DNA from: Bugula neritina
Lineage: Eukaryota; Animalia; Bryozoa
Direction of reading: 5' to 3'
DNA: 64,000 nucleotides
Assembly (NCBI GenBank): GCA_964035545.1
Contig: OZ037773.1
Span: 5,237,751-5,301,750 of the forward strand
Shown: piece after piece, positions 1 to 64,000 of the stretch
How the letters are laid out: each line of letters starts with the position of its first letter
How positions within the stretch are numbered: the stretch's first letter is position 1
Notes under the pieces: generated by a model
Seen by the model: the letters and a program-made list of their open reading frames with translations, nothing else
Database searches by the model: none
Told to the model about the DNA's origin: nothing
Program-made: the position numbers and the translations under genes

Positions 1-49
1 TCGCATGCGAAAATTAAAATCACGGGTAGCAAAGGTGTCCACTGTAGGC
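1..49. mobile_element. Partial arm of the Harbinger-like MITE family, cut by the window edge
   Basis: TCGCATGCGAAAATTAAAATCACGGGTAGCAAAGGTGTCCACTGTA matches the TIR arm of the copies at 27256-27599 and 62299-62642, then ends GGC-TTA. Confidence 0.75.
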
Positions 50-1677
50 TTATAAGCAACATATGGCCTGCAGTAAAATTTTGTTTTGTACGACATGCCA
101 TTTCATATTTAAACATCTTTCATTGTACTTAAATCTTGTACGCAACTTTTAATGACAAGTAATACAGCATTTTAGTTTTTTATTATTGAATAGCATTATG
201 ACATAATAACGGAATTATACTTCAATACATAAATTTTTAGTATTTCATAGTCTACATGAAACATCTTCGCATCAAATCACAATCTTTATGAGCTGAAATG
301 TATACTGTGCAAGTTACAATCTTTATGGACTGGTGCATATACTGTGTAAACTACACTGCACTGTCTAATCATGCAACTTAGTCAACAACAACCAGCACTG
401 AGCCAATACCACGCTCTCCATATTAACACTTAATTATAATTAAAAAAATTCAAAATAAAAGCTGCCATGTTATATTTGTTTTTAAACTGATGATTAGGTG
501 TGAATAGCTGTAAAAGTTGCTTTACTCTACCACATGTTCCCTACATGCTAGGGTCAAGGAAATGTTAACTATAACTTACAATGTTTACGTGTCATGTGCA
601 CTTGATTTATAGCAACCTTACCATGTGTATAAGAGGCACGTGTCTATTCATATGGCCTGCAGGGCAGATATATTTGTCTAATTAAATTATTCAAATGTTT
701 TGAAACTTTTAACTTTCATTAAGAAATTATGGAGAAAAAGATAGCAATATTTAAGTAATCCTGCAACACTCATTTTGAATAGAGTAGCTGATTTCAACTT
801 GAGTTTGAAAAAGTTGTTATCTAGCAATGTTAATACAACTACTATATTTTTTGCTACACCTTAGCTTATAAGTTCTAAACACGCAACCAGTTTCAAAATC
901 CTTCTTTTTATTACCAAAGGTGCAGTATAAATTTAATGCATGTATATGCTAGCATAGTTTTTACGGTGACATAACATTTAACACAAAACATAACTTGTAT
1001 ACTTTAATAGGATTCATCACATGCACAAAAAACTAAATAAATTAAATAATACACAACAGAAAATACCACTATGATTACTAATGGCTCAATTTACCAACAG
1101 GAACAACCATAAAAAGCGGTAAAGTATTTGCCAAATGTCACAAACTGTTTCTGATAAAATTATTACATAATTATGACATGCTATCAGTATAATCCTGCTA
1201 ACCGTCATATATAGTGAAGTCATAGGGCTCCACTGATCACAGCACACTTCCACCTATCAGATGACAGTATATTATTCTGTAATTAGTCGTTATATTCAGG
1301 GTTGCTCAATAATTTAAGCTGTTCCTGCTTATGTGTCAACTTTCTAGTCAAACTGGCACAAAGAGTACCTATTTTCATAATATTACGAAAAAATTTCCGT
1401 TATATCCAGGAACGACCTGGCACAAAGTCGAGTATATGTAAAGATAAACTAAAGTGTTTTTCTTGCATATAAATGAGACAACAGGGAACAGGTGGCGGCT
1501 AGTGCAGACTCAGCTAATAGGTTAGTCTGTGTTGAAAACATTTATTTTAAATTAGGTATTTTTTTGTTCTTTATTATCACACAATTTTTATAACATTTTT
1601 ATTACTCTGTATATTATTTTACATTATTTTTTATTATCAATTACCTAATAAAAATAATACTTATAATAATTATAAAC

Positions 1678-1745
1678 TATATAATGTTGCAGTATCCGAG
1701 AAATTTATGTTAACAAATATTTCTCAGATATTACAATATATTGTA
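1678..1745. repeat. Imperfect zero-loop palindrome centred on GTTAAC
   Basis: TGCAGTATCCGAGAAATTTATGTT / AACAAATATTTCTCAGATATTACA are imperfect reverse complements. Confidence 0.6.
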
Positions 1746-1794
1746 CACATCCTAGCATTTATAATTATGGACAATATTTATTATAAATATTATA

Positions 1795-1902
1795 ATAAAG
1801 TTTAATGCAGATTATGCAGTAAATATCATCACAATCATAAGATGCGATTTTTCAATTTATATGACTATTATAGGCTTTTGCATTATCTGCATTAAACTTT
1901 AT
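1795..1902. repeat. 24-bp inverted repeat with 60-nt spacer
   Basis: ATAAAGTTTAATGCAGATTATGCA (1795-1818) vs TGCATTATCTGCATTAAACTTTAT (1879-1902): 23/24 complementary. Confidence 0.85.
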
Positions 1903-2208
1903 CAAGTGGCTATAAATTATAGCAATTATTATAACGCATCATAAATTGAATAGCTTTGTGGATGTTTAGTTTGTATATAAAGTCAAGTATACAATGCACT
2001 GTGTTAATTGACATTATTTATTATTTAATATTTGGTACACACTTATTTATTTAAAATTCAGATATATGTTATGCTAAGCTTATTTAAAGGCAGCATTTCT
2101 GCTTTGAAAGTACATAAATTAATTGGTAAGCTGTTAAAAAATCACATTCTTACCATATTTTGCTTTATAGTAAAATACTGACGGTTCTTAACTACTAGAG
2201 AATTGAAC

Positions 2209-2535
2209 ATGAAGCTGCATGTAGTGGTTCTGTTTGGAGTTTTGATCCTTAGCATTGGTAAGTACGTTAATATATAATATAATATTGACATATAAATATA
2301 ATCAAGATTATATTATATAGTTTAATATTGTATATATAGTACAAGCAATATAATATTATAATAACATTCAGGCTCGAGAACAGAAGCTAGCTGTACTGCA
2401 AGTCAAGTTACCAGTTGCAATTCCTCATGTACTGACCCCAAATACGAGGGACTATGTGTACCCGTCCCAACTCAAAATGATGTGTATTGTTTCTGTGTGC
2501 TTAAACAACCTAAGAAAAGAAATGGATCAAATTAG
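2209..2535 (+). CDS. Secreted cysteine-rich CS-alpha-beta defensin-like peptide precursor (70 aa)
   Basis: join(2209..2257,2372..2535), phase-1 GTAAGT...CAG intron. Translation MKLHVVVLFGVLILSIGSRTEASCTASQVTSCNSSCTDPKYEGLCVPVPTQNDVYCFCVLKQPKKRNGSN*. Signal peptide followed by C-x7-C-x3-C-x8-C-x10-C-x-C with a GxC motif. A possible 5'UTR intron lies at 2126-2170. Confidence 0.8.
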
Positions 2536-3005
2536 CCTTCACTCCTGTGCATACTTTTTGGTGGGACGAAAAAATTAATTACCAAAAACTGTCCAAGTTT
2601 CACATTTTGTATTTTTCTGTTTATTGAACTGTTGTGTTTTTGTAAAATATAAGTTTACGGGTCTTGAAACTATTGTCTCCTCTCATTGTCAACCATCATT
2701 TAATTCAGGGCCTTGTGCAAATGATTTCATGTAATTATTTATATAATAATAATAATGCAATAATACAATAATACAATATATTCGAAGTAAACAAAAATTT
2801 ATACCTATATATAAAAGCAAAACTACAAGGCGTTTTATATTTTATACTGATACTATTTCAATACAAATTATAATTTATAATTGTTTTAGGAAAAACTCAT
2901 TATTATAACGATTAATGTATCTTGCAGTCAATTCCAAGGTTGGTATATGTCTAAGCTGTAAACAGTACTTGTTTTATAAATTTTATTTACTTTTGCATGT
3001 ATGTT

Positions 3006-3095
3006 ATATTTTCAGCTATATTTCAAGATGTGGGCACAATATATTATCATATGATGATATATTGTGAGCACATCCTGAAACATAGCTGAAAATAT
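3006..3095. repeat. 90-bp near-perfect zero-loop palindrome
   Basis: 45-bp arms centred on CATATG (3048-3053), about 40/45 Watson-Crick complementary. Confidence 0.9.
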
Positions 3096-6000
3096 TATAT
3101 TTATATATATACAACATAAAGATATTATATATTATAGTTATTTGTAGTAGCTCTTTGATGAAGGGGGGGGGGGAGAAAATTAAAAACTAAAAGAAGACAA
3201 CTTCCCAAATGTCCCTTGCAGAAAGCAATTGGTTTTAGTACTTATAATAGATATCTGTTGATGATGACCTATATTTTTATGAATGTTTTCTGAATTATTT
3301 TGCATGAATTATAGCTTTTGTAGGATATGGTTATAATCCCAGAATGCAGCTGCATGTGGTTTAGTGGTTAGAGAAGCATAGTAAACACAAGTTCCAATTA
3401 CGAGCAGTAGCGGAGAAATTGAGAGAGCCTAAGTTCTTTGATTGTATTATTATATTTTGGTTTGAGGCGAGGTTGAAATTGCAAGAACATAATTTCTTAA
3501 GCTATATTTCCAATCTAGAACACAGGCTTTTCTCGATTTCTCCATGACTGCACCTACCTCACACATTCAGCAGTTAGTGATGTTAGGCGTTCAGCCATAT
3601 AATTCCTTTTTTTCCACATTAGGGGCAAATCTTCAGCTAGCTGAAAAACCTTACACAGTTAGTTTAAGGTCATTACTTTCCAGATTCAAGCACTGCTTTA
3701 TGTTATATATAAACGGTTTCCAGGGGATAGCTCGAACAGTTTTTGTCTCACATTAACAAATTTTACATGAAAAGATAGCTCTTGCATTCCTCTTTCATAT
3801 ACTTTTTTAATTTTTCAATAAAAATTTTTCTGAGAAAGTTGTTGCATAATAAGTAAAATTTTATACCCTCCATGTTCCACTGCTGTAGCACAGGGGATTC
3901 ATTTTATAAAGTCTAAAAGTTAAACTTGACATTCCTTGATATGTTTTCTCTAATATACTTTCTTTGTTTTTTGAAATTCTGTTTATGCTCTTCACAATTT
4001 GGTAAAAACATACACCATTTTGCAAGTTTCACTGCAATTTTCTAAATTCTTCATATGGTGGTTCTAGCTACGCTCCTGTGACTAATTATAACATTCCTAG
4101 TACGTTTGCCGCTCTGCGCTATCACAATAACATATAGTACCCTCTCGCACAAATTGGCAATCTATTGGATTTCTGCCAAGATAATGTTCCCTGTTTTACA
4201 TTAGCACTTAGCTGAATCATCTCACTATGTTACAATAATATATTGAAAATGCCTCAGCACAACATAATTCTTTGTTTGGCAGAGTTAATTTCAGCTAAAT
4301 CACTTCACTTTGCAGTCTTGTCAGTAAAGGTCTGTCTATAGCACCGCAGGTGTACTTTCAGTTTCTCTAATTCACATATGATTATTTTAAGTACATTGTA
4401 TTCTATAAGATCAATTTAAGGTTTAGTCCAGCGTTCAGTATCTAATTATTATGCATGTATGTTGTCTTACTGTTGAACAAAAGTTAAAAAAAAAACTTTA
4501 CACTTATAGCCATATTTATTATACATGCGGAGGATTTGCATAAATTGACAAAAAAAATTGCAACAAAACAAGGTTGAACCATGACCATCCAACTCGTCGC
4601 TGACGCCTCTAACCTCTGGACCACGCAGTCATCGTTAATGAAACGCGCACTATATGAGTCACTATCATTACATAAATATTTCGCGCGCAAACGGGTTATA
4701 ATTATTAGGCTGTCAATTCATGTTGATAGCAGTCAACTGTTGCAATAGTCTCGGGTTACTAGCAAAGCTAATGGTTTTGAACAAATAACCCAAAAGTTTA
4801 AAAATAAGTAGCTTGCGTATTACTAGCTACAAAAACAGGTCTGAAATAGACTGGTAAAGCAAGCTCTTATTGTAGAGTTTGCAGATGTGCTCTAAAATAA
4901 AACTTAAACTGTATGCTATTACATAAGTATTTGTATGCGAGAGATAAATGGACATTACTGAGTTTCTGGAAAACAACATACTTGAAGTTAACTTTGACAA
5001 TGGTGTGTTATTTTCATCATAGCTAGCCTATAGCATAAATCTCTAATCATATGAATCTTTATGAAGCCCACAGCTTATGTAAGGGTGGCAATGTAATTTG
5101 AAATGAACAATTATGTTGCTGCATTGTGTCTAAGGTATATTAGAGAGCAGAATTTGGTTTTACTAGCCTACCCCAACGGCATTCTACAATGCAGCTTATA
5201 TGCTGGCAGTTGTAATAAGTACTGCCAATAGCAAGGTTACTATCACTGCTAGCTCTGTGCAGTATGTAACCTCTTGAATAATTGCGCCAATTTTAAACTC
5301 TTGGAAGTTGGCCAAGTTATCATATCGCAGCCAGCCACCGGAGACAAAGCATCAGAGCTATTCATATAATATTATACTGACGCACTTGGTAGCAGAGTGG
5401 CTAATCTAATATAGTTCATAGTTCAACACCCTTTACTTTGGGAATACAGCCTCTTTTTTTAGGTTTACCTTACAAAGCATGAAAATATCTAAACTGATAT
5501 TCTGATAATTTAGAGGTACATTTTGAAAACTAGGTTAATTGCACTTGTTTGCACAACAACAATAATAAAATAGATATTATGCAGTATAATAAAAACACAC
5601 ATAATACTATATAATATATTATAATGATAATAATATAATATTATAAGTACCATTACTGCATTTTATAAATCACATGGTTGCCAAAAAAATGTATCACAAA
5701 TTTTGTAATTATACATCAAAAATAGAACTAGCTAGGCAGCAGGTTAGAATAGAGTAAATTTTTAAAACATGAAATCATGATTTGACTATTGTTTTATTTA
5801 GGCCAACCAACCTAGGAATACAAGATTGGGTTTTAGCTGACAGTTTATAACATTTAGCTTTTGAGCCAGCAGCACTGGCACTTGTGAAGTATAGGCGAAG
5901 TTAGTGAAGCGAGACTAACAAGCACTCAAATACAAGGCATATTGAGACACAATAACAAGTCAGGAGCGTATAAATTGAAAAGAATGTGGAAGGGGGACTA

Positions 6001-7132
6001 TGTTTTTCAACAAGCTATAACTTAAACATGAATTGGCTTTTGAAAAAAATAAAAAAGTATATTGGAGAACATAAATTTCTTTATCTTTTCATATTTTTTT
6101 TGTTCCTGTGACATTCAACCTGTTCGAGCTATCAGTGGAACATTGTTCATATAGAACATAAAGCACCTGGCAAAGAGCCAGAAAATGAAAAGTATGACCT
6201 TAAACCAACTGTGTAGGCTATATTATCAAGGGTTTTACAAAAGTTGAGACTTTAGAAAAAACTCCGAAAAAATTAGTTATGTCAACAAAGCAGCTGGATA
6301 ACTTGTTTCTTCAATTATATTGATAGGTTTGAGTGGTGTGCATGTTAACTTATAATAGAGGTGCAGGTACTGATGTAAACACTAAATGGTGAAATCACTA
6401 AACCATAGCACAACAATATAAAAAACAAATGCTGCACCCGCAATGTTGAAATTGTTTTATTTATATTTATACATGCAGGTTTACAAATATAATAATAGTG
6501 TGCAATTATAGGAGTATCATTCAATTGCATGTGCAGCATAAGGGAAAATTTGTTAGTGTGATATAATTCAACAAAACTTGTGCAGCTTGTCTTAAAACTA
6601 TAAAACTATTTTATAACTGAACTATTCTTAATTTCTTTCCATCAAAATGAATCAAAAGAATCATGCACCATAAACAAGCTTAGTATCTGAGCTTTACATT
6701 ATATTACCCAGAAATAGCATCAATGGACAATCACATAAAATTTGCATAAAATGTAGTGTGGTTTGGTTTTCAGTTTTGTGCTATTCTACTCAACTTGACA
6801 GAATAAAGTTCCATTGTTATCTACCGATCTGATATGTATCCATGTTTTAGCTGGCACAAATTTTACAAATCATGTAGGACGGTGCCGAAAACAGTATTTA
6901 TGGTAGTTGTTTTCCCAAAACAAAGAAATATTTATCATTGATCTCTTTTTTAATAACAAAGTCATATTAATGCCACAAAGTTTATTTTCATAGAGAGGCT
7001 TAGCACATCACGTGAACGTAATCGTCACAATAACAAATTTGCAACAATCGACATTCATTTTCAGTGCCGTTATTCGAGTAATCGCAAGTTTCTCTCTGAC
7101 GCTAGCCAGAAATAACTAACCAGTTGTTGAAA

Positions 7133-9480
7133 ATGCCAAGTTCCATACACGAAATTCTTTTTATTGAAAACTTTGGCCCGATGTGCGGTACAAAAATGCT
7201 GCCAAGCTCCTTAGGAACTCAGTTTTCTCTAGAAAAGTAAGTATAATGATAACTTTTAAGTGCTAAGACAAGTAAATCAATTTTATTTTTAGTAAAACTA
7301 AATGTAATAACTAATACTAATACTAATAGTAATATTAATAAACTAAGTGAGTAAGTCTAATACTAATAGTAATAGTAATAATAATAATTTTTATTATTAA
7401 TATTGTTATTACCATTAGTATTTTTAATTCTAAATATTAATAAGTATTACTATTACTATTGAGTATTACTATTAGTATTAGTATTACTATTAGTATTACA
7501 CTTTTACTTTTACTTAAGTTTTGTGATCATGATGATGATGATGATGGTCATACTCATACTGATACTGTTACTTTAGTGTTACTTTTAATCATTCTCGACT
7601 CACGCTGATCTAATCATCAGCCAGTAACACTAACTGTAAGGCGTAATCATTATCAAAATGAAAATGATTATGATGATCGTTATTAATATTACTTATTGAG
7701 TTATTCAGTTATACTTATAGTTATTGGTGAAATGTTTTTGAAGTTAATATCATTTTATTTAGTTAGAGTGTTATACTTGAACTTATACTCTTATAGTTAT
7801 AGATTATCAGCTCCAGGACTGAAGTTTTTGTTTTCCCTATTTTCTCATTAGGCTACCTATTTATTTATGATTATGGAATTTGTATTTTGTATATGAGTTA
7901 GCATTATATTTGTGGGGAAATTACATACAATTTTTTTCATTGAACTGTAAAACTTTATTGTATTGCAATTGGATGTGTTTATAGAACGGAGAATAAGTTG
8001 AAATGTGAAGCTAGTGAAAACTATGACGTGAGACTTTGCACAGAAAACCTGTGGTGTTCCTGATGTCCCCCACGCTGTAATCACTCAACAACCGTCTGCA
8101 GGTGTGCACCAACATGATATAATATAAAATACTGTTTTACTTGTCATTATTATCAGTTTTGTTGTATGGCTATAGGCCATTTAGATTTCCGCGACAGTTG
8201 CACCAAACATTAATAAAATTAATTTTATTAATAAATTGAACCAAAATTTAATAATAAAAAAAAAAAACAATTTCTCTACTACTGCTCAAAAATGTATAAT
8301 TGTTGAGGAAGCGCTGGATCCGGCAAAACAGTGCCTAGTCGTGATATTAATTTGGCTCTCTTCCAATATTCCCATTGTGCTTTTTTCTAATATTGGCACA
8401 CTGCCAGTTTTATGTTTAGTTTAGCACGCATTACTTCCCTTTCAGGTACAGAGGGCAGCAGCGTGGGGCTTATAACAGCGCCCCCTGTCATTTCTCAGGA
8501 AACTGAGGCTACAAGATTAACAACTTTGCCTCTATCAGCTAGAGTCAATTCCAATGTCAAATTTGTTATCTCCGTTTCCAAAGATGTGGATTTCACATGG
8601 CAGTGCAAACTCCTGAGCAACAACCTCCTTGTTGACATACCTGCTCACCTATCTGTCTATGGCAGCAAGGATAGGTATGCTCCAAGTTTCAGAATATTTA
8701 TTATATTATTTCAAATATCTATTCGACATCACATAGCAGTTTTAATAAACATGCTGTGGTTATATCATAGTAAGTGAAAACTATTTTTAGCTATTGTCTT
8801 TAATATTTACATTTTTCATTTGGTTGCTCTGTGTAATACATCAACTGGCTGATAGTTGGGTGTCTGGTCAATTGATTTTTCCTTTGTTGAATGCTTTGCT
8901 CCAAATTTAGTTTCCAAAAAGAGAAAAAAATGAATTTATAACTGATTTTGAGCTCACTTCCCAAGTGTTCAAGAAAGCACATGAATTTGAAATATGTTGT
9001 TGCCCTACACTTTAAACAAGCCGACATATTGGAAGTTTTATGTTTGGCTTTGAAGAGTAATTGCTTTATGTACATGTCAAATGATTCTGCTTTCACCTTG
9101 ATGTTATGTCTGCGGAAACGAGATAAGATATGTTGGGAGAGAGCTCATGTTGATCCAAACTAACACATTATAGCAAAGAGTGGAGCTAGTTATCAACTAT
9201 TAGGTTCACTCAGCTCTCTATCTGTTCCTGTCATACATGCTTTGACATGTTCTCGTTATCTGTTGGCAGCTTTGTTGCGTTACTGGAGTACGCAGAGACG
9301 GGATTGGCTGTTGAGCACGTCATTGTGAAGCTCATCAAAGACCAAAAGGACCTGCCCAATGCTGTCAGGCTGTTCATGTTCTTTGGCTTTGTGGCTCTCC
9401 CACCTACTCACCCGCTGCTGTCAGCTGTATCTGGAGACTCGGCTAAATATCTTTACTTGGCCTATAAGATTGATTCTTAA
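7133..9480 (+). CDS. OAZ1: Ornithine decarboxylase antizyme (programmed +1 ribosomal frameshift)
   Basis: Exons 7133(or 7181/7196)..7236, 7985..8101, 8446..8674, 9270..9480. ORF1 ends TGG TGT TCC TGA (WCS*) at 8052-8063. The +1 frame continues DVPH..., and the spliced ORF2 contains the antizyme signatures GSKDSFVALLEYAE and VRLFMFFGFVALPPTHP. Confidence 0.96.
8058..8064 (+). promoter_or_regulatory. Antizyme +1 frameshift site UCC-UGA-U
   Basis: TCC TGA T in the conserved context TGG TGT TCC TGA TGT CCC C; polyamine-stimulated recoding is established for this family. Confidence 0.95.
8068..8488 (+). promoter_or_regulatory. 3' frameshift-stimulating RNA pseudoknot (invertebrate type), interrupted by intron 2
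   Basis: Stem 1: CCCCACGCTG 8068-8077 / CAGCGTGGGG 8459-8468 (10/10). Stem 2: ACAGAGGGC 8448-8456 / GCCCCCTGT 8480-8488 (8/9). Confidence 0.8.
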
Positions 9481-11655
9481 TTTATTTAGAGTTTCAGTGA
9501 TTGGCAGTTATTTTACACAAGTATAAGCTTGGCCTGACTAACAGGATATTTGTAATGGTTATATAAACTCTCATGTATTCTATGTTTGCTCTACGATCAA
9601 GTTTTCTGTTGCATTCAACTAAATTTAGAAATAATGTATAAATTTATGAAATCACAAAGTTTGTGTATTGCAAATTTTCTTTGGAGTTTTTGGTAATTGC
9701 GTGTTGTGCCATGCTGTAGTAATCAAAGTAATCAGAAATTTCTATTAAGACACTTATTTTATATACATTTAGATAAAAATGCTATTCACCTAAATGCTGT
9801 CTTCTATTGGCTGCTACTTTTACTGCATTTAGGGTATAAATGTTAAATATTGTTTAGCTTTTCATCATCATTATACAGAATGTAAATATTTTGTAATAGC
9901 AGAGAAAACCTGTTTTGCAAGTAGCAACTGTTAACTGATGTTGGAAGCAGGACGTATCTAAATATTTTATTATAGATATAATATTCAACACTGATGACTG
10001 TAATAATGAGTGTACCAGAGCAGCTAATTTGATAGCATACATCATTTATATCCTGTTACAAATCTATGTAACAAATTATGTCAATAGAGCACTATAAACA
10101 ACTCTGCAGCCTACAATTAGGGTGGTACACTTAGTGCAATGTAGTGTAGATTGTATATATTGAACATACCTGCTATGGTTTGCTTCATTAACACATAGTC
10201 TATATAGAAATTATTCCTGCAATTGTGCCAATATAAATAGCATTGAAGTGTAGGAACATTTGACCACCAGCAAGCTGTATGTATGCAAAAAGTGATCAAA
10301 CATAAAACCCATTGTAACTGGGTGAACAATGCAAGGTTGAAGTTAGTGTGATTACAAAACTTGACATTATAGCTGCCTGCACTCTGTTCACAACTCATTT
10401 CTCAATTATAATAATTAAGCTTATGAATAAGCTATAAAGAAAATAATGTTCTTAAACAATGGCAGCTAATATTGTAAGTTTGATTAACTGTAGTCACCCA
10501 GATGTGTCAAGGGGCTAGGTGACGAGATATGAGTGTTGCGTAGGCATGAGATAGACTCTCTAAAATAGTAAACTTTGCCCTGTTAGATGATAAGCTTGAC
10601 AGTAATGAAAGCTGCTCGTATTTCAATACTGCTTACTAACCTAAACTGAAAACAATATAGTTCATGGCAAAATAGTTTATTTATATCACTGTTCAACAAA
10701 ACAATACCAAAAAGGTAAAAAACAAACACAGTAAAATAGCATAAAATCAACAAGACATTTCGTCACAACAAAAATTTCATCTAAAATCACTTGATTCATA
10801 CAGCTTTGAAAATTATGGCTACATATAAAAGCTTTTCTCATCCATGATAGACCAGTGAGTGAGTGCATACATGCATAATAATACGCATTGCAGTTACATT
10901 ATAAAATAAACTACAGGGAAAAGATGGGTAGGGGATGAAAGAGAAATTTAGTTGCGCTAAGAAAGAGACTTGAGAAAGTTAAACAAATTTAGTACTACCA
11001 CAGTGACTACTAAAAATACTGGGTGACCATAGGAAGAAACAACAATTGGATAATATAAATATAATGCACCAATCATATTGCATAGAACAAATCAGATCTA
11101 TGGCTCTCCATCCAATAACACTGAAGGTGATACGAAGTAACACTGAAGCACCCATAATACATTGAGTATAAGTCATGTCTAAACATAGAAGAAGTTGAAA
11201 AATATGAGTGGCTATGTGGAATAAGCAGTTATAATAAAAAATGAGTGACTGAAATATCGTAATATAAAACGAAATGCTGAGATAAAATAAATTTATAGAT
11301 CATAGCACTACGCCCACAGAACATAGCTTGTAAGTACAGATCACCTGCACTAGAGTAGAGTGTACTTATACACTGTTAATAATCATTTGAAACACCAAAG
11401 TGTCTGTGGCAAGTAACATGTTTTAGTTGATCAGATATGCTTCCCCCCCCCCCACAACAACTCATGCAAACTTATCACAAGAGAGTACAAAGTAGCCCAG
11501 TACAAAAGTAACACAAAATTACAGAACTCCAAATTTGGTTTACAAAAATAGCAAAAGTGAATGAACACATTTGATTTCCTTGTACTGTAAAAGATAAGGT
11601 TCTAGGAAGTTTGACTAAAGTACAAGTATTTATTAACCACATTGCCGGCTGATAT

Positions 11656-14600
11656 TCAGTATGGATGTCTGAGATTAGGGCTGTTATTGAACTGCCCGTT
11701 GGACGGGAGTATAGTAAAGTGGTTATGTACATCTAGCTCCGTGTGTGTACGATGCAGGGGGGACAAATGCAAGTTATGTCTGAATAGATTCGAGTCGCTT
11801 CTGATATTTGGCAGAATAGACTCTCTTCTTCTTGCCATAGTCTGGTCATACTTTGTCTGCAAGTAAGACGAAACTGCCCAATCAGTGCAGAACACACCTC
11901 CGCAATGTAGCGGAATGTAACGTAACCACTTTATGTCTTAGATATACAATTAAATAATATAAGGCAAAAATTTGTGACTGGAGATAAATTAGAACAAAGT
12001 ATACATAAGAACTATTTACTAGATCGTAAAAAAGACGAAACAAAAATGCATGAGAAAAGTATAAAGAACAAGTAAATGGGCTATATGTACTATCAGTTTG
12101 AGTATAATGCTTCACCAACTTACCTTATTATACATGAGTACACCTAGCACTGCTACCATCATACCACACAGGTTTGATGTAGTCACGGGATTTCTGAGAA
12201 AAAATAGAGATGAAGCAATGATAACGATGCGTTTGGTGGCATTGGCCACAGCATAGCTGACTGGAGTTATGGATGCTATCAGGGTGAATGCTATCACATT
12301 CATCGCAAAGTTAGAAAAACCTGCCAGGACCAGCAATACCACTGATCTCGTCATATTCTCACTTTTCATCTAAAATCAGAAAACTTTTACTATAAACAAG
12401 CATTAAGCAGTATTTTACGTATAACAGGACATCATATTATATGGTTTATATTACTTGATTAGTCATTGGACGCTTTGTATTTATGAGTACACAACTCCAA
12501 ATACAATATAATGACTTTATGGGAATGATGCATCATCATGTGTGATATCCATACACCATTGAAAAGGAAGTCATGGGCATGAGGAAAAATGTCTTAATAC
12601 AACCTTAAAAGTATTCAAATAAATACTAAGAAAAAATAGAGAAGATCATCTGTAATAGTCATATATATTCAACTAGAAGACTCCGAGTGTACTAATTCAA
12701 ACTAAAGAGCCAAACTAATGCAGTGTCCACACTACAGCTAGAAGTGAATGAGATTGCAGCTGTATACTGGTGAATCTGTCTACAGCATGTTAGTAAAGCT
12801 GTTCAAACTGTGCTGTTATATTCAATTATTTGTTATTGCTAGCCCTTTCATATGTAGACACCATTTAAATAAAACCAAAAGCCTAAAAGAAAAAATTCAA
12901 GCATGAAATGGCTAGTATGGCAGAGAATGTAGAGCAGAATTCTTGGTGGTTAGGAGATTAGATTCTTACCAGCTGTTGGTTAGCATAACTGAGTTGACAG
13001 CCTGCAATGTGAACAGCAGGAAATGTGACTATGATTACATAATAGATACACAATTGCTTTTTAGCTGAACTATATAGGAGAATATATAGAGAGCAGCGTG
13101 TGTTTTAGGGTTTTAGAGTATTTGCCTAGTGAGCGAGAAGTCATGGGTTCAAACTTGACAAAGGCCATTGGTGATGTTAGGAAGAGCATCCAGTCATAAT
13201 TAGCCCGATTTAACAAAAACCCTTTCCATCAGGGGTTCTCACAGAGGTAGTGATTATATACTTGAGTGAGTTTTAAATAGGAGAATATACAGCCCAAAAT
13301 ATTGAATAAGCAAAAATTAATAAAAATGGACTCACCACTTTCTCGTCGCCTAGTATACTTCTGAAATCAACAAATGCCCAAATTGGAACAAATAGTAGGA
13401 ATGTTATTTTAGTGATTATGTGCAGCATCCGCAGATGGTGCATGCCTGTTTCTTTGAGAGACTACAAATATATAACAAAGAAAAAACTGATAAAGGAAAA
13501 CAAAATCAATGCATAATTCAATAGTTCAATGTAGTTCAACACACAGCTTGCAGTCTCAAGTGCAACCAAGTTGTGAGTCAACTCAGTGATTAAGTTAAAA
13601 TGTGTGGCAGCAGCTAAGAATAGCATACAATGAAAGTCAGCAATAGTTACTCTTAGTTTTATAATACTATGGACACCAGAGTCAAATGAAACTGTCATCG
13701 GAATGAGCATGAAAATGATTATAAAAAATGTTTGAACATATATACAATCCTCAAACAGTCTGTAGATGACAGCTAAGATATATATGAATATTTTAATATT
13801 GCATAAATGAAGTGTGTCAGGGATTATTTGATCAACAAACAAGTTGTAAGAAATGATTGCTGGATATTCTATTCTAATCAAAGTGAAAAACTTCAATACC
13901 CCCAAAATCATTAAGAGGGGTATCAATTCAATATATCTAAAGCATGATTATTGTTGGAGGAAAAACTGAGAGACGTAGACTAAGTAGTGTAGTGAGTAAC
14001 AGCATACAAAATACTGAAATATGCAGGTACTGCATGACATAACTAGGGCTTACCTTTTTAGTGAATATGTTGAGGCAGGAGAAGCCCATAGTGGCTACTA
14101 GGGCACTAATCAGTCCACCGAGATCAAATGAAGTTTCAGTTGCAGTGGCTATACATACACCCAGAATTATTGGGACGACTGATAAGTACACCTGAATATT
14201 ATATAAAGAAGTTTTAGAATGTTACAATAAGAGAACTGACAACAGAAATCAAATGTTGGTAGTCATTTTGAAAATAATATGCAATATATGCAGATACGCT
14301 CGAAAAAATATTAATAGTAGCCCAATTTCTACAGTCTAGATTTTGCACTTTATAGAATAGACCAGGTTAACCATTTGATTATTTGTAGTGTATCTTATAC
14401 AAAGGGGAAATTCAAACTTACAAGCTACTACAAATAATTCAAAACATTTAAACTTATTATAAACAATTACACAATATGACTAATTGCCTTAACTGAAGCA
14501 GTGAAAATACCAGATAATATCACATACAATGTATGCAGTTTGTTTAGAAACTACAATTACACTTTATCCACCATCTACGATAACAGCATACTTACAGGTA

Positions 14601-15798
14601 GGGTTTGAGTTTCATTCAAAAATATTCTTGAGAAGATAATGGTAAACATGGGCATGGTGGCTTTCACTGAAAAAAACAAATTTTTTTAATAAACAAAGAG
14701 CACAATAAATTTATAGCACACTGCTTGCAAGAAGATTTACATTCAAGTCATGCTTATTTTAGATGAGCCCCTGAAACAGCCGCTTAGAACAGATTGAGCT
14801 CTGAGTATGCTTGAAGCCATTGTACAACTATAAAATTTTAAATTGACATTTACAATGACATTGGTTAATTTTATAAAGTATAGTATTATTAAATAAAATG
14901 AGTCTCAATAAGAATTCTACTATGAGTATATGAACTATATAGATGGTGATAATAAGCTGAGCTTGATGAAGCATAACAAACAGCATATTAATTAATTATA
15001 AAAATCAGTGAATAGGTTTACAATATGCATTGCATCAGTTATTATTGGTTTACTATCCACTTCTAGCTAAACAATCACATAACTATAATCCCAATGATAA
15101 TGATTTATAATTATTAATTAGTATTACCATTGGTATTCAGTATCAGTATGATTCTCAGTGTGAGTTTAGTATGAAGCTTAATTACGGTGGCTAAATAACA
15201 AGATACTTTTTAGGATATTTACATATCTATATTTCTAAATTAACAACTGATGATCTTCACTATCACTATGATGATGATCTGATCATCATCAAAATCTATA
15301 AATGTTGAAAAAAATCAATTTATGCAAATGATTTCATCAGCCAAATCGTATTAAATATCAATGCAACAATGAACAGTCTTTTAAAAAGTAATAGTCTTTA
15401 ATTAAGTTTTAATATAAATCATTGAATCATAAATGCCAAGTAGTGGTAGTAGTACCTGTGTGAGAGTAAGAAACGGTAGCTCGCCACAAGCTGATATGTC
15501 CTGACACAGAAGTGATAAACTTTCCAAATGCAAGAGGAAAAATCATAGTAAAATAATAACGCCATGACATCATTATACTGTCTATAGGAGGAATACGCCA
15601 TACTTTTAATACAGGTTGCAAATAAATCCAAATACTCAACAGTTGCACCATCGAGACAGTCATAGGGTATGGAAAGTCTATTAAAAGTGTTTTTGTTAGA
15701 ATATTTGTGGTAGAAGAAATAGCATACCATGCCACACAGAGACATAAAATTCTTATAATATCTTTAGTAGTAAACTCAGTATCCTGGTTGTAACCCAT
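11656..15798 (-). CDS. SLC35E1: Solute carrier family 35 member E1 (triose-phosphate/nucleotide-sugar transporter family), ~374 aa
   Basis: complement(join(11656..11856,12124..12369,13336..13461,14054..14191,14596..14666,15456..15798)), 1125 nt, in frame. Motifs [61 protein letters not shown]. Confidence 0.93.
13087..13276 (+). mobile_element. tRNA-derived SINE, degenerate copy
   Basis: B-box-like GGTTCAAAC, body GGAAGAGCATCCAG...AAAACCCTTTCC shared with the 31089 copy, and a 13-bp flanking direct repeat ATAGGAGAATATA (13074-13086 / 13277-13289). Confidence 0.7.
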
Positions 15799-17683
15799 TG
15801 TAATTATAAATTATAAATAATAAATATCTATAGCATTATAAGTTTAAAATATTGTAAAAAAGTCGAAAAAATACCATAGAGAAAGTACAAGTGTACACGC
15901 CGATAGGCTTCCGCTTTTTAATAACACCCAAATAGTATTTTAATTTAGTGTACTCGATTATTAGTAAAAAAAATTTTAGACATGATATTTTGTATTATTA
16001 AGTTTTTGAATTGTTAATTATTAAAAAAATTCACAAATTTAAATGTAATTCACTGCTTGATCAAAACCCAAATTGGTATTTAATAAGACTACAATTATGG
16101 CTTTGGAGTTGTGACACAGATACTACTACGGCCTGCAATCACAACAAGTCATGAACACCTCAGTGGCTCAGTGCTTATTGTTTTCAAAGTCATCTTCTCG
16201 TTTTATAACTTTTATAAGAGGCTATAATTACAAAAGTGATGCAAGTTTCTTCATACACACATAAATACATAACATCGGAGTATATTATTATGAGTCTTAG
16301 ACTCTTAGCTTTTATAGCAAATAAGAAGTAACACATATCAGTTTATCACAAGGACATTGCACTGGCTAATTAGTGCTATTTGTGAGAGAGCAAATACTGC
16401 TGCATTTCAAACGGTGATTTGATGGGTCTAAGTTTAGTCAAGTCTGGATTGTTCCTTTTTGATCATTTTTAACAGCAATAACTTTACGTTTTACTTCAAA
16501 TGCGGACACAGTACAGAGATAGCTGTCCACAAAGTGGCATGGTCAGAAGCGAGCTTTGTCCAACTGCTGTGGGTCACACTCAAGTCGTTTAGGAGAAATT
16601 TTGAGTTGGTATTTTTCCATCTTTCAGGCAAATTAAGCTAGCTTTCAAAAATTTATACTAAAATGATGTTTAAAATGCATAGCTAATAAGTAGTAACCAC
16701 AAATTTTTATAAGAAATACTTAATTATTTTACAACCTCTATCTATAATTAGTACAATTTTTTAAGTCTACATAAGATCAACTGCAAGTTTAGGACTGTTA
16801 AAAAGTTTCTGGTCATCTATTATTTTGCTGCTCACTGAATGAGAAACTGATGACACATCACCAGTTATAACCTGAGCTGCTCCTTTATAACATGTTAGTC
16901 ACTTCAATCATCAATTCTAAATATGCTTATAATGACTAATGCATTGAAAATGTTAAAACGGAATGCAATATTATAGCCCTGTATACTTCAACATCATTAC
17001 TAAAGTGTTACGCTTAAATTCAATTTGAATACAAGAATATTATTAAACAGTCAAATATTTATTTAAATACATATTTCTGTGATAGAACATGTATTTAATA
17101 TATTAATTATACTGGTTTACATTAGAAAAAATTCTAACAAAAATAACTGATTAAAAATTTAAGAACCAACTTGCATATCTAGACAATTAATAATAATATA
17201 TAAAATATAAACATTATATAAATAACAGATTGCCTAATGCAGGTCTACAAAATCCTGTAAAGGAAAAAACTGGCAGAAAAAATGAGTGAAATGTAAAGAA
17301 AGGCTCCACACACAAGCTCAGCGAATCTAAACAAGGTGTGCATAGTATAGAGTAAACTTTACTTAAATCACAGTCTACACCAAAACTGGTAATACTCAGC
17401 ATTTACTGCTGTTCATGTCAATACACACCTAAAAAGTATATCTATAACAAGAAATGCTAAGCAACTCCAAAGCTTTCACCACATCAAATTTCCACACAAC
17501 ACAATTATATGATAGAAGAAAGCAAAAAACTATTATCAAAATCAAAATCATAGAAATTATGCTTTAAAGGAATGTTAGGGAATATTTGCTAGCAAGTGAA
17601 TTGGACCTCAGCTACCATACCATTGTGTCACTATCAGATAAGAGTCACATCACAAGTGAAACTCTTTCACCACTTGTCGTGAG

Positions 17684-19170
17684 CTAAGTGCTGCCAGAGA
17701 TAAACACAGCATGGTCAGCTTCAGGTATGCATATACTACAGTCCTCTGGAAAGTAGACTTGGGCTAAGACACTCATGCATGTAGTATCTAGAACTATCAA
17801 TCTATCTTTCCCTGTGGCATAGTCTAACATGCTGACCAACAGCACTCCTGCAAACAAATTAGACAGCACCATTAAAATTTTACAAATCAGGCAATTTTGA
17901 AGCAGTTATTCATGCTAATTTTTGTCATAAAAGTACACATGCGATGCACTCTTATGTGATGACTTTGAGTGTAAACACATGAATTCCAAGTGATTATATT
18001 CTTGTGACTACACAATTCCAGGCAATGCTGAAACTCAATGAGAATCAGCACTTAAATTGCTTAGAGTAAAGAATTCAGTTGAATAGAGTGACTCAGTTAC
18101 TTCACATTTTCAACATTTCAATCTAGGTTTGTTGAAGCACCATTTAAAGGCATCTCTTCACTTATTAATAAAACACCTGTTTATAAGAAAGTTGGGTATT
18201 TTTGCCTTCCTAATGAGTAATAAACATAAACATAAACCAGTGCTCTAAATTCTTATTACTACTAGTAAGGTCTTTTACTTGCAGTGAATCTATAAAATAC
18301 AATATGAAGTGCGCGGTTAAGGAGTTGTTTTTCCTATCTAAAAATGGAATTTAGACTTTGTCTCATAATTCTTTATCTATATAGTTGACAGACTGATAGC
18401 CTTGCTAGTTGATAAAGTACAGCAGCTAGCTTATAAGGTGCACACAGATAAGATTTCCCACTTTATCACAGTGCTAGCAACTATCATAAGGTTAAAGATC
18501 GCATACCGTCATCTTCAGATGAGCCGGCGGGATTAGCTACGAACACCGGCTCACTAAGAAACTGCTCCTTCTCAGCTTCCCATGATGTCATTTCCTTCGT
18601 CTTTACATCAAATTTTCCTATCTACATAAATACAAACAAATCATATGATGTAAATAAATACATAATTTCAATCACACAATAACTCAGTTTATAGTTTGAC
18701 AATGTTGTAGATGTGTGATGTTTCACATTAGCAAGTTGGAGCCAAAAATTAAAGTTTGGTAAGAGTTAATGAAAATTTACTATGGGGTAATTTTATGTGC
18801 TGATTCTAACTGCGCATAGCAAAAAAGGCTAGGAGAAAGTCCTGCAACATTAAAGAGCAACACCATTCTCATATGTGCTAAACATATATAGGCAGACCGT
18901 GTCGGTTTTTCTATCACAGTCCACAAATCCCAATTTACTAAATGATTAGGAAAAACATAGGAAATCAAGCAACATAAAAAAGAGCCTTGATTATTTAGTT
19001 GTATTCAATATTTAATTAGCTTAAGGCAAAAACCCATATATACGGTAGCAGCTAAATTGTGAAAAATAGCTAAAAACTCGATATATACAGTGTGTACTAA
19101 ATAAAGTAAAATGACCGTAGTGCTGCATTTCAAACTGAAAGCAAGCACCAATACTTCAACTATTATAAAG

Positions 19171-19249
<79 letters not shown>

Positions 19250-22200
19250 CTGTATCTCATATATTCACAGAACACATTTAATAGCACACAAAGCAGTGCC
19301 TATACTTACAGCAAACTCTAAGCACTTGCTTTCTCCATATCCACCTGCATACAGGTAGGTGTACGGTTTACCAGTTACTGCAGTGTTGATGCACGGAAAC
19401 TGCAATCCATCTGAAAGATTAAAAACGGTAAATGCTGTGACACCGCAAGGACAAACTGTTGTGACATCACAGAGAACTGCTGTGACATAATAGAAAATGT
19501 TGTAAGTTGACAAAAAAACCTGTTGTGATGTCACAGAGCTGCTGTGAGACCACAATGATCAGTTGTTACGTCACAGAGAGTATTGCACTAGCTGCAGCTT
19601 TTAAAACCACCTAGAAATCTGACATTTATACCACAAGTTCTCTTTCAACTGTTTTAATTTCGAGGCTGATTTTGGTTATGGCCTATGACGTGGCAAAGTG
19701 TGTCTAGGGGGGTGACAAGTGCTGATCACCACTATGCCCCTATCCTTCACCTACATAACAATGTCTCTGAAAATCTGTGCTATAGTAAGCACCATGTTAT
19801 TGGCCGATCAGTTCAACAGATTAACAAACAGATTCCATTCCTGCTGATCGATATGATTTGACGCTGAAGATATAATAGTTGATGGCACGTCCACAAACAC
19901 ATCTTAAAGAGCCATAAGGTCTAAATTATGGTCTAATAGACTCAAAATTGATATTTTTAAAAAAATGAATAAAGTTCAGGTAATTATTTCAAGTACTGCA
20001 GACCCCAAGCATATAGAATACAGATCACTATCTACAGAGATATACAACATACACACTCTCAATACTATTTGCCCCCTTACTGCTGTTGAATTAAGTTGCA
20101 CTTAAGAAATTAAATTTTCTGATAGAAAAGTATCAACTTACCTCCAGCACACAGTGGACGGCTTTTAAGTCTCAGAAGAGAGGAACTCTGCTTCACTGCT
20201 TCAGCTTGTTCAGATTCAAGTTTCACCAGATTCGCGCCTTTGTCGGCTTTGGTGATCTTCTGTTAGACAAAAAAATCACTGGATAAAAAATTTGATTATA
20301 AAAAACATTATTTAATTACATAATTTTAAACACTAAGTTGCAGTAAATGGCTGTTTATACGTACTATATTTAAAAAATTATTCTCACTAACATTAATATA
20401 ATGGGTTGACTTCAATACAGCATAGCATAGCAACTGATAAATATTTTATCTTTAAAAAAATTACCTTCAACTTCCACAAATGTATAAAATATCACTTATT
20501 CATTAAGATTTCAAGTATGGCCAGAAGAGAAAAATGTGAAGTTAATTCAGATTGAACTACACATTGAATACATTTCGATAATATAGCTATTCAACTTGAT
20601 TCCCTGTTGATGATGTTAGTACATTGTGTCATAACTAGCAAATGATACAATATAAGTATAGCAACTCACGTCTTCATTGGTTGGAATGACGAACCTCAAA
20701 GGTGGGCTCTCTTTTGATGAAGACCCAGCAGCAGTTGGGTCAAAGTTAGGCTGAGCCATAGTTTTTCTAGGTATAAACCAGTCTGTAAAATATATAGCTC
20801 ATCATCTCAGATTTTGCAAGACGAAAAGCCACAATATGTCAGAAATATTAAAGTTTGCGAAAAGTTGAATGGCTGTTTAGAAAGTAGAGAAGTTGAAGTG
20901 ATAGACATCAGCTAGCATAAAGCAAATTCAATTTTTTTTTATAACTTCTAACAATACCAAATGAAAAATAAAATTTCATATCAAAAATAAAGCATTTCGG
21001 TCACATTGCAATATTTTATATTTTCACAAAAAATCAAATATATATTTTCGTATTTTAGAGCTTATTTAAATGAATCAAAACTTTAAAGCTCTTCAGTCAC
21101 TGTACCTTGTATGTATACTGAGACTATTCCTTTTATACGAGTCACACATGAAACAAGTATAAAGAAACAGTGAGATATGTGAGAGAAAAGAAGACAAACC
21201 TTTAAACTCCAAGTCGCGTAGATTAAACATATCCAACACCAAATGGTCGCCATCTTCATATGCGTTTGATGAGTGCATGAGAAGAAATGGGTCAGACTCA
21301 ATCTTCTGGGGAATGGGTCGACCAGTGCGTCGGTTGAACACGTGGAACTTGCACTACCAGGGAGAAAGACAATTTCATGCTAGTTCTCTGGACAAACCCG
21401 TTAATAAAATCAACAAGTTACATTTATAAAATGCTTTTTAGTGAACACTTAGAAACTGCATAGTGTTCACATGGCAACAATCAATATTGTGTGAAAATTC
21501 ATTTTATAATGTTTGCTATTGCAAACACTTGAAATATCTTTGTGTGAATGGCTAAATTTGTGTTCATTATGACAATTCCACATGGTGACATTTCTTTTTA
21601 TTCTATTTCTCTTAGAATGTAAACGGACATTAAAAAGAAAAAAAAACATGTGTAGTGTTCCATACCATGATAAATATTTAAAGAGAGATGATTGACTGAT
21701 TTATTAGATATCACAGACATGAAAAAAGTTGTGAAACTCAGAGTAAATACTGGCTATAATAAGCGGTCGTGAACAAAATTGGAAAAAAGTCAGAACTCTG
21801 TTGGAGTATTTAGAATAAAAGATCATTCAAAGTATTTACAAATTATTACTACGGTAAATTGAGAAAACGGGCTGATATCAAACAACACTAACCGTGACTG
21901 ATGGGTCCCATTTAAGAGCTTCCTGTATAGTACCCTTTGTTAGTATCTTCAATACATTGATCTCCAACGGGCACTGGATGAAAATCATATAAAATAAGTA
22001 GCTAAAATCATAGAGAGCTGTGCATTAATAGTAATTAAATGGTATTACTGCAAACCTCCACCACACAGAACAGTAACATGTAATACAAACTTCAGAAATT
22101 CAAACAAATAGAAAGAGTCTGCAAAGTAACATAAATTACAATTTGGGAATCAAGTGTAAAGTCATTAGATCTGGACTATCACATTAGATGAGCAATTAAT

Positions 22201-25041
22201 TAGAATTGTAAACTGAACACTCTTACTATAAATAAAATTATAAGAATCATATATCTGAGTTTAAAATAAACTTCAAATGAATTCTAAAACTCTAATGAGT
22301 TGAGGAGCCACATTCAAATTGAAGTTTTGGTCTGAACAAAACATCTTATTAACGTGTCTCATGATTGAACTAAAAAGCAAGTTGGTACCACTAAACTAGT
22401 GAAGCAGATATAATAAACACAAACATATATAAATACCATGAATTACTGTATTAGCAATATTTAACATGTGATAATATGCACGGCACCACATAACAAGTGA
22501 CTGTATGAATGACACTACATAACAAGTGCCCTACAAGTGAGATAGACAATAACTAACTCAATCCCACCTCAATGATAACAAAGAAGTTTTCGGTCATGAA
22601 GAATGTGTGATGTGACGTAGGCGTGACTTTAAATTGTCCCGGAACGGTGAACACCATTTCTGCTGCAGCAAAACTTGACATCACTGAAAACAAAGTCGTA
22701 CATAATCTGAGTGATCTTTGTACTAACCAATACTACTCGCTGTAACACATGAGAATATGAACTTAGACGAATCTCAAGTGGGACTTTCAAGTGTGTATTA
22801 ATACAAGAAGCAACATCATGAGACAATAACAATATTATATACTTAGTTGGACTATTTTAAACTATTTTAAACTAAGCAGAAAGTTGGTAAACAGCAGTGT
22901 TTGGCTAAAAGGAAAACCAAACAAAAAGACTTGCAAAACTCACAAAAATTATTACTTTTTTACCTGTGAAAACATTACAGAAATGAGATTCAAGTCAGAT
23001 AACAGCAAATAATATATAATTTCCGAATATAAAGATAAGTACCATCTCCTTTGGGTGGAACTCTCACAATATGGTATGAGGGTCTACCGCGTACGTGTGA
23101 TCCTAACAAGTATAGGCAGCCATCTTTGTCTATGTGCACGTGCTCAGAGACGATGTCAACACCCAGGCTCTCTGGCAACGTAAGCTGCAAACAAACAATT
23201 GACTCAAGTTTTTATCATGTAACAACTTCATGCTTGGGTAGAATTGGCAAGTGCGCAGCAAAATTTGCAAAGTATAAATAGGGAGAGGGGAAGTGTGAAT
23301 TTAATCCGCCACATAGTAAGTATGCTAATCAACTAAACCTCAATCTAATAATTTATATCAACATCAAAGAATATTTTCCTAATAAAATCCTAATATTTAC
23401 TGCAATTTCAAAACTTCAAGTTTTTAAACTAAAAGCTTACTATTATAATTCCTAAACTTATTCCAATTTTAAATACAGACCTTCATACGGTGTTCTAGAG
23501 TGACAGGGTCAAGGACAGACATGGGCAGACCAATAGCAAGCAAGACATCAGCTTCTTTCCAGTAACATATGTTATGATTGACGTTGTCACTCAATTCTGC
23601 GTCTCCTTTGATCATACTTTTCAACCTGCAACATCACAAATATTAGCCTAGTCAATACACAACTATTGCCTGAACTAACAACCATTTGTAAACAAAAATG
23701 TAGTTCACACATGAAAAGTCAAAATTAGATAAGAAATTAAAAGCAGTTCAGCGTTAGCACCTTAAAATAAAACATGAAACAAAACAATAATTGAGAAATA
23801 AATACCAATAAAAATGGTTATTGACCATTTTATTACATATATTGAGAAATAAAAATGCAATTTTACTGGTACTTCTTACTTGGCAAATCTGCCCTTGGAG
23901 GGATCAGGGGAAACTGGTGTTCCAAATTCAGCACACACAAACCTCTTTGCCTCCGAATTCTTCTTCAGTATATCAGAAGAAACAAACCTATAAACATTAA
24001 AGAATCGTTTTACCTCATGTAAAGAGAAAGAAACCAACACCCAGTAAAAAAAATCATCTAAAATATGATGGTTTATCAGAGAGTGAAAATCCACCATACA
24101 GAAACTAAGCATCACCGATATACATTTCTATACAGATGCGACTGCATTGGATTAGGAATACACACACTACAAGCTGTGGCTTAGAGTGTAGAGGGACTGG
24201 CACCCATACTGACCTGCTCTTGAATGTCACTCCGCCATCTTGGATATTGAAAGCATGCAGAAGTCCCATACCATCCATGGGGAGCGCAGCTTCAAACTCA
24301 CCAAACTCAAACAGACCCGGGCCAATTCTTACCAGTTGCCCATTCAACCAACTGGGTATGTCACCTAAACACATCTGATACTATTATCTTTGCACACACT
24401 TTAGCATAGCACATGGAAATATAAATAAACTCTTATTGAAATAAGCATATAGTTATACAATAGATGTGACATTGCATTTATACTGTCGAGAATCTATATA
24501 GCACTGCTAATAAATGAGACAGATGCATGTGCATGCATATTAGAACAAACATGGATTTACATGAGAGGCAATCATTAAACCAAGAAGAGAATACCGTATT
24601 AGAGACATAGAACAGATTGAGGAAGTTGTGGATGTATATCAAAACTGGGGCTAGAGCTTGGAGTTGGTGTTAACAGGACTTCATATAAACAATGTTCATA
24701 TCACCATGTCTCACTAATAAATGTGATTATGACTATATAATTTCAAGTATGTAGGACAATCTATTTTCATTGCCTTTTTAAAATTTCAAAAGTTCTAGCT
24801 AGTATGTGCAGTAAATCTAAAACATGCACTAATAAATTGTAATAAATCTTACGATCAAGGCACTTCTGACCTCAAATTATTATTTGTGTTTAAAATATTA
24901 CTGAAAAAAAGGATATATATTATTTAAAGAGTACAAAAATCCTCTTACACAAAATTAAATCAACCTACCCTCCACTCTCATGGTCACAGGATCAAGCACC
25001 TCAGCCTGACTGGTATATGGGACTCTACTAGTAGCTGCCAT
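17684..25041 (-). CDS. Carotenoid cleavage oxygenase (BCO1/BCO2/RPE65/NinaB family), divergent, ~526 aa
   Basis: 13 coding exons: 24969-25041, 24214-24364, 23880-23987, 23481-23625, 23043-23184, 22568-22683, 21893-21973, 21200-21353, 20670-20782, 20142-20259, 19310-19410, 18507-18621, 17684-17847 (1581 nt, in frame). Motifs GDIPSWLNGQLVRIGPG, EFGT-PDP, HTFFMTENF, HSSNAYEDG, SEPVFV-P-EDDGVLL and a C-terminal His. Confidence 0.92.
19174..19246. repeat. (TA)n microsatellite
   Basis: Roughly 36 uninterrupted TA units. Confidence 0.98.
19434..19580. repeat. Degenerate ~20-bp minisatellite (CTGYTGTGACATCACAGAGAA-like)
   Basis: About 6-7 diverged units starting ~24 nt upstream of the acceptor of oxygenase exon 11. 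Confidence 0.65.
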
Positions 25042-25985
25042 TTCGGATCCTGAAAGAAATGAAGGTGTTGACACTGTTTTACAATAACTAGCTAGAACTT
25101 GTGCAATTAGTTTGCCAAACAATATAGAACTTTTGAGTATAAAGTTAGGTTTAAAAATATATTTTAGAAACATAAATTTATGAGCAAAGTATTAATTTAC
25201 ATATTAGTCTAATAAAAAGTAAATATAGAAGAGTATGGGGCAGAGATAGTTTTCATGACACCTTGTAAATACTTCAAGTGATATTTTATTTTAGATAATT
25301 CAACACAGTTCTTACTCTTTTTTCTAATTTTGTTCATGTCTACTTATTATGATCAGTATTTACACTAAATTTCACAACGTGTTTTCATGTCTGTGATATG
25401 TAATAAATCAATTGATCAATCAAATAAAAAAATTTCATAAATAATGCAAGACATTAGAAAACAAACTTTACTTAATTTAAATATTATACTAACATGATAA
25501 CCACAATTCTATTAAATACCAACAGCAATACTGAAAATATGACAAAGGAATTTCATTTATTTGGTATGTGGATGTTACATAGTAAAAAAATGATAACCGG
25601 TTTGATTCAAGCTGAAACAGTGGTATATAAATAATGCGAGTATAAGTACAATGACTCAGCAGGCTGGTAAGTAACTAAATTTGAGCGATCAACTTAAAAT
25701 GATAATCTTAATATAAAACTAAAACTGCCATAGTAAGTTAAGTGCGCACTGTTAAGTATTCACTAGGGACACCAATTGCCACTTAGCTACACACACAGCT
25801 ATAGGAACACTGTGTGAAAGACTAAGTCATGTACGTGTCAGGTGTACAGATGCAGACTGAGAGACAGCATGAGGCATCAAGAAAAACCGTAATTTAGCTT
25901 TAGCAACATGATTTAGATTAACTTAATGCATTATGAGAAGTCAAGTTAACATTAACAACCATGAAAACAAATGTATAATTATCAT

Positions 25986-27152
25986 CAGGGTTGGGGTCAA
26001 TTACATGTAAATGTAATTAATTACAATTACAATTACATGAAGATTTGTCAATTACAATTACAATTATAATTACAGTTAAAAATAAATGTAATTAATTACA
26101 ATTACAATTAAATGGTAATGTAATTAATTACAATTACAATTACTTTTGTTCTCACAAGGAATAAATAGAAGTCACTTCTAGGGTCCAACTACCCGGGGCA
26201 GTGTTGACAGTGGTGAACCTCTTTTGTTTTCTACAGTGATACTACAGGGTCATTCCATACCAAATCAACCAACTTTCAAGGGGTCCCACGTCTTTGTGTC
26301 TCAGATTTTGCTCATATTTACACTAAATAGACCTACACATGTTCAGATTACCATTCGTGAATATTTCTGGCCTGACACAAAAACATTTTGAGAAATTACT
26401 ACTTTGGTGAACAAAGGTTGGAAAATATTTTGAGAAAAATTTGTGATTTATACTTTTAGACCAATTTATAAGTAATTTAAAATTTGATTAGGCGAGTATT
26501 TGAAATTTTTCAAAATCTACAATGATTTGTTCATATTCAATGACTTTGCATATATGCACACAAAGTATTCTGTAGTATGTGTTGCTACTAGTGCAAATTG
26601 ATAGGTATTATCAAATCACACAGCAAATTTTAAGGCTCAGTCTAGAAAAATGATTGAGATATATAGACGTTTATAGATTAGTCTAAAAGTAGAAATCACA
26701 AATTTTCCTCAAAATGTTTCTCAACCTTTGTCCACAAAAGTAGTCAGTTCTCAAAAAAAATTTGTGTCAGGTCAGAAATACTGAAGAAGAGTACTTGAGG
26801 CATGTGTAGGTCTATTTGGTTTAAACATGAACAAAATCTGAGACACAAATAGACGCGGGCAATTCGGTGAGCTGGCATGGAATGACCTTACTATATTGAC
26901 CTAACTATCTGAACTTGTTATTTAACAGTAGGCATTGTAGAAAAAGGAGTTTTTTAAGATTTAAAAGTTTGAAGTAATTGACATGTAATTATAAAGTAAT
27001 TGTAAAATTCAATTACATTAGATATGTAATTAATTACAATTACAATTACAATTACATTTCTAAACCTCAATTACAAATTACATTCAATTACTTGAAAAAA
27101 TGTAATTAATTACAGCCAATTACAATTACAAATTACAATTACCCCAACCCTG
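25986..27152. mobile_element. Non-autonomous hAT DNA transposon with (AATTAC)n subterminal repeats
   Basis: TIRs CAGGGTTGGGGT...ACCCCAACCCTG and an exact 8-bp TSD ATTATCAT (25978-25985 / 27153-27160). Confidence 0.92.
26247..26888. mobile_element. Foldback MITE with ~225-bp imperfect inverted arms, nested in the hAT element
   Basis: GGGTCATTCCATACCA ... TGGCATGGAATGACCT; arms ~26247-26470 and ~26670-26888 are reverse-complementary. Possible 4-bp TSD TACA/TACT; superfamily not assigned. Confidence 0.8.
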
Positions 27153-27255
27153 ATTATCATTATGAGTATTACTATTAGTATGTCAAAGTAAAACTTAAAT
27201 ATTGAATTTGACCTACACAAGGTAAAAATCAAACTTGAAGTTAAAGTAACACTAA

Positions 27256-27599
27256 GCCTAGGGCCACACGGTGCGTATTTTCGCATGCGAAAATTGAAGC
27301 CACAAGTAGCAAAGGCGTCCACTGTAGCGTCAGTGATGCGTGATAAATAAAGCTCTCATTTTTAAATCGCACTCGCTTTCAATAAAACGCAATTTACTGG
27401 AATTCAGCACTAAAATAAAGAAATTGGGCTCGCTTAATAACTACCAGCCAATTAGGTGACGACGACAGCGACGATTCGCACTTGCGTTGAAAATGCAGAG
27501 CGACAAGTGCGAATGTTTTCTCAACGCGCACAGTGGACACCTTTGCTACTTGTGATTTCAATTTCCGCATGCGAAAATACGCACAGTGTGGCCCTAGGC
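27256..27599. mobile_element. PIF/Harbinger-type MITE (344 bp)
   Basis: ~70-bp TIRs beginning GCCTAGGGCCACAC, TAA TSD on both sides. The reconstructed empty site CAC-TAA-GTG fits the PIF/Harbinger CWCTWAGWG target preference. Confidence 0.9.
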
Positions 27600-27989
27600 T
27601 AAGTGAGTCTGACTGTAATCAGTAATGATTATAACATTTATTACTATATTAATCTAATCACCTTAGTCTAATCATCTAATGTATTAGCATCACCATTAAC
27701 ATTACCTTAGTTTATTACCTCTTTTGAGGTAGGATTTCCACAGCAACTGGAATGTCCATAGGGAAGCCTCTACTGACAACTTATATTAGGCCAGAGTTAG
27801 CATTTGCTACAGCATTTGCTGTTGTGCAATTATTTATTATATTTTCAGGGCTTCTCACAAATATTTTGTAGCAGAAAACTAGTGGGGAATATGCTTTTTC
27901 TAGCTGATATCGAGATAAGCTCTCCTCTGGCAGCTGTTAGGGTGGCTACAGTTACAAGCTCCTTGTCTGTAATAATCTCATCATAGGCT

Positions 27990-28395
27990 CTGGATAGAGT
28001 TCGGTGCTGATCTTCATTCTAAAGAATCCAGGTCAGTAAACAAAGTCAATAGTTTTTTCTTCTGTCTTCCTACAACCGGAGTCCTAACTCATCAGTGTGT
28101 CCTTCCGGATTGCTTATGAACTGCATGGCACTGTTCTGAACCAGCTCTATATCATGGACTTTGCTTCTAGTCGCAGGATCCCAAAGCACATATGTATAAT
28201 CGAGTACAGGTCTGCATAGACTTGTGTAAGCCAGTAGCTTAACCTCCTTTGGGGCATCATACACCAAGTTCTTGATTCCTCCAAGGACTTTCCGGGACTA
28301 GGTACACTTCCCATTTATATGCTGATCAAATCTTAGGTCTGACTAGATTCTTACCCCAAGGTATTTGGTGCAAGGCATGTGGTACTGAGTCTGTA
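27990..28395 (-). mobile_element. Decayed non-LTR retrotransposon (CR1/L2-like LINE ORF2 3' fragment)
   Basis: TKYLGVRI*SDLRFDQHI (RT KYLG motif with a stop), then in another frame KLLAYTSLCRPVLDYTYVLWDP...IELVQ, the typical post-RT segment. Confidence 0.85.
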
Positions 28396-30615
28396 ATGTG
28401 ATATGGGAGTCATTTCTTTTCATTGAAGGGCATTTTGCATTTCACAGACAACTCATAGATGGTGTTAATGTCCTTTTGATGAAATTGCATGTATCACCAT
28501 CAGTATTATCACGATATTTGATAATGATAATCAATATAATCACTTTGAACTTGCCATTGGCCATTGCAGTGATTGCATATTCATATTGATATTGATATAC
28601 CACTTTCAAACTTGAAATTAATCAGAATCACAATTCATAATCATAATGATAATGGTAATGATTATGATATTCATAATGCTTATACTTATACAGTTATAGT
28701 TATGTTATGCAATTTCAAAGTCAATCTGAAAATGAAAAATTGAATCTAAAATTATAATACTTTTTTATAATCATAATAATAATATTAATTACATAAATAA
28801 AATTAGAGAATTCAGTTTCACATTCATTTTCAAACAGTTTGACATTATGATCATCGTTAGGTGATTATAATATTGATAATTATAATGTCTGTTAATAATG
28901 ATATTCTAATTCATAATCATAATGATAATCATATTGCTTGAGCTTAACTCTAACATTTGAATTTTGATAAAAAATTAAAATTGCTATTAGTATTAGGCTA
29001 CTATTAGTATTACTATTACTATTAGCATAGAAAAATAATGATACTAATATAACATTAATCAGTTAATTAGTTGTCATCATCAACTCAGCACCTGCAATAG
29101 TATTAGTATAAGTATAACAATTGCCTTAGCAGTGTTTGACTGGAAATTGTGCATTGAACTTGAAGTTCAATAGCATTGATTAGTTTAGTTTAGTTTTAGT
29201 TGAATAAATAAATACAACTGTCGCTATTTGGGTAGGGGTTATTCTCAACCCCCAAACTTCGAAACCAATACTATTTTAGGAAAAAAAAACAACTATTGTC
29301 AGTCGAATGGCCAATGAATTGGAGTTGTATTCTACCTAAGCGTATTGCCGTATTGTCAATAGACCCAGTTCCACTACCATTGTGCATTGTTGTGAAAGTA
29401 TTTTCAACAGCACAAGACAGCATGTTAACTAATACACTTTGTTCAGTAATGCGACACAAATTATAAGTATTTCTATATTATGTTAGTGTAACTTCAATCA
29501 ATAAAAGCTTAGAAGTTGAAAATTAATTTGCAAGGTTTATAACGTAAACATGCACAGGTCTCATGCAATTCTTTTAAAATCAACCGTCGCATTAGGCATC
29601 AAAGAAGACAAGTATCAAGTATAGCTAGTTAAGAAGCTATGCTCCTATATCAAATATACATGACTATCTCATATAGTTTTCAGAAAAGAGAATGCTAGCC
29701 AGTATTTAAAGTTCATGATCAAAAGTAGATTAAAATTAATTCATAGCACCCTTTATTGACTCCAATAGAAAACCCTGTGGCTAATGCCAAACAGAATAAG
29801 AACTAAATAATAACTGCAACATCAAGTTTGAAAATGCATAAAAATTAAATAAAATAGCCAAAAAATCATAACACATTGTTCAACAATACATGTAGAAAGC
29901 TTGATTTGCAAATCAAATTTAATAAAAGCTCTTCAGTAACCTAATTTTTTACAACGTTAGAAAACTTTGAGACTCAATGGATTCAAATAACATAGTGCTT
30001 TGATAACAGCAAAGACATAATAATATGCAACAATGTAGACACTTGAATAGCCCAAAGTGTATCAGACATAGAGCACCTGTAAAGGAGGTTTGTCCTCCTA
30101 TACTGTAGAATTTATTCCAATGCACATACTTTATGCTGTGCCAGGTTTTTTAAAAGATATACAATGTCCTGGGTACTAGAAGACTCTAAACTATGATACT
30201 CAAATTGAATTGCTATAAAAAATTATCTCTCTCATATAAATCAAAGCGATGCTGTTTAAGCAATATATAACTAACAAGTGATACAACTGATTTGATAATC
30301 AAATAAAAAGGACCTAAAATCAATAACAAAATAATAAATGTTATAACAAACATGATGAACATAATACATTTAATAAAACATAATAAATTACATGTATAAG
30401 AAAAAGCTGTACAAAAAACTATCATGGATGAAATAGTATTAGCAATAAGTTACTACCAGATGATTGTTTTAGAACATAATAGCAAGAGTTGTCTTTCCAA
30501 ATGGGTGCTGAAAAGATTGTTGATATTATTGAGGCAAACCATCCCACGCTATTGTGGTGAGAATTCTAGCACCAATGATTGTCAAATAAGAACCTGTCCA
30601 ACCTGCGAAGTGATG

Positions 30616-33600
30616 TCATACTTCAACATTAGGATCTGACTGTTCATAGCCATTAGCTGGCATCTTATCCTCATTCTTAATAACAGCGGGCTCTGTGCGA
30701 GTGTGCCATACGAGGACCTGTAACATGACAACCACATAACTTTATTCAAGGCAATGCAAATCTAATTAATAACATAACGAAATCACATGACTATGCAAAG
30801 CAGTACATTAGCAAATCCAATTTATAACTTAAGTAACTCAACTATTCGACTAATTTGATAGATTACCTCTTTACAAGAAGCCAGTTTTGGAAAAATTTGA
30901 ACTATTGAAATATGATATCATTTTCTTTACTCATTACAGTTTGAAAGTGGACAGATAACTTTCCCAAGCATACAAATACATGCAGAGTTTTCACTTTCTT
31001 TTCATTCAATACTGTACATTTGTATCTGACTTTGTACTCATACAAAAACGTTGTTCATTTATAGATGTTTTTCACATAGGAACATGAAGGGAACAGCCGT
31101 GACCTAGTGGTTAGAAGGCAGGCCTAGTGTAACACAAGTCAGGGGTTCAAGTCCTAGTGAAGAAAAACATCCAATGAGGATTGCTCCTGTGTCCCAGTTG
31201 AGCTGCTCACATTATGTTACCAGCATAGTAGGAAACTCAGCCCTTAACTGGCTTAAAACCTTTCCTATAAGTATGGAGACTTTAAAAAGATGTGAGTTTC
31301 ACATAAAAACATGCAAGTGTCCAAACTTAGTTAATGAAAACAGATAAGGTAATATTACTAAATGGTAACAATCAATAAAATCGTCTATGAATACTTTCAT
31401 AGTTGATGTCCGAACTGACCACCCACATAGCCAGGTCAACAATGACTTATAATATAACCTTATTCTTACCTCAGTGCACATCTTAGCCCTAGGCTCCAAG
31501 TCACTGAGAGTAACACCAAGGGACTGTAGTAAGCCTGTCTCTTGAAATCCCCTTTTAGCTGTGATGTCAAATTTAGCCAAAGAGTTCTACAAGGATAATA
31601 ATATAATTAAACCTGATATAATAGAATGTGTGGGATGTAGAAATGATAGCGTAACATTGGTATACTTGCTAGCATGAATATATACAGGAATATATGCTGA
31701 AAATCAATTGGAGTGTAAAATTGGAAGGAGTCTAAGAAGTCAAGTTTCAAGTACCTCAAGTATAAAACAAACTTGTGCCTCAAGTATAAGACAAGTACCT
31801 CAAGCATAAGATAAGTACTTCGAGTAGAAGGCAAGTACCTCAAGTATAATACAAGTACTTTAAATACAATACAAGTATTTCAAGTACAATACAAGTACCT
31901 CAAGTACAAGACGGAGATTAACTGCAAACCCAGCCATATCCATAGCAAACTTCCTCTCCTTTCTATACCAGAGTGTATGCCAATCAGTCACCTTAAAAAG
32001 AACTTGATTATTAAAACTTACGTCATAACAATAGATACATTCACAGCTATGCCCAATCAAAGTTACGTTCTCCTAAATTATTTTGCTGGTTGAAGTTGAT
32101 GCAAGAGTTTGATATAGAATGAGTCCTAGCAGCTAAACAATTGGCAGGTTTTATTGTTACACATCAGTTATGACTTAATGTTGAAGATAAGGAAGACGTC
32201 TTATTCAGTTTCATGGTGGATACGATTAAATAACATTACTTTTATAGCTTAATAGCACATTCGCGCACGCTACACACACACACACACACACGCACGCTCA
32301 CACACACGCACAGAAACACACGCACACAGAGACACACACACACACGCATACACACACACGCACAGAAACACACACACATATGCATACACGAAGGCACACA
32401 GAGACAAACACACAAAAACTGTGAACCGGGAACGTTTTGAAGTTTGTTCCTTTTTAAACCAAGAAGAGCCGTAATAAGCTTATAACTCGTAGCTTCTGTT
32501 AATAATTATATAATAGAATTTCAAGGAAGGCAATAACATATTTGTAAATTCAAGCCTGAGAGTTCAAGTAGCTACAAGATTTACTGCGAGCCTTGCACCA
32601 TGCAAATAGCCATATAAACTTACTTTGCCATTTGTTATTATTGGAGCTTCGTACCGTAACTTCCCAACCAAACCAACTGGCCACACTGAAACCACCTTGG
32701 TATGCCTCATCTAAAACACAAATTATATGCCAACCTAAATTCATTAATAAACTTAAACAGTATTTACATATTTCTAAAATTCTCCTTTTCAATCACAACT
32801 AATAAATATTTTTCTTCTTAGGAAAAGATTTACAATAAAATACCAACACATATGATAGAATACCTCATGGAAAAGTTCAGTGCTATAGGTGTTGTCATCA
32901 TCAGCAAAGTAGACAACTCCATGATGATAGTCTGCATTTAAATTTGTTCTGAGCCAGGATAGCCCAGTATTTCTTTGTAGAACACCTAAATACAGATATG
33001 GGTTCATAAAAAACACCTAAATACAGATATGGGTTCATAAAAAAATATGAAAGAAGAGAAGGGAAAAGCTGCTCCATGGATATTTCCTGTGAAGTTGAAT
33101 TCTATCTCAAACTATGTCTATTTTGGTCACACTTGTCTCTGTACACTGTAAATACTTCTATCAGTGAACCTAAAGCTTTATGATTGCTAGGTGACCAAAT
33201 ACTTGAACTATCACTTTATTGGGTAAGTTTTATGGCTTGTGGTTATGGAAGTAGAATAACACACCTCTTGGCTTCAGCCAATTGGGATCCTGTTCCTTCA
33301 GTTTCACTTCTGGGGGTGTGACTGATAGCAGGTGGGTGGTGTTTAGCCCGGTGTTCTTCAAAAACTTGGTAACAAGCGGGCTCTTTACTTGTGCGTCTTC
33401 AACCACGATCCAATGAATGTTAGGAACTGATTTGAATACTGTAGCTAATCTGGTCAACTCAGCTTTCTATAATATACCATAGTCTGTGCACCCAAGAGAA
33501 ATGTAAGTGACTCAGTTACTACAACTATAATAATTTTAAAAATCAAATTTTATTTTAAAGAAAATATTCAAATTTTATCAAAGCTACATTAATCATCTCC

Positions 33601-34877
33601 CCATTAGCCAAACTAGTGCTTAATTAAAAACACACTTTCACCATTAAATGAAGTATTGGGTATTGTGCTATAGACAACAACTGCATTTCTTGTTTAAATG
33701 GAAGACTTTCCGGATAGACTAATTTTCTGTCATACTTAATGCCCAGTTGAGAGTTATGCCCACCATGCCAGTACATACACTGACCTTATTATCAAAGGCA
33801 GCCTCATGAACATGTAAAAGTTTGGTGACATATAAAAATCAAACTCAAACATTTTATAAGACTGCTCTTAACAATTCAGTTAAAGGAAGTATCGACAAAT
33901 TAAGATATTTAAAAACAAATTAACATATTGCAAAAAAGAAAATTTTAATTTTTATAAAAATAGGTGTCGTTAGACTGAAATGAGTTGTCTGCTTTCAAAA
34001 AAGATAAAAGTATACTGTAAATCTAGTTAAAAAACTGTTATACTTTATAAGCTGAACGATTGTTTTGTGAAAGCTTATTATAGTTGACAGTTGCATTAAT
34101 TAGTACAACACGTTAATTAAAAAACATGTTACACACTTTAAAAAACAAGATTTGTATTTTGTATTGAAAAAATTAAACATCTTGGATAAAAAAAATAATT
34201 TCAATACTAAAGTATTTATCATACTTGAACAAGCCGTGTATATGTTGGAGTGATAATATAGATAGTTGGAAGTCCAGGAACATGATGATGTTTGTCTAAA
34301 CTATTTAGCTGATTACGAAGATAATTTATCTCTTTTTCTTTTGAGTCTAAAGCTCGTTTCATTCTATCTGCTTTTCTTTCACTAGCATTACCCATACCTC
34401 CACTACAGTTCTCTAATAATAGATGACAATTACAAGTCACTTTAGTATAAATCATTCATCATATAAGCATGAACATTTTAGAACATCAATTGACCATTAA
34501 AATTAATCTCAAAATGTGATTACAAGAGTTGCTGCAGCATAATTCACTTTTTGAATATAGGCACAAGCTTTAAACATGTTTATTACAAAATATCCAAATA
34601 AATATTCACAGCTGAAGACAGGATAATCTGCACAATTTTAGCTCTCTTACTATGATTATTATGGAAAACAAAATTTGTATTCAAAAATACTTATTACTCA
34701 CTGAAAACATTTCGCTCTAAAGCTTCATTACAAGATCACAGACTCAATGGGCACAGAATAATATATAACTAAAATAATTCTACTTTACTCACCTAGTTGA
34801 ACAAAAAGAACTAAAATCCACACAGCGCTGAATAAAATTAAAATATGAAAAATATCTCTCCCAGTAAACCGAGCCAT
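30616..34877 (-). CDS. B3GAT3: Galactosylgalactosylxylosylprotein 3-beta-glucuronosyltransferase (GT43, GlcAT-I type), ~331 aa
   Basis: complement(join(30616..30717,31470..31586,31899..31991,32624..32710,32864..32985,33265..33466,34225..34412,34793..34877)), 996 nt. N-terminal TM anchor; motifs ITPTY, WIVVED, YFADDDNTYS, FAMDMAGFAVN, VLVWHTRTE and C-terminal SDPNVEV. Orthology to B3GAT3 rather than B3GAT1/2 is not proven. Confidence 0.92.
31089..31297 (+). mobile_element. tRNA-derived SINE
   Basis: Pol III A-box TGACCTAGTGG and B-box GGTTCAAGTCC, body similar to the 13087 copy, degenerate flanking repeat TTCACATAGGAACATG / TTCACATAAAAACATG. Confidence 0.75.
31741..31912. repeat. 20-bp minisatellite (ACAAGTACCTCAAGTAYAAK) spanning the B3GAT3 exon 6 donor
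   Basis: About 8 diverged units; the terminal unit overlaps the exon end CTTGAG|GTACTT on the minus strand. Confidence 0.85.
32263..32415. repeat. Imperfect (CA)n microsatellite
   Basis: CACACA runs interrupted by CG/GA. Confidence 0.95.
32981..33042. repeat. Exact 31-bp tandem duplication of the B3GAT3 exon 4 acceptor
   Basis: AACACCTAAATACAGATATGGGTTCATAAAA occurs twice in tandem. Confidence 0.95.
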
Positions 34878-36084
34878 GATTTCTAATTTTCACCTCCAGT
34901 TGCAATAATTCTGTGTTTTTTTAAGCAAAAGCTTCGGGTAGCCTAAAACAAATGTATATTTTATTAAATTAAATTGTATAACTATAATTTCAGTCATATT
35001 TGTTTTAGCATAGATTCAAACATTAACTCATTCTTATTATTATCATAGTTATAAGCCGAACAATACAAATATACTTTTAATAATCATGATAATCATAAAA
35101 AATTGGCCATCAATTCATACATTTATTTGGAGTCTAATGGGCATTTGTACATTTCACTCAGTGCCATTAGTAAGTCTAAGTAAAACTACAAATCATAGTT
35201 AAAAATTCAAAATATTAGCATTACGTATTACTATTACTACCAACCACATCCACTGTGACTAGAAGACTGAATATGAATATGACTATGGTCTATGGGTAGA
35301 ACTCTCGCTATCAATAATAACATAAGCATAGCAATTAGTTTCCCATTTATAATCTTTAATCACAGGCTATTAAAAGTATGAAAATTTGTTCATGCTTAGT
35401 TTTGCATAATTTTTAATTTCTCAGCCTTTACATTCATTACTAGTAAGATTACTATTAGTATTAACTTTTAGTATTATAACTTGAATTTTAAACTTATAGT
35501 TAAACTTTATGTTACACCAATTAAAATTATAACTATTATAGTTGATATTAGCATTAGATTTAGTGACTATTACACCCATTAGTATTCGGCTTAGTAGTGT
35601 TACTATTAATATTAGTATTAGTACTACTATTACAGTATTACTTATAATTTTTCCTTTTTACCATAACTATTACTATTAGTATAACTACTACTACTAGTAT
35701 TAGAATAAATACTTAAAATTAAAAGTATTAGTATTATTATTCCTATAAGTATTAATATTACATTTAAATTTACTTTTAGTTTTAGCCTCTTCTCCAGAGT
35801 TCCAGTTTCCTTTGACCCATGAAGTTGTAACTGTTGTTAAAGCTAATAGTAGCCTAATACTAATAGTAATAGTAATACTATATTTGTTAATAACAAATAT
35901 AACAATGTCACTTTCAATGTGAATGTTAATCATAAACATATTGTTAATCGTAATGACTAATGAAGTAATGTTATAGTTATACAAATATAAAATAAGATAA
36001 TCATTATCAAATATCATAACGATAATCATATTGATATTCTGATTCATAAAGATATACAAAAAATAATACCCAGATAATAAGTAC

Positions 36085-36450
36085 CTAAATAACGGTAGAG
36101 CACAACCAATCTACATCACGAGCACATCATAGCACATAAGATGTAGCCCATCGCTTGAACTTTTGAGTCTTTTCAGTTTTCTGCTTTTCTAATTCTACAG
36201 TTGATGTTGATGTTCTCACCAATTATCATGCCAACACACTAAAAAGGAAGCTGTAGTAAGGTTTTAACTCCAATCGCTATTATGTATTATTTTGTCAAAC
36301 CAATTTCTATTTGATAACCGATATAAAAGTGATGTTCTGTGGTGTCTGTTGAGCGAATCATTGGCGTTTATCGCAAAGAACTTGGTTTCTTTTTGGCGTT
36401 CACGTTTCTGTTTGGATTGATTCATAATTATTGTTACCCGAGTTCAAGAG
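36085..36450. promoter_or_regulatory. Putative bidirectional promoter and non-coding first exons of B3GAT3 (-) and ARMT1 (+)
   Basis: Head-to-head genes; candidate donors AG|GTACTT (minus, 36084) and AG|GTAAAA (plus, 36451) face outward; locally more CpG; periodic low-complexity tracts on both sides. Confidence 0.55.
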
Positions 36451-36994
36451 GTAAAACCAGTTAATCATCAACTACCAATTATAAAATTAACACACACTAG
36501 AATGAGTTTTAATATTTAGCTATAAGCATAATTGCGTTCAAATCACATCAGCGAAAAGCTAGTGCAACACCTACTCCTAGGGCTAGTGACTGTGACACTG
36601 ACTGTGAGTCCTACGGCTACTAATTCTAAGTACTACGTCTACTACTAAAAAGTGAGTACTACTACTACTAGGAGTAAGACTCAGTAACACTAACTCAGTA
36701 AGTGTAACTATATGGTCGGTACTATAACTAATAGTAATATCAATAGTAACACCTTAGGCTTATATTATTATACATTACAATTTGAATTACACCGACAAGC
36801 TCACTATTCAGTATTCATATCCGCATTGTAGCAGACTTAAACTTAAAGTTAATTGCGGTTGTGTTTCACTTAAAGTTAATCATAATGAGTCAGTGAATCA
36901 TGCTATCTCTTTTTTCGTTAAACAGTTGGTGTTTGTTTCACTATTCTTTGTTACTATAGTTTACCGTGTAAACCTCGACTTGTGGACCTAAACT

Positions 36995-39900
36995 ATGGAA
37001 CTCCCAGAAAGGCTTTCGGCTCGTTTTGAAGGGTTTGTAACTTAAGTTGTACATTTTTTGTTGAATTAAAACATTTACATTTGCAGTTTTATTCATATAA
37101 AATCTAGTGTAAATCTTGCACTTATGGTTTGAAAAAAATATAACAGCTATCCATATGATTAAGTTGTCATTATGATTTATGTAATATTTAACTATTGTAG
37201 GTTGATATTTATGTTGATAATTGTTAAAACAATCATTGCCACAGTTTGAATGGTTTTAGTTTTAAATCTTATCTTATAATTTGTTCTAATTGGTTGAAAT
37301 TTGCTATCAAAACCTATTATATGAAAACATCAACAGCTAGCTAGCATTTCCTGTTTCCATAATGTTTAAGCACAGACTGATATTATATAAGCATGAAATT
37401 AAAGCACTTTTTATAGCACTATTAACGTGTAATAAGTTTTGCTTTTAATTTCAAAAGGTCAACCAGCTAATTATGCCATTTTAAAAACTCCAATGAAACA
37501 TGCACATAATTGTTATGCAAACTAGCCATAATAATACATTTCACTTTTTATCAGCTAGACGTTGAAATTATTCAAGTCTCATTTCGATTCAACATGAAAA
37601 TTAGTCAAACATGTTTTGGGATGTAGCTCTTAGCTGCTAGGTTCATCATTTTGCAATAATCATGATTATTGCTGGATACGTCTAAATTTGTTGGTAAAAA
37701 TCTTAAGAACTTCATCTAGTAAGCTTTTAATTCCTAGCTTCATACACTGTTGTGGTGAAACTTTGTGTTTCAATTGTTGCTTATGCATTCACATGTAAAT
37801 TTTAGTAGTGTCACTCACTTTTATTTTTGTGTTAGCCTTCTCATACTGTATTCTAATTATTGAATATTTTAAACACCCAAAGTTTGAGCTACGTGACAAA
37901 GATAGCTAAATGCCAAATTGAGATACAATATTATTTTAATAAAGATTTTAAGGAATGAAAATTTTAAATGATCTTTGCAATCAATGTGGGAATAGCACAA
38001 TATTACCCCTGAAATGATCATATGTGCTTCTATTATTTTCAAATGCAACATGGAAAATAATTTGATGGTTTATGGAAATTTATTAAGTAATTTACATATC
38101 AATATTTATAGGTTATTTTTATCTTATGTGGCTGGTAATCTACTATAGACAGCTAGTATTGGTTTTTTAAGAAGTGTTTTGTGGAATGTTTTTGTTGGGA
38201 CTGTTTGCTACTGTTGGGACAGTACATGAGCTTGGAAAGCTTGTTGAATAATTACAGCTTCACTTGTATTTTTAAAGCTATGTTAGCTGCATTATGTTTT
38301 TCTCTATTGGGATACTATGATTCTAGCTACTACAAAATAGCTAACTTTTAAGGCTGTTATAAAACCCATCATTTTCTGTTATCCATTCACTTCTCACTTA
38401 GCTTTTTTACTTAGCTCTCAGTCTGCGGTAATATAAATACGTCCATACATATTAAAACACAACAGCTATTCCACACCTTATGTGTCAATCAGGTGCTAAG
38501 CTAACAAGTTTAATTTATTAAGTTGCATAGTTTATTACTCAGGCTGCGTAGTTCTGGTTTATGAATAAAGAAAGCTTTAAATGCTTTTGTCTTTGTTTGG
38601 CTGAATTGATGAACTTCAATAGGTATTAGTAATTAGTTTGAAACAAACATCAACAATGCTGCATGTTTTGTACTATATTTGAATCAACACAATGTATTCT
38701 ACTATTGTTTCCTTAATTATTTTGACACATTTTAGGGGGGGGGGGGGGGCATTCACGAAAGCTTGAGTTGTAATTTCTTAGCATACCAGATTTTAGCTTG
38801 TCAAATTTCAAACTTTTATAATTATAATATTAAAACAATGAAAAGTAACTAAATGACATTCATATTCTTGCAACTTGCAAATTTTACTATAAATTTGTAT
38901 TTTGCTGCCATGTTTTAGATCTTTCGCATACAAGACAGTCAAGGATCGTCTCCCCACCATATTGGTTTCTGTGATTGACACTTTGCACAGGGAAAAGGAA
39001 AAGTTAGCAGAAAAATACCCTGTTGTAAGTCGTATGTTCTGGCAACATTCCAACCAGCTTGGTCTGTTAATGATTTTGAAAGCTTACAAATGAAAGACAT
39101 GCTAATATATATTACTTTATGTTGCCAGTGTCGAGGTATCTAAAATCAATAATTTAGTATGTAAAAATAAAGTTTAACTTCCGATTTATCTTTTTATGTA
39201 CTAAACTCACACTGTTGTGTGAAAACTTATTTGCTTGTGTTTAAGCCAGCTTCTGGTGATCCAATGTTTTTAAGGTTTAAACACAAAAAGTTCCATCATT
39301 CAATGAATTATAAAATCAGCAAAATGCAGTTTGTACAATTATATCATTATGTTATAATAACATTGCTACATGTCATAGAATTTATGTCATTCAAAGTGTT
39401 GCTGATTAACATGGTCAATGAACTTCTTACACATTAAGCATGCTATTGAAAACACCAGGAGGTATTCTGCCATGTATGTTAATAGCTTGTTAGTATAATA
39501 TGTAATATAGTAGTGCAGCGGTTTTCCTGGCATCTATTTGCTAATAATTTGTCTAGAAATCAAATATTCAATGACTTGATAGGTTACTTTAAGTATGTCA
39601 AAGGTCGTGTCATAAGATAGTTTAAGCAGTTTTTTTTCAATTTTTGATTTCGCAGGTAATTGATATTTATATTTAGCTCATCATAGCTACACTGACTAAT
39701 TCATTTTTTGATGATTTTTATAAAGTTGAGTATTAATGATTTTTGCTATCAAATGCATAAAAAATGCACCTCAAAGGTTATATACTTGTCTGTAGTAATA
39801 TTTTGTCCATGAAATAATGTGCTATTTTGAAGTTTATTATTGATATAACTGCATTGTTTTTAAATGTTCAGCTGTTTGTAATTAGAAACTACCATGGGCA

Positions 39901-42900
39901 AATGGTAGTTTTTGTTTTCACTTGAGTTGCTTTAATCTGTAGCTTTTCATAAATTGATACAAAAGCAGGTTTTGGTGAGTAGCTGAAATAACTTTTAAAA
40001 TTGGGTGCTATTTATTGTTCAATTTTGGCAAAATTTGAGCCTGGAAGTCTCCAGAGCAGGGCTGTCCAACAGGCAGTCCCAGGGCCTGATGGGATCCCCA
40101 GCTTAAACTTATGTGGCCCTCAAATGCATAGCAAATAAAACTATTTTGTACACGTTTATGACTTGGAGTGTAAAGTTAAAATTTTAAATGAGCTAAATTT
40201 AAATACATGCTACAAAACATGCAGCTTGCAGTAATCATTGGGACTTCATTGTGTAATGATACATAGGAATTTAGAATAATGTAATTTGAAAAATATTGAA
40301 GCTGTGGCCTCAAGCTAAAGTTTGCAATGTGGCTCTTGCCATTGGAATATTTCATTTCAGTAGCCTTGGCTCTGAAACGGTTGGACACCCCTGCTCTAGA
40401 GTTGATTGAAAGCTAACATAAACGTAATGTGATATTTTCAGCAAGGTACAACACAGCTAAAGGAAGTAGTGTCTAGACTGTCAAAACTCAGGTATGAAAT
40501 GATGACAAACAAACCACTGAATTACCTGGATGATGAACTGCCAGATGCCAGTATCTGGAATGATTATCTCTGCCAACTCTCTAAGAGTGGAGGTAAGTGT
40601 GTCGTACTCTGTATGCGCACACAAATAATGCTACTCATAATTTAGTAATATCATTATTTTAAAAAGTTTACGCAATGACATTACATTTCTAGAACCGAGG
40701 CAGTGATTCTAGACTTAAACATCCTTTTAGTGAAACCCTCAAAAAATATTTGAATTTGTCGCATCTACAATGACCAGTATACACATTTCAACGTATACTA
40801 CATGTTCCTGCATTGTACGTTGTTTATATAATATATAAAAGTAAAATTTCGTCAGGTGTTTAGAGTTATCCTTCCTTTATCAACGTCATTTCAATGTAGT
40901 ATACTGTCACTTTGCTAATATGTTTGATTTTAGACACACCTTCTTGGTATAAAAGTCATTGGTTATATGTTGAGTGTCTAATGTATCGGCAAATTGTCTC
41001 CTCATTAAAGCAGAGGTATGTCTTTGGTTATTTGAATATAAAGAGTGATTTCCAGTATCTAACAGTGAATTGTTATTCAACTGCGATGGATTTCTTCACA
41101 TGCTTGTGAAATATGAGGCTATGGTGTTGATAATCTTATATCTTGTTTAAATCAAAATTCAATTTTACTAAAATTAAAATACTTTAAGAGTTGAGAGCCA
41201 TGTTGTGTTCAAATTTTCTCATGAATGCATATTATTCGATAAAGTTTTGGTTTGGTATTTTGAAAAAATAAAAACCAATGAAAGTCATAGCAGTTTGCCT
41301 AAGTTACTCTTGATTAGTGTTTCGCTCATTTTTCAATATAATGAAAGGCATGCACTTAGTGTACATGCACTGCTTTCATTTTCTCAGTGTTTTTGCAAAA
41401 AGAGCCCTTCACAATTACAGTATGGTATAGTTGTATAATCATATAGTATCATATATTACATCGTACCATATGATAATATAGAATTGTGCAATCATGTGGT
41501 AACGTATAATTATACAATTATTTATGTCTCATATTTGCAGCCAGATTTTAGCAGATTTTGACCCATTTTTTGAATCAAAGAAAAAGAGTTACCTCACATC
41601 TCTAGAAGCAATCCACACTGTGATTGGCTATTTAACTTCTAAGACCAGTTCTCCACCCACAGATGTGCTGGATAGGAAGATGCTACTTCGGGAGTTTCTG
41701 GAGGTATATTTATATATGTGTGTGTGTGCGTGCATTCGCGTGCCTGTGTGCGTGTGCACGTGCGTGCCTGTGTGTGTGAGTGTTAATGCATGTATTTTCA
41801 GCAAAAAGGTTGTGAATTAACTTAGTCTCTTAATTTTGAACAAACACGTAGACTTAGTTTCAATATGAAATACAGCTCTTTGAAGCCATCATATAACATT
41901 TCTAGGTATTTCTAGTGATAGCCAACATATGATTTGAATACTCAAAATGGCTGCCTTGCTTGAAGTGTTGTGACTTTCACAGTCACCATCTTTCAGTTAC
42001 CAAGTGGTTTTCATCTTTTATTTCAATGTGTTTTCTTTTGCTTTGAGATTCTGTTGTGATAATAAGATTAAATGATTTTTCTTGACCCTTTACTAGGACA
42101 TGTGAAAATATTATTCTAATTGTGATGGTTTGTTTTTCCGGCATTAATGTAGCATTTACTTTATAATTTGCAAAGCACCAATCAAATTTTTGTTCGTTGC
42201 ATGTTATGAAGAAGTACAACTAAAGTGATTTACCGCGCACTAAATTAACATCTTTGAACTATTCCCACTTTGAGTTTCACAGCTTATATGACTCATTTCA
42301 GCTATCGTTGTGGGGAAACAGGTGTGATTTGAGCATCTCAGCTGGGCGGGACAACTCCCAGACTTCAAATCCACTGAAACAAGTTGGACAGTTAGATGAA
42401 TTAATACTGGCTGATGATTTTGATAATCTGTGGGACTACCTGCGGTCACTTGGTGCTAAGACTAAAACTGGTGCTAAAGTCAGAGTAGATATAATCTTGG
42501 ATAATGCAGGTATAAATTTCATTAGAAATTGCTCTTTTTTAATAACAATCTTATTACTTAAACTATCATTGACTTGTAACGGGGAATTGTGGATTGTTAT
42601 TTTCTTTCATTGTTAATTTTGCATAGATTGTAGAATTTTACTCCATGAAATTTAAATTAAAATATTGCAAAGCAATTTTAATTTTTGTCGAAGGTGAAAT
42701 TTTGTGTCCAATTAGAATTATTTGGTTGCATTACAAAACATCTTGTCTTCAACATAAAAAGTTTAATCTAAATATATAAAATTAGTGTTGCAAGATATCT
42801 ATTTTGATAAACACAAACTTTAAATCAGTGAACAAGTTTATCAATTATGACTTTTCTGTAGAGCATTGCTCTCCTATATGTCATAAATCCTAGAGCCATA

Positions 42901-44846
42901 TTCACATTATGTTTCCGTGAAGTGATTTGGGTATATCCTGAGCCTTGTATTAATTTCACAGTACACTCAGGTGTTTGAGGAATATTTAATATTTTCTTCT
43001 ACTGTCCAGGTTTCGAGTTGCTGTCGGACTTGTGTCTAGCCGAAATTTTACTGACGTTGGATTGTGCCACTGAAATTGTGTTCCACATGAAGGCGTACCC
43101 CTGGTTTGTATCCGACACCACGGAGGAGGACGTACAGTTCTGTGTCTCCCAACTTCTGCAGTCGGAGTTGTTAGCCGAGAAAACTCAGGGCAGTTGCTGG
43201 GCCAATAGAATCAATGAGGGTTAGACTCGCCATTTCTTGTGACTCGAGTTTAACATTACAACTGCTCATTATTAAACATACTGTTATATTATGTCTGTTA
43301 CATTTAATGTGTTTTAATATGATTTCTCAAACATCAGATTTCCTAATCTTATTAGCAGCAGTTTTTAGAAAGTTTTGTGTTTTTATTGAATAATTTGTCT
43401 TGTATTAGGCTGGCGTTGAAGCCAACAAAAATATTGTATTTGTATTTTTTTCAAGACACACCTGAGCTTCTAATTTTTAATCACCTGACAGTTAGGAGTA
43501 AAAATTATTCCACTTCACCTTTAGGCTGACTCTATCTCACTCTCACACTAACTCTATCTCACTCTCACACTAACTCTATTTCACTCTCATACTGACTCTA
43601 TCTCACTCTCACACTAACTCTATTTCACTCTCATACTGACTCTATCTCACTCTCACACTAACTCTATCTCACTCTCATACTAACTCTATCTCACTCTCAC
43701 ACTAACTCTATCTCACTCTCATACTGACTCTATCTTATTTTACTCTTAACTTTTTCCTGTATGTTACTCTGACAAAATCACTTATATAGCAATTATATCC
43801 TTTGCCATACACCTGAGTATTTACTCAACCTGTGGACATGATGTAATAGATGGTTAGTTGTTCAGGTATTCTAAATACTATAACAATGATTGTTTCTTAT
43901 ATTTCAGGTGTCTTTGTTTTCAAGAAGGACTTGTTCTGGACGCTGCCCCATGATTTCGCTGCCATGAGAAGTGCGAGACCCAAGTTGTACTCCAGTTTGG
44001 CCAGGAGTCATCTTCTCATATTCAAAGGTGAGCTACAAAAATTACTTGCCTCCTGAACTTTAAGAGCATCTAAAATACTTGGAGTTGAATGTGTTCCTTT
44101 CATCTTACCTGACCAACACAGACTTCTAAATTCTATGAGTGTTTTTTACAATGTAGTGAGTCTCTTTCTATAGAATTCTAGAAGTACATTTGCGTTCTGT
44201 ATTCTATAAAATTCTGTATTCTATATTGTATGAAGACTCTACTTTCTATGTTCTATAGCAGTATGTTCCTCAACATAGTGAGACTCTAAGCTCTAAATTA
44301 TATAGAAATTTTATAGATGTATTTGTGTAGAAAGACTTTACTTTCTATATTCTATGAAAGTAGAGTTTATGTGAAGTTTGAATTTCTTTTAACATCTACA
44401 TTAGCCTTTTTTTACATATCTAAAAGTAAGCTGAAAATAATACAGACATTTCACCTAAGCTGTTTATATAGATGACATTTCTATTTAATTTCATGAAGTA
44501 TATGTATTCACTTTTATGGTTTGTTAAAGGAGATCTAAACTACAGGAAGTTGGTCGGGGATCGTCAGTGGCCCCGTCAAGCTACATCCTTCTGTGAATCG
44601 TTGCTACAGTTCAACCCAGCTCCACTGCTGTCACTGCGAACACTGAAATGTGACGTCTGTGTTGGACTGGGCGTTGCCACTGTGGCTAAACTAGACAAAG
44701 AGAACAAGGACTGGATGATTAATGGTCAATATGCTGTCATACAATACACACAAACCGTACTGCCTTTGGAGTTACCTGACCCTCCTGTCTCCTGTGTCAA
44801 AGGCTCAGTTGTGATCAACCCTTTAGCTACTGCTGTAATAGACTAG
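36995..44846 (+). CDS. ARMT1: Damage-control phosphatase ARMT1 (DUF89), ~464 aa
   Basis: join(36995..37032,38919..39024,40442..40592,40934..41015,41541..41703,42302..42509,43010..43219,43908..44027,44530..44846), 1395 nt. Motifs GSFAYKTVKDRLP, WLYVECLMYR, SLWGNRCDLS, LDNAGFELLSDL, HMKAYPWFVSD, IFKGDLNYRKLVGD, LRTLKCD. Confidence 0.95.
40057..40393. mobile_element. hAT (Charlie-type) MITE
   Basis: TIRs CAGGGCTGTCCAAC / GTTGGACACCCCTG; 8-bp TSD CTCCAGAG / CTCTAGAG (NTCTAGAN type). Confidence 0.9.
41715..41783. repeat. Imperfect (TG)n/(TGCG)n tract
   Basis: TG-rich run directly after ARMT1 exon 5. Confidence 0.85.
43527..43735. repeat. 22-bp minisatellite ACTRACTCTATYTCACTCTCAY
   Basis: About 9.5 near-identical units in ARMT1 intron 7. 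Confidence 0.95.
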
Positions 44847-46127
44847 ACTGGGGTCTTAACTTTTAAGTTCTTATGGAGTTTTGGTACTACAATTATCATA
44901 TATACATTATCAAGTCTAATTGTTTACCTTTCACTACCATGTTCTAATTGGCTTGTGGAATTTATCAAGTATAATCCTGGTTGGTTATTTAAGACGATCA
45001 ATGTTTCAATTAGAAGGTAACTTTTAATTTAAATGAATTGAACTGATCAGAAAAAAATTATTTGCTATTTTCTCAACATAGATTGCAAGATGCTACTAGA
45101 CTTTATTGTATCCATTATGTCTTTTGACGAACATATTCTGGAATCTAGAAGCCTGCCCTTTTTGTTTCAAATAGTTCAAGAAAACAAACAGTAAATTATG
45201 GGTTTGTTTTATATAGTCTGTTTGAGTTATTTACACGCTGGTGTGGGAATGGCTCCCAAGTTCTTAATGTTACATGTGAAGTGGGCTTTCAATTTAATGG
45301 CGTTCTATAAAAAAGGAGTGTATCAAGTTGAAATAATATATTTTGTATTTTTTTATTTTATTTTGTTTCAAGTTGTTGTTTGAACAAGTTAGTATACGTT
45401 AATATTACTGTTATTAAAATTATAGTTTCAACATATTTTGAAGTGATAACTACAATTTTGGATATATCAATATAAAGATTCTATTATAGCATTAATTACT
45501 GTGACAAACTCACACAATACTTGTATTTCATAACATAACTGAACAAATAAATAATAATACAGTTACTATAACTTGGAAACGTCAGCATGAAACAATGGTA
45601 AATATAACGTAGTAAAATACTGAATTAGAGCTATTTATGACTTTTATATTAAACTAAATATATGAAATAATTGTTCTAATCGATTCATAGGCAGTAATTA
45701 ACTGCTATATATTATGTACAAATATACATCAAAACAACTATTGTCGATAAACTTTATCTGTAATGAGCTTGAGGTACGCAATATATACAAACATTCTAGT
45801 ACTTATGTACATAATACTGGCTTATCACAATAAACATGAGCCGACAAGACTTTCCACAGGCTAGGATTGCACAGGGTTGAGCACATTTTATAGAAATTAT
45901 AATGAAAATATATTAGTTTAATTTCAGAGTGAAATATAAGAATCTATGTTATAGAAATAATTATGAATCAGTTGTGAGCAATTAATTGTGTGCATGTAAG
46001 TTCGAGAGCACGTAGTGAATTTTCGAGTAAATCCAGAAAGACTAAACTCCCAGAATATAATCTTGACTAACAGATGCAGGTAATTCTCTCCAGGTGGGCT
46101 GGAAGACATATAATACTTGGGGGTGAG

Positions 46128-49100
46128 TCAGCGAATATGTGCTACTGGCTGCCCATTGACCGCATTGGCAGCAGGAAATGTAAAAGCAGGCTCCGATTCA
46201 CAGTGCCAGCTGATTGGGCGAGGTGATTTAGTCGGAGTGTTACACGTGCACTGATTGGTTGTTTCGAGTAGCTGTTTGTCATTGCACAGTGCTGAAAGCA
46301 TCGGTAAAGACACCATCGCATTTTTTACCTCCTCTCTTAGCCTGTCAATCTCAGGGTTGGACAACTTCAAACAACTGCACTGACCGCTGGTTGTGGCCGC
46401 CTGCTTGCGGAGTTTCTACATATAAAGATACGACACGTTAGCCACATAATCATATGTTAGGTTCGTCATAAAAACATATCGTAGGCTAAACTCTAACGGG
46501 ATAAGGATTTTCAAATCTACTTACTTATAGGTTGAGAAAAACATCAGATATTAGGAAAAGTCTCAAGGTTTGATATTTCAGACAGAGAGGTGAATATTAA
46601 TTACTTTGAAGGTGGTAATAGAAAAAGGCAACACGTAATACTGATTAATTAGAATTCAATTGAGCCATGTGTAGAGGAAAAGTAGGCACACACCACAACA
46701 ATGCTCTTAGAAGCAATTTAGATGCTGGAATGCAAAACCTTAGCTCTAGGGTACAGCCTTGAGCCTTAATTCTAAGCCTTGGTTCTAGCAAACTGTATTG
46801 AGACCTATTTCTAGCATGTGACTAGAAAATAAACATAACTGCAGTTTTTTGAAATACTTACTTTTCCAACTGGTGAAGATCTTTTGTCTGCATGTTCGCT
46901 TATTTGCTTGGAGTATGAAGGTTTATGGAAAGGTCTGACTGCCACAGGAGTGGATGGTTGAAAAGGAGTGTAGGGGGTCAGACTAGATGAAAAACTTGAG
47001 TTGGTTGAGTCATCGCTAGCCTGAGTACTAGATGACAACATCAGTTGGCGCTGACGTGCATGAGCCTCGCTATAACTAGGCGGAGGGGTATAATCAAGCA
47101 AGAGTTTCTCCATGCTGGGAGAGTTTGATATCAGATTGTATTTATGGTGTGATTGTGTAGGGGAACTAGTCGAAGGGCAATGATACGCCATTTTGATTCC
47201 ATAAGAACCATTTGATGAGCGGGGTGACTGAATCACAAAGCGATTTAAGCTCAGCTGATCAGCACTTTTGCTCATCGAAAGTTTCTGAGTAGCTTTTGGG
47301 GGGCTTGTATGAGTTATCCCTAAAGTTTTACGGATAATGGCAATATTCTCATAGTCAGGCTCATCAATAGTTTTGTCAGAAAGGGCTCTCCGTGGCAAGT
47401 TTTTCTGGCATTCTTGTACTTTATAGCGGAAATGCTGGAACTTCTTACTAGGTTCGCTGATTGCCCTTTGAACTGTGGCCGAGAAGTTAGCTGAGGATGG
47501 TGAAACGTACTCGGTATCTGAGTCCAGCAGAGAGTCAAAACTTGATGGTCTCGTGGGAGAGGAAATTAGATCTTCTAAAATGAAATACAGAATAAATAAG
47601 TAGGTCAAGTCATTGTACTAAGTGTAAAGTTGTGTCAAGTCATTGTATTAAGTGTAAATATTTATCCCAAGTCATTGTACTAAGTGTAAAGTTGTGTCAA
47701 GTCATTGTACTAAGTGTAAAGTTGTGTCAAGTCATTGTACTAAGTGTAAAGTTGTGTCAAGTCATTGTACTAAGTGTAAATATTTATCCCAAGTCATTGT
47801 ACCAAGTGTAAAGTTGTGTCAAGTCATTGTACTAAGTGTAAAGTTGTGTCAAGTCATTGTGCTAAGTGTAAAGTTGTGTCAAGTCATTGTTCTACGTCTA
47901 AAGTTGTGTCAAGTCATTGTATCAAGTGTAAAGATGTGTCAAGTCATTGTACTAAGTGTAAAGTTGTGTCAAGTCATTGTACTAAGTGTAAAGTTGTGTC
48001 AAGTCATTGTACTAAGTGTAAAGTTGTGTCAAGTCATTGTACTAAGTGTAAAGTTGTGTCAAGTCATTGTACTAAGTGTAAAGTTGTGTCAAGTCATTGT
48101 ACTAAGTGTAAAGTTGTGTCAAGTCATTGTACTAAGTGTAAACATAGTGTAGACAGCTCAAGGTAGTGTCAAGAATCAAATGGTAATGAGTTGCAGTTAT
48201 GTTTTTAGTGCTTATTGCAATCCTTCATTAAAACGTCCAAATATTTTTACTCACATCACTACCAAGTGTCACAGTTAATGAGTTTCTACAACTCTACTAT
48301 AAAATGTCACACTAATTTATAGATGACACAGGATTTATCGTCATTTTAGTCTAAGATTTGAGCCACAAACTGAGTGCATTTTAGCTTAACTTGGTTAATT
48401 AAGCAATGAAGCACCAAAATAGTATTTTATAACAAAAACACACACTAAAAAATTTAAGATGCTTTGAGAAATAAGAACTTTTCAAGTGAACTCTTGTTTA
48501 TAACATAGAGATGTAAAACTTGAAATAATTATTGCAAATTTCATCACTGAAACTAACCCAATAAAAATATCATGCTTTATTCAACAAATAAATATATTTA
48601 TAGATCACAATTGCTTTCTTTATGAGGGACAAACACGGAGCGTCAACGTAAAAAGCTGATGCTATGTAACTTGAAAAATTACCTTATTTAATGATGTGTA
48701 AAAACAGTTTTGTGTAAAAACATGGCAATTATATTCGACTGTTATATTGAGTCACTTTTACAAAAAATTAAGTTTTAAAAATTTCAATTAATTGCATAAC
48801 ATTCTTTGAGAATTGCCCTTATCAATCATTTATAATAGCTTGCATAAAGCTCTCTTTCTCATCAACTATGATACCCATAAATATTCAATTGGCTGCATTT
48901 CAGCTGTAACTGCATAATGTTGTTCTTTTAAAAAAACCACTCCTAATAATGTTTGAGGAATAACCTTATATTATTTAAAAGAAATATTTCAGCCCCCTTT
49001 GCTTTTGTTATTATAAACAGGATGCAGTAAATTAGAGTTTCCAACTTGAAACCATACTAAACCCTTTGGAGATACTGGGCACAGGCTTAGTGCAGTACAG

Positions 49101-52100
49101 AATCTAAAAATAGCAACACACGATACTATATTTTAACATATAATGAGCCACCAACCTTGACTAACTTCGGTACTAAGACAGGTTCTATCACTGACGATTC
49201 CAGAGGTTGTAGTTGAACTAGTTGTGCTAATTATAGAGAAGCGACTCCGGTCGGGAGTTGTCAACTCGTCGTGGGTAGTCGGACTATGAATTACAGATGA
49301 GGTAGAGACCGGAGTGCTTAATGTAGGTTTTAGTGAGGTAAGAGTGTCGGAAGAGTTCTCGTAGTCCCACTCTAGATTATTTTCGCCGCTGTAGATATAC
49401 GATTCTCTGAAACAAGTGCCATCTGCAACAAAATAGCGAGTATAAGCACCTTTTCAACAAACTAACCATGCAGAAATGCAATAATCAATTATCATTTATA
49501 TGTCATGATGATCATTTGCGATCAGTTCAAATCTCAAATTAGGATTTAAATTGCGATTGTGAATAGCAAAATATATTTAAGCTACCTCTTAAAACCACAT
49601 TGCTCAGTTAAAAGTCATCATTTTAGTTATATATACATATTGCTATTTCATGTACTGTAAAAGCAGCTTCTGAACAGTCAAATGTAAGTAATACTATAAT
49701 TTACAAAAAGCTCAAAGATCTAACTTTATAAAGCATAAATATGGTTAATACCTGTGTTTCTATTTGCATATAGGATACCTATTTGTAATTTCACTAATAT
49801 AGTTTTCTTACAACTACTGAACTTTGTAGTTCATATCGATTTAGAGATAAATAGAGAATTCCAACTACGTAAAACATATATTTCATTATCAAAATATGCT
49901 TAATGAAACAAATTTCGTAACGTATGGCGTGAGCACGTGCAGTTAAAAATACATATTTTTGAAACTTCAACCATGAAGTTTTAGCGAGTCTCTCACTATC
50001 TTGCGTATGTGTCTATTAATGACATCGAGCTCCCACCTGCCTTCATTGTTGTCAATGAGCAAAAATGCAATGCAGTTAATCAAAAACTTGACACTCCAGT
50101 AATTCAATGGGGAATAATATTACACAGTTGTTGGTATCTTCATGATTTATGAATGGTTAACAAAGCTTGTCAGTTGGTAAACGCAACAATTCTGTTTTAC
50201 AATGCTCTGTTGCACATCAATCAGTATTCTCGTTCCAGCCAAAGTTTTTAGCTTCGAGCAATTAAAATGAGGACATAGCTACATCACTTTGTGCCGATTA
50301 CTTTGAATTGTATAAATATATCGTTATATATTATATAAATTGGTGCTTGTGTAATGTTCTATTTGGAAATACTAATTGACGTGGAATTGCAGTTAAGTAG
50401 CATTCTTCACCTTGCCCTAAGCCTATTACTATTATATTATAAATAGATAAATTAGTTATGTATATAAAGCAGTTTGGAAGCCAAATGTAAAATTTCAAAT
50501 TCATTTAGATGCCAACAATCTGTCTAATTGGAACATCACTATCTGGCCAGCAGATGTGTTTAACTACCCAGTCACGTTGAAAATATGTGTCACTCTATTG
50601 CTTTAGTGGATAAATTTATATGAAAAACACTTGAAAATGGAATGTTATGCTATGTTACAACACATTGTGTCTGAAATACATACAGTGGACATGTATAAAT
50701 GACAGTCAGCACCAATTGCTGAGGATAATTAAACTTGGAATTTCTCAATTTAAAATTCAAACCAGGGCAGAGCCTCAACCTCCCACTCAATAAACTTTAC
50801 CATACTTAGTAATTCTGCACAAGGTTAATAATTAGCTTACAAATTTTTTGATAGAAGTTTATTATTTGTTCCTATGCTTTGAATAGATTCATACAGGGCG
50901 CTCTAATGGATCATAGATTTGCGGATGCGTTTTCATTCCATTGATACTGCCCCCACGCATGCATCAATGGAATAGAAACAATCCATTTGCATAAGGCAAA
51001 GCAAAGGGGCTGCAGAAACAGTATGATATGCTATTTATTTTTACACAGTTAATAAAACTAAAGACATTTTCTATCCTCCTCAGGTGTGTAGTATAAAGAT
51101 TCCCCAGTAGCCTCTGTGGTAAAATGGCCAGAGTTCTGCTTTTTGGACCAAGTGTAGGGGAGGAGGGCAATTATTTTACAAAGTGCAACACTTGGATAAC
51201 TGACCTTGTGGAAAAAAGTGGTCTGGCTGGAAGGTTCCACCTTGGTCCAAACCCAAGTATACTCTTTGGTCAGACTTTATCATTGAGCACAACTCCTTGC
51301 ACCACTCCTCAGAGCTTGTGTAGAACTCAAAGTTCTTCTGGTTCACTGATATAACTATCTTTCTTTTCTAAAGCACAATCAAACTCTGCTAAAGTAAGTA
51401 CAACATAGTAAGGGGTTCAAGAATTATTTACCAATGGCCTTTTAAAAAAAGATCCCTTTTCATGTATCTAACAGCAAATTTAGAAATTTATTTGTAGAAA
51501 CCAGGCTTAGAATACAATCCGGTTGTAGTATTTTCGTAAGTTCCATAATTTCCACCGTTGAATTCTGACATTCCAACACATCCTGCCGGCAAAAACATGA
51601 ATTCCTCACTGCCAGCATAGCGTAGCTTATAATAGAAGGCGAGTCATGCTTCATTAATCATTTGCCACAGGAATACATGCAGAGCAATGGCCAAAATTTC
51701 TTCTAAACTTGTATTCTATCATTTGACAGAGTTGTTATAAAACACTGGTAAAGCCGCGCTAAAGAATACCATGTCATTGTTTTGGTTTGGCAACTGCATG
51801 GATGTGAAAAGTGAAAGCCCGCCTTTGCAACATGCCTTCCTTTTTTTTCTATAGCACAAAAATTATAGATGCATTCTTTTGTGGCAACTTTGAATTAATT
51901 GTGGGCTTTGTGTTAACAGATTACATGTTTTGAGGTTAATGCTAATTGGTGATGTGTTATTCTGGACTCACCAATGAGTGAATGGCTGTAATCTGGGTCC
52001 AATTGCAACTGTTGAGGAAGTTGAGGTACCCTCGGCAATCAACCTACAGAAGAACACAACAGATCTCTAACCTTAATCTAGTAATAAACCTAATAGAATT

Positions 52101-55100
52101 GTACTAATGTTAAGAGAGATGCCATTACTGCGTTAAATGCCTATAATTAGCAGCATAAAAGGCAGCAGTAACTTACCACGTTCTACTGCTTTTACTAAAA
52201 GCATAACATCATACATTCTAAAATATCTACTTTAGAGTTTATCCTATCACACAGTAGTCACTAATTCAAAGTTACGGTCAAGGATGATAACCTTATTACA
52301 AGCTCGTGTTTGTAATCAGCAATCCGTTTACAAATATATCACACATATTCCCATCTGTAGTACAGCACTAAAAGTGGTAGCTAGGTGAAATTTGATAACT
52401 TGAAACTAGATAGCATTCTTGTATCATACAACTTGTACAACATGGTATGCCATTCAACAATAAAGCTAACAATGTGATGTAATAACTAGAGTTAAACATA
52501 TTGGGAGTGATGCCAAGTTAGCTTAAGATCCTACCTCGTATACTTCTACCCCTTCTTGACTGATGCCTATCCTCACATTGTTTGTGTTTCGAGACTTTGT
52601 GCTTTGCGCCTTGTAGAGCCTCATGTTGTATATGTAAGGGGAGGGGCTGGAGAGCTCGTTGATGTACATAGTCATGGCCTGACTAGGAGTCATCTGCACT
52701 GGCTTTATGGTCGGCATGTGCTTTCTTACAAACTGCGTTCCATAGCTTTTCAATATCTATACAAACAACGCAACATAGAATAGACACAACTTCTCCTTAC
52801 GATGAAACAGCTGGGTTTTTTTGAAAAATCGCATGTTTAACAAATTAATTGCACTCTTGTCAAGATTCACGATTTACTTTATTAAAAGCTGTTTCAATCA
52901 TTATTTTGAGCAAAGATTTTTACAATACTGCAATCATTAAAAGAATTGGTGGGTTAGTTTTTGTTTGAGAGCTAGGGCTATCTTTTTATCTATATTTTAA
53001 TTCCTGCATAACAGAGATAATAAAATTGAAGCAAAAGCTTCTAAGATCTATCAATATCATTGCATTAGTTGTTACAACAATAAATAAATTATAATATCCA
53101 ATTTATACTTGAATTTTAATTGTAGCATTCCTTTTAGTGCAGGAATATAAAGTATTTAAATAGCATTTCCTTTTTGTGATATTATTGTAAACTGTTGCTC
53201 ATTAGGAAATTCGCTATTTGGTAGAACTAACATAACTGCAACATCATTCATATACTTGTTGATTGATTACATCTGCCACATTTACAGTAGAATAACAATC
53301 ATCACCAACCAGCAAGTTAACTTTGAAAAGAATTTCTCTAGAAAAATGTAATATTGCACTCAAGAGTATTTAGTAATAATTTAGCAATACATTCTACCCT
53401 ATGAACAGGAAAATATCACACCAAAGCTATATTCGTTGTTACAAATCTAAAGGACTAACTAGCAATACAAAACATTTTCAACTCACTATAAGTCTGGAAT
53501 ATGTTATTTTACATAATTGCGATTAGCTCTTTGTATGTTTAATGTACGTGAAGATTCTAGTTTACTACCAGCACTTTTCATTGAAAAATATCAAGTTTAA
53601 ATTATCAGATATTTTCCAGTTGGTGCCAATAAATGGCGTGCTCTTATACTTTAAAATTTAAACTAATATATTGTTTCCTAACTTTACAGCTGCTAATAAA
53701 TAATAGAAAAATCTTTCTATTTTAGTCATATGTAGGGACATTTAACCGATGCTGAAAAAAAGAGGTGCGATGTCAACATATATTTGAACAGTTGAGAAAA
53801 AAACTAAATTTAAACTCGAATGGAAATGGAAATTTTCAAATGTTATTCCAAAATGTATCCATGTTTGCTGTGTTGGATTTCAAAGTTACAAAAGTTAAAG
53901 ATGAATTCTAAATAATTCACTCAACCGTACTGTATTTAGAGTTGCTTACCCAGGCAGGGAAATACTCTCGCGGGTCAAAATCCCTTCCAAGCACTTCGTC
54001 AGAGTGCAGCGCATAGCTGGCTAGAAGGAAGCACCTGTCATCGGGGTAGTTAAAGCCATATTTCAGAAAATTCTCTTTCAGTTGAAGAAAATAATATTTC
54101 CTATCGGACACCGACCTGTTTACAAATACAGGCAGATATGAAAAGGAAACAAGCATACATCTTTATCAAAGCCATCAACAAATGATATAAACAAGTTGAG
54201 ATCTTTTTGTTAGTTACTACCATCTTCATTAGTTTGTTATATTTTACATGCACTGATTCGCAAACAATTGCTATGAAATGAGAAATTCATTTCCAAGATA
54301 TGGGAAATTTATCGGGTTTCATAACAAATATTTGTGGTATTAAGAAATTTGTCAGAGCTTTGGTTTGCAAAGGCCTTAGACAACAGATATTTTCAAGTTT
54401 TCAAAGAGATTTCAAAGCATTTGACTAGTTTTGTCAACAAGTCGAAACCATCTAAGGTTGCTCATATACATACCACAACAAGAGTGGTAGCTGTCAAAAT
54501 CCTCAATAAATTGCAAAAACAGTCATTCTTCCTTGATGAGAAATACATGTATGACAAAACACACACAATAGTAAAATTATACATTACTAACTGATGAGTG
54601 AACATAAAGAGTATTTCTAAAAAAAAGTGTTATTCACTCCATGTTTACCTGAAGTGGTGGCCGGGCTCTACGTAATACTGAACACGAAGGTAAATGTGTG
54701 TAATGCCTTCACTAGAATCTGCTCCCTAAAATAAACATGTTTACAAAGTTTAGACTAATGCGAGCCATGTTTATACTAAGCCAGGTTGGAGTACAATACA
54801 GCCCCCCCACCTTGTCAAACAGGCTTTCAAGCAAGAATTTAAACTATGCAATTTCTATGAAGAGAAAATGATGTTTTTCTATTTACTAAAATTACTTGCA
54901 TTTCATTTGCTAAATGTTGCATAACAAACAGCCCTGGCAACTTCAAAATGTTTTTGAAAATTTGGTTTTCAGATATTTTTCCTATGTGCAGTAGAGCTTA
55001 CATTCCCTGAACTTTCCTTGAAACCCAAGGCTGTTATACGCATGTCACATTATTGAAATAATTGTAATCCACTCCTTGGTGAAAAATGAAGTATACAGAC

Positions 55101-58100
55101 ATCAAATGTTTTAGTTAACAGGCTATAAATATTTGATTACTGCGATTGGCACATGAACCGATAATATTTTAAATAGGATAGGCTCGCCATCACTGAATTC
55201 TAAAACTGCTTCAAGACTCAGAAGCATTAAGCGACTGCATGGAGTGGAAAATAAAACCTAAAGAATGTTGAATAAAGCCAGTAGCTGCATTCCTGATATC
55301 GAATGGATAGTTGACTGAGTTGATAAATGGCGGAGCAGAATGAAGACAGATGTTTAGTTTAAAGTGGCAGCAATGCTACAATGTCACTTAAATTAGCTCG
55401 TTTAGCTGTGTTTTCCAACAATAGCCTTCGGTTTGACTTAGGGTGCAGCTGTTTTTGAAAAAGGCAACTTAATCTAATATCCTAATATTTTGTCCCCTAA
55501 AACACTTGTTGAAAAACTGCTCCTTTGTATACCTAATTGAAGGATATGATCAATGTTTAACTAACAAAAGACTTATGTAAGATGCATGCAGTTATATAAA
55601 AACTGTAGGAAATGTCCCAGTTTTCCATCACCCTTTCCTGTATAAAGAGGATGCATGGTTTAGTGGTGAGCTAAACAAATGGGTAGTGCACTGAAGTAAA
55701 TATCAGTTAATAACTGTCTAGGAATGCTAGAAGCTGATGGTACAGCTATATTCTGATCATTATCTTCTGCGCAGGGTAATGAGTATAACATTACCCATTA
55801 TGTCAACAGGAACACTGTTACAGCAAATATGTTGAAAACAGATATTTTTAGCTAATGGAGAGTGCAGCTAGAGGGTCAAATACCATTCTTTGACTGTTGA
55901 AACCCGTACAAATCAAGTTCAGAACAATTAAATACAGCCATTTTATGAATATTACAATAATGTTCACAGAGATGTTAACCTCAGCGCTAGCTCTTCAATT
56001 TCTTTAGATTATAATCTTTATGGTTGAACATTATTACATTACAAATACTGCAGTTATTGTGATTCAAAAGTCTGAACTAACCACAAAGATTGACACCAGT
56101 GCTTGAGTAGTAGCTGGAACTAGAAGCACTGGCTATTAACCACTTGGGGAAGACATGTGCAACCCCACAACACAGACCTATAGCGTGGAACTTTCTAGCA
56201 AAAGATTGTATCAAAGAAGTTATCTTCCAAAACTTAGTTGACTATTCAAAGTTAGGAAAGTATGCTGTCCACCAACAGATGCATGTTTCAGAAGCTGCCC
56301 TGGAAATGAGACTAGGGTTCTTCGGACAAGTTGGGGGTGGGGTGGGGGTAAGCCTTAAGTGCAAACAGAGAAACATTCTAATGATTCTTTCCCAATTCTA
56401 AACCAATTTCAGCAAAGGCACAGGATTGTATTCCTGTGGTGATATGCTGTCATCGTGCATATAAAAAGCCTTTTAATGAGACTGTCAATACAAAAAGTAA
56501 TTGTTCTACATTTTTTCAAAACTAGTAATTTATTTTTTTAGTTTCTAATGAGTTTCAAAGAGCTGCAGATATTTAATGTTAATAGTACATTAATTTACTC
56601 AGAGATAAGCTAGTTTTCTAATATGCTATAAATTATTACAGAGGCTGCAAAACCTTTTCTTGCCTCCCCCTCCTCTCTTCTTCTATATAAAACTAAAGAA
56701 ACACACAGGGTCTAATAGCTGCTACTAGATTTTAGTCTGAATTACTATCAATAATTGCCAACTACTTCTATGCTCACAGGAAATCAAGTTTTGAAGCAGT
56801 AAATTTAACTTTGACAGATTATTCATCGGCAGAAAAATGAGAGATTTCCTACCTGATTCACCAATTTATCTTTCTTCCAAACTTTACACAGAGGGTCCAG
56901 AAATCGGAAGTCGCCATGATCTAAAATAAGGTGTAATATAAAATTTTTTCTTTCTAAATTTCTTATATTTCAAAACTTAATAGACTCATCGTCACAAACG
57001 CTGCAAGAACATAGGGATATTTCCCCAATTTTTCCTAAAGTGATACAGCTAGATTTTCAAAAGTAGAGGAATATAAACAATTTTGTTATTTTGTTTCCAC
57101 ATTAAATTTTGGCTTTTAAAAGGGATGCATAAATAATTACCAAATTGGTTTTATTTCAACAGTTAAATGCACACCCATCACCTAAGTCAAACTTCAATCA
57201 AATTCAAATATTTAGTTCACTGCTGTGCCAATAAAACGTGGTGATATCAGTTTACAGAAACCTCTAGCTGCATCATCTCATTTTATGACTACATAGTGAA
57301 AAAAAACTTGGTAATTTTGAATTTGACATGGTAAATGCCTACAGCTCTATTTTGCCTATTACCTTAATACAATTGTCACTTGAGTGTAAAGAAATTAATT
57401 AATTAATATGAATAACAAACTACAGGAGACCCTGGTCTTTCTTGTGATCGAAATATTACGTCAGACTAACCTGTCTTGTACGCCAGACCAAAGAGATTGG
57501 AAGAACTGAGTTTTAGACGTTTCCTGATATTTATTAGAATATCGCCAAATCTTGTTTTGGTCTGGAATGCAATAATTAATAAATTATAAGAGAAATTATG
57601 CACAAGAATTTACCATCTAATATAGAAATACTTGAAGCACAATGGAATTTTGTGTAATGAGATGCAGTGCAATAAATTAAAGCAATTATTTTTATAATAA
57701 GTTAACAGGCAATTAGCCTTAAAGGCTTAGTTGATGAATACATTCCTAGTTGATTTCATAGAAAAGATAATTCTCAAGCCTTCTTATGTTTCACAATAAA
57801 GTTGTTTACAAACAATGTAATCTTGGTCATGAACCTATTGTTCAGTCAACTGATTGTTAACTTCTGATTAAGCTACCAACACATCACATGACGCTTTTGT
57901 GTCAGAGGGAATCTATGTAGTTGTTGATTAGGATCATGTGCTAAAAATAATCATCAAAGACATTCTAACTGATGCTGAATGAAGCAGCTGCATTCTTTAA
58001 AATAGATGTTTACGATCTACTTTAGGGTTTGTTTTCTACAGAAAAGAACATGGCGATGACTCCTCAGGTATGCAAAAACATTTGCCGAAAATATTTCACC

Positions 58101-59301
58101 TCTTTGTTGACCTTTCAATGGTGGTTGCTCGTCTAGCAACGATTCTTTCATCTACCAGAGAAGCTCTAATTTACTCATCACAACAAAGTCGTGTTACAAG
58201 CCAAGTTTTAGTATACATTAGTCTAAGTTTTTGTTATAGTGCTGGAGCGCATAAGTGATGCTCCATAGTTTTTATTTTACTGTTGGCTAGAAAACAAAGC
58301 TATGTCATGGATAAAGCTACAGCAAAAAACTTGTAAAAACTATTAGAAAAGTTTGTAATTGCCTGCACTATGACATTTACAATAATAACAACTAGAACAA
58401 ATAGCTGAAGAAAATGAAGTTACAAAATGTATTATGTGCATGGGCAGATGATTTAAAGACATGAGGAGCTTTAATAAAATAGTATTTCAACACAAATATG
58501 CCATATGGCTTATTTCTATTGAATCTAAGGTTATTTGAGACTGCATTCCCCTGTGCAAGTCAAATTAAAGCGTCTATTTTATCATGAGTTTGCTAAATAA
58601 GGGCCATCAGATTGTTACAGCGAGTTAAAGTTGTTTTTGCATGTTGTTTTATAACTATGAGTTGTTTTTGTAACGTTCAGGCTAAAATCGTATATCAACT
58701 AGTTAGCAGCATCCAAGCCCAAAGTTAGACTATGTACTAATCACCTTCATTTAGCCTTAGGTGTAGTAGTAGAGAATGAGAATCTTAATATGCCTACACA
58801 TTATTTAAATGTCTTTGTGGATTTGAATTTTAATTTGGGGTTCGGTTTGACAATTTTGTGAGATCACAACTTTGTTGTAATGCTCATTTTTAGAACACAG
58901 GCTTTTTCAAACCTCTTCGTTATGATTATTACACCTACCTACCAGGATACTGTGAGAAGAAGTTTCAAAACTAAAACTATGAATATGCAACAATATAAGA
59001 AGTAGAAGTCAAGTTTCATATCAGTTTGAATTCCACTATAGTATTTTCAGTTATTTCAAACTGAAGCTGTAAATGAGACCTTGTTGATGATATTAAAAAT
59101 AATATCAAACTGTACGACTTGCTGATTATAATATTAATAGCAAAGTGTACAAATGATAGTACTACTCATACTATAAGTATAAGTATGATACCAAAAGTAA
59201 TACTTAGAGTTAGTAATACTCACTGTGATAGGAATAGTAAAGAGAGATTTATTGAGAAGAAGCACAGCAACTGTGCTTTGTTTCTTTCCAATTCCACTCA
59301 T
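46128..59301 (-). CDS. ex: Expanded / FRMD6-like FERM-domain Hippo-pathway protein, ~734 aa
   Basis: 11 exons: 59224-59301, 57471-57561, 56853-56920, 54649-54725, 53950-54115, 52535-52756, 51972-52043, 51205-51367, 49156-49422, 46862-47574, 46128-46415 (2205 nt, in frame). FERM motifs LFGLA, YLRVQYYVE, YYFLQLKEN, FDPREYFPAW. Post-FERM RESYIYS and SIISTTSSTTTSGIVSDR, a PPPSY (PPxY) motif and C-terminal LPMLSALCND, which I recall as Expanded-type blocks. The exon 8 donor could alternatively be at 51241. Confidence 0.85.
47604..48142. repeat. 30-bp minisatellite GTCAAGTCATTGTACTAAGTGTAAAGTTGT
   Basis: About 18 units, two of them a 31-nt variant (AATATTTATCCC); intronic, no spacers. Confidence 0.97.
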
Positions 59302-62298
59302 TTCTGCTGAAAAATCTAGCAGGCGATTTTAGTTCTCCCATTCGATATCAATCTAAAAGTGCTGAGAGTTGATCAATAATCCGGGATAGTCAGTAGAGAC
59401 GCAAATAAATGGCTACACCGTAACTTTCCACTTTGCTCTGTGAAACAGGTATGAGGTATAAACTATGTTTATTCTTCCGTGAAGTATATTTATATTGATA
59501 TTCTTTGCTTCCACAAAATGATATGAATATATCCAGCTGTAACTTTGTATAATACTAATAGTAATAGCATACGATGTTAGTGTTATGTGAGGCTTTCCAA
59601 CTATAAATGAATTAATCTATATGTCTTTAAACCATCCAATGCTTCAGACAATCTCAATATCGAAAATGTGTTTTCTACAGCCAGTACGAGTAAGTATGCA
59701 GCAACAAGGAATTAGATTGTCAGCAAGCTACTAGAAATTCTATGGAGTATTCAGTTAATATGATGCGAACGTATCTCTAACATTCAAAGAATAGATATTC
59801 AGACATGCCATATCTCTAAAAACATTAATTAATTAGTCTGTTATAAATTTAGTCAGATATTAATTTAAACTTTTTATATTGTTTTACAAACTATTTTTTT
59901 TAAATTTAAAAAGCAAGTTCAAAAATTATAGTAGGTAAAAGCAATGTCTTAAGCTATAATAAAATACAAATAGTTGACAGATCTGGCTATTGACATTCCT
60001 CGCAATCGGTGAACCAATTTGCGTTAAACCGCAGGAATGTTGGAGCTGTAAGTGAAAAAATGCTCAACACTGATTCACAAAGAGCATTGGAACAATAATA
60101 TTCTAGTAGCTGGTGGCTGGCAACGTTTGTGATGCTACAGCACATAATGCCACGCAACATCCTACCAACCACTATCAGCACTTTTTGCTCTTTTTTATCA
60201 TTATCCAGGGCGGTACATATATTTGTTTTTAGCAAAACAATAATGTAATGATGTAATCCTAAATATATGAAAAAATGCAATATAGCCAAACACTGCTGCT
60301 TTTTGCCAAATAATGTGTAGAATTTGTAAGAACTGAAGCTAATCCTGATGACATCACGTTAGTAATGACATGACATTTGTTTCCATGACAGTAAGAATAC
60401 AATATATAACATTCGAAATCATTTATTATACAAAAAACAACAATGCAATATCTTGATTTAAAAAAAACATCAATTATTTCTTAGACTTGTTTCATTGAAA
60501 CCTAGTTTAAAGTTGCTATTATATCATCTATATAATAGACCTATTATTTATTTAGAGTTTAGCTTTCTATTCACACTCTTGTAAACAAAATAAGAGATAT
60601 AGACATTAAGGTGAAGGTAGATTTTAACTCATAACTCAATGGTTACAATAAAAACTCATAGCAAAAAAGACAGACTTGTATACCCATAAAAACCTTAGTT
60701 ATAGCAACACTCACCTCCAGTGCCAAAAAGGATGCAAGCCAAATCATAAAAATTTAGCATTTTTTGTAGGCTACTTAAACTGTCTAGGTAGAGAGTTTAA
60801 TGGTCCCAATCATTGGAGATAAAAATAGGCACTCCATGCCTCTCTCTCTCTCTTCAAATATGCAACATGGAATACTTTTTATAAACAAAAACAGTTGACA
60901 CGTGAAAACTTTAGGGAGAGGAAATGAAATCGTCTTAAAGTCTATAATATGAAGGACTGGTCCTAGATTACAAAACCTTTCATACTGTAAGTGTTACATC
61001 TATGCAGCTGGTGGATCGTATGGTATTGCAATCCTTGTACTTGCAATCGTTGTTCTGGTTGGAACAAATCACACTTTTGCTAACTACTAGCTTTCTTTGT
61101 GGATGAAAAATGGCTCAGGGGTGAGATTCTGGTATGACCTCAGTAGAAATTATTGGCAGTCTTAGTTGAAAGTTGTGAGTGAGAAATTTAAATTGCAAGA
61201 TAAAAAATAACCATGGTAACAGCTACTGTAACGACATGTGTTTATTGGGCATCATCGGATGAAATGGTACATATATTATAAGACTCATATAACATTTTAT
61301 TTGATGAGTATGTAAAACTTTAAGTAAAAGAATTTCAATGCCATGATAGATGCAGCATTAGGAAAGTTTAAAAATGGCTAGCCAGTTTTTTGTGAAACAC
61401 TTTGCTCCCGGTAATAAATTCATGGCAAAATGTAAGAAGTACGCAGATAGCGCTAATATATAATTTATAATAAAAAACTATTCATTACTACAGCTAATGG
61501 TATAAAGTTTGCACCTTCATACGTATAAATAACAAAGGGGTTGAAGATCTCACGTAGCGAGTTTTTCTGCAACTAGAATCAACGTTCTTTTCCAGACTGA
61601 CATCCAGGCATTCATTTGTTCAAGGCTGTTAAGTAGGAAATGCTTTAATTTCGTCAACAAAAAAATCAAATAAACTGATCCTCTTATAAGCTTTGCATTC
61701 TCTAAGAAAGATGTTCACACATCTCGTAAAAGCTAACAAAAATATGCAAGTGTTCGTTGGAATAGTCCATTTTTTATGAAATTGTAACTGAAAAAAAGGT
61801 AGGTGCAGTAATGGAGAAATTGAAAAGGGTTTGTGTTCTGGATTAGAAATGTAGCAAAAGAAGTTGTGTTCTCGCAACAATTTCAACCTGCGCCCCAAAC
61901 CAAAGTTTATAAAGAAGTTCAAAGAATTGAGGCTATATCAATTTTACCACTATACTGCACTTAAATATGAAAAATTCCGTCACATAATTGCTTTCTATAC
62001 TCACTCTACCCTACTAAACAGTTATGTAGTAATTAGGGCATGTCAACACATTTTATTCATTTGAAAAATATGTCTTCTATGAAACGCATTGTAGGCTAAC
62101 TAACACTATGATTATCAAAGTGAGCATTGTCAACTTTCTAATCAGAAAAAAATGTTTGTGAAATTTAATGTGTGATAAACTACTGCGCTTATATTCTGAA
62201 GGATATTTTATCGCAGTGGACAAGACATGTTTGTTTTCTGTAGTGTCCAAGTAGCTACAGAATTGAAGCACCATTGATTACTTTATTCGGTAGTCTTA

Positions 62299-62642
62299 GC
62301 CTAGATCCACACTGTGCGTATTTTCGCATGCGAACATTTAAAGCCCGAGTAGCAAAGGTGTCCACTGTATGCGTTAAGAAAACATTCGCACTTGTCGCTC
62401 AGCATTCTGAACACAAGTGCGAATCGTCTTTATCGTCGTCACCTAATTGGCTGGTAGTTATTCAGCGAGCCCAATTCTCTTATTTTAGTGCTGTATTCCA
62501 GTAAATTGCGTTTTATTAAAAGCGAGTGCGATTTAAAAATGAAAGCTTTATTTATCACGCATCACTGACGCTACAGTGGACGCCTTTGCTACCTATGGTT
62601 TCAATTTTCGCACACGAAAATACGCACAGTGTGGCCCTAGGC
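62299..62642. mobile_element. PIF/Harbinger-type MITE (344 bp), second full copy in inverted orientation
   Basis: Reverse complement of 27256-27599 along its whole length; TTA/TAA flanks. Confidence 0.9.
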
Positions 62643-64000
62643 TAAGTATTATAGCTGCTTAATATGCTGTATAGCCAACTTTGAAAGGCGGAGCTTCTCG
62701 AACTAATGTGCTACTCTACCCTGATGGCTGTATTGAAACTTTAACCAAGATATTTTTTTCCTGATCCCTGGTCTATGCTTTTTTCATAACTGGTTATAGA
62801 CTAAAGATTCTGTAGTAAAGATGGATCTAATAAAACAGCGCTGGGATTAACTTTGTAGAGTAAACTATACTGTAAAGATCTTTATATAAATAGTTTGTAT
62901 AATGTTACTCATTAATTTGTATTTAATATTGCAATCTTTTGAGCAAATGCCTCAATATATTTAAAATATTTATTATATTTTACAAGTTTTTTGAAAATCA
63001 GTTCAGAATTTATTTACAAATTGTGGAATTTTACCATAAAAAATGTTTCTATAAATACATAACATTATGCCTTTAATTTTTAGTAGAAGCTGCAATGTAC
63101 AATAATACAATATTCATGTTAACCTTTATATGCTCAACATTTAACCTTAAATATCATTCCAAATATAATGTACTAATAATTTTAAAGCTTTTATACAGCC
63201 TTTAAACTTTTAAAAGCTTAACTATATAAGTATATTCACTTTTTCACTTTTAAATCAAAAATACTTTTGGGTAGAAAAACACAACCAAGATGGTATTATG
63301 CTGTTTAAGCTATAACAATGTAGCAAAGAAACACCCAATTTCAAAACTAAATTTATTTACATTAAACTGTAAGACAAAACAATAAGTTTTCAAACTGAAC
63401 CAGTTGCGTCTCAAACACCAACTCTTATAACTCTTAAGCATTTATGCTAAGAATTATGTGTCTCTTATCTTTGTTATTAACATCCAAGTCTTAACATTGC
63501 CTTGATAGATTTACAGCGGCTACCACAGCGTTCACCGGTGTTTTGCCGACAAGGCTGAGCATAACAAGCACGTATAATAATATACCAAGTTGTAAACTGC
63601 TGGTATGTTGACGACTGCTAAGTACTACGTGAAATATTTGGAGAATAATAAAGTATGGTATGAGCAGCTTGACAGGCATGAGCAAGTACCAGCAAGTAAT
63701 TTACTTTGTGCTTCTTGGTTTACAGCTCTGCATAACAAAGTATTATTGAATAATATTGCTAGAATGTCAGATAATTTAAACTAACAAGTATGTTAATTGA
63801 AAGCAAATGAGAAGAAATTTATTATTTCTACTGGTTCCCAGTTAAACGAAAAAGTGCAGTTAACTTTCATGTTTCTAAACAGCCATAATAGTAGAGCTAC
63901 ATAATGGTTGGCACAAGAAATATGCTGCCTAATTATCTACAAGGGATAAAAATAGTTTAGTATAGGTCAGGAACTTTACAATAACTTTACAGCTTGTTTT

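What the first reader, a model, noticed from the sequence alone, without database searches (positions are those of the whole stretch)
7260..7810. Drifting ~6-bp-periodic tract marks the first intron of five genes in the window
Seen: shortly after the first splice donor the sequence switches to quasi-hexameric runs whose unit changes gradually (TACTAA TAGTAA..., ATGATT ATGATG..., TTATAC TTATAG...). It occurs in antizyme (7260-7810), SLC35E1 (~15040-15455), B3GAT3 (~35020-36060), ARMT1 (~36580-36900) and expanded (~59100-59223); I did not see it in internal introns. It had predictive value: following the 59100 tract located the FERM first coding exon, which the ORF track lacks. The tracts do not align with each other, so they are not one transposon family. 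Inference: a lineage-specific promoter-proximal signal (chromatin, nucleosome or modification platform, loosely analogous to the 10-bp PATCs of C. elegans introns) or the footprint of a TSS-linked slippage process. I know of no named element like this.
Basis: partly seen in the sequence, partly recalled or inferred. Interest (0 to 1): 0.8.

Follow-up and report, generated by a model that had tools for sequence, protein, structure and literature searches.

The report
Hexamer-repeat DNA filling first introns
In this small AT-rich animal genome, the first intron of many genes, starting right after the first exon, is 0.1-1 kb of drifting 6-base repeats that grow one unit at a time, so the DNA itself marks gene starts in a way I could not find described.

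Summary
Lag-6 self-similarity reaches 0.39-0.62 in the tracts against a background of 0.29. A composition-matched null gives no such segment.

In this window, 96% of tract positions lie within 1.2 kb downstream of six first-exon donor sites, which cover 11% of the window (p<5e-5). The carotenoid oxygenase gene is a sixth.

At one-directional promoters, only the transcribed side carries a tract. At the B3GAT3/ARMT1 head-to-head promoter, both first introns are almost entirely tract.

The feature is genome-wide:
- One 24-mer has 3,460 near-matches.
- 25 independent tract-anchored loci sit at switches of strand composition of the divergent type (p=0.002).
- 21 of 26 independent loci have two tract arms 250-840 bp apart; most cores had no repeat match, and two checked genome-wide were single-copy.

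Copies of one multi-copy element show how the tracts change. Their tracts have 11-16 indels per comparison against 3-6 outside. The commonest indel is 6 bp; small ones are insertions and large ones deletions.

The tracts are not a transposon family. They are absent from the orthologous intron in three other organisms.

The cause of the localisation and any function are untested, because no RNA or chromatin data exist. The scan noted this feature at ten or more other places in the same genome.

The parts
7133..7236 (+). Antizyme first coding exon (ATG at 7133, donor GT at 7237).
   Evidence: Read. The UCC-UGA-U frameshift site lies in the next exon at about 8055. The exon call is an inference from sequence, with no RNA support.
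7262..7741 (.). Tract T1, the given finding. It runs TAATAC/TAATAG (7293-7390), then the reverse-complement form TATTAC/TATTAG (7394-7503), then ACTTTT, (TGA)n, TCATAC/TGATAC, ATGATK and TTATAS blocks.
   Evidence: lag-6 match 0.62. The inverted halves fold as RNA with z=-6.3.
15456..15798 (-). SLC35E-type transporter first coding exon.
   Evidence: Pfam TPT, profile positions 2-96, E=2e-20. Donor CAG|GTACTA at 15455.
15053..15455 (-). Tract T2, weak. It begins at the donor (GTACTACTACCACTAC...).
   Evidence: (lag-6 match 0.39).
24969..25049 (-). Carotenoid oxygenase ATG exon. An acceptor (tttctttcag|G) precedes it, so a 5'UTR intron lies upstream.
   Evidence: RPE65 profile positions 19-70 are in the next exon.
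28457..29185 (-). Tract T3, proximal part. It abuts a CpG-containing putative non-coding exon 1 and promoter at about 29190-29480.
   Evidence: (lag-6 match 0.52). Exon 1 is inferred, not shown.
27153..27700 (-). Distal remnants of T3 (27153-27252 and 27601-27700), split by a long-inverted-repeat MITE at 27253-27600. A further transposon piece at 27701-28406 separates them from the proximal part.
   Evidence: The 27701-28406 piece recurs in L031 and L047.
34943..36084 (-). B3GAT3-like (glycosyltransferase family 43) intron 1. It runs from the donor TTTAG|GTACTT (GT at 36084) to the acceptor before the ATG exon (ATG at 34877). Tract T4 (35002-36059) fills about 93% of it.
   Evidence: Glyco_transf_43 profile 1-99 on the minus strand; acceptor, then the MARFTGRDIFHILILFSAVWILVLF signal anchor.
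36085..36450 (.). Non-periodic core holding the two divergent first exons and the shared promoter of B3GAT3 and ARMT1.
   Evidence: CpG observed/expected 0.62-0.66 here against 0.44 for the window. The core is single-copy in the genome.
36451..36925 (+). ARMT1 intron 1, from the donor AAGAG|GTAAAA to the acceptor aaacag|T. The ATG lies in exon 2 at 36995. Tract T5 (36504-36883) fills about 80% of it.
   Evidence: The ARMT1 domain lies further downstream on the plus strand.
59224..59301 (-). FERM-protein ('expanded'-like) first coding exon, MSGIGKKQSTVAVLLLNKSLFTIPIT, with donor ACA|GTGAGT.
   Evidence: FERM_M lies downstream on the minus strand.
59113..59223 (-). Tract T6, short and weak. It starts at the donor (GTGAGTATTACTAACTCTAAGTATTAC...).
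   Evidence: (lag-6 match 0.45).

Best explanation
The tracts are hypermutable, degenerate hexamer arrays. They are a form of cryptically simple DNA built on a 3-bp lattice of TA or AT steps.

Composition:
- Dominant units are TAATAS and its complement, ATGATW/ATCATW, TTATAS and TACTAS.
- At least 59 distinct unit types occur.

Position:
- They occupy the 5'-most 0.1-1.1 kb of the first intron and start within 0-60 bp of the first donor site.
- At head-to-head promoters they form two arms around a roughly 350-800 bp single-copy core that holds both first exons.

Dynamics: they are made and kept by gain of single or double hexamer units (slippage-type tandem duplication) plus point mutation. 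Occasional larger deletions balance the gains. This gives the 'drifting unit' look and erases any alignable homology between loci.

What is shown:
- The periodic anatomy.
- The first-intron, transcribed-side position.
- The genome-wide spread.
- The unit-length indel dynamics.

What is inferred:
- The confinement to the first intron reflects a local state of the 5' end of transcription units in the germ line. That region is transcribed but lies before the gene-body chromatin and mismatch-repair regime begins, which would let slippage products persist there and be pruned elsewhere.
- On this view the tracts are a sequence footprint of active promoters, much as CpG islands are footprints of germ-line hypomethylation.
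- Any function would be secondary and structural.
For: Periodicity far above chance.

First-intron position:
- Six of six conserved genes with identifiable 5' ends carry a tract.
- 96% of tract positions fall in 11% of the window, p<5e-5.
- Upstream sides of the four one-directional promoters show no signal.
- Acceptor sites before the ATG exons of three genes place their tracts inside 5'UTR introns.

Independent DNA:
- In a 200-kb block of another chromosome, the one strong tract pair (22.0-22.6 and 23.3-23.6 kb) sits exactly where AT skew flips from plus to minus.
- In 25 independent tract-anchored loci from seven chromosomes, the skew with tracts masked is higher on the left than on the right in 19 of 24 (Wilcoxon p=0.0016).
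- 21 of 26 independent loci have two arms 250-840 bp apart. 20 of the 26 inter-arm gaps had no repeat match in the DNA I held, and the two gaps searched genome-wide were single-copy.
- The two cores I read are flanked by outward-facing GT donors.

Dynamics, from copies of one multi-copy element 1-3% diverged in substitutions:
- 11-16 indels per comparison inside tracts against 3-6 outside, over equal lengths.
- The modal indel length is 6 bp; the others are mostly 3, 9, 12 and 18 bp.
- Polarised by the third copy, the small events are +6 or +12 insertions and the 30-bp and 39-bp events are deletions.
- Substitution rates in tracts and flanks are similar.

Abundance:
- 3,460 near-matches to one 24-mer.
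- Tract bins attract 40,000-130,000x summed contig depth against roughly 100 in flanking unique bins, in the same organism and in two runs about 8% diverged.

Cytosine-5 methyltransferase genes are present and genome CpG observed/expected is 0.44-0.51. Gene-body methylation with unmethylated 5' ends is therefore plausible.
Against: - No RNA, CAGE, chromatin or methylation data exist for this organism in the tools. Start sites and the non-coding first exons of three genes are inferred from sequence only.
- Generic slippage explains neither why the unit is 6 bp rather than 2-5 bp, nor why non-transcribed DNA upstream of promoters lacks arrays.
- The mismatch-repair and chromatin explanation is borrowed from human-cell work and is untested here. 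The MutS_I search was uninformative.
- Element copies at scattered genomic sites still gain units. Array growth is therefore at least partly intrinsic to the sequence, not purely position-dependent.
- Near-universal presence at conserved genes, and whole introns made of tract, would also fit selection.
- Simple donor-motif orientation tests at the inner arm edges were not significant.
- The genome-wide sample is small: 200 kb of unbiased sequence plus 26 independent loci selected for containing a tract.
Confidence: 0.5

Rival explanations
1. The tracts are a selected structural platform. AT-rich DNA with a 3/6-bp lattice and few A/T runs is kept next to promoters because it organises chromatin there. 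It could position or stabilise the first downstream nucleosomes, bound the open promoter region, carry a base modification on the ApT/TpA lattice, or bind an abundant protein that reads 3- or 6-bp repeats such as TAAT cores. Slippage would be only the means by which the platform is renewed.
For: - Six of six conserved genes in the window carry a tract, and whole first introns consist of it.
- The core-plus-arms architecture has a consistent core size, median about 460 bp.
- A mobile element carries the same core-plus-arms layout.
- A5/T5 runs are 3-fold depleted although the tracts are 75% A+T, and TAAT is 3-fold enriched.
- 64% of units fit a TANTAN or ATNATN lattice against 12% expected.
Against: - There is no sequence conservation. 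At least 59 unit types occur, and substitution rates in tract and flank are similar.
- Strength varies greatly between genes: SLC35E1 and the FERM gene have only about 100-150 bp of weak signal.
- There is no 10-bp component that would set rotational nucleosome positioning.
- Nothing functional was tested.
Confidence: 0.3
2. The tracts are by-products of mobile elements. They could be decayed copies of an element that carries such arrays, simple-repeat tails of retroelements, or accumulated target-site-duplication footprints of cut-and-paste transposons that prefer open chromatin at gene 5' ends.
For: - A multi-copy element with at least five copies on four chromosomes carries a core flanked by tracts.
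- Three transposon insertions sit inside tract T3, one with a perfect 8-bp duplication.
- Families found in T3 recur in other tract-anchored loci.
- 8-bp insertions outside tracts in element copies look like footprints.
Against: - Host-gene tracts share no alignable sequence with each other or with the element, beyond repeat texture.
- 20 of 26 gaps between arms had no repeat match, and the two searched genome-wide were single-copy.
- The identifiable insertions have 8-bp, not 6-bp, duplications.
- New units arise next to similar existing units, as in slippage.
- There are no element termini at tract ends.
Confidence: 0.08
3. The tracts act at the RNA level in the first intron. They could form long hairpins, act as branch-point-like (UACUAA) or U1-like decoys, or suppress premature polyadenylation, so as to control early elongation or splicing.
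For: - The antizyme tract folds into a long imperfect hairpin, z=-6.3 against shuffles.
- 5' splice-site-like hexamers are 2.4-fold denser than elsewhere.
- Tracts lie only on the transcribed side.
Against: - Poly(A) signal hexamers are not depleted: 199 observed against 215 expected.
- Both orientations of every unit occur within one intron, so no strand-specific motif is kept.
- The hairpin potential follows automatically, because TAATAS and its complement differ by one base per unit.
- Donor-like motifs show no outward bias.
Confidence: 0.07
4. The tracts are chance low-complexity texture of AT-rich introns. They appear in first introns only because first introns are long.
For: The genome is 33% G+C and rich in simple repeats.
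Against: - A composition-matched null gives no segments.
- Long internal introns of the same genes have none.
- The same texture is found at skew switches on other chromosomes.
Confidence: 0.02

Closest known systems
Promoter-proximal short tandem repeats (yeast and human promoter microsatellites; Reinar et al. 2024, PMC11686069)
   Same: Both are tandem repeats concentrated at gene borders, hypermutable by unit-length slippage, and proposed to tune chromatin and expression.
   Different: - The survey of 1,270 eukaryotes found mono- and dinucleotide repeats enriched at gene borders far more than hexamers.
- Here the unit is 6 bp and impure (63-86% matches).
- The arrays are 0.1-1 kb long.
- They lie downstream of the first exon, inside intron 1, not upstream of it.
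- They occur at every conserved gene in the window.
Cryptically simple sequence (Tautz, Trick and Dover 1986; from my own knowledge)
   Same: Both are scrambled mixtures of related short motifs produced by slippage plus point mutation, with no alignable homology between loci.
   Different: Cryptic simplicity is described as scattered through genomes. The strict first-intron, transcribed-side placement and the fixed 6-bp/3-bp lattice are not part of that concept.
PATCs, periodic An/Tn clusters in C. elegans introns (from my own knowledge)
   Same: Both are periodic, AT-rich, non-coding DNA in introns of a class of genes, thought to relate to germ-line chromatin state.
   Different: - PATCs have a 10-bp period built of A/T runs spread through introns.
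- Here the period is 6 bp, lag 10 is at background and A/T runs are 3-fold depleted.
- The tracts are anchored to the first donor site.
CpG islands as footprints of germ-line promoter state (from my own knowledge)
   Same: This is a works-like analogy only. Both would be a sequence-composition domain of about 1 kb at promoters, created by a locally different mutational regime and usable to predict gene starts from sequence.
   Different: The chemistry is entirely different: escape from deamination versus unit duplication. CpG islands span the start site, whereas these tracts lie beside it on the transcribed side.
Intron-mediated-enhancement signals of promoter-proximal plant introns (from my own knowledge)
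   Same: Both are compositional signals specific to introns within about 1 kb of the start site. They are redundant and dispersed rather than a single motif.
   Different: Those signals are not tandemly periodic. No expression effect has been tested here.

Membership tests
Microsatellite / short tandem repeat | Head-to-tail repeats of a unit of 1-6 bp | tested here: met
   Tandem Repeats Finder gives period 6 (and 12, 18, 24) arrays. The lag-6 match is 0.39-0.62 against 0.29 background.
Microsatellite / short tandem repeat | One unit repeated with high purity | tested here: not met
   Matches are 63-86%. The unit changes every few copies, and 59 canonical unit types occur in 294 windows.
Microsatellite / short tandem repeat | Length change by whole units (slippage) | tested here: met
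   Between copies of one element, the commonest indel in tracts is 6 bp. The others are mostly 3, 9, 12 and 18 bp. Counts are 11-16 in tracts against 3-6 outside.
Cryptically simple sequence | Local excess of several related short motifs in scrambled order, beyond composition | tested here: met
   The order-2 Markov null gives no segment at the threshold used.
PATC (periodic An/Tn clusters) | About 10-bp periodicity | tested here: not met
   Lag-10 and lag-11 matches are 0.19-0.31, at or below the background of 0.29.
PATC (periodic An/Tn clusters) | Built of A or T runs | tested here: not met
   A5/T5 runs occur at 3.2 per kb in tracts, against 9.9 per kb elsewhere and 6.9 per kb expected from dinucleotides.
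Interspersed repeat (transposon) or satellite family | Copies align to a common consensus with defined ends | tested here: not met
   Tracts match each other only at 66-75%, in many registers and on both strands. Among 30 loci, only the copies of one element and a few small interspersed repeats align.
Promoter-proximal tandem repeats | Concentrated within about 1 kb of the transcription start | tested here: met
   Tested by sequence inference only. The basis is first-exon donors, acceptors before ATG exons and skew switches. No start-site data are available.
Promoter-proximal tandem repeats | Lie upstream of, or across, the start site | tested here: not met
   Upstream sides of four one-directional promoters have background scores. 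The signal is in intron 1.

The most novel reading that the evidence does not exclude
This lineage has a process tied to the 5' end of transcription units that rewrites first introns into a 6-bp lattice. It could be a mutational regime of promoter-proximal germ-line chromatin, or selection for a periodic AT-rich platform. Either way, gene starts would be readable from raw DNA, as with CpG islands, by a different mechanism and on the transcribed side only. This would be a new class of genome-architecture signal, and a natural system for studying how chromatin state steers repeat instability.
Probability: 0.4. Interest if true: 0.85.

Novelty: new variant of a known kind. Interest (0 to 1): 0.7.

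Why it matters
If the pattern holds genome-wide, three things follow:
- It gives an annotation-free predictor of first exons and promoters in this lineage. Here it pointed to an unannotated 5'UTR intron of the carotenoid oxygenase gene and to the FERM gene's first coding exon.
- It gives a clear case in which tandem-repeat birth and growth are confined to one chromatin or transcription compartment. That makes the link between promoter-proximal state, mismatch repair and repeat instability testable outside human disease loci.
- It raises the possibility of a sequence-encoded structural role for first introns.

It also matters practically. These tracts attract thousands-fold multi-mapping depth, so they will confound read mapping and variant calling at the 5' end of many genes.

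Tried and rejected
- **RNA evidence.** The one run search found no RNA run. The contigs laid cannot show starts or splice joints. They showed only multi-mapping at the tracts and roughly 8%-diverged relatives.
- **A start-anchored genome-wide test.** I planned to use the N-terminal exons of Ras-family genes.
- **Avoidance of poly(A) signals.** Rejected: 199 observed against 215 expected.
- **Outward-facing donor motifs at the inner arm edges.** Not significant with four simple patterns. The six donors in the window show a weak consensus, so the test has little power. Two loci read by eye do show outward donors.
- **CpG clusters as a promoter proxy.** Too noisy. Young transposons also score, and the cores are only modestly enriched (observed/expected 0.75 against 0.44-0.60).
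- **Gaps between arms as transposon insertions.** Largely rejected. Of 26 gaps, 20 have no repeat match, and two checked genome-wide are single-copy. Two gaps are mostly interspersed repeats.
- **Loss of a large-loop mismatch-repair gene (MutS_I count).** Uninformative, because exon-by-exon matching found only one exon.
- **Organism identity.** I first read the record prefix 'BRYA16' of the nearest outside relative as 'bryozoan'. Similar prefixes on unrelated records (SOLA22, CHAS20) show these are data-set codes, so I withdrew that reading. The organism is not identified.
- **Literature.** Seven searches found no description of such tracts.
Full report
**1. What is at 7260-7810**

The sequence after the antizyme first coding exon (ATG at 7133, donor GT at 7237) turns into hexamer-periodic DNA within about 30 bp. 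The blocks run in this order:
- TAATAC/TAATAG units at 7293-7390.
- The complementary form TATTAC/TATTAG at 7394-7503.
- ACTTTT, then (TGA)n, then TCATAC/TGATAC.
- After a short non-periodic gap, ATGATT/ATGATG/ATGATC and TTATAC/TTATAG, reaching about 7741, with a last echo near 7800.

Tandem Repeats Finder reports overlapping period-6 and period-12 arrays at 63-100% matches.

I scored periodicity as the lag-6 match minus the mean match at lags 4, 5, 7 and 8, in 90-bp windows. This score peaks at 0.54 in the tract. A null that keeps local trinucleotide statistics gives no segment at 0.25 anywhere in 64 kb.

Within the tracts, matches are raised at lags 6, 12, 18 and, more weakly, 3 and 9. They are lowered at lags 1 and 2. 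The background is flat at 0.29. The texture is therefore a 3-bp lattice with a dominant 6-bp period, and it is poor in homopolymer runs.

**2.

The same score finds tracts at:
- 15053-15206, weak, with texture continuing to the donor at 15455.
- 35002-36059.
- 36504-36883.
- 59113-59265, short.

The remaining period-6 hits are other things:
- (TA)n and (AC)n runs.
- A 22-mer satellite.
- The AATTAC subterminal repeats of a 1,167-bp hAT-like element at 25986-27152, with terminal repeat CAGGGTTGGGG... and a perfect 8-bp duplication ATTATCAT. It is inserted into the distal end of the missed tract.

**3. Position relative to genes**

Gene identities and strands were checked with Pfam:
- TPT profile positions 2-96 in the exon at 15456-15798, minus strand.
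- RPE65 N-terminus at 24105-24374, minus strand.
- Glyco_transf_43 profile positions 1-99 at 32789-33457, minus strand.
- ARMT1 domain at 41524-44846, plus strand.
- FERM_M at 53917-54156, minus strand.

In three genes the tract follows the first coding exon directly: antizyme, the SLC35E-type transporter, and the FERM gene. The FERM gene's exon at 59224-59301 reads MSGIGKKQSTVAVLLLNKSLFTIPIT.

In the other three genes, the ATG-bearing exon is preceded by a good acceptor site. The tract therefore lies in a 5'UTR intron:
- B3GAT3-like intron 1, 36084 to 34943, is 93% tract.
- ARMT1 intron 1, 36451-36925, is about 80% tract.
- The carotenoid oxygenase ATG exon (25049-24969) has an acceptor. The tract at 28457-29185 abuts a CpG-containing stretch at about 29190-29480 that would be its non-coding exon 1.

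Three transposon insertions have stretched that last intron to about 4 kb. With them removed, the tract is about 950 bp, like the others.

Numbers for the window:
- 96% of tract positions lie within 1.2 kb downstream of these six donors, which cover 11% of the window (circular-shift p<5e-5). The result is the same without the oxygenase gene.
- The score decays to background 400-1100 bp from the donor.
- At the four one-directional promoters, the upstream side has no signal at all.
- B3GAT3 and ARMT1 share a 366-bp non-periodic core (36085-36450), with a tract-filled intron on each side.

No RNA data exist to confirm start sites. These are sequence inferences.

**4. Is it genome-wide?**

The window is G000:C9:5.24-5.30 Mb of a 216-Mb, 321-contig assembly.

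Abundance:
- One 24-mer of the commonest type has 3,460 matches with at most one mismatch.
- An ATGATA-type 24-mer has 246 matches.
- Contigs of three public runs pile up on the tract bins at 40,000-130,000x summed depth, against roughly 100 in flanking unique bins. One run is the same organism. The other two carry the same label but are about 8% diverged in exons. The motif class is therefore hugely repeated in this genome and in its close relatives.

An unbiased 200-kb block of chromosome C1 is rich in transposons, including two Ty3/Gypsy elements, and has few tracts: 0.65% of positions against 2.7% in the gene-dense window. Its one strong pair (22.0-22.6 and 23.3-23.6 kb) brackets a 700-bp unique stretch exactly where AT skew switches from plus to minus. 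In the window, that is the signature of divergent transcription.

Thirty loci anchored on the ATGATA-type 24-mer reduce to 26 independent loci once copies of one multi-copy element are collapsed. For the skew test one more locus, sharing a transposon piece with another, was dropped, leaving 25. Results:
- With tracts masked, AT skew is higher on the left than on the right in 19 of 24 usable loci (Wilcoxon p=0.0016). The test is unaffected by locus orientation, and random windows show no such bias.
- 21 of the 26 independent loci have two arms 250-840 bp apart, median about 460 bp.
- Of the 26 inter-arm gaps in these loci, 20 have no repeat match in the 350 kb I held. The two searched in the whole genome are single-copy.
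- The two cores I read are flanked by outward-facing GT donors followed at once by tract, just like B3GAT3/ARMT1.

At least ten first-stage notes report the same texture beside promoters elsewhere in this genome. They are unchecked, but they agree.

**5. How the tracts change**

Five of the anchored loci are copies of one element on four chromosomes. Three copies are 99.9-100% identical, and two are 92-95% identical. The element carries a CpG-rich core with tracts on both sides.

Aligning the copies gives a natural experiment:
- At 1.2-3% substitution divergence, the tract half has 11-16 indels per comparison and the non-tract half has 3-6.
- The modal indel length is 6 bp (5-10 events per comparison). 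The rest are mostly 3, 9, 12 and 18 bp.
- Polarised with the third copy, the 6-bp and 12-bp events are insertions of a unit next to a similar unit.
- The 30-bp and 39-bp events are deletions.
- Substitution rates in tract and flank are close: 3.0 against 2.0%, 2.9 against 2.2%, and 1.2 against 1.2%.

This is the classic microsatellite regime of small-step growth and large-step loss, acting on hexamer units. Together with point mutation it explains both the gradual drift of the unit and the lack of alignable homology between loci.

Three of about seven new units differ from their neighbour at the variable sixth base. That is more than later mutation should give at this divergence, and I cannot explain it.

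**6. What the units are**

Among 294 strongly periodic 36-bp windows there are 59 canonical units. The commonest are AATACT, AATAAT, AATGAT, AATAGT, AATCAT and AAGTAT.
- 36% fit TANTAN and 28% fit ATNATN, against 6% each by chance.
- TAATAS and its reverse complement differ by a single A/T change per unit. Orientation flips inside one tract, and the resulting hairpin potential (z=-6.3), therefore arise by ordinary drift and need no inversion.
- Tracts are 75% A+T, yet A5/T5 runs are 3-fold depleted.
- TAAT is 3-fold enriched.
- Poly(A)-signal hexamers are at expectation.

**7. Lineage specificity**

I found the SLC35E first coding exon in other organisms and fetched the surrounding DNA. In the contigs long enough to judge, the 1.2 kb after the exon has no hexamer signal. 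These are from a relative at 70% protein identity (L052) and from 54%-identity organisms (L056, L057). An (ATT)n run in an internal intron of L052 is an ordinary trinucleotide repeat.

The host organism could not be named.

**8. Interpretation**

Shown:
- Degenerate hexamer arrays.
- Confinement to the first intron, on the transcribed side.
- Presence on many chromosomes.
- Turnover by unit-length indels.

Inferred: why they are confined there. My preferred reading (0.5) is a mutational footprint. Slippage products persist in the part of the transcription unit that is transcribed but not yet under gene-body chromatin, methylation and mismatch-repair surveillance. They are pruned elsewhere. Cytosine methyltransferase genes and strong CpG depletion show that a methylated-body, unmethylated-5'-end organisation is plausible.

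This reading does not explain the preference for 6 bp.

Alternatives:
- A selected structural platform (0.3) fits the regular core-plus-arms layout and the depletion of A/T runs. It has no direct support.
- Transposon by-products (0.08) and RNA-level roles (0.07) are less likely, for the reasons given under the rivals.
- Chance is excluded.

**9. Comparison with what is known**

The tracts meet the definition of cryptically simple DNA. They meet the microsatellite definition for unit size and slippage, but fail it on purity.
- They fail both defining features of PATCs that could be tested (the period and the A/T runs).
- They are not a transposon or satellite family.
- Promoter-proximal tandem repeats are well known. 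However, the broad survey I read found mono- and dinucleotide repeats enriched at gene borders far more than hexamers. Those repeats also lie upstream of genes, not inside intron 1.
- Seven literature searches found nothing that describes this feature.

I file it as a new variant of a known kind, with a substantial chance (0.4) that it reflects a genuinely new start-site-anchored process or signal.

Noticed in passing
window 25986-27152: A 1,167-bp non-autonomous hAT-like element. It has terminal inverted repeats CAGGGTTGGGGTCAATTAC / ...GTAATTGGGGTTGGGAC-type ends, AATTAC hexamer subterminal repeats and a perfect 8-bp target duplication ATTATCAT. It is inserted into hexamer-tract DNA. A related copy is in L037 (positions 2-348).
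   Followed up: partly
window 27253-27600 and 27701-28406: A MITE with roughly 70-bp inverted ends that is rich in CpG (16 per 200 bp), and a second transposon piece that recurs in the tract-anchored loci L031 and L047. Three insertions sit in one roughly 950-bp tract, which suggests that tracts or promoter-proximal DNA are preferred landing sites.
   Followed up: partly
L038, L045, L048, L046, L051 (G000 C3:16.71 Mb, C5:4.20 Mb, C6:2.33 Mb, C5:8.24 Mb, C7:12.24 Mb): A multi-copy element of at least 3 kb, with copies 92-100% identical. It carries a CpG-rich core flanked by hexamer tracts and has no long open frame in the 3 kb seen.
   Followed up: partly
te.aln columns 102 and 294 (L051 against L038 and L046): Two 8-bp insertions lie outside the tracts in one element copy. 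They are possibly excision footprints of hAT-type elements.
   Followed up: no
window 24969-25049 and about 29190-29480: The carotenoid oxygenase ATG exon has an upstream acceptor. This implies an unannotated non-coding exon 1 about 4 kb upstream, next to the tract.
   Followed up: partly
window 47604-48142: A 30-bp minisatellite with 17.8 copies at 92% matches. It overlaps open frames on the plus strand and adjoins a 265-aa open frame (46811-47608, minus strand) that has no Pfam match.
   Followed up: no
window 43529-43735: A 22-bp satellite (ACTCTATCTCACTCTCACACTA) with 9.4 copies, inside an ARMT1 intron.
   Followed up: no
G000 small contigs (C101, C110, C66, C160 and others): Full-length Ras-family matches with many in-frame TAA/TAG codons lie on small contigs. 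This fits the ciliate (TAA/TAG = sense codon) contigs that other notes report in this assembly. Contig C303 carries an uninterrupted bacterial-type DNA methylase.
   Followed up: no
L012:2418-7921 and L021:3-8637 (G000 C1:5.10 and 5.19 Mb): Two Ty3/Gypsy-type retroelements with long open frames (protease, RT, RNase H, integrase). A weak hexamer tract lies just upstream of the gag-like frame of the first. I observed these only.
   Followed up: no
element copies: About three of seven newly inserted hexamer units differ from the neighbouring unit at the sixth, variable base (C/G or A/G). That is more than later mutation should produce at 1.2% divergence.
   Followed up: no
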